From: Candidatus Microgenomatus sp.
GTDB lineage: Bacteria > Patescibacteriota > Minisyncoccia > UBA6257 > GWB1-50-10
Length of the DNA stretch: 64,000 bases
Direction of reading: 5' to 3'
Assembly (NCBI GenBank): GCA_020724805.1
Contig: DYGI01000001.1
Span: 175,157 to 239,156, forward strand
Shown here: positions 1 through 64,000 of the stretch, in pieces
Layout: every line of letters begins with the position of its first letter
How positions within the stretch are numbered: position 1 is the first letter of the stretch
Notes under the pieces: model-generated
Told to the model about the DNA's origin: nothing
Database searches by the model: none
The model's input: only the letters and a program-made list of their open reading frames with translations
Made by a program: the position numbers and the translations under genes

Positions 1-449
1 AGGCCATTGATCACGAAGTGGAAGGCACCCACGTGGAATTGGGGAGAAAACTTCTGAAAAAATACGGCGTGGACGAACGGGTCATTCGAGGCATGGAAGC
101 CCACCACGAGGAATACCCGTATGCAAGTCCCGAGGCATATATCATTGCGGCGGCTGACGCGATTTCGGCGGCGCGTCCCGGAGCGCGGCGCGACACACTC
201 GAGAAATACGTGAAGCGTTTGGAGACCATCGAGAAAGTGGTGAAGGAATTTGAGGGAGTGAACCAGGCGTATGCGGTTGCCGCGGGACGCGAAGTGCGCG
301 TTTTCGTGGTGCCGGAGAAAATAGACGATTTCGGCGCACTCGAACTCGCGAAAAAAATCGCGGGAAAGATACAGTCGGACGTGGATTACCCCGGTGAGAT
401 AAAAGTGACAGTCATCCGTGAGGTACGGGCAGTGGAATACGCCAGATAG
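1..449 (+). CDS. rny: ribonuclease Y, C-terminal part (5' end cut by window edge)
   Basis: In-frame from nt 3. Translation AIDHEVEGTHVELG...EAHHEEYPYASPEAYIIAAADAISAARPGARRDTLEKYVKRLE...IKVTVIREVRAVEYAR matches the conserved C-terminus (HD-domain end) of RNase Y nearly residue for residue. Confidence 0.85.
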   Translation, partial: AIDHEVEGTHVELGRKLLKKYGVDERVIRGMEAHHEEYPYASPEAYIIAAADAISAARPGARRDTLEKYVKRLETIEKVVKEFEGVNQAYAVAAGREVRVFVVPEKIDDFGALELAKKIAGKIQSDVDYPGEIKVTVIREVRAVEYAR

Positions 450-526
450 CTAGCATTGACGCGGGAAATTGTGGTATACTGGCGGCGGAAATCAAAGGTC
501 GGACCAGATTTTAAAAACAGCAACCT

Positions 527-802
527 ATGAAAAAAGATGGATTGGTTGAGGCAGTAATGAGCGCCTCTGGGATCGAAACGAAGAAGCAGGCGCAGATGGC
601 AGTCGAGGCGGTCTTTGACGCAATCGTGAAGACCTTGGGTCGCGGTGAAGAAGTCGCCGTGAGCGGCTTTGGAACGTTCCGCGTGGTGAAGCGCGCAGCG
701 CGCATGGGGGTGAACCCCAAGACCGGCGAGAAGATCCAGATCAAGGCATCCACGAAACCAAAGTTCCGCGCAGGGAAGCTCCTCAAGGAAGCGGTTCTCT
801 AG
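527..802 (+). CDS. hup: HU family DNA-binding protein
   Basis: 91 aa. GFGTFRVVKRAARMGVNPKTGEKIQI is the DNA-binding arm typical of the HU/IHF family. RBS-like aggtc upstream. Confidence 0.85.
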   Translation: MKKDGLVEAVMSASGIETKKQAQMAVEAVFDAIVKTLGRGEEVAVSGFGTFRVVKRAARMGVNPKTGEKIQIKASTKPKFRAGKLLKEAVL

Positions 803-805
803 ATT

Positions 806-866
806 CTCCTCAGTGAGGCCTCACCGAGGAGCCAAAACAAAAAACCCCTTTCGGGGTTTTTTGTTA
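806..866 (+). terminator. hup terminator: 13-bp-arm palindrome followed by a stem-loop with T-tract
   Basis: ctcctcagtgagg/cctcaccgaggag inverted repeat, then aaaacccc-tttc-ggggtttt followed by ttgtt. Confidence 0.6.
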
Positions 867-1733
867 TTTCAATATCTTTTTCACCTCCACACTCATCTCG
901 ATGAAGGAGAGATAAGCGGCTTTCACTTTTTCAAGTGAGTTGCGTACTTCGTCGCGGATGGTGGGAACGACGACTGCTTCAGTGCTCGTAGCGACCGGTT
1001 CTGTGCTGGTTGCCGTCAACTCCGGCGATCCCCCTTCTTCCGCGATTTCGACGGGAGGAGCGAGGCGGGAGAGAAGAAGACGGTGTGCGCGTTCATACGC
1101 CTCTTTCGCGTCGCCGAGGGAAATCCGCGCGTTTTTAAGATGAGTTGAGAGCGTTTCGGTACCTCGTATCTTGGCGCGTTCCAATTTTGCGACGTCGCTT
1201 GCGATCTTCGTAAGGCGGGAATCAGCCACTTTAAGTGCGCGCGCCTGCCCGGCGACGAGAAGAAATTCTTCCGCCTCGTTCACGATCGGCGCCAACGACA
1301 CCTCCCGCCATTCCTTGAAGGATGCGGCGAGGTTTTTTACACCTTGAAGGTCGAGCGGGGTTGTGGTGGTAGTGAGTGCTCCAAACACCTCTTTGTAATG
1401 GTTTTCCGCCGCGGCAATTCCATCCTCTACTCGGGTTCGCCATGCGGCGAGTACTTCTTTCTCAATGCCTTCAAGTTCGGTGGAGAGGAGTTTCACTTTC
1501 AGCGTTTTTGCCTCTTCCGCGGAAAACTCAAGCACCTTTTTGAACGCTTGGATGCGGAGCACCAGGTCGTCTGCAAGGTTCTCGTCTTTCGCGGACACTA
1601 GATCGTCCAATTTCGTTTTCACCTCTTCGAATGCTTTTTGGACTGCGGGCGCCTGTGCAGAAGCTGTTGGTGTTGCCATCACTACCAGCGTGGAAGCGAG
1701 AAACATCGCGATGAGAAAAGAAAGGTATCTCAT
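864..1733 (-). CDS. secreted coiled-coil protein, hypothetical (last gene of the ECF sigma operon)
   Basis: ORF 864..1757. Start trimmed to M9 (MRYLSFLIAMFLASTLVVMATPTASAQA, signal-peptide-like). Rest is Lys/Glu/Ala-rich predicted coiled coil. Lies 4 nt downstream of the anti-sigma-like gene. Confidence 0.5.
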   Translation of the reverse strand: MRYLSFLIAMFLASTLVVMATPTASAQAPAVQKAFEEVKTKLDDLVSAKDENLADDLVLRIQAFKKVLEFSAEEAKTLKVKLLSTELEGIEKEVLAAWRTRVEDGIAAAENHYKEVFGALTTTTTPLDLQGVKNLAASFKEWREVSLAPIVNEAEEFLLVAGQARALKVADSRLTKIASDVAKLERAKIRGTETLSTHLKNARISLGDAKEAYERAHRLLLSRLAPPVEIAEEGGSPELTATSTEPVATSTEAVVVPTIRDEVRNSLEKVKAAYLSFIEMSVEVKKILK

Positions 1734-1737
1734 AGGT

Positions 1738-2193
1738 CTATTCAAGCACTTTATCAAGGAGCACGTCTATGTCGCTCGAGGAGCTTGCAGCTTCGAGTGA
1801 AGAGAATTCCGAGGAGAGCACGGAAGAATTCAAATGGGCTCCCTCAGTTTCGGTGATTTCGGCAATGGCGGACTCAAGCGTCCGTTCAGTCGAGGCTCGA
1901 TAGGTAAGTTCCTGAAGTTCAATATTGATAGGAAGTTCGGCGAGTTCTCCGGAGAGAAGTTCCTCGTTGAGCGAGGCGGAAAGGGTGGGTTTGGCGGGGA
2001 GCGAAAAGGTTGCCACGAAAAGGAACATAAGCGCGAATGTGAGCGCGCCCGCCCATTCAAGAGAGCGCCAGGGGCTTGCGGTGATGCGCGGTTCAAGCGC
2101 GGCAAGGAGACGCGTGCGACCGTGCGCCATAAGCGCAGGGTGCGGCCTTACGCGTTTCAAAGCTTTTAGTTGTGCGGCGATGTGATTCGTCAT
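1738..2193 (-). CDS. putative anti-sigma factor (single-TM membrane protein)
   Basis: 151 aa, one hydrophobic helix (ALTFALMFLFVATF). Start overlaps the sigma-factor stop (ATGA at 2190-2193), a typical sigma/anti-sigma coupling. No zinc-binding anti-sigma motif seen. Confidence 0.4.
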   Translation of the reverse strand: MTNHIAAQLKALKRVRPHPALMAHGRTRLLAALEPRITASPWRSLEWAGALTFALMFLFVATFSLPAKPTLSASLNEELLSGELAELPINIELQELTYRASTERTLESAIAEITETEGAHLNSSVLSSEFSSLEAASSSSDIDVLLDKVLE

Positions 2194-2744
2194 GTTCTTT
2201 CGCGAGGGTTCTTTTCGTGTAATTCTTTGAGCTTTTTCAGTGCGCGGTGCTGGATGACGCGAACCGCTCCTTCCGTTTTTCCCAGCGCTTCCGCGATCTC
2301 CTTGTTCGTCATGTCGTCCACGAATTTCATGAGGAGCACGTTTTGTTGGTCGTGCTCGAGATTGGTAAGCATGACCCGGACGTGATGAAGGTCAATTGCG
2401 GTATCCACCGCTTCTCCCATCCCATCAGGTTCCGAAAGCGCCTCTTCCGGGATAGCCTCGAGGGGTGCATGGGTCCTGGCGGTGCGGTAGTGGTCGATGA
2501 CCGCGTTTGTGGCGATGCGGTAGAGCCAGGACCCGAATGGGAACCCGCGTGATTCATAACGGTGGAGATTCTGCCACGCATTCATGAATATCTGGTGGGT
2601 CAGGTCCTCGGCATCCTCCTTCTGGCGCGTGCGGAGAAGCACGAACCGGTAGATGCGGGGCATATAGAGGTCATAGAGCGCCCCAAACGAGGCCGCGTCG
2701 CCGCCCTTTGCTTTCGAAATGAGCTCTTCTTCTCTTTCCCTCAT
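2190..2744 (-). CDS. RNA polymerase ECF-type sigma-70 factor
   Basis: 184 aa with sigma70 region 2 (YRFVLLRTRQKEDAEDLTHQIFMNAWQNLHRY) and region 4 HTH (MTNKEIAEALGKTEGAVRVIQHRALKKLKE). Confidence 0.85.
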   Translation of the reverse strand: MREREEELISKAKGGDAASFGALYDLYMPRIYRFVLLRTRQKEDAEDLTHQIFMNAWQNLHRYESRGFPFGSWLYRIATNAVIDHYRTARTHAPLEAIPEEALSEPDGMGEAVDTAIDLHHVRVMLTNLEHDQQNVLLMKFVDDMTNKEIAEALGKTEGAVRVIQHRALKKLKELHEKNPRERT

Positions 2745-2806
2745 ACGCTAGAACGATGGCGCAAAGCGCTTTGTTTCTCTATGAATGAACGATAGCTTCA
2801 TGGTGT

Positions 2807-2840
2807 TGTAACGTTACACGCTTCTCGTGAGCGTTACAAG
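2807..2840. promoter_or_regulatory. perfect 12-bp palindrome TGTAACGTTACA plus direct CGTTACA repeat in the ECF sigma operon promoter region
   Basis: tgtaacgttaca at 2807-2818 and a second cgttaca about 22 nt away. Lies upstream of a 17-codon uORF (minus strand, about 2749-2801) that ends 4 nt before the sigma start. Confidence 0.3.
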
Positions 2841-2934
2841 CGGTTTCGGTAATAAATATAGCCCTTCGATGAACTCAGGGTACTTAGCCTGGCCCGCCAG
2901 TGTTTACACTGAGCAAGCGTAAGCGAGTCGAAGT

Positions 2935-3115
2935 GTGCGGGATGGGAGAGATCGGCTTCGCCTCTCGCTTCGCTCGGGCCCCTCGGTCATGAGTCCTCGG
3001 GGTCGAATGACTAGCCACCGCCTCGCCGTGCCTGCGGCACATGCTCCGGCGTTCGATTCTCCACGCGAGCCAAGCAGTTGGCTCGCTCATCCGCAATATA
3101 GAATGTACTTATTAG
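2935..3115 (-). repeat. tRNA-linked element, Gly copy (family member 1)
   Basis: About 180 nt immediately 3' of tRNA-Gly. Contains an inverted T-arm copy (plus-strand ctccggcgttcgattctcc) and a 22-nt hairpin gcgagccaagcagttggctcgc. Ends with a 15-nt direct copy (gtgcgggatgggaga, 2935-2949) of the tRNA 3' end (3115-3129). Homologous to the elements at 5776-5930 and 54222-54370. Confidence 0.6.
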
Positions 3116-3186
3116 TGCGGGATGGGAGAATCGAACTCCCGCTCTCAGTTTGGAAAACTGACGTTCTGCCACTAAACTAATCCCGC
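3116..3186 (-). tRNA. tRNA-Gly (anticodon TCC)
   Basis: Cloverleaf GCGGGAT-TA-GTTT-AGTGGCA-GAAC-G-TCAGT-TTTCCAA-ACTGA-GAGC-GGGAG-TTCGATT-CTCCC-ATCCCGC-A with a 4-nt variable loop. No encoded CCA. The loop could be mis-read as CCA (Trp), but the stem register gives TCC. Confidence 0.75.
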
Positions 3187-3262
3187 TTCTTCAGGGCTAG
3201 AATACACAATAAATCACGCGAGGTACAGGGTTCTAATTTGCCGAGGATGACGCCCGTAGGAT

Positions 3263-3886
3263 ATGATGGGCTCGATGAATTTTGCGAAGCTCAAAACACC
3301 AAAAATACTGATGCGTGCCGCACTCCTTCTTGTAGGGGTGGGGCTGCTCGCGTATTTGGTGGGTTCGAGTGTGGCGGCATCGCGCCTCCCCGAGGAATTT
3401 GTGCGCGCACGTCAAAATGCCGCACTTACAAGTCAGGACATCGTGGACCTCACCAAACTCACGAGCGAACGACTTGCCGAAGTGAATCTTTTGGAGTTGA
3501 AGGGCGACATCGTGCGGGCGCTTACGGTGGTTGCAGATGCGCGCACTTCAAACCAAGCCGCCTACAGTAAGGCGTTCGAGCTTACTCAGGATCTCCAAGA
3601 GCTTGCGAAGTCGCTCGGTGGAGTCCCTTCGATAGCCAAGCAGCGGGAGGGTTCCGAGGCAGTTGCCATTGAACTTTCGCTTGTGTCCGAGTTTATCATC
3701 TATACCCAGAAGGTGGATACATTTTTGGACGCACTTGAACGCGCCATTCGTTTCAATGTTGAATCGAATCGCGCTGCTGCGGCGGCCGCACTCGACGAGG
3801 TGAACGCGAAGGTGGTCTCTATCAACGCGCTGAATAATGCGTTTCGGAGAGCCATAGGAACCTTCGACGCTCCGGAAGGGGAATAG
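3263..3886 (+). CDS. hypothetical membrane-anchored protein
   Basis: 207 aa. N-terminal TM/signal segment (AALLLVGVGLLAYLVGSSVAA), rest Ala/Leu-rich helical. Start ambiguous (M at 3263, 3266, 3275 or 3311). Confidence 0.45.
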   Translation: MMGSMNFAKLKTPKILMRAALLLVGVGLLAYLVGSSVAASRLPEEFVRARQNAALTSQDIVDLTKLTSERLAEVNLLELKGDIVRALTVVADARTSNQAAYSKAFELTQDLQELAKSLGGVPSIAKQREGSEAVAIELSLVSEFIIYTQKVDTFLDALERAIRFNVESNRAAAAAALDEVNAKVVSINALNNAFRRAIGTFDAPEGE

Positions 3887-3968
3887 AAGGCGTTCCCGGC
3901 GATACGGCAAAAAAAGAGCCCGCGACCTACTTGGTCGGGGCTCACACGTCTTGTTGCGCGCACCTTTT

Positions 3969-4466
3969 TCACGGACGCCTCTTCCGGCCTTCCTTACATC
4001 CGGTGCACTTCGTGGCAACGGGAACCGCTTCGAGTCGCTCTTTGGGGATGAGCTCTCCGCACGATTCACACACGCCGTATGCTTTTTTCCCCATCCTTTG
4101 GAGTAGGACTCCTACCGTCACAGGTTGATGCTCCGCATGAAGCGATTCGACACACAGAATGGTCTTCCCAAGCAACTTCTCCGCATCGAGGAGGGAATTG
4201 CAAAAATTCGCTCCCTTGTCGGATATTATTCCAGCGACCTCCCTGTCCTGGGATTCTCCCCCTCCCTCCATATGGCTGGAGTATATATTCGATTCGAAGT
4301 GCTCGCGGAGCGACGCTCCGATCGGTTCGTAGGTATCCACGGTTTCCATTTTCCTTATATCCATGAGTTTGCGGAGTCCGTGGAGTGTGGAGAGACTGTG
4401 GAACATCGTGACGCCATTTCCGCCTGATGGGGGAATGCGTGTTGCAGCTAGAGCCGTTTTACCCAT
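3969..4466 (-). CDS. DksA/TraR-family C4 zinc-finger protein with N-terminal extension
   Basis: C-terminal CESCGELIPKERLEAVPVATKCTGC (C-x2-C-x17-C-x2-C). Strong SD aagggagg 6 nt before the ATG at 4466. An internal start at about 4364 is possible. Confidence 0.55.
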   Translation of the reverse strand: MGKTALAATRIPPSGGNGVTMFHSLSTLHGLRKLMDIRKMETVDTYEPIGASLREHFESNIYSSHMEGGGESQDREVAGIISDKGANFCNSLLDAEKLLGKTILCVESLHAEHQPVTVGVLLQRMGKKAYGVCESCGELIPKERLEAVPVATKCTGCKEGRKRRP

Positions 4467-4713
4467 GGTACCTCCCTTGATGCTTGTGATGGATAGAATC
4501 GTGAATTACTAGGCCAATGTGTAGGTGGCCTTCATTCGCGCCGCACGACTCCCTCCACCGCGTACTCTCGTACCGGTTGGTGCATAGGAATCTCCCTCCT
4601 TTCCAATGAGAATTTAGGAACCTCACTTACGATACTATGCAAGACAAATGTGTCAATTATGGTAGGCACATTCAGCCTGCTGGCTTCAGTACTTCCTTAC
4701 CTTCGTGCGTCAG

Positions 4714-4784
4714 TCGGGGCGCCGAGAGTCGAACTCGGTCTACCTGCTCCCAAAGCAGGCGTACTGCCGTCATACGCCGCCCCG
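4714..4784 (-). tRNA. tRNA-Pro (anticodon TGG)
   Basis: CGGGGCG acceptor, anticodon arm CCTGC-TTTGGGA-GCAGG, T-arm CCGAG-TTCGACT-CTCGG, discriminator A, no CCA. Position 8 is G (unusual). Confidence 0.7.
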
Positions 4785-4831
4785 TACCCGTTTACCTTAC
4801 GCACTTTTTCATTTACCATCAACCTGAATCG

Positions 4832-4903
4832 CCCCCCGTAGCACAATGGATAGTGCAGGGCTCTTCTAAGGCCTTGATGTGGGTTCGATTCCTACCGGGG
4901 GGA
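4832..4903 (+). tRNA. tRNA-Arg (anticodon TCT)
   Basis: CCCCCCG acceptor, D-arm GCAC-AATGGATA-GTGC, anticodon loop CTTCTAA, T-arm GTGGG-TTCGATT-CCTAC, CGGGGGG-A, no CCA. Confidence 0.8.
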
Positions 4904-4912
4904 CAAGCAAGG

Positions 4913-4934
4913 AAATATGCGAAAGGCATATTTT
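4913..4934 (+). terminator. rho-independent terminator after tRNA-Arg
   Basis: aaatatgc-gaaag-gcatattt plus T. Confidence 0.55.
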
Positions 4935-4957
4935 CGAGCGCGGGCGCCTGGCCGTAA

Positions 4958-4971
4958 GTACCGGGGACAAG
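4958..4971 (+). repeat. direct partial copy of the tRNA-Arg 3' end (mini version of the tRNA-linked duplication)
   Basis: gtaccggggacaag, versus tRNA 3' end ctaccggggggacaag about 65 nt upstream. Confidence 0.35.
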
Positions 4972-4987
4972 TAAGGGAATTAATCAC

Positions 4988-5725
4988 ATGTTTTTAACGA
5001 TTCTTGGCGCAAGCATAATCGGAAGTGTAGTTGCCCTTTCTGGAGGCGCGCTCCTGTTGTGGCGCGCGGAAAAAGCGCGGAAAATCTCGCTCGTCCTCGT
5101 GAGCTTCGCGGCGGGCGCACTTCTTGGCGCGGCGTTCTTCGACCTCCTTCCCGAGATGCACGAAGTGCTTCCCACGAGCGCGGTGTATGGAAGCGTGGTA
5201 GTCGGGATTCTCATTCTCCTTTTCTTCGAAAAATTTCTGAAGTGGTATCACTGTCACGACAAAACGGTGTGCGAGTATCACACATTCTCAAGCTCAATTC
5301 TTTTTGGCGATGCGGTCCACAATTTTCTTGACGGGGTCGCGATTGCCGCGAGCTTTTTTGTGAGTGTGCCGGTAGGAATTGCCACCACGGTCGCAGTGTT
5401 TTTCCATGAGGTACCTCAGGAAATAGGGGACTTCGGCGCACTTCTCCATGCGGGTTATTCGCGGGCGAAGGTGTGGTGGCTGAACGTCGCGACCTCACTG
5501 GCGACGCCAATCGGCGCCGTGCTCGCGTATTTTTTTCTCCCGTTCTTCCAAAATTTCCTCGGTTACTTCCTTGGAGTTGCGGCGGGAGCGTTCATTTACA
5601 TTGCGGTTTCCGACTTGATGCCCGAGATTCGGCATCACGCGGCGCCGAAGGAATTCCTCCATTTTTTCATGATCCTACTCGGCATCGTATCTATTATTCT
5701 TGTGGGACTGGTAGTGCCGGAGTAA
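4988..5725 (+). CDS. zupT: ZIP family divalent-metal (zinc) transporter
   Basis: 245 aa, multi-TM. HEVPQEIGDFGALL and HNFLDGVAIAASF signature motifs of ZIP/ZupT. Confidence 0.85.
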   Translation: MFLTILGASIIGSVVALSGGALLLWRAEKARKISLVLVSFAAGALLGAAFFDLLPEMHEVLPTSAVYGSVVVGILILLFFEKFLKWYHCHDKTVCEYHTFSSSILFGDAVHNFLDGVAIAASFFVSVPVGIATTVAVFFHEVPQEIGDFGALLHAGYSRAKVWWLNVATSLATPIGAVLAYFFLPFFQNFLGYFLGVAAGAFIYIAVSDLMPEIRHHAAPKEFLHFFMILLGIVSIILVGLVVPE

Positions 5726-5748
5726 AACCAGCAATTTGTATTTAGAAC

Positions 5749-5775
5749 AAAAAACCGCCATACGGCGGTTTTTTG
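5749..5775. terminator. bidirectional terminator (zupT / tRNA-Phe transcript)
   Basis: aaaaaccgcc-ata-cggcggtttttt, with an A-tract on one side and a T-tract on the other. Confidence 0.65.
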
Positions 5776-5930
5776 TCTTTGTGCCGCGGGAGGGAATCGC
5801 CTGCAAGTTCCTCTCTGCGGACTCGCAGGCCGCCCCTCGGTCGCATGCGCGACCTGCGGTCTTCGATTTCCGATCACGAGTCGCCCCGCGGCTCGCTTCC
5901 CGCGTGACTGCGTTCACTAGCGTTCTCTTG
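5776..5930 (-). repeat. tRNA-linked element, Phe copy (family member 2)
   Basis: 3' of tRNA-Phe. Ends with a 24-nt direct copy (tctttgtgccgcgggagggaatcg, 5776-5799, one indel) of the tRNA 3' region (5926-5948). Shares blocks with the Gly copy: gcccctcggtc(gc)atg, cctgcgg..ttcgatt(t/c)c. Confidence 0.5.
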
Positions 5931-6002
5931 TGCCGCGGGAGGGAATCGAACCCCCGACGCCAGCCTCTTCAGGGCTGCGCTCTACCACTGAGCTACCGCG
6001 GC
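5931..6002 (-). tRNA. tRNA-Phe (anticodon GAA)
   Basis: GCCGCGG-TA-GCTC-AGTGGTA-GAGC-G-CAGCC-CTGAAGA-GGCTG-GCGTC-GGGGG-TTCGATT-CCCTC-CCGCGGC-A; no CCA. Confidence 0.85.
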
Positions 6003-6120
6003 AAGTGATGAGCGAAATGTGCAAAATGAATATATCAAACTTTCCCCGCTTAATAAAGGAAGTTTGACACATCATTATTTTTATGTTTTACTCAACACGG
6101 CACATATCGGAGGAGACACT

Positions 6121-6498
6121 ATGGAAATCAATCATGGTCCAACCGTACTCGTGGTGGACGACGATGTCGCGTTTCAGGAAGTTCTCCAGTATTGGGGTTC
6201 GATGAGCGGCGTGAAAATAATTTCCGCGCTCACCACCGACGAAGGGCTCGAGAATTTCGAAGAATCGCGCCCGAATGTGATCGCAATGGATGGGCAAATT
6301 CCGGGGAGTGTGGATTCCTTGGAATTAGTGCGCATGATGCGGGCGAGAGGATTCGATGATCACATCATCGCAATCTCGAGCTACTCCGAAGTTCGGAAGA
6401 AGTTTATGGCCGGGGGAAGCAAGGAAGGATGCGACCTGGAGTGCGAGAAAGCAAACCTCACCTCCATGCTCGAGAATGTTCTCGACCTTCACCTTTGA
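6121..6498 (+). CDS. single-domain response regulator (CheY-like receiver only)
   Basis: 125 aa. TVLVVDDDVAFQEV...VIAMDGQIPG...IIAISSY matches the receiver-domain acidic pocket/phospho-Asp/T-loop layout. SD ggagga 6 nt upstream. Candidate TTGACA-17-TTTACT promoter at about 6064-6092. Confidence 0.65.
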   Translation: MEINHGPTVLVVDDDVAFQEVLQYWGSMSGVKIISALTTDEGLENFEESRPNVIAMDGQIPGSVDSLELVRMMRARGFDDHIIAISSYSEVRKKFMAGGSKEGCDLECEKANLTSMLENVLDLHL

Positions 6499-6509
6499 GG
6501 TAACCATAT

Positions 6510-6580
6510 TCCACGCGCATTTCGCGCGTGGAGCAGAAAACGCCTGGTAGGACGATTGCACCGGGCGTTATTTTTTTTCG
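6510..6580. terminator. convergent terminator region between receiver gene and DedA gene
   Basis: Perfect hairpin tccacgcgc-atttc-gcgcgtgga, then cgcctgg..ccgggcg followed by T8. Confidence 0.5.
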
Positions 6581-7227
6581 GCGTGGAAGTCCACTTCTCC
6601 CTCTTCGTCCAGTTGAATTTTGTTGCCGGCCTGGAACGATTTTTGGAGTATTTTCTTAAGGAAGTGCTCGCCCGCGAAAATCAGGATCATCGTAATGAGA
6701 ATGCCGATTTCTATCTGGCGAAACACTTTTTCGGTACGAAGGTAACTGAAGCCGGAGGCAAGGAAGTATGCTATGGCGGTTGCGGAGAAAAACCAGAGCA
6801 TCACACTTGTGAGTTGGGATTTCATGAATCGCCAAAACCCCACCTTCGACCAACTTACCGCGAGTACTGCAAATATGTTCGCGGCGACGAGGAATTTTGA
6901 GATAATCATCAATTTATTGATGTTCTCCTTCACGTAGTACATGTAGAACTGTGCTCGGCGGCTATGCTTCATTTTCATGTACCACCGCCATCCGAGGCGG
7001 GTGTTCCGCACTACGCGTCCGAGAAGGTAGAGGAGCGTATCACCTACGATGAGTGAAGTTACGGCCGGAATGATGAATCCACCCCACGTGAGACTGCCGC
7101 CGACGACAAGGAAGACGGCCACGAGCACGACCACTTCGCCCTGGAAAAGGATGGCGAGCGCGATGATCCAGTGGCTCCACTCGGGGTACTGGAGCACGAG
7201 TTCGCCTAAGTTATCGAGGATTCCCAT
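6568..7227 (-). CDS. DedA/TVP38 family membrane protein
   Basis: 219 aa, multi-TM. FQGEVVVLVAVFLVVGGSL...VGDTLLYLLGRVV resembles the DedA GE..G...GD..Y.LGR core. Confidence 0.5.
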   Translation of the reverse strand: MGILDNLGELVLQYPEWSHWIIALAILFQGEVVVLVAVFLVVGGSLTWGGFIIPAVTSLIVGDTLLYLLGRVVRNTRLGWRWYMKMKHSRRAQFYMYYVKENINKLMIISKFLVAANIFAVLAVSWSKVGFWRFMKSQLTSVMLWFFSATAIAYFLASGFSYLRTEKVFRQIEIGILITMILIFAGEHFLKKILQKSFQAGNKIQLDEEGEVDFHAEKK

Positions 7228-7275
7228 GAAATATTGCCCCCATCGGGGACCCGTACTATTATACGGGAGTCAGAT

Positions 7276-7350
7276 GGTGCCCGTAGTTCAATGGCAGAAC
7301 GCCTCTCTGTGGAGGAGGTCACGTGGGTTCGATTCCCATCGGGCACCCCA
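7276..7350 (+). tRNA. tRNA-His (anticodon GTG) with G-1 and encoded CCA
   Basis: G(-1)-GTGCCCG-TA-GTTC-AATGGCA-GAAC-G-CCTCT-CTGTGGA-GGAGG-TCAC-GTGGG-TTCGATT-CCCAT-CGGGCAC-C-CCA. Confidence 0.85.
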
Positions 7351-7429
7351 GTAACAAGTCGTCCTTTCGCTGTGTTATCCTTTATAGGTAAAGGGTCGAC
7401 ACACGAAAGTCGGAAACCGTATATCTACC

Positions 7430-8365
7430 ATGAAAAAGAACATTGCAGTAATTGTTATTTCGGCGGCGCTTGTGGTGCCCATGTTTGTGGGCGCACAAGA
7501 CGGCGCTACGAACGCGTCCGAAAGGGCGCGCGAAGAAGTGAAGGAATTGCAGGAAAGCTTAAAGAAAGAAGCGGAAAGGATTCGTGAGCAGGCGAAGCAA
7601 GAAACGGAACGTGTCCGTGGAGAGGTGCGCGCGCAGGCACAAAACATCTCGCCGCTCACTAAAGAGGCGGTAGAAGCGTTGAAAATGCGTAGAGAGGAAG
7701 CGCAGAAGCAGATGGAAGCGGCTCGCGAAGCGGCGAAGCAACAATTGGAAATGCGCCGTGAAGAGGCAAAGCAGCTTATGGAGACGAAGAGGGAAGAGCT
7801 GAAGCAGCGCCTGGAAATATTGAAGGATCAGAAAAAGGCGGAAATCGTAACACGTGTATACGACAAGGTGAGCGAATTGAATGCGCGCCTTACGAGCCAC
7901 TACCTTAAAGTGTTAGAGCAGATCGAAAAAGTGCTCGCGAATGTTAAAAGCCGCACCGACAAAGCGGAGACGGCGGGGCTTAACGTCGCAGCGGTACGTG
8001 CGGCAATCACGAGCGCGGAAGCAGCAATCGCCACGAGCCGTGCGGCGGTGCAGGTACAAGCGGGGAAGAGCTACTCAATAAACGTAGACACTTCCTCCGA
8101 GACAGTTGCGAGCTCCACGCTTCGTTCCAACGTTGCGGCGGCGCGTGACGCCCTGAGGAATGACCTGAACGCGGTGCGCAACACCGTGCGTGCGGCGCAT
8201 GAGGGGGTACGCGTGGCGGCGGTAACGCTCGCACAGATTCCCCGCGTGGACGACGTGGATAATGATGACGATGAGGACGACGACGAGAACGCCACATCCA
8301 CGGCAACTTCCACGCCTCCTACGACAACCTCGACTGCCACTTCAACGGCGACGAGCACGCCATAA
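7430..8365 (+). CDS. secreted coiled-coil protein with acidic and Thr/Ser-rich tail, hypothetical
   Basis: Signal peptide MKKNIAVIVISAALVVPMFVGAQ, long Glu/Lys/Arg/Ala-rich heptad region, DDVDNDDDEDDDE then TSTATSTPPTTTSTATSTATSTP. Confidence 0.5.
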   Translation: MKKNIAVIVISAALVVPMFVGAQDGATNASERAREEVKELQESLKKEAERIREQAKQETERVRGEVRAQAQNISPLTKEAVEALKMRREEAQKQMEAAREAAKQQLEMRREEAKQLMETKREELKQRLEILKDQKKAEIVTRVYDKVSELNARLTSHYLKVLEQIEKVLANVKSRTDKAETAGLNVAAVRAAITSAEAAIATSRAAVQVQAGKSYSINVDTSSETVASSTLRSNVAAARDALRNDLNAVRNTVRAAHEGVRVAAVTLAQIPRVDDVDNDDDEDDDENATSTATSTPPTTTSTATSTATSTP

Positions 8366-8393
8366 GGTCGTAATACGTTAAAGACCAAATCAT

Positions 8394-8636
8394 ATGGACG
8401 GACAAAATCCAGCAATGATGCCGGAGAAAAAAGGGAAGGGGTGGCTCGTGTGGGCAGTGATCATCGCGATCATCGTGCTCGCTGCCATCTTCATCTTTTG
8501 GGAAGGGCCGGTGGCGACACCGGAGATCGGCACCGAGGACACCACTTCGGCGATCGACGCGCAACTCGGGAGCATCGATCTCGGCAATCTTGAGGCCGAG
8601 CTTGGTGACATCGACGCGGACCTGAACCAGCTTTAG
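8394..8636 (+). CDS. small single-TM protein, hypothetical
   Basis: 80 aa. TM WLVWAVIIAIIVLAAIFIFW, acidic C-terminus. Confidence 0.4.
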   Translation: MDGQNPAMMPEKKGKGWLVWAVIIAIIVLAAIFIFWEGPVATPEIGTEDTTSAIDAQLGSIDLGNLEAELGDIDADLNQL

Positions 8637-8653
8637 TATTCGGCGCATTCAAG

Positions 8654-8680
8654 AAAACGCCCCTTGAGGGGCGTTTTCGT
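8654..8680 (+). terminator. rho-independent terminator
   Basis: aaaacgcccc-ttga-ggggcgtttt then cgttt. Confidence 0.6.
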
Positions 8681-8693
8681 TTATAATATTCGC

Positions 8694-9182
8694 ATGCTTA
8701 CGCTCGAAGAAATGCTCGTTCGTCTCGCGGTTGCGGTGGCGCTTGGTGCTATTGTCGGATTTGGTCGGGAAATGGCGGGAAAAGAAGCGGGGGTGAGGAC
8801 CGACATCATTGTGGCGGCGGGTGCGGCGCTTTTCACCGTCGCGGCACTTATGCTGCCTTATCTTATTGCGAGCTCTCCCGAGCATTTGAATGACATAATG
8901 GCACGAAACAGCGGGTTCCTTTCGCTTATCGGGAATGTGGTGGTCGGTATCGGTTTTCTCGGTGCCGGCATCATCGTAAAACAAGGGGTACACGTACGGA
9001 GCGTGACCACTGCGGCGACGGTGTGGTTTGTGGCGGCGCTTGGCGTGCTCTCTGGCCTTGGGCTTCTCCTTTTCGCCGGCATCGCGGGCGTAGCACTCAC
9101 TATTCTCCTCGCAATTTTAGGGAAGATAGATCTCAAGCGTGCGCTTGCGGAGGAAGGGCACGGCGCACATCGGGATTTGTAG
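8694..9182 (+). CDS. MgtC/SapB family membrane protein
   Basis: ORF 8664 trimmed to M11. MLTLEEMLVRLAVAVALGAIVGFGREMAGKEAGVRTDIIVAAGAALFTV matches the MgtC N-terminal signature. Confidence 0.65.
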   Translation: MLTLEEMLVRLAVAVALGAIVGFGREMAGKEAGVRTDIIVAAGAALFTVAALMLPYLIASSPEHLNDIMARNSGFLSLIGNVVVGIGFLGAGIIVKQGVHVRSVTTAATVWFVAALGVLSGLGLLLFAGIAGVALTILLAILGKIDLKRALAEEGHGAHRDL

Positions 9183-9186
9183 GAGC

Positions 9187-10482
9187 ATGAAATCTTTCTA
9201 CATGGATTACGCCGCGGCGACGCCGGTGGACCCTCGCGTATTTGGCGCGATGCGTCCGTATTTTGATATGAAGTTCGGGAACCCCGGCTCCCTCCATGCG
9301 CGCGGAGCGGAAGCTCTCGCCGCGCTTGATAGCGCGCGCGAAACGGTTGCGCACGCGATAGGGGAAGATTTTCGAAACGTGGTGTTCACTGCGTCCGCGA
9401 CGGAGGCGAATAATCTCGCGCTCCGTGGCGTGGTGCGCGGGTATAAAGACTTGGGTTCAGGGTCTAGGAAAAAAAATTCTCTAACCCCTAACCCCCACAC
9501 CCTAACTCCTCGGATCGTTGTTTCTGCGGTGGAGCATGATTCGGTACTTGAAACGGCGCGGGATATGGAACATGCGGGCGAGGCGGAAGTGGTAATAATT
9601 CCCGTCGATAAAAAAGGAGCGGTGGACCTCAAGAAGCTGGAAGCGGCGCTCGACGAAAGGACCGCGCTTGTGTCGGTGATGTACGTCAATAATGAACTTG
9701 GCACGGTGCAGCCGATAGCTGAGATTGCGGAAATCGTCCGCCGTCACAAGTCGCCAGTGAATGGTTATCCGTTATTTCACACCGATGCAGCGCAGGCGTT
9801 TCTATACTACCCATGCAATCTCAAAGAACTTGGAGTGGATCTGATGACGCTCTCCTCGCAAAAAATATATGGACCGAAAGGCGCAGGCGCGCTGATATTA
9901 GGGAATAGGGTTCAGGGTCTAGGGTCTAGAAAAGAGAGTTCCCTAATCCCGAGTCACTATGCTCTAGCCCCCATCCTTACGGGGGGCGGTCAGGAATTCA
10001 ATCTCCGTGCCGGTACGGAAAATGTGCCGGCGATAGTGGGGCTTGGTATTGCCGCGGGGCTCGCCGAAAAGGAGCGCTCAAAAAACTTTACCAGAACCGA
10101 AAAGGTTCGTGATGTTTTTGTGAGCGAGTTGAAACGCATGATTCCCGGCGCGGAAGAAAATGCACGAGGGGACGCGCCGCACATCGCAAATATCGCGTTC
10201 CCGGAAGGTATATCGGCGGAGGACCTCCTCGTGCTTTTCGACCGTGCGGACATCGCAGCGAGTCCTGGTGCGGCGTGCAGCGCGCGAGCGCTCACCCTCT
10301 CTCACGTGCTCCGCGCCATAGGAATTTCGGACGAGCGCATCACGCGGAGCATTCGCTTCAGTTTCGGCCGCGGTATCACCGAGAAAGACGCACGCGACGC
10401 GGCACGCGTAATCGGGAAAATCGTAACGTCGTTACCCGTTGCGAGCGGCGTTACCTTTTCAAGGAAAAATCGTAATATATAG
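9187..10482 (+). CDS. cysteine desulfurase (class V aminotransferase, IscS/NifS-like) carrying two in-frame repeat insertions
   Basis: ORF 9139 trimmed to M17 (SD aggag). MDYAAATPVDPRV, FTASATEANNLAL, LSSQKIYGPKGAGAL, GGGQEFNLRAGTENV, SPGAACSA align to IscS. Two segments (9451-9507, 9898-9972) are absent from canonical IscS. Confidence 0.8.
   Translation: MKSFYMDYAAATPVDPRVFGAMRPYFDMKFGNPGSLHARGAEALAALDSARETVAHAIGEDFRNVVFTASATEANNLALRGVVRGYKDLGSGSRKKNSLTPNPHTLTPRIVVSAVEHDSVLETARDMEHAGEAEVVIIPVDKKGAVDLKKLEAALDERTALVSVMYVNNELGTVQPIAEIAEIVRRHKSPVNGYPLFHTDAAQAFLYYPCNLKELGVDLMTLSSQKIYGPKGAGALILGNRVQGLGSRKESSLIPSHYALAPILTGGGQEFNLRAGTENVPAIVGLGIAAGLAEKERSKNFTRTEKVRDVFVSELKRMIPGAEENARGDAPHIANIAFPEGISAEDLLVLFDRADIAASPGAACSARALTLSHVLRAIGISDERITRSIRFSFGRGITEKDARDAARVIGKIVTSLPVASGVTFSRKNRNI
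9451..9507. repeat. palindromic TAGGG/CCCTAA-family repeat inserted in frame in the cysteine desulfurase (19 codons)
   Basis: ttgggttcagggtctagg-aaaaaaaattct-ctaacccctaacccccacaccctaact: left arm GGGTCTAGG, right arm CCTAACCC(n). Encodes LGSGSRKKNSLTPNPHTLT between the conserved GYK and RIVVSAVEH. Confidence 0.6.
9898..9972. repeat. second in-frame palindromic TAGGG-family repeat in the cysteine desulfurase (25 codons)
   Basis: ttagggaatagggttcagggtctagggtctag-aaaagagag-ttccctaatcccgagtcactatgctctagccccc. Shares gggttcagggtctagg with the first copy. Confidence 0.6.
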
Positions 10483-10512
10483 TAAAGTCGAAAAGGTGAG
10501 TATATTTATTTT

Positions 10513-11283
10513 ATGGACGAAAAAGTGAGAAGTTATCTCGGAGGTGCGGCGGTGATCGGTATTCTTGCGGTGTCGTATGCGGCGGTAGTGGGTGTGCGAA
10601 CGTATTCGCAGTCCATTGAACCGTCCTCTTTCCGGAGTTTTTCCGTGACGGCGGACGCGAAAGTGGTGGCGGTGCCCGATGTGGCGGCGTTCACGGCGAG
10701 CGTTATCACGGAGGGAGGTCTCGATCTCGGAGCGCTCCAGGAAGCGAATATCGAGAAAACGAACGCGGTCATTGCATACGTGAAAGATGAAGGAGTAGAC
10801 GAGAAGGATGTGAAGACGGAAGGGTACTCGGTGGAGCCGCGGTATCAGTATTACGGTTGCGAAACGGGCACATGTCCGCCCCCGCGTATTGTGGGATATA
10901 CGGTACGCCAGACCGTGTCCGTGAAGGTGCGTGATTTTGCGAAAGCGGGCGAGATATTGGGCGGCGTGGTGACGAAGGGAGCGAACTCGGTGTCGTCACT
11001 CTCGTTCACTATTGATGACCCTACCGAAGTGCAGGCCGAAGCGCGCGCCGAGGCGATTGAAAAGGCAAAAGCGAAAGCGAGAGTAATTGCGGACGAAGCA
11101 GGCTTCAACGTGGGCCGACTCCTCTCCATTGACGAGGGAGGATACGTGCCCCCGATGCCTTACTACTATCGCGAGGCATATGGTATGGGAGGCGCAGGTG
11201 ACGCGGCGAAAGTTGCCGCATCCATTGAACCGGGGTCGCAGGATGTTACCGTGACAGTGACACTTCGGTATGAAATTCGGTAA
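10513..11283 (+). CDS. SIMPL/DUF541-like periplasmic protein (26-kDa periplasmic immunogenic protein family), putative
   Basis: 256 aa, N-terminal TM/signal, beta-rich with Ala/Lys-rich helix (EARAEAIEKAKAKARVIADEAG), typical SIMPL-domain layout. Confidence 0.45.
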   Translation: MDEKVRSYLGGAAVIGILAVSYAAVVGVRTYSQSIEPSSFRSFSVTADAKVVAVPDVAAFTASVITEGGLDLGALQEANIEKTNAVIAYVKDEGVDEKDVKTEGYSVEPRYQYYGCETGTCPPPRIVGYTVRQTVSVKVRDFAKAGEILGGVVTKGANSVSSLSFTIDDPTEVQAEARAEAIEKAKAKARVIADEAGFNVGRLLSIDEGGYVPPMPYYYREAYGMGGAGDAAKVAASIEPGSQDVTVTVTLRYEIR

Positions 11284-12493
11284 AAGAGAGGTTCTTACAC
11301 TCATCGTAATTGCGGGAATAACGGGAGGCGCGATTGGAGGCGCGATGGCGCCTTCCTTCGTGTCCGCCAGTTTCCTGGACGATATAAAAACATTTTTCGG
11401 CATCCCGACGCCGGTACCCGAGGAGCCGAGTCCCGCGCCAAGTCCCACCGTACCTCTCTACAAGCCGGTCATCGATTATGAAGAAGCAGTGGTGAGCGCG
11501 GTAGAAACCGCAACGCCCTCAGTGGTGTCCATTGTTATCTCCAAAGATGTGCCGGTTATCGAACGATGCCCCTACGATCCCTTTGGCGATCTCCCTCCCG
11601 AGTTCCGCGATTTCTTCGGAGGAGGATTCGAAGGATTTTACGCGCCATGCGAGCGCGGTACCGAACGCCGTGAAGTAGGCGGCGGCTCCGGTTTCATCGT
11701 GTCTTCGGACGGGCTTGTGGTGACGAATAAACATGTGGTGGCTGACACATCCGCGGACTACACCGTATTTACGAGTGACGGAAAGAAATACGACGCGGAG
11801 GTGATAGCGCGCGATCCGTTGCAGGACCTCGCGGTTCTTAGAATCCCCGGGGCCGGATTTACGTCGGCGAAGCTCGGCAATTCCGACTCGTTGAAACTCG
11901 GTCAGACCGCGATTGCGATAGGGAATTCGCTCGGCGAGTTTAAAAACACGGTCTCGGTGGGCGTTATTTCCGGCCTTGCGCGGAACATCACCGCGTCTGG
12001 CGAAGGATTCGGCACCGAACTTATTCAGGGCGTCATCCAAACCGATGCGGCCATCAACCCAGGGAATTCCGGCGGCCCCCTTCTGAATCTCAAAGGGGAG
12101 GTGATAGGTATCAATGTGGCAACCGCCTCGGGCGCCGAGAATATCGGATTTGCCATTCCCGTAAACCGCGCGAAGCGCGCGATAGAGTCCGTGAAACGGA
12201 CCGGCACCATCGAGTCACCGTACCTTGGCATACGCTATGTGATGACCGAAGAAGGAGCGCGGGTGGGGGGCACGAAAGAAGGTCCCGGGGTTATCCCGAA
12301 TTCTCCGGCGGCTGCGGCTGGTATCCGCGCGGATGACCTTATAGAGAAAATGAATGGCGAGCAGTTGAACGAAGAAAACCCGCTCGGTGCGGTCATCCAG
12401 AAATATGGCGTAGGGGATACGGTGACGCTTACGGTGAAGCGGGGAGAGGAAACGCTCGCGATTCCCGTAACGCTCGGGAAGCGTCCCGAGTGA
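11270..12493 (+). CDS. HtrA/DegP-family serine protease with C-terminal PDZ domain
   Basis: GSGFIVSSDGLVVTNKHVV (His box), DLAVL (Asp), GNSGGPLLNLKGEVIGINVA (Ser box), then PDZ-like GIRADDLIEKMNGEQL. Confidence 0.85.
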   Translation: MKFGKREVLTLIVIAGITGGAIGGAMAPSFVSASFLDDIKTFFGIPTPVPEEPSPAPSPTVPLYKPVIDYEEAVVSAVETATPSVVSIVISKDVPVIERCPYDPFGDLPPEFRDFFGGGFEGFYAPCERGTERREVGGGSGFIVSSDGLVVTNKHVVADTSADYTVFTSDGKKYDAEVIARDPLQDLAVLRIPGAGFTSAKLGNSDSLKLGQTAIAIGNSLGEFKNTVSVGVISGLARNITASGEGFGTELIQGVIQTDAAINPGNSGGPLLNLKGEVIGINVATASGAENIGFAIPVNRAKRAIESVKRTGTIESPYLGIRYVMTEEGARVGGTKEGPGVIPNSPAAAAGIRADDLIEKMNGEQLNEENPLGAVIQKYGVGDTVTLTVKRGEETLAIPVTLGKRPE

Positions 12494-12593
12494 GCATTAG
12501 TCCCGTTAGAAGTCGCGCTCGTCCGCGATTGTACTCAATCGGGACGAGTCCCTCGCGGGACCGCTGACGCGGCTACTTCTAACGGGATTAGCA
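12494..12593. repeat. 100-bp compound palindrome directly after the htrA stop
   Basis: Outer arms gcattagtcccgttagaagtcgcg / cgcggctacttctaacgggattagc. Inner hairpins ctcgtcc..ggacgag and gtccc-tcgc-gggac. Confidence 0.5.
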
Positions 12594-12635
12594 CTCGAGG
12601 TATGGTATTGCTAATTCATCGATTTTCGCTATCAT
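12588..12635 (+). promoter_or_regulatory. CIRCE-like inverted repeat overlapping a sigma70-like promoter upstream of clpB
   Basis: TTAGCACTC-gaggtatgg-TATTGCTAA (9/9 and 7/9 versus CIRCE TTAGCACTC-N9-GAGTGCTAA). TTGCTA-16nt-TATCAT promoter overlapping the right half. Confidence 0.4.
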
Positions 12636-12642
12636 AGAAGGG

Positions 12643-12696
12643 CATAGGGGATAGGGTCTAGAAATTTTCCTAACCCCTAAACCCTAAACCCTAATT
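12643..12696. repeat. TAGGG-family repeat with telomere-like (CCCTAAA)n arm in the clpB 5' UTR
   Basis: gcataggggatagggtctag-aaattttc-ctaacccctaaaccctaaaccctaa, ending 4 nt before the clpB ATG. Confidence 0.6.
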
Positions 12697-12699
12697 CTC

Positions 12700-15345
12700 A
12701 TGCCAAACTTTCATCGTTTCACCCTAAAAGCACAGGAAGCGTTGCAGGCGGCACAGGAACTTGTGGCGCGGTTGAATCATGGAGAGCTGAAAGGGCTTCA
12801 CCTTCTTGCTGCGCTTCTTGAGGATGAGTCGACGCTCGTGCGTCCGCTTCTCACACGCGGCCAAGTGGATCTCGCGTCGCTTGAAACGGAACTCGACACA
12901 AAACTTGCCGCACTCCCGAAGATAGTTTCGGCACATGGTGCGGTGGGCCAACTTTATCTTTCAACCGAGCTTATGCGGGTGCTTGACCGCGCGGCGGAAG
13001 CGGCGCGGCGGCAGAAAGACGATTTTATTTCGTGCGAGCACCTCGTACTCGCACTCCTCGAAGTTCCGGGGCCCGCGTCGGAACTTTTGACACGAATGGG
13101 AGCTCGCCGCGACACGCTTTTTCGCACGCTCGCGGAGCTTCGGGGCTCCGTACGGGTTACCGACGAAACGCCGGAGACAAAATTCCAGGTGCTCGACAAA
13201 TATGCGGTGAACCTTACCGATAAAGCGAAAGAAGGAAAGCTGGACCCGGTTATCGGACGCGAGAATGAGCTTGAACGGGTGATGCAAATTCTCTCGCGCC
13301 GCACGAAGAACAACCCCATCCTTATCGGTGAACCAGGCGTGGGGAAAACCGCCATCGTGGAAGGATTGGCGCAGATGATCGTGGGCGGGAACGTTCCCGA
13401 ATCCCTGAAGGAAAAAGAGATCGTGATGCTCGACATCGGCTCGCTCATCGCCGGCACAAAATTCCGAGGAGAATTCGAGGATAGACTGAAGGCATTTTTG
13501 AAGGAGCTCCAAAATGCTCAAGGGCGCATCATCCTTTTCATCGACGAGATCCACATGATCGTAGGCGCCGGTGCCGCGGAAGGCGCGGTGGACGCCGCGA
13601 ACCTTTTGAAACCCGCGCTCGCGCGTGGCGAGCTTCACGCGATAGGCGCGACGACGTTCAAGGAATATCAGAAGCACATCGAAAAAGACCCCGCGCTCGA
13701 ACGCAGATTCCAGCCGGTCACGGTGGAGGAACCGACCCTCGAGGATTCCATTTCCATACTTCGGGGACTCAAGGAAAAATACGAAACGCATCACGGCCTT
13801 CGTATCACGGACGATTCGCTTGTGGCGGCAGTGGAACTTTCGGCGCGTTATATCACGGACCGATTTCTTCCCGACAAAGCGGTAGACCTTATCGATGAGG
13901 CGGCAGCGGCGCGGCGATTGGAATCCGACAGCGTACCTTCGGAACTTTCCAAAGTTCGCAAAGAACTTACGCGCCTCGAGATCGAGCGCGCGGCGCTCGA
14001 GAAGGAAGGGACGAAAGGTCCGCGCATAAAGGCGTTGCAAAAGGAAATTGCGAAACTCAAAGAACGCCACGAAGGACTCGCGGCGGAATGGCACACCGAG
14101 AAGTTGGTGTTTGAAAATCTTCACACGTCACGGAAGAAAATCGAGGATTTGAAACGGACGGCCGAAAAAGCGGAACGCGAGGGAGATTTGGAGAAGGTAG
14201 CTCAAGTTCTCTACGGCGAATTGCCGGAGGCGGAAAAGCAATACCACACGTTCGAGCGACGGTATGCGGGCGCGTCGAAAAAGCCCGCGAAGGGAAGCAA
14301 AGTGCCGCATTTCATACGGGAAACGGTGGAGAAAGAAGATATCGCCGCAGTGGTAGCGCGGTGGACCGGTATCCCGACCGCGAAGATGTTGGAGTCCGAA
14401 CTCGAAAAACTTTCTCGCATCGAAGACGTGCTCGAGAAGCGTGTGGTGGGACAGCGTGAAGCGGTCTCGGCCGTGGCGCGTGCGCTCCGCCGCTCAAGGG
14501 CGGGACTTGCGGACGAGGATAGGCCCGCGGGCTCATTCATGTTCCTGGGGCCCACCGGGGTGGGAAAAACGGAGCTTGCGCGCACTCTTGCGGAGTTCAT
14601 GTTCAACGATGAAAAGGCGCTTATCCGCATCGATATGTCGGAATATATGGAGCGACATGCGGTCGCGCGCCTCATTGGGAGCCCTCCGGGATATGTGGGG
14701 CACGAAGAGGGGGGACAATTGACCGAGCTGGTACGTCACCGGCCCTACTCGCTCATCCTTTTCGATGAGATAGAAAAGGCGCACCCCGAGGTCTTCAACA
14801 TTCTTCTCCAGATGTTGGACCACGGGCGTTTGACCGACGGCAAGGGGAAGCACGTGAATTTCAAGAACGCCATCATCATTCTCACTTCGAACGTCGGGAG
14901 TGAGTATTTCCGCGAGATGTCCGGGGTTGGTTTTGCGGCGGCGAACGAGGAAGAGTTCCTTCTTAAAGAAGAGCAATTTCGTGATAAGGTATGGGAGGCC
15001 CTCAAAGACACTTTCAAACCGGAATTTCTGAACCGTTTGGACGAGGTGGTTATATTCAACGCGCTTTCGCCGAAAGAAGTGGCGCGCATCGTAGATATCC
15101 AGCTCGCGCGTCTTGGGGTTCGGCTTGCGAAAAAAGGCATCACGCTTGCGGTGCGCCCGGAGGTACGCGAATATCTTGTGGCGCACGGATTCGACCCTGA
15201 TTATGGCGCGCGTCCGGTGAAGCGCCTCATCGAAAAAACCATCGTGGATGCGCTCGCGGACCGGATGGTAAAAGGCAATGTACCCCATGGAAAGAAAATT
15301 ACCGTTTCGCTTACCAAGTCAGACCGCGTGGCGGTCATCGGCTAG
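12700..15345 (+). CDS. clpB: ATP-dependent chaperone ClpB
   Basis: 881 aa. Clp-N repeats, two AAA+ modules (GEPGVGKTAIVEGLA; GPTGVGKTELARTLA), long middle coiled-coil, sensor-2 GARPVKRLIEK. Confidence 0.95.
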   Translation: MPNFHRFTLKAQEALQAAQELVARLNHGELKGLHLLAALLEDESTLVRPLLTRGQVDLASLETELDTKLAALPKIVSAHGAVGQLYLSTELMRVLDRAAEAARRQKDDFISCEHLVLALLEVPGPASELLTRMGARRDTLFRTLAELRGSVRVTDETPETKFQVLDKYAVNLTDKAKEGKLDPVIGRENELERVMQILSRRTKNNPILIGEPGVGKTAIVEGLAQMIVGGNVPESLKEKEIVMLDIGSLIAGTKFRGEFEDRLKAFLKELQNAQGRIILFIDEIHMIVGAGAAEGAVDAANLLKPALARGELHAIGATTFKEYQKHIEKDPALERRFQPVTVEEPTLEDSISILRGLKEKYETHHGLRITDDSLVAAVELSARYITDRFLPDKAVDLIDEAAAARRLESDSVPSELSKVRKELTRLEIERAALEKEGTKGPRIKALQKEIAKLKERHEGLAAEWHTEKLVFENLHTSRKKIEDLKRTAEKAEREGDLEKVAQVLYGELPEAEKQYHTFERRYAGASKKPAKGSKVPHFIRETVEKEDIAAVVARWTGIPTAKMLESELEKLSRIEDVLEKRVVGQREAVSAVARALRRSRAGLADEDRPAGSFMFLGPTGVGKTELARTLAEFMFNDEKALIRIDMSEYMERHAVARLIGSPPGYVGHEEGGQLTELVRHRPYSLILFDEIEKAHPEVFNILLQMLDHGRLTDGKGKHVNFKNAIIILTSNVGSEYFREMSGVGFAAANEEEFLLKEEQFRDKVWEALKDTFKPEFLNRLDEVVIFNALSPKEVARIVDIQLARLGVRLAKKGITLAVRPEVREYLVAHGFDPDYGARPVKRLIEKTIVDALADRMVKGNVPHGKKITVSLTKSDRVAVIG

Positions 15346-16018
15346 CGCGCTCGCCCTCGCGCTCATTTCGCTTTGGCTTGCGGCCGGGGAATTCGGGGTC
15401 GGCTCATTTGTCCTTTTCGCGCTTGCGCTCGGCGCATTGACGCTCCAATTTTCAGAATGGCGTCGCGTGCGATTCTCGTGGTATGCGCTTACGCTGGTGA
15501 GCGGTATATTGTTTTCTCGCGCGACCCCGATGCTTATGGCGCCGTGGTTCGAGGCGGCGCTTGTGGGCGCGCTTAGCGCACTTCTTTTTCTTTCCGCCGC
15601 GGCGCTTCGTGATCCGCACCGTATCATTCCCCGCGTGCTTACCGTGACGCTCACGCTCCTCGCCGCGTTCCTCTTTTTCCGCGATTCATCGTGGCTCACA
15701 TTCGCGGTGTTTATATTGGTTACGGCACTCACCGCACGCGATGAGGCGCGCTCATGGGGCGCGCTTCGGGTGGGGGAAGGGAAGCTCATGGGCGCCGCGG
15801 TGGCGCTTGTGGGCGCCGAACTCGCCGCGTTCATCGGTTTACTCCCCCTAGGGTCCGCGCGTGCAGCGGCGCTCGCCGCATTCGTGCTTCTTTTGGTCCG
15901 CGAGGGGCTTTCCGAAGCCCTCCAAGGCGGACTCCGCCCGGTGGTCCTGTTCCGCGGTCTCGCCGTGTTTTTTACGTGCGCGGTGCTTCTCTTTGCATCA
16001 GTACATTGGGGAGTCTAG
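15287..16018 (+). CDS. hypothetical polytopic membrane protein
   Basis: ORF 15278..16018 (246 aa), Ala/Leu-rich with at least 6 hydrophobic helices. Overlaps the clpB 3' end by about 60 nt in another frame, so the start is uncertain. Confidence 0.35.
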   Translation: MERKLPFRLPSQTAWRSSASALALALISLWLAAGEFGVGSFVLFALALGALTLQFSEWRRVRFSWYALTLVSGILFSRATPMLMAPWFEAALVGALSALLFLSAAALRDPHRIIPRVLTVTLTLLAAFLFFRDSSWLTFAVFILVTALTARDEARSWGALRVGEGKLMGAAVALVGAELAAFIGLLPLGSARAAALAAFVLLLVREGLSEALQGGLRPVVLFRGLAVFFTCAVLLFASVHWGV

Positions 16019-16040
16019 GGACTAGGGGATAGGGTATAGT
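16015..16040. repeat. TAGGG-rich inverted repeat, left flank of the four-helix-bundle gene
   Basis: tctagggactaggggatagggtatag. Partner at 16396-16428 in inverse orientation. Confidence 0.5.
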
Positions 16041-16046
16041 GAAAGA

Positions 16047-16406
16047 GTGAAAAGCCACCGGGAGTTGGAAGTTTGGAAAAGAAGCATGGAACTCGTAAAG
16101 AAAGTCTACGAGCTTACCAGTAAATTTCCCCCATCAGAGACGTGCGGAATCATAAGTCAAATCCGCCGTGCCTCCGTTTCTATTCCTTCGAATATCGCAG
16201 AAGGATATCAGCGTGGCTCTCGAAAGGAATATTTGAATTTCATAAGAATCTCTTTTGGATCTGGTGCAGAGCTCGAAACACAGCTTGAGTTGGCAAAAGA
16301 GCTTTCGTTAGCGCCCTCGAAGGATTTTGAGGTCCCAGAGCAACTTCTCAATGAGGCTATGCGGATGCTGAATGGACTTATCCACAGCCTCGCTTCTAGG
16401 CCCTAG
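16047..16406 (+). CDS. four-helix-bundle protein (23S rRNA intervening-sequence protein family)
   Basis: 119 aa, GTG start. ELEVWKRSMELVKKVYELTSKFPPSETCGIISQIRRASVSIPSNIAEGYQRGSRKEYLNFIRISFGSGAELETQLELAK matches the conserved core of this family. Confidence 0.8.
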   Translation: MKSHRELEVWKRSMELVKKVYELTSKFPPSETCGIISQIRRASVSIPSNIAEGYQRGSRKEYLNFIRISFGSGAELETQLELAKELSLAPSKDFEVPEQLLNEAMRMLNGLIHSLASRP

Positions 16407-16428
16407 CCCCTATACCCCAGTCCCTATC
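16396..16428. repeat. TAGGG-rich inverted repeat, right flank of the four-helix-bundle gene
   Basis: ctaggccctagcccctataccccagtccctatc. Reverse complement gatagggactggggtataggggctagggcctag mirrors the left flank modules. Confidence 0.5.
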
Positions 16429-16652
16429 TTCTTCCGTAACTACGAGGGGGATTTCTTCGTTTTATCTGATGAGCGCGGAAAAACTTGAGTTTTTCGGCGT
16501 TTCCTAGTACCTTAGTCAGTAGACAGTGTCCGTAGCTTTCAGTGTGAGGCTGAAAGATATGGGACCGGGAGAAAGTGCCGCAGAACGCACGAAATGAACG
16601 TTCCGCGGTGTCGCCTTATCGTAAGGCGGGCTTTCTTTCGTGGTTCCATCAC

Positions 16653-16687
16653 CCTCGCACCGAAATGCGAGGTTTTCTGTTTTTTCC
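16653..16687 (+). terminator. rho-independent terminator/attenuator within the long leader upstream of the giant surface-protein gene
   Basis: cctcgca-ccgaaa-tgcgagg then ttttctgttttttcc. Confidence 0.55.
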
Positions 16688-16874
16688 AATCAATATCGTC
16701 CTTTTCCCGTCCTCCGTGCCTCCGATCCTCACTAGGTTGGTACACGTCGAAACAGGGTGGGGGAAGCATCCAGAAACTCGTAAAGGTCGAAACATACGAA
16801 AATATGTTTGGTCGATTATCCTTCGACAGACTCAGGATAACCCTGAGTGAAATCGAAGGGTTACAACTACAGAA

Positions 16875-19800
16875 ATGAACAAATCATTCAAGAAAGTTGC
16901 GTCCATAGGGCTCTCGCTTTCAACAGCGGTGTACCTCTTTGGAGCCGCGGCGATTCCTGCAGGGGCACAAACCACTGCGGATCTCCAGGCCCAAATTGCG
17001 GCCCTTTTGGCGCAGATCAATGCATTGCAATCCCAACTCGCGGCGCAGTCTGGCGGTGGTGCCGTTGCGTCTTCGTACAGTTTTACCCGCAACCTCACGG
17101 TGGGTTCGACTGGCGCTGACGTGCGTGCCCTCCAACAGTGGCTGAACGCGAATGGGTATCAAGTTTCCGCGAGCGGCGCCGGTAGCCCCGGCAACGAGAC
17201 GCAGTACTTCGGTCCCGCGACTCGCACAGCCCTCGCAAAGTATCAGGCAGCGGTGGGAATTTCCCCTGCGGCAGGGTACTTCGGTCCTATCACTCGCGCA
17301 CGCGTAAGCGCCGCGGGCGGTACGACCACCCCAGGCACGGGGCCGGTGGTTATCCCTTCATCGGGTCTCCAGGTGAGCCTCGCGTCTGACAGTCCTTCCG
17401 CGGCCGTGGCGCCTCTCGGTGCCGCCGGCGTGGTGTTTGCGAAGTTCAATGTGGCCGGCAGCGGTACGTTGGACGGCATCACCTTCAAGCGGATGGGCGT
17501 TGGTGGCACCGGCGACTTCGCCGCAAGCGGTATTTACCTCTACGAGGGAAACACTCGCTTGACGACGGGCCGGAGCATCAACTCCACGAGCCACGAGGTC
17601 TCGTTCCTTAACCTCGGTCTTTCGATCTCTGGCGTGCGGACCCTCTCGCTTGTCGCGGACATTTCGTCCTCCGGCCAAGCGGGGAACCGCAACCACTTCG
17701 AGTTGGTCTCCGCGTCCGGTACGCCGACCCCTTCGGGGACGGTGATCGGCCGTGATATCACTCTCGCGGGCCAGTCTGTCGGAAGCGTCACCGCGACGAG
17801 CGGTGCGGCACCTTCCAACCCCAAAGTGGGTCAGGTTGGCGCCAAAGTCGCCGAGTTCATGCTTCAAGCAGGCTCGACGGAAGACATTGAGATCCGCCGT
17901 ATTGCACTCACGGAAGGCGGCTCCATCGCGAACTCGTACCTCACGAACTTCCAGTTGAAGTACGCGGGGAACGTAATCGCGACGGCCTCCGGTGTGGGCG
18001 CGAAGGATCTTGTGTCGTTCGAAATGGCGACCCCGTTCCTCTTGGAAAAGGGTCAACAGCGCACGTTCGAGGTGTACGCTGACATCGGTGGTGGCGCACG
18101 TTCGGCAGACACGATCGTGTTCTACTTCGACAGCAAGGCGGACATCTACGCGATCGGTAAGACCTACGGATACCCCGTGGATCCGACGATCACCGCGCTT
18201 GACGCTACTTCGGACGGTGACACGCTGACCCTCTCGGGCGGCGACATCACCATCACCTTCAACGGTCCTATTGCGGGCGACGTAGCGCTCCGCGGTCAGG
18301 ATGTGACGGTGTATGACTTCACGATTGCGTCCCTCAATAACATTGAGATCCGCAACCTTCGTTTCCACGCTACCACGACTGGTATGACGGCGAACGAAGG
18401 CTTCACGGATTTCAAGGTATGGGATGCGACGGCGAACAGTGTTGTCACGAGCGCGACCGACGTTACGACCTCGACGGATGTGACCTTCACGGATGTGTTG
18501 AACATCAGCGCGGGTCAGTCGAAGAGGTTTAAGGTGACGGTGGACATCGACTCGGACAACGACGACACGACGGACACGCTCCTTGTGTCGCTCCTTGCGT
18601 TCCAAGCGAACGACATTCGGAACTTGGACAACAACACGTACGTGGCAACCTCGGTTATCGTGCCGAACAGCACGGTTTCGGGGAACACGATGACGGTGAA
18701 GGCGCCGGCGTTGGACATCCAACTCTCGGCAACGCCGTCCTCGCAGACGTATGTGAAGGGTACGCAGAACGTGGACTTGGTCGGGTTGAGCTTCCGGGCA
18801 GTATCTTCAAATGTCCGCTTGAGCTCGGTCCGCATCACAGCAACCGCGTCCTCGGGCACCCTGACCTCGGGCGAAGTCACCAGCCTCGGCCTCTACGACG
18901 GCGCGAGCTTGGCGGGGAACTCCACCGTAGAATCGCTCGACACGTCGAACTTGAACGCGACGTTCGACAACATCAACGTGGTTATCCCGATGGGTACGAC
19001 GAAAGTGTTCACCGTTCGCGGTAACATCTCGTCCGACACCACGGTGGGTGACACGTTCTACTTCTACCTCGCGACTGCGACAGCGAACGATGTGACTGCC
19101 TACGACTCCGAAGGGAACGCGGTAAACCTCCAAGGGACCGCGGCGAACTCCGGTGGTACGGTCATCGCATCGGTGGCGAACGTGGGTGACGTGACGGTGG
19201 CGAAAGCCGCCGACGACTCCGACTCCGAAGCCGGCATCATAGTGGCGGGTCGTGAGCAGACGCTCGCGAAGTTCCGCTTCACGGCGGCGAACGAGGCGGT
19301 GACAGTGAACAAGCTCCAGCTCCTTGTGGTGCCGACGAGCTCCGCAACGGCCACTTCCTCGGCTTCGGCTGATGAGGTACCGGTGGTGAAGCTTTACGAT
19401 GGTTCCAACCAGATCGGTAACACGTCCGGGTACACGGTCCAGGCATCGGGTGACAACTCCGGTGTCGTCGTGATCGAGAACCTCGGATGGGGTATCGGTA
19501 AGGATGCTTCGAAGACCCTCACGGTAAAGGGAGTGTTGAACTCCACTTCCGGTGGGGCGGACTCTGGCGCTTCGGTGTACGTAAGCGTGATGAGCTCCGG
19601 CTTTGAGGCACAGGGCGCGACAGCGAAGGACACCACGATCACGGCTGCGACGGCAAACCAGAAGGTGGTCTACAAGACGAAGCCCACCATCTCGGTTGCG
19701 GCAGGCGACACTACGCTTACGACCGGCCTCCGCAAGGTGATGAAATTCACCGTGGCGGCGGACTCGGCTGAGCAGGTGGCGTGGAAGAAGATGCAACTTG

Positions 19801-20303
19801 CGGTTTCGATGACTGGCGCGACCATGACCGCGGCCTCCGCGGCTCCTGGCACGACCGGCACCATCCAGATTAAAGAGGTTGGTGCGTCTTCGAACCTCAA
19901 CGTGGCAACCGGGTACAGCGGCTCGACCGCGACTGCTTCGACTACCGACGCAATCGTGGGCGGCAGCACTGGATACGTGACCTTTATCCTCAATGCTGAG
20001 GAGGTCATTCCGGCGGGCGGCAGCAAATCGTACGAGGTTTATCTCACGTTTGCGAACCTCACCTCCGGTTCCGGCAACTCTTCCGCGGTGGTGAACCTCC
20101 ACCGTCAGGAATCGACGGTGGTAGCCGCAACGACGTACGCGAATGCTGAAAACAGCGACGCGAACGGCGTTGAGAACGGTTCACCTTCGTTCATCTGGTC
20201 CGACTACTCGACTGTGGGGCACAGCGAGGCGACGTCGGCCGACTGGGCGAACGGCGTCTTTGTGAAGGAACTTCCGTCTACGTCCTTCACGCTCTCGAAC
20301 TAG
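16875..20303 (+). CDS. giant secreted/cell-surface protein with N-terminal peptidoglycan-binding domain and long Thr/Ser/Gly/Val-rich beta-repeat region
   Basis: 1142 aa. Signal peptide then coiled coil. STGADVRALQQWLNANGY...FGPATRTALAKYQAAVGI matches PG_binding_1. Remainder low-complexity beta-rich, adhesin/S-layer-like. Confidence 0.7.
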   Translation: MNKSFKKVASIGLSLSTAVYLFGAAAIPAGAQTTADLQAQIAALLAQINALQSQLAAQSGGGAVASSYSFTRNLTVGSTGADVRALQQWLNANGYQVSASGAGSPGNETQYFGPATRTALAKYQAAVGISPAAGYFGPITRARVSAAGGTTTPGTGPVVIPSSGLQVSLASDSPSAAVAPLGAAGVVFAKFNVAGSGTLDGITFKRMGVGGTGDFAASGIYLYEGNTRLTTGRSINSTSHEVSFLNLGLSISGVRTLSLVADISSSGQAGNRNHFELVSASGTPTPSGTVIGRDITLAGQSVGSVTATSGAAPSNPKVGQVGAKVAEFMLQAGSTEDIEIRRIALTEGGSIANSYLTNFQLKYAGNVIATASGVGAKDLVSFEMATPFLLEKGQQRTFEVYADIGGGARSADTIVFYFDSKADIYAIGKTYGYPVDPTITALDATSDGDTLTLSGGDITITFNGPIAGDVALRGQDVTVYDFTIASLNNIEIRNLRFHATTTGMTANEGFTDFKVWDATANSVVTSATDVTTSTDVTFTDVLNISAGQSKRFKVTVDIDSDNDDTTDTLLVSLLAFQANDIRNLDNNTYVATSVIVPNSTVSGNTMTVKAPALDIQLSATPSSQTYVKGTQNVDLVGLSFRAVSSNVRLSSVRITATASSGTLTSGEVTSLGLYDGASLAGNSTVESLDTSNLNATFDNINVVIPMGTTKVFTVRGNISSDTTVGDTFYFYLATATANDVTAYDSEGNAVNLQGTAANSGGTVIASVANVGDVTVAKAADDSDSEAGIIVAGREQTLAKFRFTAANEAVTVNKLQLLVVPTSSATATSSASADEVPVVKLYDGSNQIGNTSGYTVQASGDNSGVVVIENLGWGIGKDASKTLTVKGVLNSTSGGADSGASVYVSVMSSGFEAQGATAKDTTITAATANQKVVYKTKPTISVAAGDTTLTTGLRKVMKFTVAADSAEQVAWKKMQLAVSMTGATMTAASAAPGTTGTIQIKEVGASSNLNVATGYSGSTATASTTDAIVGGSTGYVTFILNAEEVIPAGGSKSYEVYLTFANLTSGSGNSSAVVNLHRQESTVVAATTYANAENSDANGVENGSPSFIWSDYSTVGHSEATSADWANGVFVKELPSTSFTLSN

Positions 20304-20330
20304 TACCGAAAGGTATTCGTTTGGAAAGCC

Positions 20331-20357
20331 AAAAAGGGCCCTCACGGGCCCTTTTTG
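20331..20357 (+). terminator. rho-independent terminator after the surface-protein gene
   Basis: aaaaagggccc-tcac-gggccctttttg. Confidence 0.65.
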
Positions 20358-20376
20358 TTTCTGCTAGAATGGGCGT

Positions 20377-22656
20377 GTGCTGAAAGTCGCAAAATGGTGT
20401 CTTTTTCTTACCGCGCTCACCCCTCTCATCATTACGAACGAGGTTTATTTTCCCTTTGTGTTGGGAAAGATGGTGTGGTATCGGTCGCTTACCGAGCTTG
20501 CGCTCGCGCTTCTCTTCGGGTGGCTTGCGTGGGCAATCATCACGAAACATGAAGTTGCAACGCCGCTCCTCCCTGGTTTCACGCGGGTTAAAGATTTTCT
20601 TAAGAGCCCCACTACCGTGGCGACGCTCGTTTTTTTTGTTTCTTTGGCATTAAGCGTCATTTTTGCGGTGAACGGATACCGCGCATTTTGGGGAGACATC
20701 GAACGCGCCGAGGGATTTTTCGGCATGCTCCACTATCTTGGGTTTGCGGTCGCGGCACTTCTCCTTTTTGAGCGGAAGGATTGGACAACTTATTTCAAGT
20801 TCTCAGTGGGGGTAGGATTTGTCCTCGCGTTCTACGCGTTTCTCCAATGGGCAGGCGTGGAATCGTTCCCGTTCGCACGCCCCTCCCAGCCACGTGCAGA
20901 TTCATTCATAGGGAATGCCGCATTCCTTGCGACTCACATGTTCTTTTTCGCGCTTTTCGCCTGGTTTCTTACGAAGGAGCCGTCCAAATGGTGGCGCATC
21001 GCGGCATTTCTCGCGATTCCGGTCAGCATACTTATAATGTTTTTCACTGGTACCCGCGGTGCGATACTCGGTGTCGGCGCGGCCATCGTTGCGTTCCTCG
21101 TCGGCGTGCTCATTCGGAGCGAGCGATGGCGAGGAATTTCGCTCCGCATGGGCGCTTCCGTTTTGCTCGCGGTGATCGCGGTTGGCACGGTTGGTTTTTG
21201 GGTAACGCGTGACGCGGCTTTATGGCAGAAAGTTCCCGGGTTGGACCGGCTCGCGCGTACCGCAACACTCGATAAAGCCGACGCATCCACGCAGGTGCGG
21301 CTTATCACTTGGCGCGTTTCCTGGGAAGCATTCAAAGAAAAACCCGTGTTCGGGTGGGGTCCCGAGAACTACCTTGTGGCATATGAAAAGCATTACGACC
21401 CCGACTACGCCATTTATGGAGAAACGTGGCTTGACCGTGCGCACAACAAATTTTTTGACCTTCTTGTAATGCAAGGAATTGTGGGTGTGCTCACGTACAT
21501 TGCTCTTATAATTACGCTCCTCGCCACCGCATTTCGCCGCACAAAACATCTTTTCGTGCCGCTCTTTGTGTTTGTGGTCGGCTATAGCGTTCAAAACTTG
21601 GTGCTTTTCGACCAAATCGTCTCGTACGCGACATTTTTCGCGCTTCTCGCGTTTGTCATTCACGAATCGACGCCGCTTGTGGGCGAAGCGGTTGTACCCG
21701 TTTCTCCAAGAGCGCGATTGGGTATTGCAAGCGGAGGAGTGGTGCTCGTCGTATTGATGGGAATATCGCTCTATGCATGGAATGCGATGCCGTATGCGCA
21801 GGCAAAAGCGCTTTTGGAATCCCCGAAACTCGGTGATATTCAAAAAGTGATTGGACGCGTGAAAGATGGTTTTTACCCCTACAACTTCGCGCAGTATACC
21901 CTGCGGGGGCAGGCTATCGACACGGTGTACCTCGACCAGTTCTTTTACCACGAGCCCTATCGCACGAAGGAGAGTTTCAAGCCGCTTGGCGAACTCCTTC
22001 TTGAAGGAATGGATGAGATCATCCGGCGCGAACCATACGATGTGCGCATTATGCTCCGCTATGTGGAAATGCTCGATGCACTTTCGCGCGAGGACGAATC
22101 GCTCTACCCGAAGATGGAAAGCGTGCTCCGTGTGGCGCGGGAAATCGCGCCTCACCGACAAGAAGTGCTCTATCACCTTGCCGCAAACCTTGCGAAGCAG
22201 GGGAAGGTCGAAGAAGGGCTCGCGGTGGCTCGCGAGGCGGTCGCGCTTTCTCCCGAGGTTCCCCGCGCTCATTTCTATCTTTCGCTCATTCTTGCGGCTG
22301 CCGGAGAAGACGAAGAAGGCAAGCAAGAGATCCTTCGTGCGGAAGAACTTAGCCCCGACTTCTCCGGATTCTTGAGCCATGACCACAATACATTCATGAT
22401 GCTCTACCAAAGCTGGGGAATGCGCGACAAAGTGGCCGCGCTTGCGCTCCGGAGCGCTCAAGGGCCTGTGCGGTTTTCGTTCAATACTGAGTATTACTAT
22501 TTCGGGCTCGGTTTTTTCGCGGAACAAAGAGATGCCGAGAGTTTCATCGCGATTGCCGATTATCTTAAAGAAATTGATAAAGGGAATGCGGAAAGCTTGG
22601 ATATACTTATTGATCTTGCGCGTAATGGTAATTGGAACATTATCGAAACATTATGA
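20377..22656 (+). CDS. O-antigen ligase-like (Wzy_C) polytopic membrane protein fused to C-terminal TPR repeats
   Basis: 759 aa, GTG start. About 11 TM helices with MFFTGTRGAILGVGAAIV (Wzy_C-like); C-terminal about 250 aa helical TPR-like. Confidence 0.65.
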   Translation: MLKVAKWCLFLTALTPLIITNEVYFPFVLGKMVWYRSLTELALALLFGWLAWAIITKHEVATPLLPGFTRVKDFLKSPTTVATLVFFVSLALSVIFAVNGYRAFWGDIERAEGFFGMLHYLGFAVAALLLFERKDWTTYFKFSVGVGFVLAFYAFLQWAGVESFPFARPSQPRADSFIGNAAFLATHMFFFALFAWFLTKEPSKWWRIAAFLAIPVSILIMFFTGTRGAILGVGAAIVAFLVGVLIRSERWRGISLRMGASVLLAVIAVGTVGFWVTRDAALWQKVPGLDRLARTATLDKADASTQVRLITWRVSWEAFKEKPVFGWGPENYLVAYEKHYDPDYAIYGETWLDRAHNKFFDLLVMQGIVGVLTYIALIITLLATAFRRTKHLFVPLFVFVVGYSVQNLVLFDQIVSYATFFALLAFVIHESTPLVGEAVVPVSPRARLGIASGGVVLVVLMGISLYAWNAMPYAQAKALLESPKLGDIQKVIGRVKDGFYPYNFAQYTLRGQAIDTVYLDQFFYHEPYRTKESFKPLGELLLEGMDEIIRREPYDVRIMLRYVEMLDALSREDESLYPKMESVLRVAREIAPHRQEVLYHLAANLAKQGKVEEGLAVAREAVALSPEVPRAHFYLSLILAAAGEDEEGKQEILRAEELSPDFSGFLSHDHNTFMMLYQSWGMRDKVAALALRSAQGPVRFSFNTEYYYFGLGFFAEQRDAESFIAIADYLKEIDKGNAESLDILIDLARNGNWNIIETL

Positions 22657-24590
22657 GCGGACCGGAAGCTTTTCCATTTAAAATAGCGCGAGGGTTTCTC
22701 TACCTTTCGGCGCTTTATGTGGCGATTGTGACGCCTTCCACTCTTTTCCCCTTCATTGTGGGAAAGTACGCATGGTTTCGCGGTACGGTGGATTTGGCGC
22801 TTATCGCGTTCGCGCTCGGTCTCCTCTTTTACGATGCGAAAGGAGAATGGGGGATGCGGCTCAAAGAAGTTTTTCGCAAGCCGCTTGTTGTTGCGGTTGG
22901 AATATTTACACTCGCATTCCTTCTCGCGGGATTTTTCGGTGTAGACCCTGCGATGTCTTTCTGGTCCAACTTCGAAAGGGGAGAAGGAGGTATTCAACTG
23001 CTCCACCTTTTCGTGTTTTCCATGCTCCTCGTCGCTCTTTTTCGTGACGAGAAAGAATGGCGTCGTTTTTTTGTATGGGCGCTCACCGGCGGAGCGCTTT
23101 CCATTCTTTATGGATTTTTTGCCGCATGGGACGTGCCCGGGTTCATAGGTGCGCGATTCGCCGAGTCGGGGTTTCGTTTTCAGGCATCCATCGGTAACCC
23201 CGCGTATGTGGCGGCGATGGCGATATTTTTGGCGTTCTACGTGGGGTATCTCCTTTGGTCCCGGTATCGCACGCGGCTTTTTGTTTCTGTAGGGGCATGG
23301 GCATTATGGGGTCTCCTTGTGTTCTTCGGGGCGGCCTTTATACTCGCCGCGACCCGCGGGGCGTTCCTTGGATTTCTCGCGGGACTACTCGTGGGGACGG
23401 GGTATTTCGTGTTTATGCACCGCGCATGGCGGAGATGGTTTGTGGCGGGAGCGATAGCCCTTGTCCTTACGGTCGGGACAATGGTGTTCTTCAAAGATTC
23501 GCAGTTCGTGAAGTCGATTCCGGGGTCGCGTATTTTCGACATATCGCTCACTGCGGAAACTTTCCAGCACCGGGCGATTATGTGGGGCATGGCGCTCGAA
23601 GGGTGGAAAGAGCGCCCGCTTCTTGGGTGGGGACCGGAAAATTACATTCAAGTATTTGATAGGAAACTGGATCCCGCATATTTCAAGCCGGCCGAAGGAT
23701 TCGGTGCATGGTTCGACAGGGCGCACAGTATTTATTTCGACTATCTTGCGGAGACGGGAGCCCTCGGCTTTCTCGGGTTTGTAGGCATATTTGCGGTGCT
23801 CGGAGTGCACCTGTTTCGCCGAGAAGAAAAGATGGAGGAATCCATGCTTCCGCGTGCGCTTATAATTGGCGCAATCGTGGCGTATCTCGTGCAAGGCATC
23901 GCACTTTTTGACGTACTTCCCATTTACTACAATCTTTTTGTGGTGCTTGCGTTCAGCGCGTTTTATTTTTCATCTCCAACCCTGAAACCTCACGCTTCCG
24001 TTTCTCTATCGTTTCTACGCACCTTTTTTGGCGTCATTCTTATATTATTGTCCGCGGCATCGCTCATTTTTGGCGTATATGCGCCAGTATCACGAGCGCG
24101 CGCCTATATTGGTGCGCTTCAGACTATGTCTTCCGTGAACAGTATTGAGGGTTTCAAGGCTCACTTTAACCCTGCAATTAAGCATTGGTCTCCGGTGGGA
24201 GGAGAAGAGGTGGTTAAATTTCTCGGAAACGATATTTTAAATATCATCGCGGGAGGGAATCAGGACGAGCAAGGGGCGCGGGCGCTCGTTACTTATATTG
24301 AACCCTATATTTTCAAGGACAATGTGCGCCATCTTATCCTTGGAGGAAACCTCTATAAGGTGCTTTGGGAAAAGTATGGGAAGAGGGAAGATGATTATCG
24401 GCGCGCCGAAGGGTACTACGCGGCGGCGTTTCGCATTGGCCCCGGACTTCCGCCGGTGCTTTATTCCTTGCTCGATCTCGCGCTGAAAGGCGGTGAAGCG
24501 GAAAAGGCGCAAGCAGTGGGGGCAGAAATTCTCCGTTTGTGGCCTGATGCGGCGGACGTTGTGACCGCGCTCCAGTCTACCTCCGAGTGA
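22653..24590 (+). CDS. O-antigen ligase-like membrane protein with C-terminal TPR repeats (paralog of the preceding gene)
   Basis: Start set at ATGA overlap with the upstream stop. Same architecture (GAAFILAATRGAFLGFLAGLLV; WGPENYIQVFDRK compared with WGPENYLVAYEKH in the paralog). Confidence 0.65.
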   Translation: MSGPEAFPFKIARGFLYLSALYVAIVTPSTLFPFIVGKYAWFRGTVDLALIAFALGLLFYDAKGEWGMRLKEVFRKPLVVAVGIFTLAFLLAGFFGVDPAMSFWSNFERGEGGIQLLHLFVFSMLLVALFRDEKEWRRFFVWALTGGALSILYGFFAAWDVPGFIGARFAESGFRFQASIGNPAYVAAMAIFLAFYVGYLLWSRYRTRLFVSVGAWALWGLLVFFGAAFILAATRGAFLGFLAGLLVGTGYFVFMHRAWRRWFVAGAIALVLTVGTMVFFKDSQFVKSIPGSRIFDISLTAETFQHRAIMWGMALEGWKERPLLGWGPENYIQVFDRKLDPAYFKPAEGFGAWFDRAHSIYFDYLAETGALGFLGFVGIFAVLGVHLFRREEKMEESMLPRALIIGAIVAYLVQGIALFDVLPIYYNLFVVLAFSAFYFSSPTLKPHASVSLSFLRTFFGVILILLSAASLIFGVYAPVSRARAYIGALQTMSSVNSIEGFKAHFNPAIKHWSPVGGEEVVKFLGNDILNIIAGGNQDEQGARALVTYIEPYIFKDNVRHLILGGNLYKVLWEKYGKREDDYRRAEGYYAAAFRIGPGLPPVLYSLLDLALKGGEAEKAQAVGAEILRLWPDAADVVTALQSTSE

Positions 24591-25344
24591 GCTGTGAGAG
24601 GGAAAGAATGGTGCGGTATGCGGTCATCCCAACACTTCCCGATATTGCTAACCTAAAAAGAGCGCGTGTTCGCGGCGGTGCAAATCTTTTGAGCTCGTAA
24701 CGATCATCGCCCTGACTCACACGCCCCGGTCTCATGGTGAAGCAGGCCCCAATACCCACACTTTTTGCTGTCCGTACCGCGTCGGCGCTGTATTCACCGA
24801 ATGGCCATGCAAGGTATCGGGGGGTGGTGGCGGTTTCTTTTTTTATAATTTCCAATGATCTTTTGAGATCGTCCTCGCTCTCTTTCGGCATGCTCGCGGA
24901 GTGATTAATATGACGGTGACCGTGCGATTCAATAGCGACGAGCGGTTCCATAGCCTTGATCTCTTCCCACGTCAGGAACTCCTCGGAGTATCCATGTTCC
25001 ACTATCTCTCGGAACGCCGCGCGATACCCTCCAGTGAAAGGTTTTCTCGGTTGCGTGAGGTGGCGGTTAACGAAACTCGTTGGCGCGAAAATAGTTGCCG
25101 GCACTCCGAGCTTTTTGAGAATTGGGTATGCGTAGAGAAAATTATCTGCCCAGCCGTCGTCGAAGGTGATCGCAAACCCATCCTTTTCCAGCCTTAACTC
25201 GCCCTTCGCAAAAGCCACCACCTTTTCCAGGGTGAGGGGGATAAATTTTTCTTTCAGTTTTTTTATCTGCCACTCGAACGTGTCGGGGTCCGTGTGGTGG
25301 CCGGGATGCACGCGGTGATAAGCGAGAACCAGTACTTTACTCAT
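24577..25344 (-). CDS. polysaccharide deacetylase (NodB-homology, CE4)
   Basis: 255 aa. AITFDDGWADN, HGHRH, LAWPFGEY motifs. Confidence 0.8.
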   Translation of the reverse strand: MSKVLVLAYHRVHPGHHTDPDTFEWQIKKLKEKFIPLTLEKVVAFAKGELRLEKDGFAITFDDGWADNFLYAYPILKKLGVPATIFAPTSFVNRHLTQPRKPFTGGYRAAFREIVEHGYSEEFLTWEEIKAMEPLVAIESHGHRHINHSASMPKESEDDLKRSLEIIKKETATTPRYLAWPFGEYSADAVRTAKSVGIGACFTMRPGRVSQGDDRYELKRFAPPRTRALFRLAISGSVGMTAYRTILSLSQLTRR

Positions 25345-26492
25345 GATTTTTTAGCCAGGATGGCATCGTATATTCTCTCGAGTTTTGTTATATAGGTATC
25401 GATCGTAAATTCATCATTTACCATCTTTTTTCCTCTTGCCGACATCTGTTCTCGAGATTTAGGGTTCCGGATCATGTCCTCAATACCCTGTTGTAGGCCC
25501 CGAACGGAGCAGGGAACAACTGCCGCGGCTCGAGAAAAGACGTCTCGACTCGATAACGTATCGGTAATGATGGTAGGGACTCCAAGATACATAGCTTCGA
25601 GCGTCACCAAGGAAAATGATTCCATCCGCGAGCTTACTACAAAGAGATCCATGAGCGATATCCAGACCGGAACGTCTTTTTGATGGCCCGCAAACATCAC
25701 TTTATTTGATATTTCTAATCGCCGTGCCCGCTCTTTCAGCTCGGTAGTTTTGGGCCCGTCGCCAATGAGCATCAGGAAGGAATTGGGTGTCTTTTCCAAT
25801 ATCCGCTTAAATGATTCCAAGAGCAAATCGTATCCTTTTTCCCACGACATTCTCCCCACCGACCCGAGAACGAAGGCGCGGGGAGGCACGGAGAGGCGGC
25901 GGCGGTATTCCTCCTTGTCGAACTCTTTCGGTAACAGGAGACGCTGGGGATCAACCGCATTATGGAGAACGAACAATTTTTTTCCAGTCGATTCGGCCAC
26001 GCGCTTCAAATGCTCCGCTTTTTCTTCAATGGTCGCTATGAAGGCACCGACGAGCCACCGGTTAATGAAAAATCTCACGATCTTTCTCGAAAGCGGTTCC
26101 GGCATATCCGGGTTATGAACGTGCGATATCACCGGAATGCCGAGTCCGAACACCCCCATGCTTCCGTAAAAATCGCTTGCGAGTTGATGGGTGTGCACGA
26201 TGTCGGGTTCACACTCTTTTATGAGGCGTCTTACCGCAGAGATGTTCCCGAAAACATTTTTTATATTTCCGAGTCCCAAACGGTAGTATTCGATGCCCCC
26301 ATCTTCCAGCTCCTGTCCCATGGTGCCGTTCCCCATAAGTGAGCACACCATAGGACGGTACCGCTCGCTTTTTGCAAGGGTTTTGGCGGTATCCACTACC
26401 ATCCGTTCCACGCCTCCGGGGTCGAGAGTCGCGGTTATGATAAGAACGTTTCGTTTCATATCCTCGTGTTTAATGTGTATAGTGTAATCCAA
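25341..26492 (-). CDS. glycosyltransferase family 4 (GT-B fold)
   Basis: 383 aa. C-terminal ...FVVSSRMESFSLVTLEAMYLGVPTIITD E-x7-E-like donor-binding region. Confidence 0.75.
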   Translation of the reverse strand: MDYTIHIKHEDMKRNVLIITATLDPGGVERMVVDTAKTLAKSERYRPMVCSLMGNGTMGQELEDGGIEYYRLGLGNIKNVFGNISAVRRLIKECEPDIVHTHQLASDFYGSMGVFGLGIPVISHVHNPDMPEPLSRKIVRFFINRWLVGAFIATIEEKAEHLKRVAESTGKKLFVLHNAVDPQRLLLPKEFDKEEYRRRLSVPPRAFVLGSVGRMSWEKGYDLLLESFKRILEKTPNSFLMLIGDGPKTTELKERARRLEISNKVMFAGHQKDVPVWISLMDLFVVSSRMESFSLVTLEAMYLGVPTIITDTLSSRDVFSRAAAVVPCSVRGLQQGIEDMIRNPKSREQMSARGKKMVNDEFTIDTYITKLERIYDAILAKKS

Positions 26493-27706
26493 TGGAAAGT
26501 AATACCAAAAGGTACCGTATGGCCTTTTTGACCGGCCAGCCCATCGTCGATCAAGCTCCGCTATTTAGAAAACTTGCCGAGCATCCTCGCGTGGATCTGA
26601 CCGTCTATTTTTGTTGGGATACCGGCGCGGGTGAAGTGTCGTTCGATAAGCAGTTTGGCGTGGCGATCCGATGGGGCACCCCGCTCCTTGGGGGATACCT
26701 ACACAAGTTTTTGAGGAATTTTTCCCTCAAACCTTCCGATTCTTTTTGGGGGCAGGTAAATTTTGGCATCATCGTTGAGCTTTTCAGGAACCGCTACGAC
26801 GCCATCGTCATTCACGGATGGAACTCGTTCACTTATTGGTTGGTGTTTCTCGTCGCCCCCGTGTTGGGAGTTGATATTTTTCTCCGAGGCGAGAACCCAT
26901 TCAATCAAGAGATTCTGAAGTCTTCATGGAACTTAAGGATCAAGAGAGTCGTATTGGGGTGGTTATTCCGACGGGTAAGTGCCTTCCTTTACCTCGGAGA
27001 AGAGAACAAGAAGTTCTATGAATATTATGGAGTCCCAGCGGAAAAGTTGTTCTTTACTCCCTACGCGGTCGAGAATGATCGGTTTTTTGAACAGGCGCAG
27101 CTGCTACGAAGCGATAGGGAAAAATTGAAGAAAGAAATGGGTTTGTCGCCGGAAAGCGTGACCATCCTTTTTATGGGGAAACTCATAGACAAAAAAAGGC
27201 CTTTTGACGCAGTGAAAGCGTTGGAAATTCTCGCCAGTTCCTTTCCAAACCTACGCCTTTTAATGGTAGGTGACGGCTCACTCCGGCCGGCGCTTGCACA
27301 ATACATCACCGAGAAGAATTTGCGACAAATCGAACTTGTTGGATTTAAAAATCAGACTGAAATTCCCAGGTATTATGCGGTCGCTGACATTTTCGTGTTG
27401 CCATCCGGACCCGGAGAAACGTGGGGGCTTGTAGTGAATGAGGCAATGAATTTCGGCCTTCCGATTGTGATCTCGGACATTGTGGGGTGTGGTCCGGATT
27501 TAGTCCGTGACGGAAAAAATGGTTATCGGTACCCAATCGGGAACATAGAGGCGCTTGCTAAATCTTTAGAGAAACTTATTGAGAGTAAGGAAAGGCGTGA
27601 AGCGTTTGGGATAGAGTCACTAGAAAAAGTACAAGAGTATTCTTATAAAAAAGACATTGAAGGAATTCTGGAAGCGCTAGATTTTAGTTATGACGGAAAG
27701 AGGTAA
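26492..27706 (+). CDS. glycosyltransferase family 4
   Basis: 404 aa. VLPSGPGETWGLVVNEAMNFGLPIVISDIVGCGPDLVRDGKNGYRY. Confidence 0.8.
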   Translation: MESNTKRYRMAFLTGQPIVDQAPLFRKLAEHPRVDLTVYFCWDTGAGEVSFDKQFGVAIRWGTPLLGGYLHKFLRNFSLKPSDSFWGQVNFGIIVELFRNRYDAIVIHGWNSFTYWLVFLVAPVLGVDIFLRGENPFNQEILKSSWNLRIKRVVLGWLFRRVSAFLYLGEENKKFYEYYGVPAEKLFFTPYAVENDRFFEQAQLLRSDREKLKKEMGLSPESVTILFMGKLIDKKRPFDAVKALEILASSFPNLRLLMVGDGSLRPALAQYITEKNLRQIELVGFKNQTEIPRYYAVADIFVLPSGPGETWGLVVNEAMNFGLPIVISDIVGCGPDLVRDGKNGYRYPIGNIEALAKSLEKLIESKERREAFGIESLEKVQEYSYKKDIEGILEALDFSYDGKR

Positions 27707-28775
27707 TCTAAAAATTTTTCTTGTCGGTGACGTGCCACGACATGATGTAACACACGCCCAAAAAAGAGCGTTTGAAAGACTTGGATGTGAGGTCATCATC
27801 ATGGATCCCTCACAATATTATTTTATTAAATTATGGAACAGAGTTTTGAACCGATTTCTTGCCACGCTCGTCCGCTTTAAGAAGGAGTTAGGGATAAGGA
27901 TTTACTTCGGAGTTAAGAAACTGAACGAGGAAATCATAAAGGTTGCACAGGAAACCAAACCGCATTTTATTCTCATCCATAAACCAGTGCTGATTGAGCC
28001 TGGAACTGTAGAGAATCTTAAAAAGCTTGGCACAAAGGTTTTTACGTATTTTGCCGATGATATTCAGAATCCCTTAAGTGTGTCGCGGCGCCTTTATAAA
28101 GCGTTACCTCTATACGATGCCCACTTTACGAATAAGTCACACCAAATCGAGGATTTAAAGAAAATGGGAGGGAGAAAGGTGTTTTTTGTGTCGGCATCTC
28201 CCGACCTCGATTTTTACTATCCTGAGAAAATTTCCGAAGAAGAAAAAAAGAAATTGGGAGCCGACCTAGTCTTCATAGGGAATTGTTATGAAAAGTATAG
28301 AGCGGAGTTTTTAGAAAGGGTTTGTCGGTACGGATATAACATAAAAATATATGGTAGTTTATGGGATCGGCTCTCTAGCTGTAGATGTTTAAGGAAAAGT
28401 GGTAGCCTAATGTTGAGACCCGCGGAGGGGGACGATTATAGGCGGGTTATGAATTCCAGCAAAATAGCAATTGCACTTTTAAGTAAAATGAACAGAGACC
28501 AGCATACTCGTAGAACCTTCGAAATTCCTGCATGTGGTACTTTTATGCTTCACGAGAGGACACCAGAAGCAGTCAGTTTTTTTAAAGAAGGCGAGGAGGC
28601 AGAGTTTTTCAGTTCTTTCGATGAGTTGATAAAAAAAATTGACTACTATCTTAAACACGAGAAAGAACGAGGCAAAATAGCTGTTGCTGGCCTGAAGAAA
28701 GCGAGATCATATAAGTATTCATACCTCGCCAATGCCCAGAAGATGTTAAACGTCTACAAAACGTTAACGAAATAA
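27690..28775 (+). CDS. CgeB-like glycosyltransferase-family protein, putative
   Basis: 361 aa. Resembles the DUF3880 + Glyco_trans_1_2 (CgeB) architecture (LVFIGNCYEKYRAEFLERV...NSSKIAIALLSK...FEIPACGTFMLHE). Confidence 0.4.
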   Translation: MTERGNLKIFLVGDVPRHDVTHAQKRAFERLGCEVIIMDPSQYYFIKLWNRVLNRFLATLVRFKKELGIRIYFGVKKLNEEIIKVAQETKPHFILIHKPVLIEPGTVENLKKLGTKVFTYFADDIQNPLSVSRRLYKALPLYDAHFTNKSHQIEDLKKMGGRKVFFVSASPDLDFYYPEKISEEEKKKLGADLVFIGNCYEKYRAEFLERVCRYGYNIKIYGSLWDRLSSCRCLRKSGSLMLRPAEGDDYRRVMNSSKIAIALLSKMNRDQHTRRTFEIPACGTFMLHERTPEAVSFFKEGEEAEFFSSFDELIKKIDYYLKHEKERGKIAVAGLKKARSYKYSYLANAQKMLNVYKTLTK

Positions 28776-28778
28776 ATC

Positions 28779-29537
28779 ATGGAAAAGCAAAAAAGCGGCT
28801 ACAGAAATTTTCTTTTTTCCCGATACGTGTCTTCGGTAGTGAGGCCAGTTTTTGGCGAAACCTCGCTTAAAGAGATAGAACGGCAATTTCCAGTTTGGGA
28901 AGAATATTTTGGTCGTTTTTTTCCAGAAAATTCGGGAGTTGCGATTCTCGATCTTGCATGCGGCTACGGCTCCTTCATATTCTGGCTTCAGCGGAAGGGT
29001 TATCAAAACACCGAGGGTGTGGATATTAGTGATGAACAGGTGAATTATGCGAGAAAATTAGGAATTAAAGGGGTAACAAAAGGGGATGCAAGATTTTTTC
29101 TTGGCGATAAACACGAGAGATACGACATAATAGTTGCTCGAGATTTTATGGAACATCTCAATAAAGAAGAGGTGATAAGGGTGAGTTCCTATATCTTGAG
29201 TGCCTTAAAACCAGGAGGAATATTTCTCATGCAGGTTCCGAATGCAGAAAATTTAATGGGAGCGCGCTATCGTTATGGAGATTTTACCCATGAGGTAGGG
29301 TTCACTTCTCGATCAGCTCGTCAAGTACTCCTCGCTTCGGGTTTCAAATATGTGAGTGCATATCCGCAAAGACCCGTTATACGCGGCATAAAGTCCTTTG
29401 TAAGATATTTACTTTGGAGGGTAGTGGAGTTGATGTTGCACTTCTATCTTATAATCGAAAGCGGATCATCCGATGCTTTTTTTACACAAGATATTATTGT
29501 CAAGGCAGACAAGAGCGAACGGAAAAGCGAAGAGTAA
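28779..29537 (+). CDS. class I SAM-dependent methyltransferase
   Basis: 252 aa. Motif I ILDLACGYGSF, motif post-I DIIVARDFMEHL. Confidence 0.7.
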   Translation: MEKQKSGYRNFLFSRYVSSVVRPVFGETSLKEIERQFPVWEEYFGRFFPENSGVAILDLACGYGSFIFWLQRKGYQNTEGVDISDEQVNYARKLGIKGVTKGDARFFLGDKHERYDIIVARDFMEHLNKEEVIRVSSYILSALKPGGIFLMQVPNAENLMGARYRYGDFTHEVGFTSRSARQVLLASGFKYVSAYPQRPVIRGIKSFVRYLLWRVVELMLHFYLIIESGSSDAFFTQDIIVKADKSERKSEE

Positions 29538-29539
29538 AA

Positions 29540-30445
29540 ATGAAAAAAAAATTTATCGTAACAGGTGGGGCTGGATTTATAGGCTCCCATTTAGTAGATG
29601 CTATCATTGCGCGCGGTGACGAAGTGATTGTCATCGACAACCTTGCTACGGGGAAACGCGAGAACGTAAACCCAAATGCAAAATTTGTTCGAGTAGATAT
29701 TCGCAATTTTGAAGAAATCTTACCGCATTTTCATGGCGTAGATTTTGTGTTTCATGTTGCGGCGCTTGCGCGCGTTCAACCCTCTATAGAGGAGCCAAAA
29801 ACATTTCACGACGTTAACATTACTGGGACCCTTAATGTTCTTCTTGCTGCGAAAGAAGCTGGGGTGAAGAGGGTGATATATTCAGCTTCGTCGTCGGCGT
29901 ATGGAGATCAAAAAACCATGCCGCTCCGCGAAGATATGCCCGCAAATCCTTTGAGTCCCTACGGACTTCAAAAATATGTTGGGGAAATGTATTGCCGATT
30001 GTTTTCTAGAATATATGGCTTGCAAACTGTGAATCTGCGATATTTTAACGTTTACGGAGAACGTCAGCCGCTCGAGGGGGCATACTGTCTCGTGATGGGG
30101 ATTTTTATAAGACAGCGGCTTGCGGGCAAGCCGATGACTATTGTTGGCAATGGAGAGCAGAGACGCGATTATACCAATGTTGCGGACGTAGTAAGCGCCA
30201 ACCTGTTGGCTGTCGAGAGTAAAAACGTTGGTAATGGTGAGGTGATTAATATCGGGCGAGGTAGAAACTACACTGTTAATGAAGTGGCCGCAATGATTGG
30301 GGGGCCGACTACTAAACTTCCGCCACGTATAGAACCAATAGAGACTTTAGCAGACAACTCACTTGCGCGAAAACTTCTTAGGTGGGAGCCCCACATCAAC
30401 TTACCAGAGTGGATGGTGTCATACAAAAAAATAGTAGGACTGTAA
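29540..30445 (+). CDS. NAD-dependent epimerase/dehydratase (extended SDR; UDP-sugar epimerase or decarboxylase-like)
   Basis: ORF 29414 trimmed to MKKKFIVTGGAGFIGSHL (Rossmann GxxGxxG). YSASSSAYG, catalytic YGLQKYVGE (YxxxK). Confidence 0.85.
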   Translation: MKKKFIVTGGAGFIGSHLVDAIIARGDEVIVIDNLATGKRENVNPNAKFVRVDIRNFEEILPHFHGVDFVFHVAALARVQPSIEEPKTFHDVNITGTLNVLLAAKEAGVKRVIYSASSSAYGDQKTMPLREDMPANPLSPYGLQKYVGEMYCRLFSRIYGLQTVNLRYFNVYGERQPLEGAYCLVMGIFIRQRLAGKPMTIVGNGEQRRDYTNVADVVSANLLAVESKNVGNGEVINIGRGRNYTVNEVAAMIGGPTTKLPPRIEPIETLADNSLARKLLRWEPHINLPEWMVSYKKIVGL

Positions 30446-30455
30446 CACTCCCACG

Positions 30456-31133
30456 GTGAATATAGAAAAATTCCGAAACAAGCAAGGGAAAATTTGGCTT
30501 AACGTTGCCTCCTCGGTTTATGCTTTGGCTGAGTTTGTTAATTTAGACAACAGCGTATTTCTTCAATTTTCAGACATACTTTATATACTGCGCCCCCTCA
30601 TCCCTGGAAAGTATCATGAATGGATTACAAAGTATAAAAATTTAAAAAAGAGCAAGCTTTTTTTAATACACGACTGCCGAAAACCACTTCCTTTCCCAAA
30701 CTCTTCCGTGGACCATGTATTGTGTTCGGATTTCCTCGAGCACGTCTTTCCAAAGGAGGCGGAAGAAATTGTCGGTGATTTTCACCGGGTATTAAAGGAT
30801 GGCGGTACATTGCACATCGTGGTGCCAAACCTCACGTGGATGGTTGAAGAATATCTAGAAAAGAAAAAGAGCAAGACGTCGAACGCCGCCGATTGGTTTA
30901 TCGCAGAAACCATATTAAGTCGAAAAACTCGAGGTTCCTTAAAATATAGAATTCTCGAATTTTTTGGCGCCTTCGGGTTGCAGCATTACTGGATGTACGA
31001 CGACGATTCCATGAAGATGTTGCTTGATAAATTTGGATTCAAAATAGTGGAGGAAAAAAATTTTCCAAGCAAAAACTATCGTGCTGGTATAGATTACAAA
31101 AGCAAGGCCGTCGAAGTCTTTGCTCAAAAGTAA
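30456..31133 (+). CDS. class I SAM-dependent methyltransferase (type 11-like)
   Basis: 225 aa. VDHVLCSDFLEHV...VLKDGGTLHIVVPN. Confidence 0.65.
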   Translation: MNIEKFRNKQGKIWLNVASSVYALAEFVNLDNSVFLQFSDILYILRPLIPGKYHEWITKYKNLKKSKLFLIHDCRKPLPFPNSSVDHVLCSDFLEHVFPKEAEEIVGDFHRVLKDGGTLHIVVPNLTWMVEEYLEKKKSKTSNAADWFIAETILSRKTRGSLKYRILEFFGAFGLQHYWMYDDDSMKMLLDKFGFKIVEEKNFPSKNYRAGIDYKSKAVEVFAQK

Positions 31134-32276
31134 TCACCGGATCATTTTGAGGTATTTATTGGCCGCTGCTTCCACCGAGAAGAATTTTGCACGCTTGCAC
31201 AGCTCTTCGTGATTTCTTGGGCTGCTCATAGCTTCTTTAATAGCTTCTGCCAAGGCGTTTATGTTTTTGACTGGCACGAGTCTCCCAAATCTCCCGTTAT
31301 CCAGTGCTTCCGCGGGTCCCGTAGGGCAATTAGTTGCGACGACCGGCGTACCGCACGCCATGGCCTCTACTAGTACATTGCCCAACCCCTCGTATATAGC
31401 GGGATGCACAAATACTTTTGAGCGCGCCATGTAAGCGTATGGATTATCGACAAATCCAGGCATCGAAACATATTTCTCGACACCGAGATTTCCGGTCATT
31501 TCCTCAAGTTTTTCTCTTTCTTCTCCTTCGCCTAAAATGATGAGCCGGAGATTTTTTTCTCTTCTCAATATCGAGAATGCCTCTATAAGATTTGCGAATC
31601 CTTTTGATTCCGATAGGGAGCCCACACCAATTACCACGCCCTCGGATGATTCACTAAAAAACGGGTGCGAAACATCTTCACGACATTTTTCGTACACTTT
31701 TTCGTCGATGATTGGGTTGTAAACAACTTGCACGCGTTCCTGCGGTATTTTGGCGCATTTTGACAAGTCGTCCGCTATTCCCTTTGATGCTGCAGTAATG
31801 AAGTTTGCGCGCGGGTACAAGAGTCGTATCAATAAATGCATAACTCGCTTTCTTATCAATCCCCGTATGGAGAGCGAGATGAAGTTTTGTTCGCTTATTA
31901 TCAATTTCGTCTTTATTCCCGAAATAGCTCTTGCGACGATGGCGATTAAGTTACATTTGTTCATCGCAGAAATAATCACGTCGGGGCTTTCCCTACGTAG
32001 ATAAAGAGAGAATGGAAGGAGGCTTTGGGGCACACGGAACCTTTTTACTAATGGATTGAAACTAACGACCTCTATTTTCTGAGGAACCTGTTTCAAATAA
32101 GGGCCTTCTTTAACGATGAGAAAAAAACTCACTTGGTGCCCCTTACTATGGAGACTCATTGCTAAGTGAAGCATTGCTTTTTCCGCACCACCACCCCCCA
32201 ACGAAGTAAGGAAAATAACAATTCGTTTTTGTGTTGTAGACGCCATAAATTTTGAGGTTAGTTGACTATATTGCAA
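31134..32276 (-). CDS. glycosyltransferase family 4
   Basis: 380 aa. SESKGFANLIEAF...VHPAIYEGLGNVLVEAMACGTPVVAT. Confidence 0.8.
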   Translation of the reverse strand: MQYSQLTSKFMASTTQKRIVIFLTSLGGGGAEKAMLHLAMSLHSKGHQVSFFLIVKEGPYLKQVPQKIEVVSFNPLVKRFRVPQSLLPFSLYLRRESPDVIISAMNKCNLIAIVARAISGIKTKLIISEQNFISLSIRGLIRKRVMHLLIRLLYPRANFITAASKGIADDLSKCAKIPQERVQVVYNPIIDEKVYEKCREDVSHPFFSESSEGVVIGVGSLSESKGFANLIEAFSILRREKNLRLIILGEGEEREKLEEMTGNLGVEKYVSMPGFVDNPYAYMARSKVFVHPAIYEGLGNVLVEAMACGTPVVATNCPTGPAEALDNGRFGRLVPVKNINALAEAIKEAMSSPRNHEELCKRAKFFSVEAAANKYLKMIR

Positions 32277-32342
32277 ATCTAATTTATTTTACATAAAGCA
32301 CAAGAATAAACCAACAGCCAATAACTTTGGAGGGCGAGTCTC

Positions 32343-33848
32343 ATGCAAGAACGAATTTGTCTCGTGATCCCGCCTTCCACATTTCTTCTGGATGAGCGGG
32401 TGTTTATGACCTTGGGTATTTTGAAGGTTGCTGCAGTGCTCGAAAAGACATGGAAGGTGGATGTGTTGGACCTCTCGGGTATTGAAAACTACGAAGAGGC
32501 GATGGCCGACTACCTTGCGCGGTTTGATACGACTGTATTCGGCTTTACTGCAACAACCCCACAAATGCCCGCAGTCAGTCGCCTTTCCCGCGTTATGAGG
32601 AGTCTTCGTCCTAGCTCAAAGCTAATTCTCGGCGGACCCCATGGAACGTTGGTAAACGCGGCGCACCGAAGAGAGAAGAAAGATGGCATTCGGGGGAGAG
32701 CAACAACAGCATTCGAAGGGCTTCTTGAGCTTTTCGATGTGGTGGTTGCAGGAGATGGAGAATATGCGGTTTTCGAAGCTCTCAAGTCCACTGCGCCGCG
32801 CCTCGTTGATGCTGATGATCCAGCATCAAGCTTGTTCCTGACGGACACAGCTTTGGACGAAACGCCTTGGCCAGCTCGCCATCTCGTGGATGTGGGAAGT
32901 TATCATTACTCTATTGAAGGGGAACGCGCATTGAGTCTTATCGCTCAACTTGGATGCCCCTTTAACTGTGGTTTTTGCGGAGGAAGAAACTCACCTTTTC
33001 TTCGAAGAATCCGTACGAGGACCACTGAGAACATCGTCGCAGAAGTCGAATACCTCTACAAGCAATATGGGGTAAAAGGCTTCATGTTTTATGACGATGA
33101 GTTGAACGTTTCCCGCTCCATGGTGGACACGATGAATCAACTCTCCAATCTCCAGAGTAAGTTGGGAGTCGAATTTCGCTTGCGTGGGTTCATTAAGTCA
33201 CAACTATTTACTGATGAACAAGCAAGCGCGATGTATCGTGCGGGGTTCCGGTGGATATTGGTAGGTTTTGAATCCGGTTCCCCGAGAATTTTGCGGAATA
33301 TCGACAAGCGAGCGACGCGCGAGGAGAACACGAGGTGCTTGGAGATCGCGAAGCGCCACGGTCTCAAGGTGAAAGCGCTTATGTCGATTGGACATCCTGG
33401 AGAATCGGAAGATACCATTCTCGACACGCGTAATTGGCTACTCGAGACGTCACCTGACGATTTCGATGTAACGATTATAACTGTCTATCCAGGAACTCCG
33501 TACTACGACAAAGCCGTTCTTCACCCGGATCGCCCTGATACGTGGGTCTACACATTCGAAGGAGATCACTTGTATAGCCGCGAGGTTGACTACCGGACAG
33601 TGGCTGAATACTACAAAGGAGATCCTGACGGAGGTTATCAGGCGTATGTTCACACCGACTTTCTTACCTCGGAACGTATCGTTGAGCTACGCGACTTCGT
33701 TGAGAGAGATGTTCGGAAAAAACTGAACATACCCTTCAATCCAAGTGCGGCGGCTCGACGGTACGAACATTCGATGGGTCAAGCAGGAACCATGCCATCG
33801 AATATTCTACGCTCGTCCGCTTTCAAGATTTCCAAGAGCCTGGTCTAA
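32343..33848 (+). CDS. B12-binding domain radical SAM protein
   Basis: 501 aa. N-terminal cobalamin-binding-like region, then LGCPFNCGFCGG (CxxxCxxC radical SAM cluster motif). Confidence 0.8.
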   Translation: MQERICLVIPPSTFLLDERVFMTLGILKVAAVLEKTWKVDVLDLSGIENYEEAMADYLARFDTTVFGFTATTPQMPAVSRLSRVMRSLRPSSKLILGGPHGTLVNAAHRREKKDGIRGRATTAFEGLLELFDVVVAGDGEYAVFEALKSTAPRLVDADDPASSLFLTDTALDETPWPARHLVDVGSYHYSIEGERALSLIAQLGCPFNCGFCGGRNSPFLRRIRTRTTENIVAEVEYLYKQYGVKGFMFYDDELNVSRSMVDTMNQLSNLQSKLGVEFRLRGFIKSQLFTDEQASAMYRAGFRWILVGFESGSPRILRNIDKRATREENTRCLEIAKRHGLKVKALMSIGHPGESEDTILDTRNWLLETSPDDFDVTIITVYPGTPYYDKAVLHPDRPDTWVYTFEGDHLYSREVDYRTVAEYYKGDPDGGYQAYVHTDFLTSERIVELRDFVERDVRKKLNIPFNPSAAARRYEHSMGQAGTMPSNILRSSAFKISKSLV

Positions 33849-33922
33849 GTACTGACCAGGCTCCTTTTTATGTTATTTGTGTAAAAAGTGCGTTTTTATT
33901 TCATGCGTGATACTTTAGAATT

Positions 33923-35125
33923 ATGAAAATTCTTCATATTGTTTCCACATATATCCCCGCCTATCGCCGTGGGGGACCCATTGCAAGCGTTCACAATATG
34001 AATAAGTGGCTCGCAAAGAAAGGCGTTGATGTTACGGTGTACACTACCGATATCGATATTCCAAAGGGGAGCGTAAGGCTTGGAGAAGAAGTGAATGTGG
34101 ACGGAGTGAAGGTATGGTACTTCCCGCTAACGTGGAAGACGTGGCAGTACGCGTACGGTATGCACCGCGCGCTTGCCGAAAGCGCAGGAAATTTTGACAT
34201 CATGCACATCACGTCCACCTTTCTCGCCGCTTCCACGCTTGGCGCGTATTATGCGAAGAAATTCAAGGTTCCATACCTCATTTCGCCGCGCGGCAATTTA
34301 ATGAAGGAACCCCTCTCAAAGGGCGTTCTCAAGCGCTTTAAAAAATCGCTTTATCTTCTTCTTGTAGAGAAAAGAAACCTTATGGGGGCAGCGGCTATAG
34401 ATTTCACTGTAGAAAGCGAGAAGCGGGAATATCTTGAACAAAAACTTCCCCCAGTGAGAACACTGGTTCTTCCGAACGGGCTCGAAGTGGAGCACGTAGG
34501 AAGGAGAAACGATAATCCACAAGAAATCAAAAAAGTTTTTTGCGAGCAATATGGTTTGCCGGAATCAGCACGCATCGTTTTGTTTCTCGGAAGGATAACG
34601 TGGATAAAAGGGTTCGATACGCTCATACCCGCATTTGCAAATATCGCACGCAAGGCACGCGACGCATTTCTAGTAATCGTGGGGCCAGATGAAGGAGGAT
34701 ATGAGAAAACGGTGAAAAAACTAGTGGCCGAGAATGCATTACACGAGAAGGCCATTTTCACGGGAATGCTTACTGGGAAACAAAAAGAGAACGCGCTTTA
34801 TGCGGCCGATGTTTTTGTGCTTCCTTCATACTCGGAGAGTTTTGGTATGTCCGCGATAGAGGCGATGTCTCTCGGAGTGCCCGTGGTGGTAACTACCCGT
34901 GTAGGCATTGCGCCGGATATCGGAAAAGTGGGGGCCGGGCTGGTAGTGGAAAAAGACGATCGGCAGCTAGCGGATGCAGTACTTTCGATCCTTGGAGATC
35001 CATCGCTCGCACAGCGTATGGGAACGAAGGGGAGTGAATTGGTTTCGCGAGAATTCGACGCTTCACGGTTAGCAGAAAAATGGATCGAAACCTATAATGA
35101 ACTCGCTTATCATGAACAACGGTAA
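33923..35125 (+). CDS. glycosyltransferase family 4
   Basis: 400 aa. FLGRITWIKGFDTLI...VLPSYSESFGMSAIEAMSLGVPVVVT. Confidence 0.8.
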   Translation: MKILHIVSTYIPAYRRGGPIASVHNMNKWLAKKGVDVTVYTTDIDIPKGSVRLGEEVNVDGVKVWYFPLTWKTWQYAYGMHRALAESAGNFDIMHITSTFLAASTLGAYYAKKFKVPYLISPRGNLMKEPLSKGVLKRFKKSLYLLLVEKRNLMGAAAIDFTVESEKREYLEQKLPPVRTLVLPNGLEVEHVGRRNDNPQEIKKVFCEQYGLPESARIVLFLGRITWIKGFDTLIPAFANIARKARDAFLVIVGPDEGGYEKTVKKLVAENALHEKAIFTGMLTGKQKENALYAADVFVLPSYSESFGMSAIEAMSLGVPVVVTTRVGIAPDIGKVGAGLVVEKDDRQLADAVLSILGDPSLAQRMGTKGSELVSREFDASRLAEKWIETYNELAYHEQR

Positions 35126-35918
35126 ATTGGACGTTATAATCCTTACGAGAAACGAGGAGAAAAATCTCCCGTACGCGCTTGAGAGCGTGAAGTCACTCAA
35201 AGTGAAGGTGTGGGTGGTGGACTCGGGTTCAACCGATGGAACGGAACGAATCGCCAAGGCGGCGGGCGCCGAGGTCGTCTCACACACCGAATATGTGAAC
35301 CAGGCACAGCAGTTCAATTGGGCGCTCGATAACCTCCCTTTGGAAGGGGAGTGGGTATTGCGATTAGATGCTGATGAATGGCTCACACCCGAACTCGCTG
35401 AGGAAATAAAGGACACAGTTGATAGCGACCCTCCGGTTAACGGTTATTACCTGCCAAGGCGCGTGTATTTCATGGGCCGATGGATGCGCCATGGCGGATA
35501 TTACCCCACGTGGATATTACGACTTTTCCGCCGCGGGAAGGCGCGCTCCGACAATAGACCTATGGATGAGCATATTGCGCTTTCAGAAGGAGTTGCCGAA
35601 CGGCTTACCTGTGACTTTGCGGACGAGAACCGGAAAGGACTTTCGGAGTGGGTGCGCAAACACAACGATTATGCTTCGCGCGAGGCCGTCGCCGTTCGGG
35701 AAGGGAATGACGGAGAGAGCGGGCAGAAGAAGACTATATACTACCGAACCCCGCCATTTTTGCGGGCACTCATCTACTTTTGTTATCGCTACTTTTTACG
35801 ACTCGGGTTTTTGGACGGAATTCCAGGATTAGCGTTCCACTTCCTTCAGGGTTTTTGGTACCGGTTCTTGATAGACGCAAAACTTTACGAGATGAAAAGA
35901 GAATCGCGCACCCATTAA
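35097..35918 (+). CDS. glycosyltransferase family 2
   Basis: 273 aa. LDVIILTRNEEKNLPYALESV...VVDSGSTDGT...LRLDADE. Confidence 0.7.
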   Translation: MNSLIMNNGKLDVIILTRNEEKNLPYALESVKSLKVKVWVVDSGSTDGTERIAKAAGAEVVSHTEYVNQAQQFNWALDNLPLEGEWVLRLDADEWLTPELAEEIKDTVDSDPPVNGYYLPRRVYFMGRWMRHGGYYPTWILRLFRRGKARSDNRPMDEHIALSEGVAERLTCDFADENRKGLSEWVRKHNDYASREAVAVREGNDGESGQKKTIYYRTPPFLRALIYFCYRYFLRLGFLDGIPGLAFHFLQGFWYRFLIDAKLYEMKRESRTH

Positions 35919-35924
35919 TTAATC

Positions 35925-36893
35925 ATGAACAACTCTGTCAGCGCCATTGTCACGGTTTATAACAAACAAAATACCATTGCCAAAACACTGGAGTCTTTAT
36001 TGTCCCAACCTTCGAAGTTTAAAGAAATAATTGTTGTGGACGATGGGGGTACTGATGGCTCCGCCGAAATCGTAAAGAAATTCGCGGAGAAGCATAAAAA
36101 TATAAGATATGCTTTTCAGAAAAATCAAGGCGTGGCTTTATCGTTGAATGCGGGGTTAAGAATGGTAAATACCGATCTTGTCGCGGTGCTTGATGGAGAC
36201 GTAGCGCTTCCTGAAAATTGGCTCCCGACATTAATGTCGTATTTTGGGAACAAAGAAATTGCGGCGGTTTCCGGTTTAACAAAAACAATGAACCCAAAAA
36301 ATCTTTGGGCCGCGTTGGCTGGTTATAACGTGGAATATAGGCAGTCAAAGATAGAAGGTGAATTTGTTGACCACCTGAGTACCACCAACGTTATCTACCG
36401 GAAAGCGGTTTTGGACAAGATCGGCTTGTTTGACCCGGAGTTCAGGTATGGCCAGGATAATGAAATTAGTTATAGGATCCTGGCGGCCGGCTATAAATTG
36501 GTTCTTTCAAAGAAGACTTTCTGCCTCCATTTTTGGCCAGAAAGCTTTATGGGTTTTATGAAGCAGCGAATGCATGGCGCACTGGGTAGGGTAATGCTGA
36601 TTAAAAAGCATCCAAAAAGATTGACGGGGGATAAGGTTTCCAGTTTGCGTTATTTCTTGGAATTGCCGCTTGGATCGGCTTTTCTTTTGTCCCTCATTGC
36701 GCCCTTATTCTATCCCGGCTTTTTGATTGTGGCGGGGTTCATTATGGTTCTGATCTACCTTTTCCAATTGAGCGAGATTCACTTTTTTATCAAAAACAAA
36801 AAAGCGCTCATCGGGTTTTTTATGCCCGTTTTTGTTGCCTTACGGACGGTAGCGTGGCTCGGCGGAATTATTAAATTTTACTTGAAAGGCTAG
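35925..36893 (+). CDS. glycosyltransferase family 2 with C-terminal TM helices
   Basis: 322 aa. VSAIVTVYNKQNTIAKTLESLLSQ...IIVVDDGGTDGS...AVLDGD. Confidence 0.8.
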   Translation: MNNSVSAIVTVYNKQNTIAKTLESLLSQPSKFKEIIVVDDGGTDGSAEIVKKFAEKHKNIRYAFQKNQGVALSLNAGLRMVNTDLVAVLDGDVALPENWLPTLMSYFGNKEIAAVSGLTKTMNPKNLWAALAGYNVEYRQSKIEGEFVDHLSTTNVIYRKAVLDKIGLFDPEFRYGQDNEISYRILAAGYKLVLSKKTFCLHFWPESFMGFMKQRMHGALGRVMLIKKHPKRLTGDKVSSLRYFLELPLGSAFLLSLIAPLFYPGFLIVAGFIMVLIYLFQLSEIHFFIKNKKALIGFFMPVFVALRTVAWLGGIIKFYLKG

Positions 36894-38527
36894 GAATTGA
36901 TTTCCCCTTCGAAATACTTTAAGAATTCTTTTTTAGCCCTGTCATACCTGTCACCCCATCCCTTTGCGCTCTGCAGTTTTTCTTCAAGGTCAAGCATGAT
37001 TTTTGTGGAGGTGATGACGGAATCGATCGAGTCGCCCGGTTCATTGTTAGCAATTTTACGCGCGATAGTTTTGTACATATCCTTGTAGCTTGTCGGCTTT
37101 AAAACGCTCGTTTTTCTTATGATCCGGTTGGCGTCTTCGGAGATGTAGCGGGTGGCATCCAAAATCCTTACAATCTTTCCCGTCACTTTCAGCTCAACAA
37201 CATCTTTGGGGCCAACGCGCGGACTGCCTTTTTCGCTAAAGGTTGAGGTTAACGTGGCGCCGTTCTCCAGTTCTATCCACGTGACAATGGTATTATCGCT
37301 TAAGAGTTTAAGGTCAAAATTCTTCGGTTTGCTGAAGTTATTGAGATACAAAAAGTGGTCGATCTGATGGCACGCATTCGCATAAAAGGTGCTACGGGAA
37401 ACTGGCCAGTTGTACCAGAAGAATTCCGGTTGTTTTAACTCATAAACAATGGAGTTGTAGAAAATTGGTTCGCCGTATCGTACCCCTAGATCTTTCAATG
37501 CCCATTTGTTAAAGGGGCCGTAACGTTTTTGAAAACCGATAAAGAGGCGAGGACCTGATTTTTTGAGTGCCGCTTCTAATTCATTTAGTTCCTCGTAATC
37601 ATTTACTACCGGCTTCTCCACCAAGGCGTACGCGCCTTGATTAAGGGCATGAATAGCGAGGAGCGCGTGGAAATGATTATAGGTTGCTATGAAGTAAGCA
37701 TCTGCTTTCTCATCTTTTCGCGGGATAGGATAAGAATCCCATTTTTGAATTCTTTGCTCCAAAAATATTTCCGTAGGGTCAATCTCATGGACCGTTTGTA
37801 TATCCACGAAGGGGCGCGTGTACGGAATTATGTTGATTTTGGCGTAATTGCCGTAGCCGAACAAAATCCCGGTTTTTTTGCCGCCCTCTGCTTTAGGAAG
37901 GGAGCCCTTTATCTCCGAGATAGGCTTGGAGTTTGTGGCATCAATTATCTCCGCCGTAGCCCAGTCAGTATTTTTGAGTTCTTTAGCTACACCATCCTCA
38001 ATTTTTTCTTCGGTCTCGGGGGAAATCGCCACGCCGGAATAAACACTCCAGGCGCGAAGTTCTTTCCACCAACCGTTCTCCGTCTTTTGGCCCGATAGCG
38101 GCACGTGTAGAATTTTGTCAGCACGGATCTGGGGTAGATCAGAGTGATCAACTTTAAAAATAAGTTTTTCGGGCAAGACGATTCTTTCTGCGAGTGCCGG
38201 GTGCCAAGGTGCCAAAAAGCCGACCAGATCTCCGACGGGAAAGCCGTTGTCTTCGGCAGTCTCAATAATCTCTCCAAAACCGCAAGAAATATACTTTTCG
38301 TTCCGATAATCCTCGCGGAGTCGTGACCAGGTCTTGTAGAACGTTCCTTCAAATCCCATTACGGGAAAGTAGTTCCAGAGCAAACGCAAACTTTTTGGCC
38401 GTATATGATATACGTTCTCCAGCTTTTCTAGATTCTTGAAACCTAAAACTTTTATCCGGTACTCCTTTCGGTTTTTGGGGTAATCCACAAAACCATCCCG
38501 CCACTTTTTATTGGTTAAAATTCTCAT
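36890..38527 (-). CDS. Gfo/Idh/MocA-family oxidoreductase with about 200-aa N-terminal extension of unknown function
   Basis: 545 aa. Central GILFGYGNYAKINIIPY...ADAYFIATYNHFHALLAIHALNQGAYALVEKP matches the NAD-binding Rossmann part of Gfo/Idh/MocA. Confidence 0.55.
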   Translation of the reverse strand: MRILTNKKWRDGFVDYPKNRKEYRIKVLGFKNLEKLENVYHIRPKSLRLLWNYFPVMGFEGTFYKTWSRLREDYRNEKYISCGFGEIIETAEDNGFPVGDLVGFLAPWHPALAERIVLPEKLIFKVDHSDLPQIRADKILHVPLSGQKTENGWWKELRAWSVYSGVAISPETEEKIEDGVAKELKNTDWATAEIIDATNSKPISEIKGSLPKAEGGKKTGILFGYGNYAKINIIPYTRPFVDIQTVHEIDPTEIFLEQRIQKWDSYPIPRKDEKADAYFIATYNHFHALLAIHALNQGAYALVEKPVVNDYEELNELEAALKKSGPRLFIGFQKRYGPFNKWALKDLGVRYGEPIFYNSIVYELKQPEFFWYNWPVSRSTFYANACHQIDHFLYLNNFSKPKNFDLKLLSDNTIVTWIELENGATLTSTFSEKGSPRVGPKDVVELKVTGKIVRILDATRYISEDANRIIRKTSVLKPTSYKDMYKTIARKIANNEPGDSIDSVITSTKIMLDLEEKLQSAKGWGDRYDRAKKEFLKYFEGEINS

Positions 38528-38596
38528 AAATTTCGTTTCAATATATCAAACTCGTCGCAATTTAGCAAAATCGAAGTGTTGATTATATCCCTTGGT

Positions 38597-40516
38597 CTAC
38601 GCGAACCATCGGTCGTACCACAAAGAAAGCGTGACAAGGTTCCAGAGACGGAATGCGGAAGAAGCGTCGCCTGCGTGGTGTGATTGTGCCATTGTTTCTA
38701 CGTAGCCATAGTCGAGCATTTTCTGGTTTCGAAGTTTTGATGAAAGGATTATCGAAAGAAGCGCTTTCGAGGTTTTTGTGCCTGGCGTGAACCAATGTGC
38801 CATTGGGGTCCAAAACCCCTGCTTTTTGCGCCAAATAATTTCGCTCGGGATAATTCCCTCAACAGCTTTTTTGAGAATGTATTTAGATTCACCCCCCCTG
38901 ATTTTAAGTGAAGTGGGGATATCGAATGCAAGCTCCACGAGGCGTGTATCCAAAAACGGTACGCGGCCTTCCACTGAATGCGCCATGGTCATGCGGTCGG
39001 CGCGGGCGAGAAGCAGTTCAGGAAGGCGATGTTTCAGTTCGGTGTAGGTGAGGCGCGCGAGGAATTCTTGGCGGGAAGGTGCTTTTTCCATTTCGCGATA
39101 CCACCCGTCGATCACTTCGTAGCTCGAACGGTTATTAAGAAGTTTGGCGAAGTCAGGCGTTATTAGTTTTTGTTTTTGGAAATCGCTCCAGGCGATTGCA
39201 AGTCCCCAGAACGGTTCTTGATGTTCCGCGAGCCGCCGGAGATACTCCCTTTGGAAATCGAAGCGGGGATGATGGAGTAGGACGCTCGCGGAAAATACTC
39301 CCTTACGTACCAGTGCAGGCAGCTTTTCGAGCCATCGCCACCACCGTTCGTAGAGCCGGACCGCCTGAACATACTGGCCATACCCAGTAAAGAGTTCGTC
39401 TGCACCTTCGCCTATCTGCACCACAATAACTCCATTCTCCCTCGCGAGCTTTGAGAGCCAGTAGAGCGGAATTGAGACGTGATCCCCGTTCGGATCGTCG
39501 AAGTGGTAAGCATGGTGAGGAAGGTATTCTTCCAGGTGCTTTTCGTCGATAAGAATTTCGTGCGTGCGCGCGCCGAGCCGTTTCGCCACTTCTCGGGAGT
39601 AACGGAACTCACTTAAATTTTGGAATCCTTTAGAAGCGACGGAGAACGTTTCCACGGGCCGCCCCAACACTTCGCTCATGATTGAAGCGTTCGTGGAAGA
39701 ATCAATCCCGCCCGAGAGAAAGCATCCGAAAGGGACGTCGGAAACCATCTGGCGGCGGATGGAGTCGCGGAGAAGCGAACGAACTTCGTCTATGTATTCA
39801 CCTTCTGTTTTGGGAGTTTGTCCTGAGTTTGTTGAAGGATTCCAATACTCGGTTTCATTGATAGTTCCTTCGGGAGAAACGATAAGCATATGTCCCGCAG
39901 TGAGCTTTTTAATGTCGCGAAAAAGAGTGTGCGGTGCCGGAGAAGCCGAGAAGGTGAGAAAATGCGATACTCCTTCTTCATTCAATTCACGTTTTATATC
40001 TGGGTGCGCGAGAATGGCTTTGATCTCGGAACCAAAATAAAGACTGCCGCCCTCCACGCAATAGTAGAACGGTTTGATGCCCATATGATCCCGTGCGGCA
40101 AGAAGTGTTTTTCTTTTTTCATCCCAAATAACGAATGCAAACATGCCGTTCAGGCGCTTCACGAATGCAGGGCCCCACGCGAGATAAGCATTCAATATCA
40201 CCTCTGTGTCGCCTTTCGAGCGGAAAGAGTAACCAAGAGTCTCGAGTTCTTTTTTTAACTCCTGAAAGTTATAGACCTCCCCGTTGTAGGTTATCCATGC
40301 ACGTTCCTTCGCATCGGTCATCGGCATGTGTCCGGCGGGTGAAAGGTCTATGATTTTCAACCGACGTGTACCGAGGCCCACCTTCCGGTCGGGCGAAAGA
40401 TATACTCCGGCGTCATCGGGGCCGCGGTGTACGAGTGTGTCACGCATGGCGATGAGTGTGCGCTCATCCACGCTTTTTGAATTTTTAAAGTGATATATCC
40501 CTGTAATGCCGCACAT
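38597..40516 (-). CDS. asnB: asparagine synthetase (glutamine-hydrolysing)
   Basis: 639 aa. N-terminal MCGITGIY nucleophile Cys2, GATase-II domain, PP-loop SGGIDSS in the synthetase domain. Confidence 0.9.
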   Translation of the reverse strand: MCGITGIYHFKNSKSVDERTLIAMRDTLVHRGPDDAGVYLSPDRKVGLGTRRLKIIDLSPAGHMPMTDAKERAWITYNGEVYNFQELKKELETLGYSFRSKGDTEVILNAYLAWGPAFVKRLNGMFAFVIWDEKRKTLLAARDHMGIKPFYYCVEGGSLYFGSEIKAILAHPDIKRELNEEGVSHFLTFSASPAPHTLFRDIKKLTAGHMLIVSPEGTINETEYWNPSTNSGQTPKTEGEYIDEVRSLLRDSIRRQMVSDVPFGCFLSGGIDSSTNASIMSEVLGRPVETFSVASKGFQNLSEFRYSREVAKRLGARTHEILIDEKHLEEYLPHHAYHFDDPNGDHVSIPLYWLSKLARENGVIVVQIGEGADELFTGYGQYVQAVRLYERWWRWLEKLPALVRKGVFSASVLLHHPRFDFQREYLRRLAEHQEPFWGLAIAWSDFQKQKLITPDFAKLLNNRSSYEVIDGWYREMEKAPSRQEFLARLTYTELKHRLPELLLARADRMTMAHSVEGRVPFLDTRLVELAFDIPTSLKIRGGESKYILKKAVEGIIPSEIIWRKKQGFWTPMAHWFTPGTKTSKALLSIILSSKLRNQKMLDYGYVETMAQSHHAGDASSAFRLWNLVTLSLWYDRWFA

Positions 40517-40519
40517 AAG

Positions 40520-41995
40520 TTATTCCACCGAAAGACCACGCCTTTTTATGACCGAAAGTAGCTCAGAAAGAAGCGCGTCACGGAGAAGATGAAGAGAGGC
40601 AAGGTAAACCGCAGCGCCTATCGCGATGGAGAAAACAACGTGAAGCCCCACAAGGTCGGATAGGAACACCGCTCCGGCCATTATGGCAGCGGAGGATACA
40701 ATGCGCGTAAGGTAAGGCAGTATCTTGAAGTCGAGGATGCGCCGCGAGCGCCACCACATGAAACCGTTATAGAGCGTTTGCGAGCTTATAGTGGCAACAG
40801 CAGCTCCCATAATGCCGAAGGGTGGGATGAGAATGAAATTCAATCCCACGTTCAGTACAGATACGCCGAATATAGCTGGCGCCAATTTCCCATGCTGGTC
40901 GTGTGCAAATATAAAATTTCCAAAGAATGCCCCAGGAAAGACCACGAGGACGGTAAGTATGAGAATTTGGAATATGAACGCCGAAGGGGCATAGTCAGCA
41001 CCGTAAAGAAAGGAAATAATGGGGGAGGCGAGAAGTACGCCGCCAACCGCGAGAGGAACCGCGATGAGAAAGACGATCCCGAGTGCGCGCTCCAGAAGGG
41101 CTCTCTCTTTGTCGCGGAGGCCTTGCCCGATGAAGCGAGCCAATGCGGGGAAAATGGCTCCTGAAACGATGCCCGAGATGGTGTAAAGCACCTGAACTAT
41201 CTTTTGTGCGGCCGAATAGAAGCCCACGTCGGAAGCGCTACGCCACCATCCGAGCATTACAAGGTCAACATTAAGCATAAATGCCCCTACGAGCGTGATG
41301 AGCGCCATAGGGATGGCGGCTTTTGCAATAGGACGTACCAGTTCATGTGCGAATGATCGAAGAATAGTCGAGAACTCTCGGCGCAGGATGAAGATCGAGA
41401 CAAATGCTCCTGCCGCTGCGCTCAACACATAGGAAGCGGTGAGCGCGCCCGCGGTAGCGGAATAGGCGAGCGCGGCAAATCCCGCCCCCGTGATGACCAC
41501 GTTGGTAGTGGTGGTGACCAACGCTTCGAGCTCCATTTTCTCTTTTGCGCGGAAAAACGCATTTCCGAATTCACGAAGGCCGTCGGCTATCGCAAGAATA
41601 GCTACAAAAGGAATGAGAGGAAGAGCCGCTTCTATCTTTGAGAAATGAGGGGCGACGAAAATGATTGCGAGCGCGGTAAGCGCGAGGAGCGCAAATTTCA
41701 TCCAAAATACAGTCGCAAAATATCGTCCGCTTTCTTCCGGTTTCTTAGCGACCTCACGTGTGAGAATGGATGTTACCCCGACATCAGCGAAGACAGTGAA
41801 AAACCCGGCAAGACCAAGCACATATGAAAATACTCCATACTCAGCCGCGCCAAGGATGCGCGCGGCGTAGATAATAATGATTGCCCGGATAAGGCGACTT
41901 CCTACCTGGCCGACGGAGAGCCACACTATATTTTTTACTACCGTCTGGCGCGTGCCCGCGTTCGTGAATAAAAGCTCTTTAAGTTTTTGCACCAT
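40520..41995 (-). CDS. oligosaccharide/polysaccharide flippase (MOP/Wzx family)
   Basis: 491 aa, about 12-14 TM helices, Wzx-like topology. Confidence 0.75.
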   Translation of the reverse strand: MVQKLKELLFTNAGTRQTVVKNIVWLSVGQVGSRLIRAIIIIYAARILGAAEYGVFSYVLGLAGFFTVFADVGVTSILTREVAKKPEESGRYFATVFWMKFALLALTALAIIFVAPHFSKIEAALPLIPFVAILAIADGLREFGNAFFRAKEKMELEALVTTTTNVVITGAGFAALAYSATAGALTASYVLSAAAGAFVSIFILRREFSTILRSFAHELVRPIAKAAIPMALITLVGAFMLNVDLVMLGWWRSASDVGFYSAAQKIVQVLYTISGIVSGAIFPALARFIGQGLRDKERALLERALGIVFLIAVPLAVGGVLLASPIISFLYGADYAPSAFIFQILILTVLVVFPGAFFGNFIFAHDQHGKLAPAIFGVSVLNVGLNFILIPPFGIMGAAVATISSQTLYNGFMWWRSRRILDFKILPYLTRIVSSAAIMAGAVFLSDLVGLHVVFSIAIGAAVYLASLHLLRDALLSELLSVIKRRGLSVE

Positions 41996-41998
41996 GCT

Positions 41999-43312
41999 CT
42001 ACGAGTGGTTAGTAAAAATATATTTCACAGTTTTCAGGATTATAAGGAGGTCGAGGAATACCGAGCGGTTCTTCACGTAGTAGAGGTCATATTTCAATTT
42101 CTCATACGCCTCATCCAAAGATTTGGAAGGGCGATAGTTGATCTGGGCCCAACCGGTAAGGCCCGGTTTCACCACGTGGCGCATGGCGTAGTGGGGAAAC
42201 TTCTCGTACTCACGCACAAGCCCCACATTCTCAGGGCGCGGACCGGTGAACGAAATATCGCCGCGGATGATGTTCCACAGTTGAGGAACCTCATCTAAAT
42301 GGGTTGCACGCAAAAAGCGGCCCACCGGAGTGATGCGCATGTCGTTCTCCTCGGTCCACAATGGTCCTCCCGCGCCATTCTTCATCGTGCGGAACTTGTT
42401 CAGAATGAACGGATGCCCCGCCTTTCCCGCGCGTTCCGCACGGTAGAGCGCGCCGCCGCGCGAGGTAAGCGCAACCGCAAGCGCGGTGAGGAGCGAGAGA
42501 GGAATGAGTATTACAAAGAGGGCGATGCCAAGCGCAACATCCAAAATCCTTTTTATGCGGTCGTAGAACGGGCGCCGCGGCGAAATGTTCTCAATAAACC
42601 ACTCCTCCGAAAGGTCTTCCAAGGGAACTTTTTCGAATACCGCTTCGTAGAATTCCGAAAGCGGAACGACGTTCACTTCGTAGGGGATGATGCGGTAAAG
42701 TTTGCGCGCGGTTTCTTCGTCCCGCGCGAGAGAAGGGTCAACCACCAAAAGTGCGAGCCCTTTGGTTTCCGCGAGTGTTTTGAGCGTATTCTCGCTTCCT
42801 GTGTCGAGCGTTTCGAAATGGTGTGCGATGCGATACCCGAGGTGAGGGGAACGTTTCACCTCTTCCGCAATTTCCGTGATGCGCGGCGAAGTCCCGACGA
42901 ATACTACCGGTACTGCGGACGCTCGGAACCGCGCGCGGAGCAGTGCGCGCCATCCGTAGGCGAGAAGCAGTATGAGACCAGCGAAGAGTGCAAGGTTCGT
43001 TTTCGGCGTAAGAAGAAAATAGTCGGGGAAAAGATAGAATGCGCCCATGGATACCACGCCCGCAATGACCACCGCGAGCGTGACAGCGCGAAAGAGCACG
43101 AGTGAGGTAAGGAACGTGCGGAGGTGGTAGAGATCGAGGAGGTAGAACGTGAGGAGAAATACGAGGAAAACGGGCAAGAACGGACCGCGGTGTGTGGCGT
43201 ACGAGGCGCCTAATTTGCCCGCCCCGTAACGGACAAGAAGCGCTCCCGCGAGCGCTCCATAGAGGATGAGAATATCCCCCACGAAAAGAAGTCCCTTCTT
43301 CCAGCCTGACAT
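41999..43312 (-). CDS. polyprenyl-phosphate sugar phosphotransferase (WbaP/CpsE-like priming sugar transferase)
   Basis: 437 aa. N-terminal TM helices; C-terminal 'bacterial sugar transferase' domain with KRILDVALGIALFVILIP...DEVPQLWNIIRGDISFTGPRP. Confidence 0.85.
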   Translation of the reverse strand: MSGWKKGLLFVGDILILYGALAGALLVRYGAGKLGASYATHRGPFLPVFLVFLLTFYLLDLYHLRTFLTSLVLFRAVTLAVVIAGVVSMGAFYLFPDYFLLTPKTNLALFAGLILLLAYGWRALLRARFRASAVPVVFVGTSPRITEIAEEVKRSPHLGYRIAHHFETLDTGSENTLKTLAETKGLALLVVDPSLARDEETARKLYRIIPYEVNVVPLSEFYEAVFEKVPLEDLSEEWFIENISPRRPFYDRIKRILDVALGIALFVILIPLSLLTALAVALTSRGGALYRAERAGKAGHPFILNKFRTMKNGAGGPLWTEENDMRITPVGRFLRATHLDEVPQLWNIIRGDISFTGPRPENVGLVREYEKFPHYAMRHVVKPGLTGWAQINYRPSKSLDEAYEKLKYDLYYVKNRSVFLDLLIILKTVKYIFTNHS

Positions 43313-43318
43313 TAATTA

Positions 43319-43352
43319 CTAGAGTATAGGGTTTGGTGATTAGGGTCTAGTG
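43319..43352. repeat. TAGGG-family repeat copy in the divergent promoter region between the sugar transferase and dsbA-like genes
   Basis: tagagtatagggtttggtgattagggtctagtg. Confidence 0.45.
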
Positions 43353-43375
43353 AAGAAAATGCAGGGGTTGACTTT

Positions 43376-44230
43376 GTGTCGGCAGAACCTACGATAGTCC
43401 ATATGGATAATCAAATCACGGCCGAAAGCGGAACAAAGAAGCGCGACGTATTGCTCCCCGCGAGCATCGTTATCGCGGGCGTGTTGGTCGCAGGGTCGGT
43501 AATTTGGGCGGTAGGGAAAAATGCGGAAGGACCTTCGCTCGGCGCAGGAATAAACGCACCTGCAGGTCCGGACGTTGCTTCGATGAGTGCGGTGAACGAG
43601 AGCGACCACGTCCGTGGAAGCCGCGATGCGAACGTAGTGATGGTGGAATATTCGGACTTCGAATGTCCTTTCTGTAAAAGGTTTCACGATACGATGAAAG
43701 GCGTGCTTACTTACTATGGTAATGACGTCGCGTGGGTCTATCGGCAGTACCCCATCGAAGGACTTCATACAAAGGCGGTACGGGAATCCGAAGCGTCTGA
43801 ATGCGTCGCCTCACTTGGAGGGAACGATGCATTTTGGAAGTTTGCGGACCGCATTTTTGAAGTGACGCCGTCGAACGACGGACTCGATCTTTCTCTTCTG
43901 CCGGATATCGCGGAGTACGCAGGAGTGGCGCGCAGTGCATTCACCACGTGCCTTGAAGGAGGTACGCACGCAGGGACGGTTGCGGCATCGGTTGCGGAAG
44001 TGGAGCGCTTGGGAATAAGCGGTACTCCCTATATCGTATTCATTTCGAAAAAATCAGTGGACGCCGAGAATTTCAAATTCCTTGCCGAATTGAATCAACA
44101 GTTCGCCCTGCAATACCCGGGACGCCCCGTGCCGTTCGTGGTGGACGAAGAAAGTGGTCGCGTAGGTATGAGCGGCGCTTTTCCCCGGGATCTTATCGGG
44201 CAGATCATCGATGCGTTGCTGAAAGAGTAA
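43376..44230 (+). CDS. DsbA-family thiol:disulfide oxidoreductase, membrane-anchored
   Basis: 284 aa, GTG start. N-terminal TM (LLPASIVIAGVLVAGSVIWAV); thioredoxin-fold active site FECPFCKRF (CxxC). Confidence 0.7.
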   Translation: MSAEPTIVHMDNQITAESGTKKRDVLLPASIVIAGVLVAGSVIWAVGKNAEGPSLGAGINAPAGPDVASMSAVNESDHVRGSRDANVVMVEYSDFECPFCKRFHDTMKGVLTYYGNDVAWVYRQYPIEGLHTKAVRESEASECVASLGGNDAFWKFADRIFEVTPSNDGLDLSLLPDIAEYAGVARSAFTTCLEGGTHAGTVAASVAEVERLGISGTPYIVFISKKSVDAENFKFLAELNQQFALQYPGRPVPFVVDEESGRVGMSGAFPRDLIGQIIDALLKE

Positions 44231-44234
44231 GCGC

Positions 44235-44399
44235 ATGAAAGATATATTGTGGGCATTTGTGGTGGGAGGCGGATGGATCGCGATATCCCCGTGGCTCCTG
44301 GGGTTTCCCTCGGAAAGTTTTGGCATGTGGAGCAACGTATTGGTGGGCGGGCTCATCGTTATTGGCGCGCTCTCTTTGATTGCCCGGAAGGAACCATAA
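44235..44399 (+). CDS. small 54-aa two-helix membrane protein (not in ORF track)
   Basis: ATG 5 nt after the dsbA-like stop. MKDILWAFVVGGGWIAISPWLLGFPSESFGMWSNVLVGGLIVIGALSLIARKEP. Confidence 0.4.
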   Translation: MKDILWAFVVGGGWIAISPWLLGFPSESFGMWSNVLVGGLIVIGALSLIARKEP

Positions 44400-44428
44400 A
44401 GGTCGGAAGCCGTTTGTTGCCAGTTTTT

Positions 44429-44551
44429 ATGTACACGTGTCCTGAGTGCGGCTATGCCTCCGAAGAGAATGGGAAGTGCCCCGCCTGCGATGTGACGATG
44501 GTGCGCAGCGACGAGGGTGAAGTGGAAGAAGAGGATAAGGAGGAGGACTAG
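44429..44551 (+). CDS. small zinc-ribbon protein (40 aa) with acidic tail
   Basis: MYTCPECGYASEENGKCPACDVTMVRSDEGEVEEEDKEED (CPxCG...CPAC). The track ORF 44249..44551 is likely an artefactual read-through fusion of this and the preceding small ORF. Confidence 0.4.
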   Translation: MYTCPECGYASEENGKCPACDVTMVRSDEGEVEEEDKEED

Positions 44552-44565
44552 CGAGAATTTTTCAT

Positions 44566-45495
44566 ATGTACGACCTCATCATCATTGGCGGCGGCCCCGC
44601 CGGTGTTGCTGGCGCGATTTACTCCGCCAGAAAAAAGCTAAAGACCATAATCATCGCGGAAACCTTCGGCGGTCAGTCGCTCGTTTCCGCGTCCGTGGAG
44701 AACTGGATAGGGACTACGAAGATTTCCGGGCTTGAACTCGCCGAGATGTTCAAGGCGCATCTCAGGGCGCAGGAAGAATTGGAAGTGAAGGAAGGCGAGA
44801 GAGCGGCTGCGATCGTCGAGAAAGGCGACGGTTTTCTTGTGACCACACAGAAAGGAAGCGAGTACGAGACGAAAACAGTGCTTATGGCGACCGGAAGTGT
44901 GCGGCGCAAACTTGGAGTGCCCGGCGAGCGAGAGCTTGAAGGAAGGGGCGTGGCATATTGTTCCATTTGCGACGCACCGCTTTTTGAAGGGAAAGAAGTG
45001 GTGGTGGTGGGTGGCGGGAACTCGGGTCTTGAAGCGGTGGAGGACCTTCTGCCGTATGCGCGGCACATCACACTTATCCATAGGGGAGATTCGCTAAAAG
45101 GTGACCCGCAGACTCAAGAGCGGGTGCTTGCGGACAAGGGAAAAGTGACGATGGTGTTGAACGCGGAAACGCTCGCGATCGAGGGCGACACGTGGGTGCG
45201 CGGTATCCGGTATCGCGAGAAGGAGTTCGGCGAAGAGCGGACACTTGCGGCGGAAGGGGTATTTGTGGAGATTGGGCTCGACCCCGCGAGCGCGCTCGTG
45301 AAAGAACTTGTGGAAACGAATGCGCAGGGAGAGATAGTGGTGGACCCACGAACGCAGGCAACTTCTCGGAAGGGGATGTGGGCTGCGGGCGACGTGACGG
45401 ATGGGAAATATCGTCAAAACAATATTTCCGCGGGCGATGCGATAAAAGCGGTGCTCCACATTTACGAAAGCTTGCGCGTATCGGGTGTGGTATAA
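44566..45495 (+). CDS. thioredoxin-disulfide reductase-family flavoprotein (TrxB-like)
   Basis: 309 aa. FAD site DLIIIGGGPAGVAGAIYSAR, redox CSIC (canonical CAxC position), NADPH site VVVVGGGNSGLE, C-terminal GMWAAGDV. Confidence 0.8.
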   Translation: MYDLIIIGGGPAGVAGAIYSARKKLKTIIIAETFGGQSLVSASVENWIGTTKISGLELAEMFKAHLRAQEELEVKEGERAAAIVEKGDGFLVTTQKGSEYETKTVLMATGSVRRKLGVPGERELEGRGVAYCSICDAPLFEGKEVVVVGGGNSGLEAVEDLLPYARHITLIHRGDSLKGDPQTQERVLADKGKVTMVLNAETLAIEGDTWVRGIRYREKEFGEERTLAAEGVFVEIGLDPASALVKELVETNAQGEIVVDPRTQATSRKGMWAAGDVTDGKYRQNNISAGDAIKAVLHIYESLRVSGVV

Positions 45496-45531
45496 TCTCA
45501 ACAACAAACGGTCGAAAAATAAACGCAATCC

Positions 45532-45927
45532 ATGAAAAACAATAAAGTTTTGATCTGGGTCGTAGTGGTACTCGCGGTCGCGCTCATCGGGGTCGTGGGA
45601 TGGCAGCTTTGGGGAAGTGGATCCCCGCTCTACGCGGTATATCTCACCACCGGCGATCTTTATTTCGGGAAGCTTGTGCGCGTTCCGTACTTTGGATTGG
45701 AGAACGTATATCTTCTCCAGGTGAACGCGGCGAACCAAGAAAATCCCGTGTCGGTGCAGAAATTCACGAACGTGTTTTGGGGACCCGAAGACTTCGTGAA
45801 GCTGAACCGGGACGAAGTGGTGTGGATGACGCGCGTGTCGGATGGGAGCCAACTTACACAGGTGATTCGCGCGAACCCCGACCTTATTCCGTCCGCGGCC
45901 GGAGGGTTTCCACAGGTGACGGAATAA
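45532..45927 (+). CDS. hypothetical N-terminally anchored protein
   Basis: 131 aa. TM VLIWVVVVLAVALIGVVGW. Confidence 0.4.
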   Translation: MKNNKVLIWVVVVLAVALIGVVGWQLWGSGSPLYAVYLTTGDLYFGKLVRVPYFGLENVYLLQVNAANQENPVSVQKFTNVFWGPEDFVKLNRDEVVWMTRVSDGSQLTQVIRANPDLIPSAAGGFPQVTE

Positions 45928-45961
45928 ACTCCAGCAAGGGAATAAAAGAATATCGCACGCC

Positions 45962-45984
45962 AAAGCCCTGAAAGGGGCTTTTGG
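45962..45984 (+). terminator. rho-independent terminator
   Basis: aaagccc-tgaaag-gggcttt then tgg. Confidence 0.5.
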
Positions 45985-46013
45985 TTTCCCTTTTGCTATC
46001 ATGAAAGAGCAAC

Positions 46014-46499
46014 ATGCGCGGAAATGTCCTTCGACCCTTCAATGAGCTCAGGGTCGCCCTGAGTAATTCGAACGGGCGGCGGCATGCGGGACAAGCGACT
46101 CTTTCGTTCATTCTCCTCGTATCCGGAGTTATCTTGGAGGTGGCGATTGCGGGGTCGTTCGTGGCGTACTTTTTCAGCGCGTCGGGGTATGGGGAACGCG
46201 TGTCCGCGCGTGCACTCGCCGCGGCCCGCGCGGGAGTCGAAGATGCGCAGATCCAGATCGCGCGGAACAAGGAATATGGAGGCGGAAACACGGTAAGCTA
46301 TTCGTTCTCGGTGGGCGATGACGTGGCCGAAGTGACCGTATCGCGCACCACCGATTCCGGTGCGAACACCTATGTGTACACGATCACCGCGGTGGGAACC
46401 GCGTTCACACGAGAACGGCGCCTGGTAGCGACCATGGCGGTGAACCGAACCACCGGGGTAGCGCGCCTCCAAGGACTCTCCGAGCAAAGCGTTGATTGA
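46014..46499 (+). CDS. putative pseudopilin/pilus-assembly-associated membrane protein (non-canonical)
   Basis: 161 aa. GQATLSFILLVSGVILEVAIAGSF resembles a degenerate prepilin-type N-terminus. Sits directly upstream of pilM/N. Confidence 0.3.
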   Translation: MRGNVLRPFNELRVALSNSNGRRHAGQATLSFILLVSGVILEVAIAGSFVAYFFSASGYGERVSARALAAARAGVEDAQIQIARNKEYGGGNTVSYSFSVGDDVAEVTVSRTTDSGANTYVYTITAVGTAFTRERRLVATMAVNRTTGVARLQGLSEQSVD

Positions 46500-48009
46500 G
46501 CCAGAATTAATGAACTCCATTTCTCCAAAATTTCGAAGGTTTCTTGAATGGCTTGCATCCACGCCGCGGGTGGGCGCGCTCCATCTTCAAGGAACCACCG
46601 TGTCCTATCTTCGGTTGGACGGCACCACCGAGGCATTTTCGGTGAAGATGGAACCGGGGTGCCTTGTAGGTGGCCACATTATGGACCGCGGGAAAGTGCT
46701 CGCGGCGTTCACGGAATTACGCGCGCAGCTCGATGGCGGGCAAGGGAAGAAAGGAGAGGGAAGGGTGGTGGTAGTGATGCCCTCCGAACCGGTATACACC
46801 CAGGGGGTGCGCATCCCGAACGTGGGCGAAGAGCGTCTCGAGGAATCGGCGTCGCTCAACCTCCAGATGGTGTCGCCGATGGGCCGCGACGCCGCGTACA
46901 TGAGCTACGAGCTTTTGGAGGGAGGAAGCGAGCACTATGAGCTCTTGGGCGCCTTTGTGGATCGGCGAGTAGTGGACGAATTACGCGCGGTACTCGAAGA
47001 AGCGGGATTCTCGCCTATCATTTTTGAATTTTCCAGTTTGGCGCTCGCGCGTCTCATGACGCGCGTGTTGGGACCGCGGGAATTCGCGTCGCTCGGATTT
47101 TACCTTTCCTCCGACGGACTGGAATTTTTCATTGTGAAAAAAGGAAAGCTTCACTTCAGCTATTTCCACTCATGGGCATCCATCCAAGGAGGAGCGCGAG
47201 AGATTTCGCGAGAGCTTTTTGACGAGGTAGTGACCCGGGAGGTTCAGAAGGTGGTTAATTTCTCGCTTGGAAAATTCAAGGAAAGACCACGGGAGGTGGT
47301 ACTGATGGCGCCGGGACTCGAAGAAGAAGTGAAGGGTCTTCTCACGGCCCGATTCGAGCTTGCCGTAACCCAACTCGAGGTGGGAGGAGGATTCACGCCC
47401 CCGTGGTATGTGGTGCTCGGGGCGGCGCTTCGCGCGAAATCGGACCTCGCGCGCGACGACGGATTGAACCTTGCGCCGCTTCCCTCGCGAGAACTTTTCT
47501 TTGAAGAGCAGGCGCTGGGTTTCGTGAAATTGTGGCGGAACATTGCGATAGGCGTGCTCGGGCTTTTCCTTTTGTTCTTCGCGGGGAGCGCGTACTTTCT
47601 CCATCGCACCGAGGCGAATGTGGGTACCCAACTTTCGGAATTCACCGCGCGTTTCAATGAAAGCGAGCTTACCAAGCTCACACGGCAGGCGGAGGAGTTC
47701 AATGCACTCGTACACTCGGCGACAGCGGTTGCCGAATCGCGGGCGCCCTGGCATCTCATGCTTCGCACCCTCGAGGAAGTTATGAAAGACCACGACGTGG
47801 TCCTCGATCGCATCGAAATAGGGGGTATTGGGAAGGGAGCCACGCTTGTGGCGCGCGCGCTTTCGAACGATAAACTACTTTCGTTCAAAAACACGCTTGC
47901 TGAGACCCCGGGCTTCACCGGCGTGAATCTTATTGTGGCTCAGATAGCCACCCTCGAAGACAACACGGTGGGGTTCACTGTGACGTTCACGCCCGTGTTT
48001 GAAAAGTAG
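46492..48009 (+). CDS. pilM: type IV pilus assembly protein PilM fused to a PilN-like C-terminal region
   Basis: 505 aa. N-terminal actin-like ATPase fold (LHLQGTTVSYLRLDG...VVVVMPSEPVYTQGVRIPNVGEERLEESASLNLQ), TM helix (IAIGVLGLFLLFFAGSAYFL), PilN-like tail. Confidence 0.55.
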   Translation: MIEPELMNSISPKFRRFLEWLASTPRVGALHLQGTTVSYLRLDGTTEAFSVKMEPGCLVGGHIMDRGKVLAAFTELRAQLDGGQGKKGEGRVVVVMPSEPVYTQGVRIPNVGEERLEESASLNLQMVSPMGRDAAYMSYELLEGGSEHYELLGAFVDRRVVDELRAVLEEAGFSPIIFEFSSLALARLMTRVLGPREFASLGFYLSSDGLEFFIVKKGKLHFSYFHSWASIQGGAREISRELFDEVVTREVQKVVNFSLGKFKERPREVVLMAPGLEEEVKGLLTARFELAVTQLEVGGGFTPPWYVVLGAALRAKSDLARDDGLNLAPLPSRELFFEEQALGFVKLWRNIAIGVLGLFLLFFAGSAYFLHRTEANVGTQLSEFTARFNESELTKLTRQAEEFNALVHSATAVAESRAPWHLMLRTLEEVMKDHDVVLDRIEIGGIGKGATLVARALSNDKLLSFKNTLAETPGFTGVNLIVAQIATLEDNTVGFTVTFTPVFEK

Positions 48010-48502
48010 AGAGAAATTTTTCTGCTGTTTCACGCACCGCCGTTTCGGCGGTTTTTGACATCGGGCGCAGCACAAACCTTCCCGCAGGAAGGCGAGATGC
48101 ATCTCCCTTCGCGCTCTTAGGTAGTGAAGGTCGCACGCCGACGCGAAGGCGCCAAAATTCCTTGGTGCCGAGCGCCTTGATGACCGATTCGACTCCGTGA
48201 TGACCTGCGGCGCCACGGCCGAACATGAGGCGATAAGAGCCGAGCGGAAGATCGGAATCGTCGTGAATGAGAAGGAGTGTGGACGGGGAAGTGCGGAGCG
48301 GGCGTGCCACTGCGGAGCCCGACTCATTCATAAATGCCGCGGGAGAAAAAAATTTCGCGCGCGGGAACATTTCGGCGCCACGCGCTTCAAGCGCCTGTGC
48401 CGCGATGCGTCCTGCGTTGTGGTAGGTGCGCGCGTATTGTACACCCGGATTTCCGAGCCCCACAATGAGCCGTATCGTCTCCGGCTTGAATTCGACTTTC
48501 AT
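47987..48502 (-). CDS. pth: peptidyl-tRNA hydrolase
   Basis: ORF 47987..48550 trimmed to MKVEF... LIVGLGNPGVQYARTYHNAGRIAA and GHHGVESV motifs. Start could be as far as 48550. Confidence 0.85.
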   Translation of the reverse strand: MKVEFKPETIRLIVGLGNPGVQYARTYHNAGRIAAQALEARGAEMFPRAKFFSPAAFMNESGSAVARPLRTSPSTLLLIHDDSDLPLGSYRLMFGRGAAGHHGVESVIKALGTKEFWRLRVGVRPSLPKSAKGDASRLPAGRFVLRPMSKTAETAVRETAEKFLSTFQTRA

Positions 48503-48653
48503 TATCGCTAGAATTATCGCATATTTTCGCATGAATCCCGTTAGAGACAACTAAGTGGTATGTTTATATCTCACCAAATTTACACCACTATGCTTAATAG
48601 AAAAGCCGTGCGGCTCAGCCACGGTCGCCTTGAGGCGACCTACCTCTAACGGG

Positions 48654-49193
48654 ATGAAAAAAGCCCTTTGGTCGCTTTTCGAGGTTCTTCAGACGGTGGC
48701 AATCGCGGTGGTCGCCGTTTTTGTGGTGCGCACATTTATTGCTCAGCCCTTTCTTGTGTCCGGCGCTTCGATGGAACCGACATTTTCGAACGGGGATTAT
48801 CTTCTCGTGGATGAGCTCACATTCCGCTTCCGGGAGCCGGCGCGCGGTGAGGTGGTGGTATTTCGTTATCCCGGCGACGACCGTTCTTTTTATATCAAGC
48901 GCATCATCGGTCTTCCGGGTGAGCGAGTGATGATTAGGAATGGAACCGTGTCGGTGACGAAAGACGATGCGGAAGTGGTGCTCCCCGAGCCCTATATTTC
49001 CCAAACCCTTACTTCGGGCGACATCGACGTGATGTTGGGAGCGCACGAATATTATGTGCTTGGCGACAACCGCGGATTCAGCTTCGATTCGCGAAGTTGG
49101 GGGCCGCTTGGAGACGACCATGTGGTAGGACTTGTACGCATGCGTCTCTGGCCGCTTTCATCCGCGCTCGCGTTTTCCGCGCCGACCTATTAA
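48654..49193 (+). CDS. lepB: signal peptidase I
   Basis: ORF 48555 trimmed to MKKALWS. SGASMEPTF (Ser box), KRIIGLPGERV (Lys box), GDNRGFSFDSRSWGP. Confidence 0.85.
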   Translation: MKKALWSLFEVLQTVAIAVVAVFVVRTFIAQPFLVSGASMEPTFSNGDYLLVDELTFRFREPARGEVVVFRYPGDDRSFYIKRIIGLPGERVMIRNGTVSVTKDDAEVVLPEPYISQTLTSGDIDVMLGAHEYYVLGDNRGFSFDSRSWGPLGDDHVVGLVRMRLWPLSSALAFSAPTY

Positions 49194-49198
49194 CGATC

Positions 49199-50512
49199 AT
49201 GCCAAGCACAAAAAAACCTTCAGAAAAAAAATCCACAAAGCGACCCGCAAGTGTTCCTGTGTTCCAGAGCGTGAAAGGAATGTCCGACGTTCTTCCGAAA
49301 GAAGAGGGATGGTGGAAAGCGTTCCACGAAGCGGGGATGCGCACCGCAGAACTTCACGACTTCCACCTCATTGAAACGCCCATCCTCGAGCCCGCGGACC
49401 TTTTTGAGAAAGGAGTAGGAGCGTCGACCGATATCGTGGAAAAGCAGATGTACACGTTCCGGACGAAAGGAGGGGACCGGGTAGCGCTTCGCCCCGAAGG
49501 AACGGCATCGGTGATGCGCGCATATCTCGAGCACCATCTCGGCTATTTCGCGTCGCCGCTTAAAGTGTTCTACGAAGGGCCGATGTTCCGCTATGAACGC
49601 CCTCAAGCAGGGCGCGAGCGCCAATTTCACCAATGGGGTTTTGAGGTCATTGGAGACGGAGACCCGGTATACGATGCGGAGGTTATCCTCGCCACTATGG
49701 CGCTTTTTAAGGAGCTGAAAAGTGGCCCATTAGTGGTGAAGATCAATTCCATCGGATGTAAAGTATGCCGCGCTTCATATCGGGAGAAGTTGAAGAACTA
49801 TTACCGCGCGCGAGAGAAAAAGTTGTGTAAAGATTGCACGCGCCGTTTGGAAAAAAATCCCTTCCGCCTCATGGATTGCGAGGAAGAAGACTGTAAAGCG
49901 CTCCGCGAAGAAGCGCCCATCATCCTGGATTATCTTTGCCAAAGCTGTAATACGCATTTCAAGTCGGTGTTGGAGCTTGTGGAAGAGAACGGCATTCCTT
50001 ATGAGCCGGATCCTTATTTGGTGCGGGGATTGGATTATTACAATCGTACCGTGTTCGAGGTGTGGAGCCCGAGTGCGGGGAGCGCGCTCGCGGGTGGAGG
50101 TCGCTACGATTATCTCGCGGAGATACTCATGGGACGGTTGGTGCCGGCGGTCGGCGCCGCAATAGGGATAGAGCGCGCAATCTCATTCTTAAAAGGTGCG
50201 ATGCCGACCCCGCCACGGAAAGAACCGGTGCGCGTCTTTTTTGCGGCGGTGGGAGACCAAGCGAAAAAGGCGAGCTTGAGACGAATGGAAGAATTGCGGA
50301 GAGCGGGCGTGCCGGTGGTGGAAGCGCTCGGGAAGCGTTCACTCAAAGGCCAGCTTAAAGTGGCTGATAGACTCAAAGTGCCTCTCGCACTCATCTTGGG
50401 GCAGAAAGAAGTATTCGAAGGTTCGGTGATCGTGCGCGATATGGTGACCGGCGCGCAAGAAACCGCGCTCCTCGACCGTTTTGTGGAGGTGGTCAAGAAA
50501 CGGTTGCGCTAA
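49199..50512 (+). CDS. hisS: histidine--tRNA ligase
   Basis: ORF 49097 trimmed to MPSTKK. GMSDVLPKE, RPEGTASVMRAY (motif 2 region), FEVWSPSAGSALAGGGRYDYL (motif 3), anticodon-binding C-terminus. Confidence 0.9.
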   Translation: MPSTKKPSEKKSTKRPASVPVFQSVKGMSDVLPKEEGWWKAFHEAGMRTAELHDFHLIETPILEPADLFEKGVGASTDIVEKQMYTFRTKGGDRVALRPEGTASVMRAYLEHHLGYFASPLKVFYEGPMFRYERPQAGRERQFHQWGFEVIGDGDPVYDAEVILATMALFKELKSGPLVVKINSIGCKVCRASYREKLKNYYRAREKKLCKDCTRRLEKNPFRLMDCEEEDCKALREEAPIILDYLCQSCNTHFKSVLELVEENGIPYEPDPYLVRGLDYYNRTVFEVWSPSAGSALAGGGRYDYLAEILMGRLVPAVGAAIGIERAISFLKGAMPTPPRKEPVRVFFAAVGDQAKKASLRRMEELRRAGVPVVEALGKRSLKGQLKVADRLKVPLALILGQKEVFEGSVIVRDMVTGAQETALLDRFVEVVKKRLR

Positions 50513-50517
50513 TATTG

Positions 50518-50538
50518 ACCCATTACCCATTACCCATT
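50518..50538. repeat. (CCCATTA)x3 tandem heptamer in the rpsU promoter region
   Basis: cccattacccattacccatta, preceded by TTGACC. Confidence 0.5.
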
Positions 50539-50554
50539 ACTCTTTACCATTGTT

Positions 50555-50782
50555 ATGGCAATCAAAGTAAGAAAACGCGAAGGAGAGAGCGTAAACACGC
50601 TCCTCTATCGGTTCAATAAACGGGTGCAGCAAAGCGGCCTTGTGCGCGAAGTGCGCAAGCGCCAATTTCGCAAGCGTGCAGAGAACCGGACCAAGCGCAA
50701 AAATTCAGCGCTCTATCGTCGCGATAAAGAAGTAACGCTCTCGCACGAGAGAAAGTTGGGACTTGCCAAGCGCGAACGATGA
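50555..50782 (+). CDS. rpsU: 30S ribosomal protein S21
   Basis: 75 aa. MAIKVRKREGESVNTLLYRFNKRVQQSGLVREVRKRQFRKR. Confidence 0.9.
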   Translation: MAIKVRKREGESVNTLLYRFNKRVQQSGLVREVRKRQFRKRAENRTKRKNSALYRRDKEVTLSHERKLGLAKRER

Positions 50783-51243
50783 CCCTCTTTGAACGGATAA
50801 CGGCGGACGCTGCAAGTGCGGTGAAAGGCGGCGATGAAGCGCGCCGGGACACGCTCCGTTTCCTTCTCTCCTCACTCCACAACCGCGCCATTGAAAAACG
50901 CGGGAAAGGGGATTCAGAAGCGCTTACCGATGAGGATGTAATGGGAGTGGTGGAACGGGAAGTGAAAAAGCGCAAGGAAGCAGCGGATCTTTTTGAAAAA
51001 GGGGGCCGCGCGGAAAGTGCGGCCAAAGAGCGCGCGGAGAGCGGAATACTCGAGGAATATCTCCCCGCGGCACTTCCCGAGTCGGAGATCGAACGGTTGG
51101 TAGATGAAGCTATCAAATCAACCGGAGCCTCGAGCGTGAAGGACATGGGCAAGGTAATGGGCGCAGTGATGAAAGCCGCGAAAGGCGCCCGGGTTGATGC
51201 TTCCGCGGTAGGCGCGAAAGCGAAGGAAAAATTAGGAGGATGA
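50779..51243 (+). CDS. GatB/YqeY domain protein
   Basis: 154 aa. ...LSSLHNRAIEKRG...EDVMGVVEREVKKRKEAADLFEKGGRAESAAKE...VKDMGKVMGAVMKAAKGARVD typical of YqeY. Confidence 0.75.
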   Translation: MTLFERITADAASAVKGGDEARRDTLRFLLSSLHNRAIEKRGKGDSEALTDEDVMGVVEREVKKRKEAADLFEKGGRAESAAKERAESGILEEYLPAALPESEIERLVDEAIKSTGASSVKDMGKVMGAVMKAAKGARVDASAVGAKAKEKLGG

Positions 51244-51743
51244 TAACGGTTGAGGCCTCGCGTGCTCGATTTCGCCCCGTCGCACGGCGCGTCCGACAGG
51301 CGGCAAGAAAAGCGCTCTCCCGGCTCACCAAACGCCCTGTTTATGTGGGTGTTTTTTTGGTCTCCGACAAGGAAATGAAAGCCATGAATCGCAGCACGCG
51401 TGGTAAGAACAAGTGTACGAACGTTCTTTCTTTCCCCGACGGCGGCGCCTTTGTGGATTCGCCGCGGAAGCTGGACAAGGTTATGCCGCATCCGGAGCTC
51501 CCCCGCGGCACCCGCGCGCTCGGCGAGATATTCCTCGCGCCCGATTTCATTGTGCGAAAAAAAGAGGATATCGAGTTTCTCCTCATTCACGGACTTTTGC
51601 ACCTTTTTGGATATACGCACGGGAAGGCGCGTGATAGGATAGAGATGGAAAGGAAAGAAGACGAACTGTATGGCGTATACGCTCACAGGATTGGACGTCG
51701 GTTCGAGCACGGTGCGCGCCGTGGTCGTCGAAAACACGCGTGA
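51240..51743 (+). CDS. ybeY: rRNA maturation RNase YbeY
   Basis: 167 aa. HGLLHLFGYTH (H-x3-H-x5-H zinc site). Confidence 0.8.
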   Translation: MITVEASRARFRPVARRVRQAARKALSRLTKRPVYVGVFLVSDKEMKAMNRSTRGKNKCTNVLSFPDGGAFVDSPRKLDKVMPHPELPRGTRALGEIFLAPDFIVRKKEDIEFLLIHGLLHLFGYTHGKARDRIEMERKEDELYGVYAHRIGRRFEHGARRGRRKHA

Positions 51744-52893
51744 CGGCACGTTTCTCGTGCGCCACGCGTTTACCCGCCCCATGGCGGGTTTCCGACGCGG
51801 GGTCATGGTGGATGTGGAAGATGCGACCCATGCGCTTCGTGAAGTGGCGCTTGAGTTGAAAAAAGTAGGGAGGCGCGCGATGACAAACGTTTTTGTGAAT
51901 GTGGCAAGCGAGCACGTGCGCGCGCGGCTCTCGCGCGGCATTGTGGCGGTAGCGCGTGCGGACCAAGAGATACAAGACGAAGACATCGAGCGGGTGATAG
52001 AAGCATCACGCGCATTGAAACTTCCTCCAAATGCCACCGTGCTCCATTCGATTGTGCGCGAATATTTTGTGGACGATGTCGGCGACATTGCGGACCCTCT
52101 CGGGATGAATGGAAGCCGACTCGAGGTGTCCACGCTTGTGGTGGAGGCGTTCGCTCCCCATGTGAATCTTCTTGTAAAGGGACTCGATCGAGTGGGGTTG
52201 AAGGTGGGAGGACTCATTTTCAACCCGCTTGCGGCCGCAAAAAGCGCGCTTTCGAAACGCCAGCGCGAGCTCGGGTGCATTCTCATTGATTTCGGTATGG
52301 GCACTACCTCGTTCGTGATGTACGACGAGGGAAAAGTGACCCACATGAAAAGCGTGCCGGTGGGAATGGGGCACGTGACGAACGATATTGCGGTAGGGTT
52401 GAGAACTTCCATCGATGTGGCGGAACGTTTGAAGCTCGAATTTGGCGCTGCCACGACGCGCGACGTGAATCGGCGTGAAACAATCCCGCTCCACGACTAC
52501 GACCCTTCGTCGGACCGCGAAGTGACGAAGCGTTTCCTTGCGGAGATCGTTGAAGTGCGTCTCGAGGAGATATTGGGACTCATAAAAGCCGAGATACGCG
52601 GCATGGAACGGAGTTTGGAATTTCCCGGCGGGGCGGTGCTCGTGGGCGGTGGCGCAAAACTCCCCGGTCTCCCCGCGCTTGTGCGTGCGGAACTCAAGAT
52701 GCCGGTGCAGATCGGCATTCCGTACCTCGATGATTTTGTGATAGAAAATTCCGCATACCGCGAGCTTCTCGAAGACCCTCGCGCGGCGACGGTAACCGGG
52801 CTGGTGTTGTGGGGAGGAAGCGAGAGGGAGAAGGAAATCGTTCCGGGAGGAGGGGCATGGTGGAGGAAGTTGATTGGATACCTCAAGCCGTAG
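51670..52893 (+). CDS. ftsA: cell division protein FtsA
   Basis: 407 aa actin-like ATPase. LTGLDVGSSTVRAVVVE, LIDFGMGTTSFVMYDEG, VLVGGGAKLPGL. Overlaps ybeY by 74 nt in a different frame. Confidence 0.85.
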   Translation: MAYTLTGLDVGSSTVRAVVVENTRDGTFLVRHAFTRPMAGFRRGVMVDVEDATHALREVALELKKVGRRAMTNVFVNVASEHVRARLSRGIVAVARADQEIQDEDIERVIEASRALKLPPNATVLHSIVREYFVDDVGDIADPLGMNGSRLEVSTLVVEAFAPHVNLLVKGLDRVGLKVGGLIFNPLAAAKSALSKRQRELGCILIDFGMGTTSFVMYDEGKVTHMKSVPVGMGHVTNDIAVGLRTSIDVAERLKLEFGAATTRDVNRRETIPLHDYDPSSDREVTKRFLAEIVEVRLEEILGLIKAEIRGMERSLEFPGGAVLVGGGAKLPGLPALVRAELKMPVQIGIPYLDDFVIENSAYRELLEDPRAATVTGLVLWGGSEREKEIVPGGGAWWRKLIGYLKP

Positions 52894-52915
52894 TACGCTT
52901 TTCATACGATTGCTT

Positions 52916-54172
52916 ATGGCAAAGAAACGACGCACAAAGAAGAAAGTTCCGCCGAAAAAGATGGCGGTACCCCGCGTGAAAAAAGGGAAGGGCACGTTCA
53001 CGCGCATTAAGGTGGTGGGCGTGGGCGGCGGAGGAGGGAATGCGGTGACCCGCATGATGGCGGAGAGCGACCGCATCCGCGGCGTGGAATTCATTGCGGT
53101 GAATACCGACGCGCAAGACCTCGACCACGCGAGCGCGCATCGGAAGATATATATCGGGCGCGCACTCACGCATGGGCTTGGCGCGGGAATGAATCCGGAA
53201 ATAGGAAAGCAGGCGGCCGAGGAAAACCGTTCGGAACTTGGCGAAGCGCTTGATGGTGCGGACGTTATTTTTCTCACCGCAGGGTTCGGGGGAGGCACCG
53301 GCACCGGCGCGCTTCCGGTGATTGCCGAAGTGGCGCGCGAGAAGGGAATTCTCACACTCGCGGTTGTCACACGTCCGTTCACTTTTGAAGGTGGCCAGCG
53401 GATGACCATTGCGAACGAAGGTCTCGCACGTTTGAAGGATAAGGTGGATGCGTTGGTCGTTATTCCGAACGACCGGATTTTCAATATCATCGATAAAGAC
53501 ACTTCGGTGACTCGCGCGTTCGGTCACATCGACGACGTGTTGAAAAGTGCGGTGAAAGCGATTGCGGACCTTGTGAATGTGCCCGGCATCATCAATATCG
53601 ATTTCGCCGACATTAAAACGACGATGAAGGATGCGGGAACGACTTTGATTGGCATTGGCGTGGCTTCCGGTCCCGAACGGGGAGCGAAAGCCATGGAATC
53701 CGCCATCAATTCGCCCCTCCTCGAAACCTCAATGGAAGGGGCGCGCGGGCTACTTTTCAGCATCTCGGGCGGGCGCGACCTCAAGATGGCCGAGGTGCAC
53801 GACATTGCAAAAGCGGTGGCAGGGAATTTGGACCCTGGGGCACGCGTTATTTTCGGCGCATATTACGATCGCGGACTCTCCGAGAAAAGCATCAAAGTGA
53901 CGGTGATTGCGACCGGTTTCTCTGGGAGCTGGTCCGGAGGAAGCCGCCTTCCTCTCCAACCGCTCTTCGTGAAGGATATGGCTTCTCCCCCTGCGAGAGC
54001 AAAAAAGGAAACGCCGGCGGACTCACCAGCAGGGATGCGCGCGTCCGTCGGACGGGGAGTGGTCAGGGAAACAGATGAGGAGGCGGAGCGGGAAGAGCCG
54101 GCGTCTCCCGCGCCATCGAAAGAAGATACGTGGGATATCCCCGCATTTCTACGGAAGAAAAAAAGGAGATGA
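52916..54172 (+). CDS. ftsZ: cell division protein FtsZ
   Basis: ORF 52874 (TTG) trimmed to the first ATG after the ftsA stop. IKVVGVGGGGGNAV, tubulin signature GGGTGTGALPVIAEVARE, basic C-terminal tail. Confidence 0.95.
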   Translation: MAKKRRTKKKVPPKKMAVPRVKKGKGTFTRIKVVGVGGGGGNAVTRMMAESDRIRGVEFIAVNTDAQDLDHASAHRKIYIGRALTHGLGAGMNPEIGKQAAEENRSELGEALDGADVIFLTAGFGGGTGTGALPVIAEVAREKGILTLAVVTRPFTFEGGQRMTIANEGLARLKDKVDALVVIPNDRIFNIIDKDTSVTRAFGHIDDVLKSAVKAIADLVNVPGIINIDFADIKTTMKDAGTTLIGIGVASGPERGAKAMESAINSPLLETSMEGARGLLFSISGGRDLKMAEVHDIAKAVAGNLDPGARVIFGAYYDRGLSEKSIKVTVIATGFSGSWSGGSRLPLQPLFVKDMASPPARAKKETPADSPAGMRASVGRGVVRETDEEAEREEPASPAPSKEDTWDIPAFLRKKKRR

Positions 54173-54173
54173 T

Positions 54174-54200
54174 AAAAACCGCCCCCAGGGCGGTTTTTGT
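54174..54200. terminator. bidirectional terminator after ftsZ
   Basis: aaaaaccgccc-cca-gggcggttttt, a perfect 11-bp stem. Confidence 0.7.
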
Positions 54201-54221
54201 GTTTGCACTGGATATTTCGAA

Positions 54222-54370
54222 GTGTGCCTCCTGAAGGGGATCTCCTTCGCCTCTCGGCGCGCCGGCGCGCACTCGGGCTAGGCACCGCCTCGCGTGCCGT
54301 TCTTCTGAACGGCACAGTCTCCGGCGTTCGATCCCTGCCGCGCATCGAGCAGTCGATGCGCTAGTTGGTG
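54222..54370 (-). repeat. tRNA-linked element, Lys copy (family member 3, best conserved)
   Basis: 3' of tRNA-Lys. Direct 12-nt copy gtgtgcctcctg (54222-54233) of the tRNA 3' end (54368-54379). Blocks shared with the Gly copy: cttcgcctctcg, caccgcctcgc(c)gtgcc, ctccggcgttcgat, hairpin gcgcatcgagcagtcgatgcgc. Inverted T-arm copy ttcgatccctgc. Confidence 0.6.
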
Positions 54371-54443
54371 TGCCTCCTGCAGGGATCGAACCTGCGACCG
54401 TCTCCTTAAAAGGGAGCTGCTCTACCAACTGAGCTAAGGAGGC
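54371..54443 (-). tRNA. tRNA-Lys (anticodon TTT)
   Basis: GCCTCCT-TA-GCTC-AGTTGGTA-GAGC-A-GCTCC-CTTTTAA-GGAGA-CGGTC-GCAGG-TTCGATC-CCTGC-AGGAGGC-A; no CCA. Confidence 0.85.
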
Positions 54444-54540
54444 AGTTGGTTTTTTCTATAGTACCTGCGGATTTCGGTTTTCGCAATCGTTGGCACGTGC
54501 CCCGCGAACTTATACGAGTGGAATAAATTTCTCTCCGAGT

Positions 54541-54568
54541 AGCGTGGTGTAATTAATTACACCACGCT
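54541..54568. promoter_or_regulatory. perfect 14-bp-arm palindrome in the divergent tRNA-Lys/tRNA-Asn promoter region
   Basis: agcgtggtgtaatt|aattacaccacgct. Confidence 0.4.
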
Positions 54569-54653
54569 GTCATATGCAGTGGGCACATGAGAGGAGAGTT
54601 GAAAATGAAGGAGCGGTATAGCACAATAGGAACGCACTTTTAACAGTGTGTAT

Positions 54654-54725
54654 TCCCCGGTAGCTCAATGGTAGAGCGCCTCGCTGTTAACGAGTGGGTT
54701 GTAGGTTCGAATCCTACCCGGGGAG
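54654..54725 (+). tRNA. tRNA-Asn (anticodon GTT)
   Basis: TCCCCGG-TA-GCTC-AATGGTA-GAGC-G-CCTCG-CTGTTAA-CGAGT-GGGTT-GTAGG-TTCGAAT-CCTAC-CCGGGGA-G; no CCA. Confidence 0.8.
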
Positions 54726-54742
54726 CAAGCGAGTGAAATGTA

Positions 54743-54765
54743 AAGCCGCCGTAAGGCGGTTTTAT
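54743..54765 (+). terminator. terminator after tRNA-Asn
   Basis: aagccgcc-gtaa-ggcggtttta. Confidence 0.55.
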
Positions 54766-54955
54766 ATTTCCGAGCGCAGCCCCCGGGCATCTGAGCGAAG
54801 CGAGGATACCAGGGGAGCACGGGCGCTTTTGTTATTGAAACGAGGCGAACCCGGGCAAGCGTAGCGCACCCAGCGGAGCAAAACAAAAATATCCTGCCTT
54901 GTGCGGCATCCCCATAGGTCGCCGTTTTTTCATACGAAGGGTATAAAATGAGAAC

Positions 54956-55996
54956 ATGAAAGATGATTTTTCGGTGGCGAGGGTGACCGCCGAGCATAAA
55001 GGCGCCTATCGCGTGAAGAACGAACGAGGCGATTTTTACGCCACGATTACGGGCGCATGGATGTTCCGCGCCTCTTCGCGGGAGGATTATCCCGCCCTGG
55101 GTGATTGGGTAGCAATCACCGAGCTTGGAAACGAACGCGCGGTTATTGAGAAAATCATTCCGAGAAAAACGATTATCAAGAGGAAACGCGCCCGCGCGGA
55201 CGAGGTGCAGGTCATCGCGGCGAACGTTGACGTGGCTTTCGTGGTGGAGTCGGTGGACCGGGACTATAACCTGAACCGGTTTGAACGGTATTTCGCCCTG
55301 GCGCGCGACGGGGGAATACAGCCCGCCATCGTGCTCAATAAAACCGACCTCATCTCATCGGAGGAACGGGACGAAAAGACGGCTGAGATAAAACATAGAT
55401 TTCCTGACGTTGACGTGATCCTGACCAGCACGGTGAATGACGAGGGACTTTCTGCACTCCGAAATTATATAGAGAAAGGGAAGACCTACTGCTTTTTGGG
55501 CTCGTCGGGTGTGGGGAAGTCCACGCTCATCAATAAACTGCTCGGGAAGGACACTATTAAGACGGAGCGTATCAGTACGGCGACGGGGAAAGGGAAACAC
55601 GTGACGACGGCGCGGCAGATGTACTTTTTGGAGAACGGCAGTTCGACTTCGCTCACCGCAGGCGGCATCGTGATAGACAACCCCGGGATGCGGGAAGTGG
55701 GGATGGCGGACACGGGAGAAGGCGTCGACGATTTCTTTGGCGAAATAACCGCGCTCGCCGCGCAATGTAAATATGTTGACTGCACGCATATGCGCGAGCC
55801 CGGGTGCGCGGTGCGCGCGGCGGTGCAATCCGGTGCGCTCGATGAGGCGCAATATTCCAACTATCTCAACCTGAAAAAAGAAGCCGCGTATTATGAGATG
55901 AACAAATCGGAGAAAAGAGAAAAGGACCGGCAGTTTGGGAAATTCATCAAGCGGGCGAAGGACGAGTTAAAAAGAATTGGGCGGGGAAATTTGTGA
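54956..55996 (+). CDS. rsgA: ribosome small-subunit-dependent GTPase A
   Basis: 346 aa. OB-fold N-terminus; circularly permuted GTPase (LNKTDL before FLGSSGVGKSTLINKL); C-terminal zinc-finger CKYVDCTHMREPGCAV. Confidence 0.85.
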   Translation: MKDDFSVARVTAEHKGAYRVKNERGDFYATITGAWMFRASSREDYPALGDWVAITELGNERAVIEKIIPRKTIIKRKRARADEVQVIAANVDVAFVVESVDRDYNLNRFERYFALARDGGIQPAIVLNKTDLISSEERDEKTAEIKHRFPDVDVILTSTVNDEGLSALRNYIEKGKTYCFLGSSGVGKSTLINKLLGKDTIKTERISTATGKGKHVTTARQMYFLENGSSTSLTAGGIVIDNPGMREVGMADTGEGVDDFFGEITALAAQCKYVDCTHMREPGCAVRAAVQSGALDEAQYSNYLNLKKEAAYYEMNKSEKREKDRQFGKFIKRAKDELKRIGRGNL

Positions 55997-56112
55997 TACG
56001 ATTTTTCATATGAATATAATCAAAATAAGTCTCATAGGATGAATAGGTCTAATACGTGGGAAACAAAAAACACCCCTCGATACACTTAGGGCGTTTTTTG
56101 TTTTAAGAATTG

Positions 56113-56370
56113 TTAGGACAGGTGGTTCGATACGAGCTTGGTCATCTCGAACATATTGACCGTCGCCTTGCCGCCGAACACTTCCTTCAACTTCGCGTCA
56201 GCGTTGATGTTCCGCTTGTTCGAAGGGTCCTGCAGGTTGTGCTTCTTGATGTACTCCCAGAGCTTCTTCACGACCTCGGAGCGGGGCATCGGACCCTCGC
56301 CGACCACTGCCGCGAGCGCTGCATCCACCTGCATCGGCTTCATGAACGCGGAATTCGCTTTTCCTGGCAT
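56113..56370 (-). CDS. SWIB/MDM2 domain protein
   Basis: ORF trimmed to MPGKANSAFMKPMQVDAALAAVVGEGPMPRSEVVKKLWEYIKKHNLQDPSNKRNINADAKLKEVFG, which covers the whole SWIB fold. Confidence 0.6.
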   Translation of the reverse strand: MPGKANSAFMKPMQVDAALAAVVGEGPMPRSEVVKKLWEYIKKHNLQDPSNKRNINADAKLKEVFGGKATVNMFEMTKLVSNHLS

Positions 56371-56449
56371 AGGATTATCTATAAATGTATGTTGGGTGAC
56401 CTTTATACAAGGGTAGCAAATAAGGGGGAAATAGCAAATGGCGGAGGTT

Positions 56450-57469
56450 TCATAGGTATTTCCCTGCAATGACTCGGAAAAGCTTTTCGGCGTAGATCTC
56501 GTTCAGCGGTGCCGACGGATGGTTGTCGAAGCGGTTGATGGTAAAGTGGCCATCCGGGAAGTTGGAAAGAATCTCCTCCTCGTAGTTGTGGGTCACAAAG
56601 CCAATATCTTTCGCCGCCGTCTCCGCCTGGCGAACCGCCGCAAGATATGTGGCAACCCGTTCGTCCGGGTTCGCATAGTCAACCGGCCGGTCGAAGTAGA
56701 CGCTGTGGTTCAAGACCGCGAATAGAGGAGGCGGCAACCGCCGTTCGTCAGAAATTTTCATGATGCCATTCAGGGAATCGAGGAACACGTGCCAGTCGGG
56801 CGAATCTTCAGTATAAGACTCCCTTATCAAACTTAACCACGACGGGGTGCGTCCCAACTTTTCCTCGACACTGAAGAAAGATTTTCGGAAAAGCCGGCCC
56901 CAGTAGTAAAGTTTTGCGTCGGTGGAGGCATTGAGAACAGACGACAATAGTTTAGTGTCGGTTGGCGGGAGACTTCCGTTTCGGTTGTTGCACTGTGTGT
57001 CGTTTGAGACATATCCGACGACGATGAGATCCGGTTCCACTGCGGAGATGTATTTGGTGAGCGTATCAAACTCGGCTTTCGTGCACGCACCTTCCCTGCC
57101 GAAGTTTACCACCTCAAATTTTTTACCCAACGCGGTTTCGTTCAGTTTGTGTTCCAAAATGTTCGTGAATCGCTCTTCAGGCGCGAGGCCTGTACCGAAA
57201 ACGAAAGAATCGCCGAGGACCATGATACGGTATGTGCCATCGGGTTTCGGGATCTCAAAATCACGGTCGCGGAACCCCAACTTATTGAGGATCACGGGAT
57301 GACCCCACGTATAGAACGTTTCGCCGATTCTGCCGTTCGGCAGGATGGTTTCCGCGTCGAGCGCCCTCATGCTCCAATCGGTTACGTAAAAGAGCGACAC
57401 GACGAGCGCGAGGCTGAGGGTGGTTTTGAGCGCAAGCACTTTGAATCGGTCACCTGCCATCATTTTCAT
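56450..57469 (-). CDS. SGNH/GDSL-family hydrolase, secreted
   Basis: 339 aa. N-terminal signal/TM; block I IMVLGDSFVFG (GDS(L)-like nucleophile Ser). Confidence 0.55.
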   Translation of the reverse strand: MKMMAGDRFKVLALKTTLSLALVVSLFYVTDWSMRALDAETILPNGRIGETFYTWGHPVILNKLGFRDRDFEIPKPDGTYRIMVLGDSFVFGTGLAPEERFTNILEHKLNETALGKKFEVVNFGREGACTKAEFDTLTKYISAVEPDLIVVGYVSNDTQCNNRNGSLPPTDTKLLSSVLNASTDAKLYYWGRLFRKSFFSVEEKLGRTPSWLSLIRESYTEDSPDWHVFLDSLNGIMKISDERRLPPPLFAVLNHSVYFDRPVDYANPDERVATYLAAVRQAETAAKDIGFVTHNYEEEILSNFPDGHFTINRFDNHPSAPLNEIYAEKLFRVIAGKYL

Positions 57470-57518
57470 ACTACATCAAGTCGCTTGCTGCGTGAGCGAC
57501 TTATTTTTTGATACCATT

Positions 57519-57986
57519 ATGATAATGACAAAAAAGTTATTGATAGCGGCAGGAGTCGTGATAGTGCTTGGGGTGGCGTACTGGCTTATCTCTCCACTCT
57601 TTATTGATGTTGAGGTGAGCGAATCATTAACAGACATTGAAGTGGATAACGCGGAAATGGCCCAAGCGCCTGAAATAGTAAGGCAAGGGACCTTCGTGTC
57701 GCTCGCAGGGCACTCCGCGGAGGGCACCGCGACCCTCGTGAAGGCGGGGGAGAAGTACTATGTGCGGTTCGAAGACGACTTTGAGATGACGAACGGTCCC
57801 GACCTCTTCGTCCACTTCGGGAAAAACGACGCCTATGCCATTGAGGCACGCCTTGGGGCCCTGAAGGGGAACATCGGGAGCCAGAATTACGAGGTTCCGG
57901 AGGGAATAGACCCTCTCCAATACGAGGATGTGTGGGTGTGGTGCCGGGCTTTTGCCGTGCCGTTCGGGAAAGCTACCCTCAAATAG
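57519..57986 (+). CDS. DM13 domain protein with N-terminal membrane anchor
   Basis: ORF 57420 trimmed to MIMTKKLL... GTFVSLAGHSAEGTATLVKAGEKYYVRFEDDFEMTNGPDLFVHFGKN matches the DM13 domain. Confidence 0.55.
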   Translation: MIMTKKLLIAAGVVIVLGVAYWLISPLFIDVEVSESLTDIEVDNAEMAQAPEIVRQGTFVSLAGHSAEGTATLVKAGEKYYVRFEDDFEMTNGPDLFVHFGKNDAYAIEARLGALKGNIGSQNYEVPEGIDPLQYEDVWVWCRAFAVPFGKATLK

Positions 57987-58155
57987 GTCTAATAGGCCCG
58001 ATAAGAAGAACAGGTCTGATGGGAAGTTGACCGTGGCGCTAAAACATCGCGGAATTTTTTGTTGTCCACTATTGACGGTGTATTGAGGGGAGGGATAGGG
58101 TATACCCACGCAACTTAAAATCACTCATATCAATCAGAAAGGTAGGTGAAAACCT

Positions 58156-60888
58156 ATGGAAGCAACGAGAGAGAGCACTCCCACAACGGCGAGTGCACAG
58201 AAACGCGGCAACGGGGTGCGCGGATTGAAATTTTCGCGCTACTTTACGAAGCCGAACATTCATCCGTTCGATCAAATCGAATGGGAGAAGCGCGACGCCG
58301 TCATCACGAACGAGAAGGGTGTGAAGGTGTTCGAGCAGAAGGACGTGGAGATACCCAAAAGCTGGTCCATGACCGCGACGAACGTGGTCGTGTCCAAATA
58401 TTTCCACGGTGCGCTTGGAACTCCTGCACGCGAAACGAGCGTGAAGCAGCTCGTCGAGCGCGTGGCGAAGACTTATCTCGCATGGGGGAAGCGTCGCAAC
58501 TACTTCGCAACCGACGAAGATGCCGAGATCTTTTACCAAGAGCTCGTGTATCTCCTGGTGAACCAATACATGGCATTCAACAGCCCTGTGTGGTTCAACG
58601 TCGGCGCGGAAGAGAGGCCGCAATGTTCCGCGTGCTTCATCAACTCCGTCCAAGATTCGATGGAATCCATTTTGGATCTCGCGAAGACGGAAGGCATGCT
58701 CTTCAAGTGGGGATCGGGAACCGGTTCGAATCTTTCCACGTTGCGTTCTTCAAAAGAACGTTTGTCGCGTGGTGGCGTTCCTTCGGGTCCGGTCTCTTTC
58801 ATGCGTGGATATGATGCGTTTGCGGGTGTCATCAAGTCGGGCGGCACGACACGTCGCGCGGCAAAAATGGTCATCTTGAACGCGGACCATCCCGACATCA
58901 TGGATTTCATTCGTTGCAAAGCGGATGAAGAGAAGAAGGCGTGGGTGCTGATCGACAATGGATACGATGGTGGATTCAACGTGCCGGGCGGCGCGTATGA
59001 CACCATCGCGTTCCAGAACGCGAACCACTCCGTCCGCGTGACCGATGAATTCATGAAGGCGGTCATCGAGGACAAGGAATGGATTACCCGCGCCGTGACG
59101 AGCGGCACCGAGGTGGAGAAGCTCCGGGCGCGCGACATGATGCGCCAGATCGCCGATGCGGCGTGGATATGCGGAGATCCCGGCATGCAGTACCACACGC
59201 TTATCAACGGTTGGCACACGTGTCCGAACACCGCGCCCATCAATGCCTCCAACCCCTGCAGTGAATATATGTTCTTGGACGATACCGCTTGCAATCTGGC
59301 GTCCTTGAATCTCATGATGTTCCGGCGGAAGAACGGGTCGTTCCACGTCGAGAAATTCCGGCGCGCGGTATGCATTACCATCACCGCGATGGAGATATCC
59401 GTGGACAATTCCAGCTATCCGACTCCTCGGATAACGGAGAATTCCCACGAGTATCGACCGCTTGGACTCGGCTACGCGAACCTCGGCGCGCTTTTGATGG
59501 CGCGGGGATATGCGTACGATTCGGACGAAGGGCGTGCGCTTGCGGCGGTGATTACTTCACTCATGACCGGCGAAGCGTATGCGCAGTCGGCGCGGATTGC
59601 GGAGGTGAAAGGCCCATTCAACGGCTTTACGCCAAACCGCGAACCGATGCTTGCGGTGCTTGCGAAGCACTGTGCACATGCCGAAGGCATCAACGCGACG
59701 CTCGTGCCCGCAGATCTTTGGGCCGCATCCGTGGAGTCGTGGAAGACCGCGATTGCGATCGGCGCCGAACACGGAATCCGAAACTCGCAGGCAACAGTTC
59801 TCGCACCCACCGGCACCATCGGTTTCATGATGGATTGCGATACGACCGGCGTGGAGCCCGACATTGCGCTTGTGAAGTACAAGAAGCTCGTGGGCGGCGG
59901 CTCGATGAAGTTGGTGAACCAGACGGTTCCGGAAGCGCTTGCGAAGCTCGGATATGACGAGGCGCAGGTGCAGGATATCATCGGGTACATCGATGAGCAC
60001 GACACCATCGAAGGGGCGCCACATCTGAAGCCGGAGCATCTCCCCGTGTTTGACTGCGCGTTCAAGCCCGAGAAAGGCGAACGCTCCATTCACTACATGG
60101 GACATGTCCGTATGATGGGTGCGGTGCAGCCGTTCTTGTCGGGCGCGATATCGAAGACCGTCAATATGCCGAATAACGCGACGGTGGAAGATATCGAGAA
60201 CGCATACCTCGAAGCGTGGAAGCTGGGGCTCAAAGCCATCGCAATCTATCGCGATGGTTGCAAAAAGACCCAACCGCTTTCCACGTCGCGTGATACGAGC
60301 GGCAAAGTCGTTCCGAAACCGGTGCGCCGCCATCTCCCGGATACGCGGGAATCGGTCACGCATAAGTTCTCTATTGTCGGTCACGAAGGATACGTTACGA
60401 TCGGCATGTTTGAGGACGGCTCTCCCGGTGAGATGTTCATCACGATGTCCAAGGAAGGTTCCACCATTTCGGGCCTTATGGACTCGTTCGCGACCCAGAC
60501 CTCCATTGCGTGGCAGTATGGCGTTCCACTCGATGTGATGGTGAGGAAGTTCAGCCACGCTCGGTACGAACCTTCGGGATTCACTACCAATCCGGAGATT
60601 CAGATCGCCAAATCGATTACCGATTATATTTTCCGCTGGCTCGGGAAATATTTCGGTGTTGAGGAGGAGACCATGCGTGAACAGCCGACTCTCGCGAACG
60701 GAGCGCCTCCTGTGCCTCCTGTGCAGGAACAGGCGAAAAACGTCACTGAAGAACAGAAAGCGCATGAACATCGCGTTTTTGTTCAGCAAGCCGACGCGCC
60801 TCCGTGTTCCGAATGCGGCGCCATCATGGTGCGTGGCGGCAGTTGTTATAAGTGTTTGGAATGCGGTTCCACTTCCGGATGCTCTTAA
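58156..60888 (+). CDS. nrdJ: adenosylcobalamin-dependent ribonucleoside-diphosphate reductase (class II RNR)
   Basis: 910 aa. Active-site Cys motifs QCSACFINSV and SNPCSEY; C-terminal zinc ribbon CSECGAIMVRGGSCYKCLECGSTSGC. SD aggtagg upstream. Confidence 0.9.
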   Translation: MEATRESTPTTASAQKRGNGVRGLKFSRYFTKPNIHPFDQIEWEKRDAVITNEKGVKVFEQKDVEIPKSWSMTATNVVVSKYFHGALGTPARETSVKQLVERVAKTYLAWGKRRNYFATDEDAEIFYQELVYLLVNQYMAFNSPVWFNVGAEERPQCSACFINSVQDSMESILDLAKTEGMLFKWGSGTGSNLSTLRSSKERLSRGGVPSGPVSFMRGYDAFAGVIKSGGTTRRAAKMVILNADHPDIMDFIRCKADEEKKAWVLIDNGYDGGFNVPGGAYDTIAFQNANHSVRVTDEFMKAVIEDKEWITRAVTSGTEVEKLRARDMMRQIADAAWICGDPGMQYHTLINGWHTCPNTAPINASNPCSEYMFLDDTACNLASLNLMMFRRKNGSFHVEKFRRAVCITITAMEISVDNSSYPTPRITENSHEYRPLGLGYANLGALLMARGYAYDSDEGRALAAVITSLMTGEAYAQSARIAEVKGPFNGFTPNREPMLAVLAKHCAHAEGINATLVPADLWAASVESWKTAIAIGAEHGIRNSQATVLAPTGTIGFMMDCDTTGVEPDIALVKYKKLVGGGSMKLVNQTVPEALAKLGYDEAQVQDIIGYIDEHDTIEGAPHLKPEHLPVFDCAFKPEKGERSIHYMGHVRMMGAVQPFLSGAISKTVNMPNNATVEDIENAYLEAWKLGLKAIAIYRDGCKKTQPLSTSRDTSGKVVPKPVRRHLPDTRESVTHKFSIVGHEGYVTIGMFEDGSPGEMFITMSKEGSTISGLMDSFATQTSIAWQYGVPLDVMVRKFSHARYEPSGFTTNPEIQIAKSITDYIFRWLGKYFGVEEETMREQPTLANGAPPVPPVQEQAKNVTEEQKAHEHRVFVQQADAPPCSECGAIMVRGGSCYKCLECGSTSGCS

Positions 60889-60919
60889 CGGCCACCTTCC
60901 TGATTCATTTCATCCCCCC

Positions 60920-60952
60920 GAGGGGCGACATCCGTCGCCCCTCTCTTTTTTC
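60920..60952 (+). terminator. rho-independent terminator after nrdJ
   Basis: gaggggcgac-atcc-gtcgcccctc then tcttttttct. Confidence 0.75.
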
Positions 60953-60960
60953 TAAAAAAG

Positions 60961-60969
60961 TGATATAAT
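60961..60969 (+). promoter_or_regulatory. extended -10 promoter element (TGnTATAAT) for the efflux operon
   Basis: tgatataat, 9 nt upstream of the small-ORF ATG at 60979. Confidence 0.45.
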
Positions 60970-60978
60970 GCCCGTAAT

Positions 60979-61062
60979 ATGTTCGCCCATCTCGAGTTTT
61001 GGGTGTTCGTTATCGCGGGACTGCTCCTCGCATACCTTGGCTATACCGCGTTTGTGAGCTGA
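60979..61062 (+). CDS. 27-aa hydrophobic peptide, (near-)leaderless, candidate
   Basis: MFAHLEFWVFVIAGLLLAYLGYTAFVS. Stop lies 5 nt before the MFP start. Too short for the ORF track. Confidence 0.25.
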   Translation: MFAHLEFWVFVIAGLLLAYLGYTAFVS

Positions 61063-61067
61063 AACCT

Positions 61068-62666
61068 ATGCAGCACCCAGTGCCGACCCATCATCCGCAT
61101 CCCAAACGACGGCGTAAGTGGCTGTGGGTGGTTGGTGTTCTCGCGATAGGTGCGGGCGTGCTCGCCGCATACGCGTTTGGAGGAAATGAGCCGCGACCCG
61201 AGGAGGTTGAAGTGACGCGCGGCACCGTGGTGGAAACCGTGTCGGTTACCGGGCGAGTAAAGCCGGCATCGAGCGTAGACCTTGCATTCGAGCGGAGCGG
61301 AAAAATAGCGCGAGTACTTGCGAAAGTGGGGGATCGTGTAGAAGCGCGTGTCGCGCTCGTCGAACTTTCGGCCGACGATCTTCGCGCGGAAGTTCGGGAA
61401 GCCGAAGCGCAGGTTGCGACTGAAACCGCAAATCTGGAAGCGCTGACGCGCGGAACCCGTCCGGAAGAAATTACGGTGAAAAATGCGGAAGTTGCGAAAG
61501 TGGAACAGGATCTCGCAAACTATTACACCGCCGCGCTTGTGATTGTGGAAGATGCCTACGCGAAGGCGGACGACGCGGTGAGGGTGAAGACCGATGCGTT
61601 ATTTTCGAATGACGATACTTCCACACTCTCACTGACCTTCAGCGTGTCCGATTCTCAAGCGCAAGGCGATGTGGTGGACCTGCGGCGCCGTGCGGGAACG
61701 ACTCTCGGTACGTGGAATGCGGAATTGCGAAACGTGCGTGCATCCACCACGCCCTCCTCCGTTTCCGCGCTTCTTATTTCGTCGGCCACTCATCTTGCGT
61801 TGGTGCGCGACTACCTTGCCCGTGCGGTGGACGCGGTGAATTTTTCGGTGGGACTCACGCAAGCTACTGCGGATGCATATCGGGGAGATATCACCACGGG
61901 ACGTACCAATGTGGCGGCGGCGACCACCGCCGTATCTGGCGCATCACAAAACCTCGCTGCGCAGGCGCTTACCGTGGCACGGGTACGTTCAGAGCTTGCA
62001 CTTCTTACCGCCGGCGCTACTGCTGAAGCGATTTCGGCGCAGCGCGCAAAACTTCTCCAAGCTGAAGCGCGGCGGGACGTGGCGCAGGCCGCGCTCGCAA
62101 AAACCGTTATTACCGCGCCGTTCGCGGGACTCGTAACTAAGCAGGATGCGGAGGTGGGGGAGATTGTGGCGGCGAATACGCCGCTCGTGTCGCTCATTGC
62201 CGAGCGCTCACTCGAGATAGAGGCATTCATCCCGGAAGTGGACGTGGGAAAAGTGTCGGTCGGCAATACGGCGGCCGTTACTTTTGACGCATACGGAGCG
62301 GCGCGCGTGTTTAGTGTGCGGGTCGGGCAAATAGAGCCGGCCGAGACCGTAGTGGAAGGAGTAGCTACCTATCGCACGGTGTTCCATTTTGCGGATAGCG
62401 ATCGAGAGGCATATGAGCTCATAAAATCCGGCATGACCGCGGATCTTGAAATAGAGACCGCACGACGCGAGAACGTACTTATGGTCCCGTTCCGCGCGCT
62501 TCGCGAACGGAACGGCGGAGGGTGGTTTGCATATTTTGTCGGTCGCGAAGGGGCCCTCACCGAGCGCGGCGTGTTGATAGGACTTCGCGGCACCGATGGA
62601 ACCGTCGAAGTGAGGGAAGGGCTTTCGGAGGGAGATACGATCGTGGCGGCCCCACCTCGCGAATAA
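61068..62666 (+). CDS. efflux transporter periplasmic adaptor (HlyD/membrane-fusion-protein family, MacA-like)
   Basis: ORF 60999 trimmed to MQHPVP. N-terminal TM; biotinyl/lipoyl-like beta-hairpins (GTVVETVSVTGRVKP...VDLAFERSGKIARVLAKVGDRV) flanking a long coiled coil. Confidence 0.75.
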   Translation: MQHPVPTHHPHPKRRRKWLWVVGVLAIGAGVLAAYAFGGNEPRPEEVEVTRGTVVETVSVTGRVKPASSVDLAFERSGKIARVLAKVGDRVEARVALVELSADDLRAEVREAEAQVATETANLEALTRGTRPEEITVKNAEVAKVEQDLANYYTAALVIVEDAYAKADDAVRVKTDALFSNDDTSTLSLTFSVSDSQAQGDVVDLRRRAGTTLGTWNAELRNVRASTTPSSVSALLISSATHLALVRDYLARAVDAVNFSVGLTQATADAYRGDITTGRTNVAAATTAVSGASQNLAAQALTVARVRSELALLTAGATAEAISAQRAKLLQAEARRDVAQAALAKTVITAPFAGLVTKQDAEVGEIVAANTPLVSLIAERSLEIEAFIPEVDVGKVSVGNTAAVTFDAYGAARVFSVRVGQIEPAETVVEGVATYRTVFHFADSDREAYELIKSGMTADLEIETARRENVLMVPFRALRERNGGGWFAYFVGREGALTERGVLIGLRGTDGTVEVREGLSEGDTIVAAPPRE

Positions 62667-62670
62667 TCCC

Positions 62671-63387
62671 ATGGTGCTCATCGAAGCCCGCGACCTCGAA
62701 AAAACCTATTGGGACGACGGCGTGGTGACCCCGGCACTCCGGGGAGTTTCATTCGATATCAAGAAAGGAGAATTCGTAGCGATCATGGGTCCGTCGGGGT
62801 CGGGCAAGTCCACACTTCTCCATTTGCTTGGATTTCTCGACCGACCGACCAGCGGCTTGTACCGCTTTGACGGCCGCGCGATAGACGAACATTCGGACCA
62901 TGATCTCGCGGAAGTGCGAAATAGGAAAATGGGATTCGTGTTTCAAACGTTCAATCTTCTTCCACGCGCGACCACGTTGGAAAATGTAAAACTTCCACTT
63001 CTTTACTCGGGCATTCCGGAGAAAAAGTGGAATCATATGGCGGAGGAGGCCATCGAAGCGGTGGGGCTTACCCATCGCCTTCACCACGAGTCCTCACAGC
63101 TTTCGGGAGGGGAACGCCAACGGGTGGCGATTGCGCGCGCGTTGGTATTGACCCCGGAGATCATCTTTGCGGATGAACCGACCGGCAATCTTGATTCGAA
63201 ATCGGGTCAGGCGGTAATGAGTATTTTGGAAAAATTGAACCGTACTCGCGGTCACACCATCGTGCTTATCACGCACGAAACCTATACGGCCGAACAGGCG
63301 GAACGCATTCTTCACCTTATGGATGGGGAACTGGTGAAGGACGAAAAGGTCAAAGCGCGGCGCACGAGCGATCACTTTATAAAGTGA
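62671..63387 (+). CDS. ABC transporter ATP-binding protein (MacB/LolD family)
   Basis: 238 aa. Walker [10 protein letters not shown], signature [15 protein letters not shown], Walker [14 protein letters not shown]-loop LITHE. Confidence 0.9.
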
Positions 63388-63410
63388 TCATTGATTATTA
63401 ATTATTGACT

Positions 63411-64000
63411 ATGGTATTTCGACGCGCCCTTGGCACCTCGTGGAAAGGTTTGAACACCCACCGAACCCGGTCGGCTTTGACCATACTCGGCATTGTGATA
63501 GGGGTGACCGCCATCATCCTCATCGTGTCCTTGGGCGAGGGCGCACAGGCGCTTATCTTGGGCGAGGTGCAGTCGATTGGGGCGAAGACCATCGCGGTCG
63601 TGCCGGGGCGCGAACCGAAAGGGCCTTCGGATTTTTTAAGCACCTTCACCGACTCTCTGAAGCAGAAAGACATTGATGCGCTCTCGCGCACCACGAACGC
63701 GCCGCATATTTCGAGGATCATGCCGATCGTTTTCGGAAGTCAGAGCGCATCGTATGGCGGAGAGACCTATCGCCCTACCATCTACGGCGCAACGCCGCTC
63801 TTTGCGGACATCTACAATATTGCGCCTGTGGAGGGGCGCATCTTCAATGATGATGAGGTGAGGGGGTATGCGGACGTAGTAATCATCGGAAATAAAGTGG
63901 CGGAGGAACTCTTTGGGAACGAAGAGGCGCTCGGGAAAAGGATACGGATAAAGGAGAAAAGCTTCCGCGTTATCGGCGTGTTGGGCGCCGCCGGCCAATC
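63411..64000 (+). CDS. ABC transporter permease, MacB/FtsX-like (N-terminal part; runs off window)
   Basis: MVFRRALGTSWKGLNTHRTRSALTILGIVIGVTAIILIVSLGEGAQ... is the MacB N-terminal TM1 plus periplasmic-domain start. No stop before nt 64000. Confidence 0.8.
   Translation, partial: MVFRRALGTSWKGLNTHRTRSALTILGIVIGVTAIILIVSLGEGAQALILGEVQSIGAKTIAVVPGREPKGPSDFLSTFTDSLKQKDIDALSRTTNAPHISRIMPIVFGSQSASYGGETYRPTIYGATPLFADIYNIAPVEGRIFNDDEVRGYADVVIIGNKVAEELFGNEEALGKRIRIKEKSFRVIGVLGAAGQ

Follow-up and report, generated by a model that had tools for sequence, protein, structure and literature searches.

Three tRNA genes (Gly, Phe and Lys) in the 64-kb stretch of DNA that we analyzed (the window) are each trailed 3′, on the same strand, by a homologous small non-coding element. 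These copies are members of a family of such elements that extends across the Patescibacteria and has no counterpart among catalogued RNA families. Three of the seven tRNA genes in the window carry such an element, as an earlier note on this DNA had recognized for the same three tRNAs. The elements carry no gene and measure 124-159 nt as modeled in the window, or about 150-180 nt when the spacer is counted, with a core of ~100 nt. Their parts and surroundings are listed in Table 1.

Table 1. Coordinates in the window of the three tRNA genes, of the elements that follow them and of the adjoining terminators
Feature	Position	Strand	Basis
tRNA-Gly(UCC), host of element 1	3115-3186	-	ARAGORN; Rfam tRNA, 70.8 bits
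Element 1 (Gly): spacer, antisense, hp1, core, tRNA 3′-end repeat	2935-3114	-	R1, 75.4 bits, E 1e-19 over 2933-3091
Gly acceptor 3′-strand antisense, GCGGATG	3088-3094	-	Read from sequence; family position rule
Gly hp1, 9-bp stem, CTGC loop	3065-3086	-	Sequence; family covariation
Gly GGAGAATCGAAC, exact antisense of tRNA-Gly positions 53-64; P1 5′ strand	3051-3062	-	Sequence; family statistics
Gly P2: CGCC / GGAG internal loop / hairpin GTGCCGCAGGCAC / GGCGA / GGCG, then junction GUG	3016-3051	-	Covariation
Gly P3: long irregular hairpin (GCTAG...GAGAGGCGAAGC), 45-nt lineage-specific expansion	2955-3015	-	Covariation, covariance model
Gly CGAT + C + TCTCCCATCCCGCAC: sense copy, tRNA-Gly T-loop 3′ part to position 74; P1 3′ strand	2935-2954	-	
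Gly terminal repeat, 15 nt	2935-2949		Identical to 3116-3130
Gly "tail" block ACTTCGA...CAGTGTAAAC, after repeat	2902-2934	-	Also follows tRNA-Gly in element-free L202/L203
tRNA-Lys(UUU), host of element 2	54370-54443	-	ARAGORN; Rfam tRNA
Element 2 (Lys), including 24-nt tail	54201-54369	-	R1, 109.3 bits over 54222-54366
Lys hp1	54361-54340	-	
Lys antisense GCAGGGATCGAAC	54338-54326	-	
Lys P2/P3	54326-54243	-	
Lys GAGAT, closes P1	54242-54238	-	
Lys repeat CAGGAGGCACAC, 12 nt	54233-54222	-	
Lys tail	54223-54201	-	
Native bidirectional terminator aaaaaccgccctgggggcggttttt, ftsZ / tRNA-Lys unit	54172-54197	.	Sequence; orthologous in L209-L211
tRNA-Phe(GAA), host of element 3	5930-6002	-	ARAGORN; Rfam tRNA
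Element 3 (Phe), divergent subfamily	5779-5929	-	R1, 25.0 bits, E 1e-5
Phe acceptor antisense GCCGCGGG	5892-5885	-	
Phe GGAAATCGAAG	5871-5861	-	
Phe P2/P3		-	
Phe repeat CGATTCCCTCCCGCGGCACAA, 21 nt	5799-5779	-	
Intrinsic terminator after Phe element	5746-5766	-	Orthologues directly follow tRNA-Phe in empty sites

A covariance model of the family, R1, comprises 89 copies, 87 of which come from other genomes; the Gly and Lys copies of the window are in its seed, while the Phe copy was left out. Run on the window with filters off, R1 scores the Lys, Gly and Phe elements at 109.3 (E 4e-29), 75.4 (1e-19) and 25.0 bits (1e-5), respectively. The next-best match scores 9 bits, and the window thus contains exactly three copies. 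Consequently, the divergent Phe copy is a real member of the family and the tRNA-Arg locus is not. The duplication that had been noticed after tRNA-Arg is genuine as a 14-nt repeat, but is part of another small insert. Only the Gly and Lys elements contain, with 0 mismatches, the 14-mer ATCGAACGCCGGAG and the block GCGAGGCGGTGsCTAG, in agreement with the shared blocks and identical 14-mer previously attributed to these two copies.

Many further copies exist, as the earlier note had anticipated. Across the GTDB species representatives, a single 23-base pattern matches 117 loci or more, almost exclusively in Patescibacteria, from many classes. A same-strand tRNA, whose end lies mostly 40-85 nt upstream, precedes 98 of the 127 pattern matches, and 15 specificities are represented. 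The covariance model yields 125 matches (E <= 0.001) in 100 pattern loci, some of them additional copies without the exact pattern, and scores across the family reach 149 bits. In these loci 120 of 247 tRNAs have an element, a share that is biased upward since the loci were chosen for containing one. Within genomes, there are tandem arrays and 100%-identical cores, for example behind tRNA-Arg and tRNA-Ala in L051. In 33 of 98 family copies a T-run, often a terminator-like palindrome, is found between tRNA and element, which would limit read-through. When the whole window was searched with Rfam 15 at gathering score, only tRNAs passed, and at E <= 10 on 350-nt regions there was nothing but noise (13 bits or less) over the elements. 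No element match was found in the 2.9 million viral contigs of IMG/VR, and a phage origin was rejected on this basis. A full-text literature search returned no description of the element, although the coverage of such a search is incomplete and an earlier description is possible.

On the tRNA strand, the element folds into a hairpin (hp1) and a three-way junction formed by P1, which is closed by GGAAUCG/CGAUUCC, by P2, which contains a GGAG/CGA tandem G.A loop, and by a long P3. Over the 42 pairs of this fold, 89.2% of cells are paired, as against 70.5% when shuffled and 34-43% when slid, and the covariation score of 0.481 (0.159 in shuffles) was exceeded in 0 of 500. RNAalifold reports compensatory changes in 25 of 32 pairs, while mutual information recovers only these nested helices, and exchanges of G.A for Watson-Crick pairs are present. 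The hp1 helix (85% paired) has undergone compensatory change in six of its six pairs, and helix 7 (P3; 97% paired) shows double changes in eight of ten. The conserved hairpin singled out in the earlier note, and the compensation that a covariance model was expected to bring out in it, are thus both found. In the window, the Gly and Lys copies of hp1 have compensatory stems around their CTGC loop. Between the Gly copy and its L206 orthologue, hp1 has four double substitutions and the base helix of P2 has one. In 91 of 94 copies, the sense strand gives a more stable fold than the antisense one (mean -6.2 kcal/mol). Both fold and core sequence are kept across CPR classes. With compensatory change in its helices on one strand, the element has the fold of a structured non-coding RNA. 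It is probably transcribed, as suggested indirectly by its co-orientation with the tRNA and, at the three window loci, by its placement before the terminator. A kissing loop or pseudoknot between the hp1 and hp2 loops was ruled out by the lack of covariation.

Interleaved with this scaffold are three segments that match the neighboring tRNA: an antisense of positions 66-73 (5′ of hp1), an antisense of positions 53-65 (3′ of hp1) and a sense copy of positions ~57-73 (3′ of P3). The inverted ends of the element are the T-loop sequence itself. The internal inverted T-loop copy that had been described is present as one stretch of a longer antisense of the tRNA 3′ strand, which the hairpin splits. 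As a rule in the family, the acceptor antisense sits 24-26 nt 5′ of the T antisense. Each segment is matched to its own tRNA. The repeat is identical at 15/15 positions in 53% of copies (0% with shuffled tRNA partners), the T antisense matches at 5/6 or more in 69% (13% when shuffled) and the acceptor antisense at 7/8 or more in 32% (1.3% when shuffled). A repeat of at least 14/15 coincides with an acceptor antisense of at least 7/8 in 13 of 98 copies. Repeat length ranges from 8 to about 50 nt in the family, the start being always in the T loop; of the window lengths given previously, 15 nt for Gly and 12 nt for Lys hold, while the Phe repeat measures 21 nt rather than 24.

The antisense tracks the real tRNA and not the repeat, at 60 versus 5 informative positions. 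Moreover, at non-Watson-Crick positions of the tRNA stem, the element has the complement of the 3′ strand in 33 cases and the tRNA's own base in three, the former including G3.U70 of a tRNA-Ala. The tracking does not bear out the att-like duplication envisaged in the earlier note, and a passive att scar would not explain an RNA-type fold kept on the tRNA strand across CPR classes. Mismatches between antisense and tRNA are of G.U (28) and A.C (21) types with no excess of G.U, so that they give no sign of RNA-level selection for antisense:tRNA pairing.

Comparison with syntenic Brennerbacteria relatives reveals clean filled and empty sites for each of the three tRNAs, the latter being the element-free alleles that had been suggested as informative. 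At tRNA-Gly, the window, L204 and L206 have the element, whereas L202 and L203 cleanly lack it. The other two elements are confined to the window genome. The Phe element is absent from L201, L202 and L204, where tRNA-Phe runs into its terminator, and the Lys element from L209, L210 and L211, in which tRNA-Lys directly adjoins the terminator that it shares with ftsZ. The elements are consequently discrete insertion/deletion units, neither decayed tRNAs nor plain terminators, and the earlier depiction of non-coding insertion units that sit at tRNA 3′ ends and contain no recombinase was correct. In the filled sites of the window, the element lies between the tRNA and the native terminator, which is kept downstream, contrary to the termination module that was offered as the other option in the earlier note. 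Empty sites were also sought in metagenomes via RsgA relatives, in which synteny is not kept.

Direct repeats are seen at both edges of the insert at Gly and Phe. At Lys, 24 extra nt that are missing from the empty sites lie beyond the repeat, which is thus internal to the insert. The block CACTTCGA...CAGTGyAAAC past the repeat tells the two loci apart. At Gly, it directly follows the tRNA in the element-free L202 and L203 too; at Lys, it is missing in all three element-free relatives and is hence inside the insert. A simple att-like or target-site duplication at the element edge, as previously proposed, does not fit the Lys locus, where the internal repeat is predicted by no simple insertion model.

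As for a mobilizing enzyme, Pfam scans of the about 50 ORFs of the window revealed no integrase, transposase or reverse transcriptase. No recombinase was found among the neighbors of about 115 family loci either, so the expectation of an integrase remained without a candidate in the window and beside these loci. All-against-all clustering of 974 neighboring ORFs gave only housekeeping families among the top-10 clusters and no recurrent linked gene. IS110 DEDD recombinase and Tas/Nop Pfam families are absent from the window ORFs and from the surroundings of the family loci. We also observed that large serine recombinases adjoin tRNA-Arg and tRNA-Asn in relatives, and that the low-GC stretch of the window corresponds to a glycosyltransferase cluster. 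In 95 complete Patescibacteria genomes, no group II introns are reported (PMC13011429).

Our preferred reading, which we hold tentatively, is that the family is a non-autonomous element specific for tRNA 3′ ends and that it gives rise to a structured RNA, made in one transcript with the tRNA. The element would be transcribed as the 3′ trailer of the tRNA and severed from it by tRNA 3′-end processing, which we infer to be of the RNase Z type because these tRNA genes are without CCA. Such a selfish or domesticated element may have spread from one tRNA locus to another through a copying or recombination step that relies on the near-universal T-loop sequence, inverted at both ends of the core, with tRNA-specific extensions gained or maintained locally. 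The RNA fold would be needed either for propagation or for shielding tRNA maturation from the read-through transcript. In L051, identical cores stand beside different hp1 hairpins and spacers, a pattern suggestive of gene conversion among old copies and not of a fresh insertion. Staggered-cut target duplication, Campbell-type circle integration and crossover by a T-loop integrase were each considered, and none explains jointly that tRNA type changes without killing the tRNA, that a hairpin sits inside the antisense and that the Lys repeat is internal.

That the core sequence is conserved exactly across CPR classes agrees with a host function no less than with a selfish one. The strongest alternative, which we consider somewhat unlikely, is a host-beneficial tRNA companion RNA linked in cis, an ancient CPR ncRNA released by RNase Z from a dicistronic precursor, whose antisense would regulate the neighboring tRNA or pre-tRNA or guide its modification, processing or quality control. 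Patchiness would then reflect precise loss via the direct repeats, as seen at tRNA-Gly in L202. The conserved core and fold with compensatory changes between orthologues, the invariable placement on the tRNA strand and, at the three window loci, upstream of the native terminator all speak for it, as does an antisense that follows the tRNA over the repeat and is the Watson-Crick complement of its real 3′ strand. The splitting of this antisense around a hairpin amounts to a guide-pocket topology. However, only a minority of tRNAs bear an element, and which ones do varies among close relatives. Gain is more parsimonious for the Phe and Lys copies, each of them present in a single genome against three empty relatives, and tandem arrays and decayed repeats are common. 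The antisense:tRNA pairing also shows no sign of wobble tolerance, its complementarity extends into the non-functional trailer, and no partner protein is known.

A further possibility, which we regard as unlikely, is a programmable RNA in which a scaffold (hp1, P2 and P3) presents "guide" segments, re-matched to each neighboring tRNA, that would direct a putative CPR protein to the 3′ end of the tRNA or its gene. Such an RNA could serve its own copying into tRNA loci, as an RNA-guided mobile element with a recombinase in trans, or action on the tRNA, that is, RNA-guided modification, processing or protection, which if true would be unprecedented in bacteria.

It is less probable still that the element is a CIME-like remnant, in which attL/attR sites of a tyrosine integrase of the T-loop class flank ~150 nt left over from an arm and moved in trans by the integrases of full-length relatives. 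A repeat of variable length that begins in the T loop and reaches or passes the tRNA 3′ end would suit such an origin, integrative elements in tRNA genes having reportedly been described with repeats of this kind by Williams in 2002. Clean presence/absence and the large serine recombinases beside tRNA-Arg and tRNA-Asn in relatives would suit it as well. Yet a single core stands behind 15 specificities, where conservative recombination that switches target would leave chimeric dead tRNAs, the core shows strand-specific covariation of RNA type, and the Lys repeat is off the insert edge. An integrase is missing from the window and from the neighborhood of about 115 loci, viral contigs contain no match, and no full-length relative bearing an integrase turned up among those neighbors, in the window or in IMG/VR.

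We give slightly less credence to a folded single-stranded DNA recombination site, in which sense/antisense pairing would mimic the double-stranded tRNA-gene target for a host recombinase, as in integron attC or CTX phage attP(+). While a strand-specific fold with G.T and tandem G.A pairs and bulged bases, a core flanked by inverted and direct target copies, and the lack of a recombinase of its own are in keeping with it, sense and antisense are both well matched in just 13 of 98 copies and the antisense follows the tRNA instead of the repeat. In addition, the core is far more conserved than attC-type sites, and there is no link to integron integrases or Xer/dif. Finally, a decayed tRNA pseudogene or local tandem tRNA duplicate without shared backbone, or chance likeness, is already refuted and has a negligible chance of being right, even though the 3′ end copies the tRNA and an acceptor-like stem can form in some copies, since the copies behind 15 tRNA types share a ~100-nt core unrelated to tRNA (up to 149 bits), their 5′ strand complements the 3′ strand at G.U positions of the tRNA stem, and neither ARAGORN nor the Rfam tRNA model detects them.

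Several catalogued identities were rejected. A group I intron was discarded since there is no Intron_gpI match at E <= 10, only two hairpins are supported by covariation and the upstream tRNA is intact. A MITE was discarded because repeat length varies, the inverted ends are T-loop sequence and the window has no transposase. There is no motif or model match to a hammerhead. By inspection rather than formal motif search, we found no RUGAUGA/CUGA or ACA box of a box C/D or H/ACA guide; likewise by inspection, a K-turn was dismissed because the bulge, of 1-2 nt, does not adjoin the tandem G.A pairs that are present. An IS110 bridge RNA or TIGR-Tas guide was set aside with no DEDD recombinase or Nop-domain Tas gene in the window and only housekeeping neighbors, and a retroviral-type primer-binding site for mature tRNA because the antisense runs into the genomic trailer, not CCA.

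Were the non-autonomous, co-transcribed element that we favor confirmed, a sizeable share of tRNA genes across a bacterial superphylum would bear an overlooked structured RNA appendage. It would constitute a new class of RNA-structured selfish or domesticated elements, beside group I and II introns, retrons and bridge RNAs, and a new system for how sequences come to match a neighboring gene, with a bearing on tRNA maturation under minimal RNA-processing machinery. In practice, repeats that flank tRNAs in metagenome-assembled CPR genomes are not to be taken for prophage att sites, the covariance model is usable as a CPR contig marker, and the filled and empty alleles are ready experimental constructs.

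The family shares traits with several known systems and coincides with none of them. Like CIMEs, the element is small, non-autonomous and located at the tRNA 3′ end, with a repeat from T loop to 3′ end and clean presence/absence between strains. It differs from them in having one core behind 15 tRNAs, RNA-type covariation, an extra antisense copy and no associated integrase family. MITE-like repeats (Correia/NEMIS, REP/BIME, ERIC, RUP) are similarly short, multi-copy, non-coding, hairpin-forming, patchy and often co-transcribed with neighboring genes. In contrast to these repeats, the element has neither the terminal inverted repeats of a parent IS nor a fixed-length target duplication, lies strictly behind tRNAs on one strand, forms a three-way junction with tandem G.A motifs and is conserved across a superphylum rather than a genus. 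Group I introns are unusually common in Patescibacteria tRNA genes, where they occupy the anticodon loop (35/36) and match Rfam Intron_gpI (PMC13011429). These, too, are selfish structured RNAs whose fold keeps the host tRNA functional and whose internal guide pairs with flanking tRNA sequence, but the element follows an intact tRNA and has a ~100-nt core, two hairpins and no Rfam match.

Some copies can form an acceptor-plus-T-stem minihelix ending at the discriminator base, reminiscent of tRNA-like structures (the tmRNA domain, mascRNA, YrlA and viral TLS). This minihelix is complete in about 13% of copies, with the T loop replaced by the core, and the element copies the 3′ strand of its neighbor, not tRNA identity elements. 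Plant dicistronic tRNA-snoRNA genes, whose products are mentioned in PMC12045711 (its refs 66-67) as released by RNase Z, and the box C/D guide in the archaeal tRNA-Trp intron also yield a structured small RNA from a tRNA precursor, which in the archaeal case is antisense to its very own tRNA. Unlike them, the element is bacterial, has no box C/D, H/ACA or K-turn and no known partner protein, and contains an extra sense copy. As in IS110 bridge RNAs and TIGR tigRNAs (PMC12045711), a structured scaffold carries short variable segments that match both strands of a DNA target, and Tas systems occur in Parcubacteria (PMC12045711). However, the element is without box C/D motifs or arrays of 36-nt units, and its two matched segments are mutually complementary rather than adjacent.

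Seven tRNA genes were found in the window by ARAGORN, and three of them, for Gly, Phe and Lys, each have a GC-rich stretch directly downstream on their own strand, in which the earlier note had seen homologous elements. We searched the entire window, filters off, with a covariance model whose seed of 89 copies drew 87 from other genomes and included the window's Gly and Lys copies but not its Phe copy. The model matched these three places, with the runner-up at 9 bits, which confirms the observation, and the features listed in that note are present. The 14-mer ATCGAACGCCGGAG and the block GCGAGGCGGTGsCTAG each occur without mismatch in the window in the Gly and Lys copies only; the Phe copy is a divergent family member. 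The element is thus a real feature (coordinates are in the table).

Coordinates of the elements, their tRNA genes and other features
Feature	Sequence	Positions	Strand	Remark
tRNA-Gly	window	3115-3186	minus	element-bearing
tRNA-Phe	window	5930-6002	minus	element-bearing
tRNA-Lys	window	54370-54443	minus	element-bearing
Gly element	window	2933-3091	minus	75 bits
Phe element	window	5778-5901	minus	25 bits, E 1e-5
Lys element	window	54222-54366	minus	109 bits
Tail motif	window	2902-2934, 54201-54223	minus	
Tail motif	L202	3148		
Tail motif	L051	7129, 7583		
Tail motif	L008	6332		
Tail motif	L125	213		
Tail motif	L158	2024, 6134		
tRNA-Arg	window	4832-4904		
tRNA-Arg insert	window	4905-4970	plus	
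ZIP transporter	window	4988-5725		
Inverted tRNA-Phe	L206	3583-3655		
Inverted tRNA-Phe	L207	1061-1133		
Variant insert	L020	3559-3685		
Variant insert	L072	702-842		
Variant insert	L036	about 60-160		
Variant insert	L106	about 2830-2950		
Large serine recombinase	L204	2150-3631		
Large serine recombinase	L209	6150-7212		
Large serine recombinase	L211	5568-7196		
Sigma-70-family gene	window	2190-2744	minus	ECF-size
TGTAACGTTACA and GTTACAAGCGG	window	2807-2818 and 2830-2843		
bAvd-like protein gene	window	16047-16406	plus	119 aa
Low-GC stretch	window	about 26000-38000		GC about 0.56 to 0.41-0.49

Read along the tRNA strand, the element consists of a spacer, an antisense of tRNA positions 73-66, the hairpin hp1, an antisense of positions 65-53 with AUCGAAC at its end, the helix P2 (CGCC/GGCG around both a GGAG/CGA loop and a hairpin), the junction GUG, the long irregular hairpin P3 (sCyAG-N to N'-CGmrGs), CGAU and a sense copy of the tRNA that starts near position 57 and reaches at least position 73, with P1 (GGAAUCG and CGAUUCC) closing a three-way junction. 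Over 89 sequences, pairing across this 42-pair structure reaches 89%, compared with 70% after shuffling and 34-43% after sliding the partners, and its covariation score of 0.48 (0.16 shuffled) was reached in none of 500 shuffles. Double changes affect 25 of 32 RNAalifold pairs, and the P3 pair N:N' is CG (41), AU (32), GC (12) or UG (4). Mutual information revealed these nested helices only, with exchanges between tandem G.A and Watson-Crick pairs, and no pseudoknot. In 91 of 94 copies the fold on the tRNA strand is more stable than that on the complement (mean difference 6.2 kcal/mol), so the tRNA strand is the functional one, more likely acting as RNA than as single-stranded DNA. Between orthologous Gly copies in relatives, hp1 shows four double substitutions, the compensatory change for which the earlier note had proposed a test, and the base helix of P2 shows one. 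Selection thus acts on the fold at one individual locus, and a fold selected on the tRNA strand can be taken as shown.

The element carries segments matched to its neighbor tRNA, as shown by comparing real tRNA neighbors with shuffled partners. The sense repeat matches at 15/15 positions in 53% of cases with the real neighbor (0% shuffled), the antisense of 60-65 at 5/6 or more in 69% (13%), and the antisense of 66-73, always 24-26 nt upstream, just 5' of hp1, at 7/8 or more in 32% (1.3%). At G.U or mismatch positions of tRNA stems, including G3.U70 of a tRNA-Ala, the element has the Watson-Crick complement of the 3' strand 33 times and the base of the tRNA 5' strand itself 3 times, which rules out both an identity-element mimic and the decayed tRNA copy that would have undone the earlier interpretation. 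At positions where the repeat no longer agrees with the tRNA, the antisense is complementary to the tRNA in 60 cases and to the repeat in 5. A perfect repeat tends to accompany a poor acceptor antisense, and vice versa, so that a complete acceptor-plus-T minihelix is found in about one copy in eight. Frequently the complementarity extends into the trailer, producing long palindromes that resemble bidirectional terminators, and excludes CCA where the tRNA gene lacks it. Mismatches between antisense and tRNA (28 G.U-type, 21 A.C-type) show no wobble bias, and hence either RNA-pairing selection or DNA-level correction between nearby inverted repeats may maintain the match.

Presence of the element varies among close relatives. 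Syntenic Brennerbacteria contigs, identified via homologues of the ZIP transporter and FtsZ (78-87% protein identity), supplied the anticipated empty sites at all three tRNAs. Only the window has the element at tRNA-Phe, which in L201, L202 and L204 runs straight into a terminator, and at tRNA-Lys, which in L209, L210 and L211 adjoins a terminator common with ftsZ. The Gly element is shared by the window, L204 and L206. L202/L203 cleanly lack it, and there the sequence found after the repeat in the window directly adjoins the tRNA 3' end. The elements are thus discrete insertion/deletion units, starting 1-3 nt past the discriminator base. The earlier note had likened the repeat to an att duplication; the Lys insert continues for 24 nt past it (CTTCGAAATATCCAGTGCAAACAC), as a tail resembling the sequence after tRNA-Gly, so this repeat is internal rather than an edge target-site duplication. 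Lys-type tails also follow tRNA or tRNA-like 3' ends in other genomes. Their motif, CTTCGA-N(5-20)-CTCAG[GT]G[TC]AA[AG]C, loosely like tRNA positions 1-21, occurs directly after such ends with or without a core element. Within genomes, we found tandem arrays and 100%-identical cores. In locus L051, identical cores lie behind tRNA-Arg and tRNA-Ala, 450 nt apart; their differing hp1 and spacers suggest gene conversion rather than fresh insertion.

In the window, tRNA-Arg is followed by a different small insert of roughly 50 nt (hairpin aaatatgcgaaaggcatattt and a GC-rich stretch), then a 14-nt repeat of its 3' end; it is shared with L201, absent in L202 and L206, and has no covariance-model match; the earlier note had seen only the duplication there. 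L206 and L207 carry tRNA-Phe at the usual site, flanked by the ZIP transporter and the following gene, but in the opposite orientation to the window and the other relatives.

Scanned across GTDB at one genome per species, the exact pattern ATCGAACGCCGGAG-N8-38-GAGGCGGTG gave at least 117 matching loci, so the expected further copies exist and the family is much broader than first suggested: it is a non-coding element specific to tRNA 3' ends and CPR-wide. Nearly all records among the matches listed are Patescibacteria (Paceibacteria, Saccharibacteria, Uhr-, Kaiser-, Woese-, Magasanik-, Taylor-, Portnoy-, Jorgensen-, Kerfeldbacteria and others); one Acidimicrobiales match, within a coding region, was dismissed as chance. 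A same-strand tRNA lies upstream in 98 of the 127 matches listed, its end mostly 40-85 nt away, with 15 specificities (most commonly Arg, Gly, Glu, Ala, Lys, Pro and Gln). The remainder mostly follow tRNA-like T arms missed by ARAGORN, are tandem second units or are cut by contig ends. The covariance model adds copies lacking the exact pattern in the same loci, where 120 of 247 tRNAs bear an element, a fraction biased by selection of these loci for having one, and none of 16 Thr, Tyr and Val tRNAs does. Variant cores occur in L020, L072 and L036/L106. Here tRNAs are followed by structured inserts of a variant or different kind, frequently arrayed in tandem with the canonical element. Some have cores bearing ATCGAAAAGCGCAG..CGAGCTGGGG or GTGAAGGCGGAG..CGAGCCGGGG; a second type is a long palindrome around GGCG..CCGCCTAGG. 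Canonical elements on contigs binned as Bdellovibrionales (L005) and Gammaproteobacteria (L069) probably reflect mis-binned CPR. Upstream of elements in L048, L055 and L057, T arm and acceptor 3' ends of uncalled tRNAs may belong to intron-containing tRNA-Asn/Asp genes, as reported for Patescibacteria (PMC13011429).

The ORFs found up to 3 kb from about 115 elements, 974 in all, clustered into housekeeping functions only (e.g., IF-2, Mur ligase, CCA-adding enzyme, PBP and HU). Scanned against Pfam, about 50 window ORFs included no integrase (the earlier note had suggested a genome search for one), transposase, reverse transcriptase, IS110 or Nop-domain protein. Large serine recombinases adjoin tRNA-Arg or lie near tRNA-Asn in three relatives, L204 additionally having an rve-type transposase. 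None of these insertions is present in the window, and they are unrelated to the element.

Elsewhere in the window, the palindrome TGTAACGTTACA and nearby GTTACAAGCGG, kept in four syntenic relatives, lie upstream of a sigma-70-family gene, of which they may be the operator or leader. The low-GC stretch is a glycosyltransferase/methyltransferase/radical-SAM polysaccharide cluster followed by asparagine synthase, flippase and sugar transferase, without mobile-element genes. One protein belongs to the 23S_rRNA_IVP/bAvd-like four-helix-bundle family, the fold of the diversity-generating retroelement accessory protein; no reverse transcriptase was found among scanned window ORFs of at least 110 aa.

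Our leading, still tentative, interpretation is a non-autonomous, selfish or domesticated RNA-structured element spreading among tRNA loci. It would be co-transcribed with the tRNA (no terminator separates the two in the three window copies) and released by tRNA 3' processing. A copy or recombination process would spread it, seeded by the universal T-loop sequence, inverted at both ends of the core. Staggered-cut duplication, circle integration and T-loop crossover each fail to account together for change of tRNA type without tRNA inactivation, the hairpin within the antisense and the internal Lys repeat. The main rival, somewhat less probable, is an ancient host companion RNA acting on its own tRNA, whose patchy presence would reflect frequent loss through its repeats. 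Integrase att remnants are unlikely, and a folded single-stranded DNA recombination site slightly more so; tRNA pseudogenes are effectively refuted.

The element has no match in Rfam 15, even at E <= 10, or in 2.9 million viral contigs, its description was not found in a full-text literature search, and by their defining tests it belongs to none of the families checked. The closest paper concerns anticodon-loop group I introns of CPR tRNAs (PMC13011429).

Follow-up and report, generated by a model that had tools for sequence, protein, structure and literature searches.

Hairpins built from heptamer arrays lie in frame in two loops of a Patescibacteria cysteine desulfurase

Rickettsia palindromic elements (RPEs) are Rickettsia repeats of ~100–150 bp that code for a conserved family peptide. 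As short palindromic repeats, they are found both between genes and in frame in conserved functional genes, where the extra peptides they encode occupy positions thought to be compatible with the protein fold; arms made of heptamer arrays are not described for them in the same review (PMC10969869). A second group is formed by the heptameric repeats of Xanthomonas and Nostoc (GGGAATC, GGGGAYT) and the cyanobacterial STRR, all of which consist of tandem 7-nt units with a G3–4 tract. These G-rich repeats, for which about four units are preferred, are dispersed and transcribed; in Xanthomonas they are frequently arranged as convergent pairs, one on each strand, with the potential to form stem-loops. 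The repeats are reported to lie mostly between genes, and within ORFs they are depleted on the coding strand. They are discussed as G-quadruplex (G4) formers, with no link made to S23p or to in-frame translation (PMC4692102). [quoted passage not shown] REP/REPIN elements and MITEs, finally, are short, dispersed, hairpin-forming, non-coding repeats that are possible non-autonomous partners of a larger element (PMC3116915, PMC3733652). Our literature search for palindromic in-frame or heptamer repeats in CPR/Patescibacteria returned nothing relevant. Elhai and colleagues are said to have described, in 2008, very small mobile repeats in Nostoc that often lie within heptameric tandem repeats and sometimes within genes, leaving the frame unbroken. 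These reportedly have units of 21–27 nt inserted into other repeats; in the hairpins described here, the heptamer array is itself the hairpin.

We analyzed a 64-kb stretch of DNA (the window) from a tiny, uncultured bacterium of the Candidate Phyla Radiation (CPR), in which a gene for an essential-type sulfur enzyme hosts two such hairpins. The gene (9187–10482, + strand) encodes a type I, IscS/NifS-like cysteine desulfurase of 431 aa, and its reading frame is intact: a single ORF spans 9139–10482, with the start ATG at 9187. The protein has the aminotransferase class V fold (Aminotran_5, PF00266, E 1.3e-59, aa 5–401), matches NFS1/IscS entries in the PDB (E 7e-72), and yields an AF2 model that superposes on NFS1/IscS with a TM score of 0.83 (Foldseek). 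The catalytic and PLP residues H117, D200, Q203, K226, C364, and R390 are invariant in an alignment of 36 sequences; alignment with NFS1 identifies K226 as the PLP lysine, H117 as the PLP-stacking His, D200 and Q203 as the PLP-site Asp and Gln, and C364 as the catalytic Cys, which in this enzyme class sits on a flexible loop. The original prediction of an uninterrupted frame with intact flanking catalytic motifs is thereby borne out. The surrounding gene order, MgtC-IscS-SIMPL-HtrA-ClpB, is kept in relatives.

When the desulfurase is aligned with human NFS1 and E. coli IscS, two stretches have no counterpart (~aa 88–108 and ~aa 238–262), and these contain two copies of one element. In both copies, a G-rich arm of 7-nt TAGGGNN units is joined through an A-rich loop to a C-rich arm of NNCCCTA units that is complementary to it. 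Copy 1 (site 1; 9451–9507, + strand), with G arm TTGGGTTCAGGGTCTAGG and C arm CTAACCCCTAACCCCCACACCCTAACT, is open in one frame only and encodes LGSGSRKKNSLTPNPHTLT; copy 2 (site 3; 9898–9972, + strand), with loop AAAAGAGAGTT and a degenerate C arm, encodes LGNRVQGLGSRKESSLIPSHYALAP. Our re-translation agrees with the peptides quoted for the two segments in the original prediction, and the sequence that it had seen in common between them is an exact 16-mer, GGGTTCAGGGTCTAGG, at 9453 and 9908. When up to 3 mismatches were allowed, this 16-mer gave 7 matches against 0.32 expected, a number reached in 0 of 100 shuffles. Peptides encoded across the two segments include DLGSGSR, NSLTPNPHTLTPR, and VQGLGSR. 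As a length baseline we used 77 canonical IscS/NifS genes from a metagenome scan with an IscS alignment, whose matches were mostly non-CPR. Against these genes, the site 1 spacer measures 66 nt where 15 nt is typical, a net gain of ~51 nt that agrees with the 57 nt predicted. At site 3, the spacer measures 78 nt against 30–39 nt, so that the net gain is ~39–48 nt and not the ~75 nt proposed, because the 75-nt hairpin takes over part of the native loop. The arms of both copies are complementary and the palindromy is real, as had been claimed, but the stems are degraded: with minimum free energies of −16.3 (copy 1) and −25.6 kcal/mol (copy 2), they fold no better than dinucleotide-shuffled sequence (z −0.74 and −0.41). 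No Rfam match was found at the hairpins, either at the gathering threshold or at E ≤ 1.

The prediction that the element belongs to a wider intergenic repeat family holds, as relatives lie at 12639–12697, 43317–43356, and 16016/16403. The intergenic copy at 12639–12697 (no strand assigned) is intact, with the build (AGGGNNT)3, an 8-nt loop, and (CCCTAAN)3–4. Its fold is a series of 5-bp helices with 2-nt internal loops between them (z −3.1, dinucleotide shuffles); it carries stop codons in all three frames and stops 3 nt short of the clpB ATG at 12701. At 43317–43356 (no strand assigned), a solo G-type arm, TAGAGTATAGGGTTTGGTGATTAGGGTCTAGTGA, precedes a + strand ATG (43424), and no C arm was seen with it. 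The third relative, at 16016–16426, encloses a gene and is discussed below. GGG tracts recur at a 7-nt spacing (TRF period 7) in three of these elements: four tracts in the G arm of copy 2 (9901–9924), three at 12640–12656, and three at 16018–16034. Runs of GGG tracts at 45373 and 55685 were rejected as family members, being ordinary coding sequence. About five members are thus visible in 64 kb, and "genome-wide" is used here as an extrapolation from this window; a crude two-unit arm detector run on the window picked up the intergenic copy at 12639–12697 alone.

These features place the element among the known systems. It is RPE-like in its behavior, as originally proposed: it is palindromic and occurs both in frame in an intact, functional gene and between genes. 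Its architecture, however, is closest to heptameric inverted repeats and to the stems of S23p/IVP IVSs. In contrast to RPEs, the genic copies are 57–75 nt long, occur in Patescibacteria, consist of 7-nt units that change between genomes, and are found repeatedly at the same two loops in orthologues, with peptides that are unrelated between genomes; they thus have neither the size nor the conserved peptide described for RPEs. With the GGGNATC class of repeats, the window elements share tandem 7-nt units, a tract of at least three Gs, and about four units; the unit AGGAATC of one orthologous locus (L130) resembles the GGGAATC of Xanthomonas and Nostoc. The difference is that here the paired form lies inside a conserved enzyme gene, and the hairpin would compete with a G4. 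Like MITEs, the elements have terminal inverted repeats, in the form of inverted heptamer arrays. Yet inspection by eye of the element borders at 9451, 9898, 12639, and 16016 showed no target-site duplication, and no transposase, RAYT, or other mobility gene adjoins any window copy in the flanks we read. A MITE shares its ends with an autonomous, transposase-encoding IS, whereas the sole ORF-bearing relative in the window encodes a PF05635 four-helix-bundle protein. The GTAG or CGTC tag that marks one end of the 20–40-bp imperfect palindrome in REP/REPIN elements is likewise missing, as the window units start with CTAG, ATAG, or TTAG and GTAGGG occurs in the L004 family only, and the arms are tandem arrays instead of unique inverted repeats.

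The consensus unit contains a stop codon, and its fate depends on the reading frame. TAG is kept in 34 of 41 out-of-frame units and in none of 17 in-frame units (Fisher, 1.8e-9), where single-base variants stand in its place; the C-arm consensus stop is kept in 14 of 24 units out of frame and in none of 8 in frame. Intergenic copies have stops in every frame. The insert length is a multiple of 3 at both sites in 10/10 genomes. As the orthologues were found as called proteins, open frames were partly pre-selected and the lack of in-frame stops is partly there by construction. Nevertheless, stops have been selected against in the reading frame, and the loss of in-frame TAG alongside retention of out-of-frame TAG argues that the elements are read through rather than excised; judging from the DNA, the inserts are probably translated in vivo. 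Were they IVS- or intron-like segments removed from the transcript to leave a canonical protein, one could point to an architecture that is that of the 23S rRNA IVS stems excised by RNase III (PMC4990558) and to an IVP-bearing copy nearby (16016–16426). However, all examined copies are in frame and stop-free despite their stop-rich consensus, with lengths that are multiples of 3. Moreover, no bacterial pathway is known to rejoin mRNA cut by RNase III, and we consider excision very improbable.

The two sites are occupied well beyond the window. Heptamer hairpins are present at both desulfurase sites in ten syntenic or orthologous loci, with units that differ by genome: TAGGG/CCCTA in the window, L006, L007, and L129; TAGGC/GCCTA in L001–3; AGGGAGT in L004; GTGACAA/ATGTCAC in L128; and AGGAATC/GATTCCT in L130. 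Period-7 arrays dominate across 11 loci (105, versus 24 of period 5 and 11 of period 8). Other copies in these genomes belong to the same families: an intergenic copy in L007 has CTAAACCCTAGTGGCTAT in common with the genic copies of that locus, and the PGM gene in L129 contains an in-frame copy of L129's own hairpin family. Orthologues free of inserts, for which a search had been suggested, do exist: P0006, P0040, and P0086 lack the segments, the L005 desulfurase has no hairpin, some orthologues are empty at one or both sites, and truncated half-copies remain in P0002, P0005, and P0009. Across 85 orthologues, the length of site 1 is 11–66 aa and that of site 3 is 11–48 aa, and the two sites of one protein often bear the same peptide. 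Within a genome, site 1 and site 3 are on average 0.70 identical (maximum 0.88, loops included), above the 0.50–0.55 seen for the same site across genomes. The window copies are 0.65 identical to each other and 0.63–0.74 identical to the same-site copies in L006/L007; they are about as close to the latter as to one another, and in the window genome simple vertical inheritance of ancient inserts accounts for the data no worse than a recent insertion would. Occupancy of both loops is old or recurrent in a large Parcubacteria clade and not private to the window genome.

We also scanned a DNA collection of 596 Gb with the pattern GGGNNNAGGGTCTAGNAA, which has 14 fixed bases. Most of the matches listed are due to chance, but they include at least ~15 hairpins that are genuine, from further genomes both inside and outside the CPR, and one further IscS orthologue (L118). 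In-frame palindromic insertions had been called rare; such hairpins are in fact common in these CPR genomes. The segments might also be artefacts of assembly or sequencing. The window is indeed a MAG contig, and a protein identical to its desulfurase is on record from one contig, but independent assemblies from many samples, including L118, have inserts of this kind at these two sites, which leaves a negligible chance of such an error.

The conserved pairing might instead point to selected mRNA structures, such as sites of processing by RNase III or another enzyme, stability elements, or points between folding units at which translation pauses, with positions kept by selection on RNA structure and compensatory changes between species. 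Arm pairing is indeed kept at both positions among orthologues of 50–70% identity even as both arms change in sequence, for example from TAGGG:CCCTA to TAGGC:GCCTA; a related hairpin between genes lies right beside the clpB start codon, and the HtrA-ClpB spacer holds heptamer arrays in L003, L006, and L130; and IVS stems of like build are RNase III substrates (PMC4990558). Against this, the same units appear elsewhere in these genomes: between genes, inside other genes, and flanking IVP genes; the hairpins are missing from one or both sites in some orthologues; and the genic stems of the window have decayed to shuffle level, and half-copies survive in P0002, P0005, and P0009. We therefore judge selection for mRNA structure to be unlikely.

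On the protein, both inserts appear to lie in surface loops and are predicted to be disordered. AlphaFold gives pLDDT values below 50 at aa 92–103 (copy 1) and aa 242–255 (copy 2), which coincide with the inserts, and mapping the insertions onto IscS/NFS1 structures, as had been suggested, placed both at predicted surface loops. Site 1 aligns with the surface residue F89 of E. coli IscS and site 3 with R219–H231, the CyaY/IscX/ThiI patch (surface residues R220–R237), so that by alignment both sites would correspond to surface partner-binding patches of the E. coli enzyme. This placement would suit lineage-specific loops under protein selection, such as a partner surface that replaces the CyaY/IscX/ThiI patch, with the palindromy incidental, as would the peptide style G-L-G-S ... 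L-x-P-x-x-Y-x-L-x-P that recurs in many orthologues. Such a history was to be expected if orthologues had peptides at these positions without palindromy in the DNA. Same-site peptides do exist, but the palindromy is present at the nucleotide level, and the inserts track each genome's own repeat family rather than a conserved peptide: peptides at the same site are as unrelated as GLGSRKK..LTPNP, GQVTRDKD..MSHVTCHMSP, and ESGIRN..IIHNSKFLIP, all encoded by heptamer hairpins. In addition, this DNA is also present between genes, where every frame contains stops; sizes range from 11 to 66 aa, and the inserts are predicted to be disordered. Protein-level selection of the loops is therefore improbable.

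The ORF-bearing relative links the hairpins to a protein family. It lies 6 kb downstream of the desulfurase (16016–16426) and consists of a left heptamer arm (16016–16039, + strand; TAGGGAC TAGGGGA TAGGGTA TAG), a 23S_rRNA_IVP gene for a 119-aa S23p four-helix-bundle protein (16047–16406, + strand; PF05635, E 5.2e-37, with a weaker match to bAvd), and a right arm that overlaps the IVP stop codon (16403–16426, + strand; CTAGCCC CTATACC CCAGTCC CTA). The two arms form a 24-nt inverted repeat that is 83% complementary. With its terminal stem, S23p ORF, and heptameric repeats, this element has the build of the Coxiella IVS, but it differs in location: it lies between protein genes, no rRNA was found in the 64-kb window, and the short copies lie inside an ORF and are apparently read through. 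A PF05635 gene between inverted heptamer arms is also found in a planctomycete (L035), and the same build occurs at 5 of 8 cyanobacterial plasmid loci (L211, L212, L214, L216, and L218); an ORF-less hairpin with the same unit is present on a Nostoc plasmid. Viral contigs yielded no relatives when scanned with the IVP protein. As the IVP gene sits in the same type of arms, the short hairpins are best regarded as members of this family that lack an ORF.

Altogether, we favor, with a probability of roughly 0.78, the explanation that both segments are copies of a heptamer-hairpin family that are read through in two loops and were later homogenised or replaced. The segments would belong to a genome-wide family of short hairpins with arms of tandem TAGGGNN/NNCCCTA arrays, which as single strands would fold into 5-bp helices with 2-nt internal loops around an A-rich loop. 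The copies in the two solvent-exposed loops would be transcribed and translated with the desulfurase, the G arm giving Gly/Ser/Arg-rich, the loop Lys-rich, and the C arm Leu/Pro/Asn/Thr-rich residues, so that the enzyme would gain ~17 disordered residues at site 1 and ~13–16 at site 3. The inserts probably persist because these loops tolerate them and because the consensus stops were lost in the reading frame. Both loops would be long-standing hot spots in a Parcubacteria clade, where the resident hairpin is repeatedly homogenised with, or replaced by, the current heptamer family of the genome; such homogenisation or replacement would explain why arm sequences co-vary between genomes. The order that we infer is insertion followed by homogenisation.

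A broader and rather doubtful possibility is that IVP genes in inverted heptamer arrays and ORF-less hairpins make up one widespread selfish element. Its ORF-bearing form would be the entity known as the 23S rRNA IVS, and the ORF-less hairpins would be miniature derivatives that spread into rRNA and the DNA between genes and, in the CPR, also into permissive loops of many conserved proteins, where they would be translated and continually re-homogenised to the current unit of the genome. The Avd-like IVP protein would help to copy or homogenise the arrays.

RPE-like behavior is already known, as is the architecture of heptameric inverted repeats and IVS stems. What the desulfurase adds is an extension of the RPE phenomenon, selfish palindromes tolerated and translated in essential-type genes, to the CPR. 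In-frame hairpins appear to be frequent there and may account for much of the odd length variation and many of the low-complexity inserts in CPR proteins; such inserts can also mislead gene callers, alignments, and structure prediction in these genomes. Since the inserts would overwrite the equivalents of the frataxin/CyaY, IscX, and ThiI patches of E. coli IscS, they bear on the wiring of Fe-S and thio-cofactor synthesis in reduced genomes. Heptamer hairpins are linked to S23p/IVP genes in Patescibacteria, Planctomycetota, and Cyanobacteria, in agreement with the Coxiella IVS, and this link yields a hypothesis that can be tested on how rRNA intervening sequences arose and on what the large S23p/IVP family does. 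If the reading as a selfish element is true, it would provide a function for a protein family that has been without one since the 1990s, and would reveal a general cause of the variation in protein length across CPR proteomes.

Our best reading of the two segments within the cysteine desulfurase gene, judged from sequence data, is that they belong to a dispersed family of heptamer hairpins and are translated in frame with the gene. The gene itself is intact, as originally predicted: it forms a single uninterrupted ORF on the forward strand (9139-10482, likely start ATG 9187; 431 aa) whose product has a class V aminotransferase fold (PF00266, E 1.3e-59 with the Pfam profile), and the residues that define type I cysteine desulfurases (H117, D200, Q203, the PLP lysine K226, the catalytic C364, and R390) are invariant in a 36-relative alignment. 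Human NFS1 and E. coli IscS are its nearest solved structures (E 7e-72 to 1e-63), and the AlphaFold model (mean pLDDT 80) superposes on them with a TM of 0.83. Two stretches, at about aa 88-108 and 238-262, have no counterpart in the NFS1 alignment. As a baseline, we used 77 canonical IscS/NifS genes taken from metagenomes, in which the spacer separating conserved blocks is typically 15 nt at site 1 (the element copy at 9451-9507) and 30-39 nt at site 3 (9898-9972), versus 66 and 78 nt in the window. Net of the usual spacer, the window gains about 51 nt (site 1) and about 39-48 nt (site 3). Both segments are thus absent from canonical IscS/NifS, as had been claimed, while the 75 nt first ascribed to site 3 is the size of the element and not of the insertion, because the element replaces part of the native loop.

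By homology, site 1 comes after the helix that has F89/Y90 of E. coli IscS at its end, and site 3 lies in place of R219-H231. Mutational mapping of E. coli IscS has shown that its surface residues F89, R220, R223, R225, E227, G234 and R237 are needed for binding of ThiI, CyaY and IscX (PMC2854127). The proposed mapping onto surface loops, given this alignment with known surface residues, suggests that the inserts are surface-exposed; the AlphaFold model shows no confident regular structure there, with pLDDT <50 at aa 92-103 and 242-255.

The sequence GGGTTCAGGGTCTAGG occurs in exact copies at 9453 and 9908, and with up to 3 mismatches it has 7 matches in the window, against 0.32 expected. A repeat search and inspection of the sequence added further relatives: a complete hairpin in the htrA-clpB spacer (12639-12697), a solo G-type arm (43317-43356), and paired arms of 24 nt each, 83% complementary (16016-16039 / 16403-16426). 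All members are tandem 7-nt arrays, with TAGGGNN in one arm and NNCCCTA in the other, which bears out the predicted membership of a wider intergenic family; the hairpins matched no Rfam family. The claim that the elements form hairpins stands for the heptamer arms and for the intergenic copy at 12639-12697, in which 5-bp helices alternate with symmetric 2-nt internal loops (z -3.1), but the folds of the two genic copies are no more stable than those of shuffled sequences (z -0.74 and -0.41), indicating that their palindromy has eroded. Other repeats in the window include an intergenic array of a different heptamer, (ACCCATT)x4.4 at 50518-50548, between a stop codon and the next ATG and with no complementary arm visible, and a palindromic element of ~95-100 nt directly 3' of the htrA stop codon (12495-12593), which is unrelated to the heptamer family and has outer arms of 19 nt, 89% complementary (12498-12516 / 12572-12590), and a nested inner pair (12471-12494 / 12534-12557). 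The window's seven tRNA genes form two clusters (3116-7347 and 54371-54725); the divergent pair 54371-54443 (-) / 54654-54725 (+) was detected as a 47-nt inverted repeat. A 311-aa ORF at 7430-8365, rich in Ala, Glu, Arg and Lys and ending in an acidic run followed by a Thr/Ser/Ala/Pro repeat (TSTATSTPPTTTSTATSTATSTP), probably encodes a coiled-coil secreted protein.

The consensus of the family is rich in stops, with a TAG in each G-arm unit and a TAA or TAG in each C-arm unit, and since 7 is not a multiple of 3, a stop triplet falls in frame every third unit. Across 8 genomes, the G-arm position reads TAG in 34/41 out-of-frame units and in 0/17 in-frame units (Fisher 1.8e-9), where it reads CAG, TGG, TCG, AAG or TTG instead; the C-arm stop is kept in 14/24 units out of frame and 0/8 in frame (p 0.004). 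These counts were drawn from chosen intact ORFs, so that the lack of in-frame stops partly follows from the choice. Each genic copy in the window has only one open frame, whereas all three frames of the intergenic copies contain stops. In every genome, the frame at both sites is nevertheless kept clear of stops by single-base changes away from the consensus, as selection on a translated sequence would predict. This is not the pattern predicted for an excised intervening sequence, and removal of the elements from the transcript, contradicted by these frame and stop data, is the less likely account.

The organism belongs to the Candidate Phyla Radiation (CPR). Its desulfurase is matched best by proteins of Brennerbacteria, Jorgensenbacteria and other Parcubacteria, and a 92-kb NCBI contig encodes an identical protein. 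Among orthologous loci taken by conserved MgtC-IscS-SIMPL-HtrA-ClpB synteny, 9/10 carry heptamer hairpins at both desulfurase sites at the DNA level, with a unit that varies: TAGGG/CCCTA in the window, L006, L007 and L129; TAGGC/GCCTA in the closest relatives, L001-L003 (62-71% protein identity, BLASTP); AGGGAGT in half-copies in L004; GTGACAA/ATGTCAC in L128; and AGGAATC/GATTCCT in L130. The element is absent from both sites in L005. Independent assemblies show the inserts, which excludes an artefact. A protein loop under selection would likewise be a poorer explanation, as its peptide would not switch with the repeat unit of the genome. In 85 parsable orthologues, site 1 spans 11-66 aa and site 3 spans 11-48 aa, and many of these proteins have a near-identical peptide at both. 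Within one genome, the two sites average 70% identity (83-88% in three genomes, loops included), against 50-55% for the same site between genomes; the arms would co-vary between genomes because resident copies are homogenised or replaced within each genome. In the window this contrast is weak (0.65 between its own copies versus 0.63-0.74 to L006/L007), so its copies may be old. The elements would occupy two permissive surface loops that act as hot spots across a Parcubacteria clade; these sites and two further hot spots also hold other repeat types. In the protein alignment (columns ~115-200, 305-360 and 525-580), such inserts (P0003, P0005, P0007, P0008, P0024, P0027, P0031, P0032, P0060, P0105) include one type of 40-50 aa, 'ISRGTGRLFSPAEKSGLDSR...FRSKQIAPPNP', a second, 'NSKLETRNPKQ...NVSDLGFRVSDL', and a Gly/Val/Ser-rich block of 60 aa in P0032. 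Orthologue lengths range from 376 to 513 aa.

The family also extends beyond the desulfurase. An intergenic copy in L007 shares an identical 18-mer with its genic copies, and the phosphoglucomutase gene of L129 (Harrisonbacteria; 6578-7961) holds an in-frame hairpin of that genome's own family, GFRVQGLGDRKNIKKNLNPQPSTLYP. The same gene has a second hairpin of a different unit, NNESGVKDKVKNSIIRNSKFII, and consists of two ORFs that break at a solo heptamer arm (TGA 7013, ATG 7026), which could reflect a split gene, a pseudogene or a sequencing error. Selection for mRNA structure at the genic hairpins is a less likely reading, as neither this sharing with intergenic DNA and other genes nor the loss from some orthologues would be expected. 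Period-7 arrays are about five to ten times commoner than those of period 5 or 8 in the orthologue loci. The htrA-clpB spacer holds heptamer arrays or hairpins of differing units in several genomes (window 12639-12697; L003 13500-13720; L006 5003-5031; L130 13815-13906); the window's own hairpin stops 3 nt short of the clpB ATG, and a role in clpB expression, e.g. as a heat-labile structure, is conceivable. Among the matches listed, TAGGGNN-type intergenic hairpins occur in Levyi-, Davies-, Staskawicz- and Saccharibacteria and some other phyla, frequently just 5' of a start codon. In five CPR genomes (L008, L114, L124, L066, L103), intergenic TAGGGNN/NNCCCTA hairpins often stop a few bases 5' of an ATG start codon or abut a tRNA gene.

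Compared with known systems, the translated, in-frame heptamer elements behave like Rickettsia palindromic elements (RPEs; PMC10969869), but are set apart from these by element size and by the RPEs' conserved peptide. Their architecture is that of the heptameric repeats of Xanthomonas and Nostoc, reported as often convergent pairs and mainly intergenic (PMC4692102), and their stem architecture is shared with 23S rRNA intervening sequences (IVSs) bearing S23p (PMC4990558). Defining marks of MITEs and REPINs are absent from the window copies: reading of the flanks revealed no target-site duplications at the copies at 9451, 9898, 12639 and 16016, and no transposase beside any window copy. A limited literature search found no description of such inserts in CPR proteins.

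Only one relative in the window bears an ORF. This ORF, enclosed by the arms at 16016-16426, codes for a 23S rRNA intervening sequence protein (IVP; PF05635, E 5e-37; bAvd matches more weakly), an Avd-like four-helix bundle. An IVP gene within heptamer arms is not peculiar to this locus, nor a local accident, because planctomycete, plasmid and Coxiella cases share the build. A planctomycete IVP gene, met by chance, is flanked by (GCATTAG)n and (GAATGCC)3, with 11 and 3 units by TRF. In a sample of 8 plasmid IVP genes (7 cyanobacterial, 1 Gemmatirosa), inverted heptamer arrays lie within 90 nt of the gene in 5, and heptamer or octamer arrays adjoin it in the remaining 3. The background density of period-7 arrays is low: 2/3 in 40 kb of a Calothrix plasmid and 2/5 in 25 kb of a Nostoc plasmid flank the IVP gene, the remaining arrays on the latter belonging to a hairpin that lacks an ORF and to a solo arm, both with the same unit. 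Some cyanobacterial plasmid IVP genes and their arrays lie between cas6 and cas4 (L215), cmr2 and cmr3 (L218), or two ribonucleotide reductase subunit genes (L211), the pattern that an inserted selfish element should show. The Coxiella 23S IVS (428 nt) likewise carries an S23p ORF and a 28-bp terminal stem with heptameric repeats variable in number, at the first of which RNase III cuts (PMC4990558). By this build, the window's IVP gene in its heptamer arms is an element of IVS type that lies outside rRNA, and the window also holds short hairpins that share its unit but lack an ORF.

Follow-up and report, generated by a model that had tools for sequence, protein, structure and literature searches.

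We consider it probable that the telomere-like tract upstream of clpB in this Parcubacteria (CPR) contig is the C-rich arm of a 58-nt hairpin, (nTAGGGn)3-4 - loop - (nCCCTAn)4, and that this hairpin is a solo copy of a heptad family with inverted arms whose full form encloses a PF05635 gene. At least five elements of the family lie in the window, by which we mean the whole stretch of 64,000 nucleotides (64 kb) that was analysed: E1 and E2 in a cysteine desulfurase gene, E3 at clpB, E4 as two arms around a PF05635 gene, and E5 as a solo intergenic array. The tract had been noted before as part of a repeat with two 'arms'; the 7-nt register, the copies in coding sequence and the four-helix-bundle gene 3.3 kb downstream were overlooked at that time.

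The quoted tract is real sequence. The string gcataggggatagggtctag is present, but it begins at 12642, not 12643, and its final 'ccctaa' stops at 12694, not 12696, so that the tract spans 12642-12694 where 12643-12696 had been claimed. The gap to the clpB ATG at 12700 is 5 nt (ttctc) instead of the 4 nt given originally. The tract contains two perfect CCCTAAA units plus CCCTAA (about 2.9 units); TRF reports a 7-nt unit with 3.7 copies and 94% matches at 12669-12694. These units are what a true telomeric or eukaryote-derived origin, or an assembly chimera, would have in its favour, but we rejected this reading, whose chance of being right is negligible. The array has fewer than four units and lies between htrA and clpB, at about 236 kb inside a 570,864-bp contig (Ga0246236_1000004), where a plant telomere would form a long, uniform run of repeats capping a chromosome. 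The palindrome that contains the tract has GA and TC as spacers in the opposite arm, and the flanks of the tract are collinear with two related genomes. The 241 nt around it are identical in three independent assemblies (JGI 3300029893, JGI 3300029892 and Logan SRR13164376), which argues against a chimera, the possibility raised by the original prediction.

The tract belongs to an imperfect palindrome at 12637-12694 (58 nt) with arms built of 7-nt units. The features around clpB are as follows.

12588-12614, plus strand: CIRCE-like operator, TTAGCACTC-N9-TATTGCTAA, overlapping the -35 hexamer
12637-12661, plus strand: E3 left (G-rich) arm, gAAGGGca TAGGGga TAGGGtc TAG
12662-12669, plus strand: E3 loop, AAATTTTC
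12670-12694, plus strand: E3 right (C-rich) arm, the 'telomere-like' tract, CTAAccc CTAAacc CTAAacc CTAA
12700-15345, plus strand: clpB, 881 aa, with the Pfam domains AAA_2, ClpB_D2-small and Clp_N

Each arm carries stop codons in all three frames (TAG at 12645, 12652 and 12659 on the left; TAA at 12671, 12678, 12685 and 12692 on the right). Folding predicts -24.9 to -25.5 kcal/mol for the hairpin, with z = -2.7 to -3.8 against dinucleotide shuffles. Its predicted structure is unchanged from 10 to 75 °C, and the AUG region is at least 0.92 unpaired at every temperature. An RNA thermometer of the ROSE or fourU type was considered and rejected, as in predicted folds from 10 to 85 °C the hairpin persists to 75 °C and leaves the AUG unpaired. 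A permissive Rfam scan of 12450-12760 gave chance-level matches only, and at the gathering threshold Rfam finds only tRNAs, and thus no rRNA, in the whole window.

The family has a conserved 5-nt core, a period of strictly 7 nt and a free spacer. Among 34 family units, positions 1-5 (TAGGG) carry 1.1-2.0 bits and the 2-nt spacer 0.17-0.27 bits. CCCTAAA is thus a variant whose spacer chances to be AA, while the spacers of sister units are GA, TC, AC and TA. With the TAGGG/CCCTA core conserved and the spacer free, the likeness to a plant-type telomere is coincidental and carries no meaning. In the 64-kb window, CCCTAAACCCTAA has nine matches with up to two mismatches (0.92 expected), and TAGGGNNTAGGG has 22 matches with up to one mismatch (1.5 expected), every one of them clustered. 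Arrays with at least 17/21 self-matches occur in the window at lag 7 only (three arrays), with none at lags 5, 6, 8, 9 or 10 and none in shuffles. The tract is therefore not unique, and the earlier claim of a CTAG-containing 'TAGGG' repeat family holds for these dispersed elements. CTAG is indeed strongly avoided, with 44 occurrences in the window against 247 expected from base composition, and 11 of the 44 fall in the 319 nt (0.5% of the window) taken up by the elements. Outside the core the copies show only moderate similarity, so recent transposition is not shown.

The solo array lies in a divergent intergenic region:

43320-43354, plus strand: E5, TAGAGta TAGGGtt TGGTGat TAGGGtc TAGTGaa

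A sugar transferase gene on the minus strand has its start codon (43312) 8 nt from the beginning of the array. On the other side follows a DsbA-like gene (ATG 43403), and the array lies upstream of its leaderless-type promoter.

The G-tract core at a 7-nt period, with about four units per array, resembles the repeats of Rehm et al. (PMC4692102), and one might suppose a G-quadruplex or i-motif element, like the GGGNATC repeats of Xanthomonas and Nostoc, acting via non-B DNA or RNA structure. A regex scan found canonical motifs at 9901-9924, 16008-16034 and 16401-16424; these are three of the four canonical motifs in the whole window, and they belong to sister copies (the left arm of E2 and the two arms of E4). 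The clpB copy at 12637-12694 has three G3 tracts on either strand and hence no canonical motif, which would need at least four such tracts on one strand with loops of up to 7 nt. The quadruplex propensity that the original prediction suggested testing accordingly applies to two sister copies and not to the clpB copy itself. Furthermore, the complementary arm is 8 nt away, and a duplex of -25 kcal/mol would outcompete a quadruplex; related families in relatives (TAGGC, TAGAAAT and TCCTAAA) lack G tracts. We regard this explanation as highly improbable.

We then compared the clpB upstream region with those of relatives. A sigma-70-like promoter, TTGCTA-16-TATCAT, is predicted at 12608-12635 (-35 at 12608-12613, -10 at 12630-12635), and the tract sits downstream of it in the predicted clpB leader, in agreement with its previous assignment to the 5' UTR. 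The clpB start codon (MPNF...) is kept in relatives, and it is the CIRCE-like site, not the heptad hairpin, that is conserved upstream. In the sister genome L164 (SRR5581857 bin), whose ClpB is 90.8% identical, the upstream region reads TGA-cgg-TTAGCACTC-N9-GATTGCTAA-15 nt-TATAAT-catcac-ATG and has no heptad element. The window shows this same arrangement with two extra blocks, and removing 12637-12694 brings back the 6-nt spacing between the -10 box and the ATG. Because L164 thus presents an empty site (CIRCE, -10 box, 6 nt, ATG), the comparison indicates that E3 was inserted downstream of the -10 box and ahead of the ATG in a clpB that was ancestrally leaderless or near-leaderless, with a CIRCE-type (HrcA) operator. 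No target-site duplication is visible between the filled site and the L164 empty site, which were compared by eye because MAFFT misaligns this region. The hairpin block is also absent upstream of clpB in L005, L007, L008 and L009. At the same position L165 (GCA_016183535.1) has a different, nested heptad palindrome, and the more distant L004, L015 and L021 have other heptad palindromes in their clpB leaders. This recurrence could reflect function or target preference rather than neutral insertion.

E3 does not match known operators of heat-shock genes. It shows no match to the CIRCE/HrcA operator (TTAGCACTC-N9-GAGTGCTAA), the CIRCE-like site being separate and upstream. The CtsR operator of Firmicutes clp genes consists of tandem heptads, (A/G)GTCAAA-NAN-(A/G)GTCAAA, which the TAGGGnn units of E3 do not fit; L164 clpB lacks the element, and the units also occur in coding sequence and around an unrelated gene.

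Two copies of the family are found within a protein-coding gene.

9139/9199-10482, plus strand: cysteine desulfurase ORF, reading through E1 and E2
9451-9506, plus strand: E1 palindrome, in frame in this ORF, encoding LGSGSRKKNSLTPNPHTLT
9899-9972, plus strand: E2 palindrome, in frame in this ORF, TAGGGaa TAGGGtt CAGGGtc TAGGGtc TAG ... CCCTAat

The unit that would give an in-frame TAG reads TTG in E1 (9451) and CAG in E2 (9913). These copies therefore appear to be tolerated and translated, with exactly the in-frame TAG having become a sense codon in each. The peptide stretches expected there are LGSGSRKKNSLTPNPH and GLGSRKESSLIPSH, and homologues without the insertions exist. L164 and L165 have orthologues of both coding copies and share the in-frame CAG unit with the window. 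The core of these copies is TAGGC/GCCTA in L164 and L165 and TAGGG/CCCTA in the window. This difference between orthologous copies indicates that the core switched from C to G in concert across dispersed copies, with compensatory changes that kept the pairing.

The full form of the family is found downstream of clpB, where E4 encloses a gene.

16016-16043, plus strand: E4 left arm, TAGGGac TAGGGga TAGGGta TAGTGaa
16086-16406, plus strand: 23S rRNA-intervening-sequence-protein / four-helix-bundle gene (PF05635, E = 5e-37)
16396-16426, plus strand: E4 right arm, CTAggcc CTAgccc CTAtacc CCAgtcc CTA

The upstream ORF (15278-16018) ends at the first TAG of the left arm, and the stop codon TAG of the PF05635 gene lies within the right arm. 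The called gene is the 106-aa ATG form; an alternative GTG start is present at 16047, and an exact look-up of the 119-aa GTG-start product gave no match. In both the MFE and centroid folds of 16008-16436, the two arms pair and close a stem around the PF05635 ORF. The cassette (about 16019-16431) is missing from the collinear L165 site, where the conserved flank resumes at TTCCGTAAC, and no PF05635 gene was found in the 14 and 21 kb examined of L164 and L165. In a profile search the enclosed gene matches only PF05635 and bAvd. We found no transposase for the heptad elements in the window, the PF05635 gene being the sole gene enclosed by them. The window holds just one PF05635 gene.

We then investigated the flanks of PF05635 genes in other genomes. 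In the Parcubacteria set, each of the four PF05635 genes has inverted heptads on its two sides. We scored inverted repeats in the flanks of 78 PF05635 loci drawn from many phyla: the median is 26.5, compared with 15 for controls, and 31 of the 78 lie above the control 99th percentile. Lag 7 is best in 49/78 upstream and 39/78 downstream flanks, compared with 16/149 distal controls. Among the non-CPR genomes it is best in 29/49 and 30/49 flanks, compared with 16/57 intergenic stretches elsewhere in the same loci. TAG-type units prevail upstream (24 vs 7) and CTA-type units downstream (16 vs 6). These sequence comparisons indicate that in many phyla PF05635 genes stand between inverted arrays of period 7; the link between the gene family and the heptads is correlative. 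One Terriglobia genome has TAGGGAC arms around its PF05635 gene. A sense-strand G.U wobble bias in the PF05635 stems, suggested by L066 and L015, was also considered and rejected: over 50 loci there are 61 G.U-type and 65 A.C-type mismatches (p = 0.79), so there is no evidence of pairing selected specifically in sense RNA.

Local replication slippage or template switching would produce simple-sequence arrays that arose independently, are unrelated as a family and do not move. Heptamers are a classic over-represented long simple-sequence repeat in bacteria (MacGregor, PMC4679880), and unit number varies between orthologues: site 1 of L165 is shorter than its orthologous copy in the desulfurase gene, and Coxiella strains have two or three heptamer units (PMC4990558). 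Such a process does not account for the same core at five separate loci, always with the G-arm before the C-arm, nor for a complete palindrome at clpB where the sister genome site is empty. The concerted core switch across loci and the systematic bracketing of one gene family across phyla also speak against it, and we consider it improbable.

The closest known kinds of element are the GGGNATC, TAACTGA and STRR heptamer repeats together with the stems of rRNA intervening sequences (IVSs), from which the present family differs in its unit. As in the described heptameric arrays, a 7-nt unit is repeated two to six or more times at many loci, near ORF starts or stops and with stops in all frames. 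The unit TAGGGnn is not identical to GGGAATC, GGGGAYT, TAACTGA or CCCCAGT. The GGGNATC repeats (Rehm et al. 2015, PMC4692102) share the 7-nt unit, a tract of three to four G, about four units per array and a scattered distribution, for the most part close to the ends of ORFs. Each Xanthomonas genome has about 70 'convergent' inverted pairs capable of forming stem-loops (PMC4692102). The family described here differs in its conserved TAG and free spacer, in its in-frame coding copies, and in a clpB copy without a fourth G tract. No connection with mobile elements emerged in that study, nor does it mention one with PF05635 (PMC4692102). XCC0516 of Xanthomonas campestris has a GGGAATC array of four units across its start (PMC4692102), and is the PDB 2GSC homologue of the window PF05635 protein. 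The TAACTGA direct repeats of Beggiatoaceae, Cyanobacteria and Bacteroidetes (MacGregor 2015, PMC4679880) are likewise arrays of two to six units ending a few nt before starts, with stops in three frames and no canonical ribosome-binding site, and were proposed as a site for a translational regulator. They are nearly always direct (one inverted case among 170) with one unit common to the taxa, whereas the TAGGG family has inverted pairs and lineage-specific units that switch in concert.

In the Coxiella 23S IVS, two to three GACAGAT heptamers precede the S23p ORF and RNase III cuts at the first repeat; such IVSs with an S23p ORF, in Coxiella and Leptospira, are regarded as selfish elements (PMC4990558). 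The cassette at 16016-16426 has the same terminal inverted repeats around a PF05635 ORF, with heptamers before the ORF, and E3 corresponds to the ORF-less form. In those IVSs the stem is an RNase III substrate; the cassette resembles them in sequence architecture. It differs in lying between protein genes, not in helix 25 or 45 of 23S rRNA, and in having gene-less copies in a 5' leader and in coding sequence. REP/REPIN-RAYT systems (Bertels and Rainey 2011, PMC3116915) and MITEs (Correia) are similarly short dispersed palindromes, homogeneous within a genome and divergent between genomes, with one gene flanked by the same repeats. Their transcribed hairpins change mRNA fate, and E3 may resemble them in this respect. 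The family shares terminal inverted repeats and multicopy, non-coding elements with MITEs, but the L164 empty and filled site comparison reveals no target-site duplication, and the one gene that the elements enclose is PF05635, not a cognate transposase. Likewise, the flanked gene matches PF05635/bAvd only, a four-helix-bundle gene instead of the Y1 transposase of RAYT systems, and the arms are internally periodic, unlike REP and MITE arms.

Two further kinds of repeat are relevant. Cyanobacterial STRR heptamers were reportedly described by Mazel et al. 1990. Rickettsia palindromic elements reportedly lie in frame in conserved protein genes and are translated as extra surface peptides (Ogata et al. 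2000). E1 and E2 are in-frame, apparently translated insertions of this sort, but the Rickettsia elements are 100-150 bp, not heptad-periodic and confined to Rickettsia, while here coding and non-coding copies evolve in concert. In the one literature library searched, which is no proof of novelty, we did not find the PF05635/S23p-heptamer link beyond the Coxiella remark, nor any description of palindromic insertions in CPR genes.

The uniformity of the family may be maintained by a trans-acting, core-specific process, in which a factor binds or processes the repeats or a master copy converts the others, and the PF05635 protein is the sole candidate trans factor suggested by linkage. Transcription from the CIRCE promoter would place E3 at the 5' end of the mRNA as a very stable stem-loop of 5-bp helices separated by 2x2 internal loops, ending 7-8 nt before an unpaired AUG. 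A clpB mRNA that was leaderless would thereby gain a leader that lacks a Shine-Dalgarno sequence. A likely outcome is changed 5'-end-dependent mRNA decay or RNase III processing, as in IVS stems, probably with some cost to or control on initiation. The predicted folding thus suggests that E3 would affect clpB as a stable 5' hairpin, not as a thermometer, and we infer that it is not a dedicated clpB regulator.

A dedicated cis-regulatory site would instead be a start-proximal heptamer array bound on mRNA (or ssDNA) by a multimeric factor controlling translation or stability, with clpB in a post-transcriptional regulon together with the PF05635 gene and other genes with start-proximal arrays. 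In 937 kb (the window and related loci), TRF detected 128 period-7 arrays, compared with 37 of period 6 and 50 of period 8. Among the Parcubacteria loci, 23% of period-7 arrays are near starts, against 7% of random positions, and four arrays in the window have a start codon at 0-8 nt from their end, namely those at clpB, 43312 (minus strand), rpsU (50556) and ATG 63412. The conserved core with a free spacer is the pattern expected of a binding site, the concerted core switch fits co-evolution with a binder, and the clpB leaders with heptad palindromes in L165, L004, L015 and L021 are consistent with it. Shine-Dalgarno sequences are rare in this genome, which parallels the situation of the TAACTGA repeats (PMC4679880), and the distribution of TAnnnT hexamers has its peak 6 nt before start codons. 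Against regulation stand the same CIRCE promoter without the element in L164, units that differ between genomes at the same gene, the location of half of all period-7 arrays (Parcubacteria loci) inside coding sequences, the presence of the same family in frame in a housekeeping enzyme, and the lack of a known binder. On balance we think this explanation rather unlikely, and retain the solo hairpin copy of a heptad family as the preferred reading.

A broader and tentative extension of the solo-copy reading, which we would not bet on at present, is that PF05635 or Avd-like proteins are trans-acting partners of bacterial heptamer arrays. The arrayed PF05635 cassette, with about 4-5 units per arm, would be the master or autonomous copy, solo arrays and hairpins would be its targets or derivatives, and protein and core would co-evolve, which would explain the switch from TAGGC to TAGGG. 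The bAvd protein is pentameric, and the PDB homologue 2GSC has five chains.

To our knowledge, no mechanism has been established for the heptamer repeats that have been listed in bacteria (STRR from 1990, TAACTGA and GGGNATC from 2015 onwards), and we know of no role outside DGR Avd for the abundant PF05635 'S23p / four-helix-bundle' family. Both subjects can be approached comparatively at this one compact locus, through the occupied and unoccupied states of a heat-shock promoter site, through orthologous coding copies with a concerted core switch, and through a gene family whose members in many phyla have such arrays on both sides. Should the link be causal, one could test where heptamer repeats come from and what they do; if PF05635 proteins are indeed the partners, the STRR, TAACTGA and GGGNATC repeats and rRNA IVSs would be tied together and an orphan family would gain a function. 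If it is not causal, the finding is an ordinary dispersed repeat in a 5' leader. In either case, ultra-small CPR genomes appear to tolerate repeat invasion of essential enzymes and leaderless promoters.

ACCCATT at 50518 is one example of the other heptad units that coexist with the family in this genome. The neighbouring 87-nt element at 12501-12587 is a true MITE with a TTAG target-site duplication.

The telomere-like tract lies in the predicted leader of clpB (ORF 12700-15345), as in the original prediction, with slightly different coordinates: gcataggggatagggtctag starts at 12642 and the C-rich tract ends at 12694, leaving 5 nt (ttctc) rather than 4 nt before the ATG at 12700. Three independent assemblies agree exactly over 241 nt around the tract, which dispels the suspicion of a chimera. 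The window contains about 5-fold fewer CTAGs than its base composition predicts, and one quarter of the window's CTAGs fall in the 0.5% of the sequence formed by TAGGG-family elements, bearing out both the avoidance of CTAG and the CTAG-rich repeat family. The telomere-like 13-mer and the TAGGG-N2-TAGGG pattern occur 10- to 15-fold above the shuffled expectation, their hits are all clustered, and the window has arrays only at lag 7 among the periodicities. Thus, the clpB tract is non-random. It belongs to a dispersed family with at least five members in the 64-kb window.

TAGGG-family elements in the window
E1, 9451-9506: inside the cysteine desulfurase ORF
E2, 9899-9972: inside the cysteine desulfurase ORF
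E3, 12637-12694: in the clpB leader (the tract under study)
E4, arms 16016-16043 and 16396-16426: around a gene for a PF05635 23S-rRNA-IVS-protein
E5, 43320-43354: solo G-arm between divergent sugar transferase and DsbA-like genes

Features of the clpB promoter region in the window
12588-12614: CIRCE-like HrcA operator, TTAGCACTC-N9-TATTGCTAA, overlapping the -35 hexamer of the predicted clpB promoter
12630-12635: -10 box (TATCAT) of the predicted promoter, whose -35 hexamer is TTGCTA
12637-12694: E3, an imperfect palindrome with the left arm gAAGGGca TAGGGga TAGGGtc TAG, the loop AAATTTTC and the right arm CTAAccc CTAAacc CTAAacc CTAA

In the predicted RNA fold of E3 (-25 kcal/mol, z = -2.7 to -3.8), the TAGGG/CCCTA cores form helices of 3-5 bp and the spacers form 2x2 internal loops. 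Read directly, the left arm carries TAG and the right arm TAA in all three frames. In a matrix built on the 34 units of all copies, T-A-G-G-G carries 1.1-2.0 bits per position and the two spacer nucleotides 0.2-0.3 bits; therefore the likeness of CCCTAAA to a plant telomere is coincidental, this unit being a variant that has an AA spacer by chance. A telomeric or chimeric origin has next to no probability, and a G-quadruplex is very improbable.

The window belongs to a 570,864-bp JGI metagenome contig, which homologues assign to Parcubacteria/CPR, close to Candidatus Brennerbacteria and Jorgensenbacteria. Two close and fully syntenic relatives were compared, the sister genome L164 (ClpB 90.8% identical) and the outgroup L165 (Candidatus Brennerbacteria GCA_016183535.1; ClpB 85.2% identical). 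In L164, the htrA TGA is followed by cgg, TTAGCACTC-N9-GATTGCTAA, 15 nt, TATAAT, catcac and ATG. The CIRCE thus overlaps the promoter, and the -10 box is 6 nt from the start codon, which is, as read from the DNA, a leaderless arrangement. Compared with L164, the window carries two additional blocks: an 87-nt inverted-repeat element (12501-12587) separates the stop codon from the CIRCE, and the heptad hairpin separates the -10 box from the ATG. Without 12637-12694, the window reads TATCAT-a-ttctc-ATG, again 6 nt. The short leader with a CIRCE and without the hairpin is also found in the more distant L005, L007, L008 and L009. This site comparison shows that E3 is an insertion at clpB. The CIRCE is the conserved feature: at least 11 related contigs have a similar site before clpB (a perfect match in L030). 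The hairpin is not conserved. In the L165 clpB leader (13515-13713), a larger, nested heptad palindrome occupies the same place, (TCCTAAA)4 ... (AAATCAC)4 ... (TTTAGGA)4, and the clpB leaders of L004, L015, L021, L011 and L033 contain heptad arrays of other units. By sequence, this site is occupied repeatedly among relatives, and the L165 palindrome, in which an inner AAATCAC/…TTTGG… pair lies inside the loop of the outer TCCTAAA/TTTAGGA, indicates that heptad elements insert into one another.

The 87-nt block is a separate, MITE-like element (region 12497-12591) with the terminal inverted repeats TCCCGTTAGAAGT / ACTTCTAACGGGA and a TTAG duplicated at its flanks; the L164 site is empty. Three further contigs of Parcubacteria (L016, L046 and L047) also have its 12-mer arms as inverted pairs, in L047 inside the cysteine desulfurase gene. 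Direct repeats at the ends were seen by eye in three of the four copies (TTAG in the window, TGAA in L016, TGGA in L047), that of L046 being ambiguous.

Shine-Dalgarno motifs are found at 6 of the 57 window gene starts, which are crudely defined, and TAnnnT hexamers are most frequent 6 nt before the start codon. This suggests that leaderless transcripts are widespread (for example, at 43377-43405, 10513, 27690 and 54956); one such site reads TTGACT-16-TACGAT-7 nt-ATG at 43403. Since the genome rarely uses Shine-Dalgarno motifs, their absence at clpB is normal for this organism. The ancestral clpB mRNA was probably leaderless. Transcribed from the CIRCE promoter, E3 would form a 5'-terminal stem-loop of the clpB mRNA that is predicted to stay folded to about 75 °C with the AUG unpaired, a stability and accessibility that rule out an RNA thermometer. 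Initiation would probably shift from the leaderless mode to a start codon 7-8 nt downstream of a stable helix, and E3 probably alters decay of the mRNA 5' end or is cut by RNase III as in IVS stems.

E1 and E2 are read through by the cysteine desulfurase ORF. Each adds about 15-17 residues, at positions where some homologues have nothing. The unit with a would-be in-frame TAG carries a sense codon instead (TTG at 9451 in E1, CAG at 9913 in E2), and the remaining TAGs are out of frame. Both copies are orthologous in L164 and L165, with the same flanks, register and CAG unit. However, their cores are TAGGC (left) and GCCTA (right) in L164 and L165, versus TAGGG and CCCTA in the window. As the sister and the outgroup both have TAGGC, the alignments show that the window lineage switched position 5 of essentially all units at two loci, together with its pairing partner; the encoded peptide changed from QALG to QGLG. 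The derived TAGGG core is also present in the E3 and E4 arms. Independent neutral mutation does not account for this change, which is concerted across two loci and pairing-compensatory. Some agent that recognises the core must have homogenised or selected the units. Local slippage as the source of the arrays is improbable. Cysteine desulfurases of Parcubacteria (376-513 aa) have hypervariable insertions at four to five shared hot spots in an alignment (L009, L015, L019, L035, L047 and L058). Translated heptad arrays, with units particular to each genome, make up many of these (TRF detects arrays inside these genes), and further peptide families recur (for example, ...NSKLETRNPKQT...SDLEFKASGL...).

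The E4 arms close a stem of 24-26 bp around the whole PF05635 ORF in both MFE and centroid folds, a stem-around-ORF architecture shared with rRNA intervening sequences. The cassette (~16019-16431) is missing at the collinear L165 site, where TAG closes the upstream ORF at the same codon position and the conserved flank TTCCGTAAC comes 13 nt later; in the window, the first TAG of the E4 array serves as this stop codon. Inverted heptads bracket all four PF05635 genes of the Parcubacteria set. We surveyed 80 PF05635 loci from GTDB genomes of many phyla (CPR, Bacteroidota, Proteobacteria, Clostridia, Planctomycetota, Acidobacteriota and others), aligning 130 nt upstream to the reverse complement of 130 nt downstream, with mismatched flanks as controls. 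The median inverted-repeat score was 26.5 versus 15 in controls, and 31 of 78 loci exceeded the control 99th percentile. The strongest flank self-periodicity was 7 nt at 49/78 upstream and 39/78 downstream flanks, versus 16/149 distal controls, with 8 nt second; in non-CPR genomes it was 29/49 and 30/49, versus 16/57 for other intergenic DNA of the same loci. On the sense strand, the arrays typically read TAG(G/C)... upstream and ...CTA downstream, and one Terriglobia locus has window-like TAGGGAC/TAGGGGC arms. The survey shows a statistical, correlative association of heptad arrays with PF05635 genes. Two published cases fit this link: in the Coxiella 23S IVS, two or three GACAGAT heptamers immediately precede the S23p ORF and RNase III cuts at the first of them (PMC4990558), and the supplement of Rehm et al. 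(PMC4692102) has a GGGAATC array of four units that overlaps the XCC0516 start. The window protein has XCC0516 as its homologue in the PDB (2GSC). We found no paper generalising the link in open-access text. Linkage points to the PF05635 protein as the sole candidate for the agent keeping the cores uniform, a tentative assignment that we regard as possible though doubtful. Downstream of E4, a strongly conserved block of ~440 nt (window 16432-16875, L165 17118-17562) precedes the gene of a 1142-aa PG_binding_1 protein. It is non-coding, given 1-nt indels amid long invariant runs, has no Rfam match even at E <= 1, and may be an undescribed structured RNA or leader.

Among TRF arrays of at least 2.8 copies in 937 kb of the window and related loci, 128 have period 7, versus 37 with period 6 and 50 with period 8. 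Period-7 arrays typically have 4.4-4.7 lineage-specific units, frequently in inverted pairs. Under a stricter definition and with heuristic gene starts, 52% are coding (72% at random), 23% start-proximal (7%) and 13% stop-proximal (5%). This start-proximal enrichment and the recurrent occupation of the clpB leader would suit a dedicated regulatory operator; the empty site in the sister genome and the copies within coding sequence speak against it, making this reading rather unlikely. Two other arrays lie at gene junctions in the window: (ACCCATT)x4.4 at 50518-50548, a different unit without an inverted partner, takes up the space between a stop codon and the start codon (ATG, 50556) of the gene for ribosomal protein S21, and a period-7 array at 63383-63414 (GATCATT GATTATT AATTATT GACTATG), which has TGA/TAA in every frame, extends from the stop of ORF 62671-63387 into the ATG that follows at 63412.

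By sequence, the TAGGG family is a member of no described family. Its nearest counterparts in mode of working are rRNA IVS stems, the TAACTGA and STRR repeats, and the heptamer arrays, single or as convergent pairs, of Xanthomonas and Nostoc; its coding copies resemble Rickettsia palindromic elements, and the combination of a gene with dispersed repeats follows a logic like that of REPIN/RAYT. A MITE fails on target-site duplication and transposase, and E3 does not belong to REP-RAYT, CtsR or CIRCE elements. E3 itself is a single repeat copy in an unusually clean comparative context.

Elsewhere in the window, contigs from two independent assemblies, JGI 3300029892 and Logan SRR13164376 (L002 and L003), both end exactly at 12332, inside htrA, which hints at strain variation or a repeat there. 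The G+C content is 0.41-0.49 over 26000-40000 versus ~0.55 elsewhere, and this region may have been acquired.
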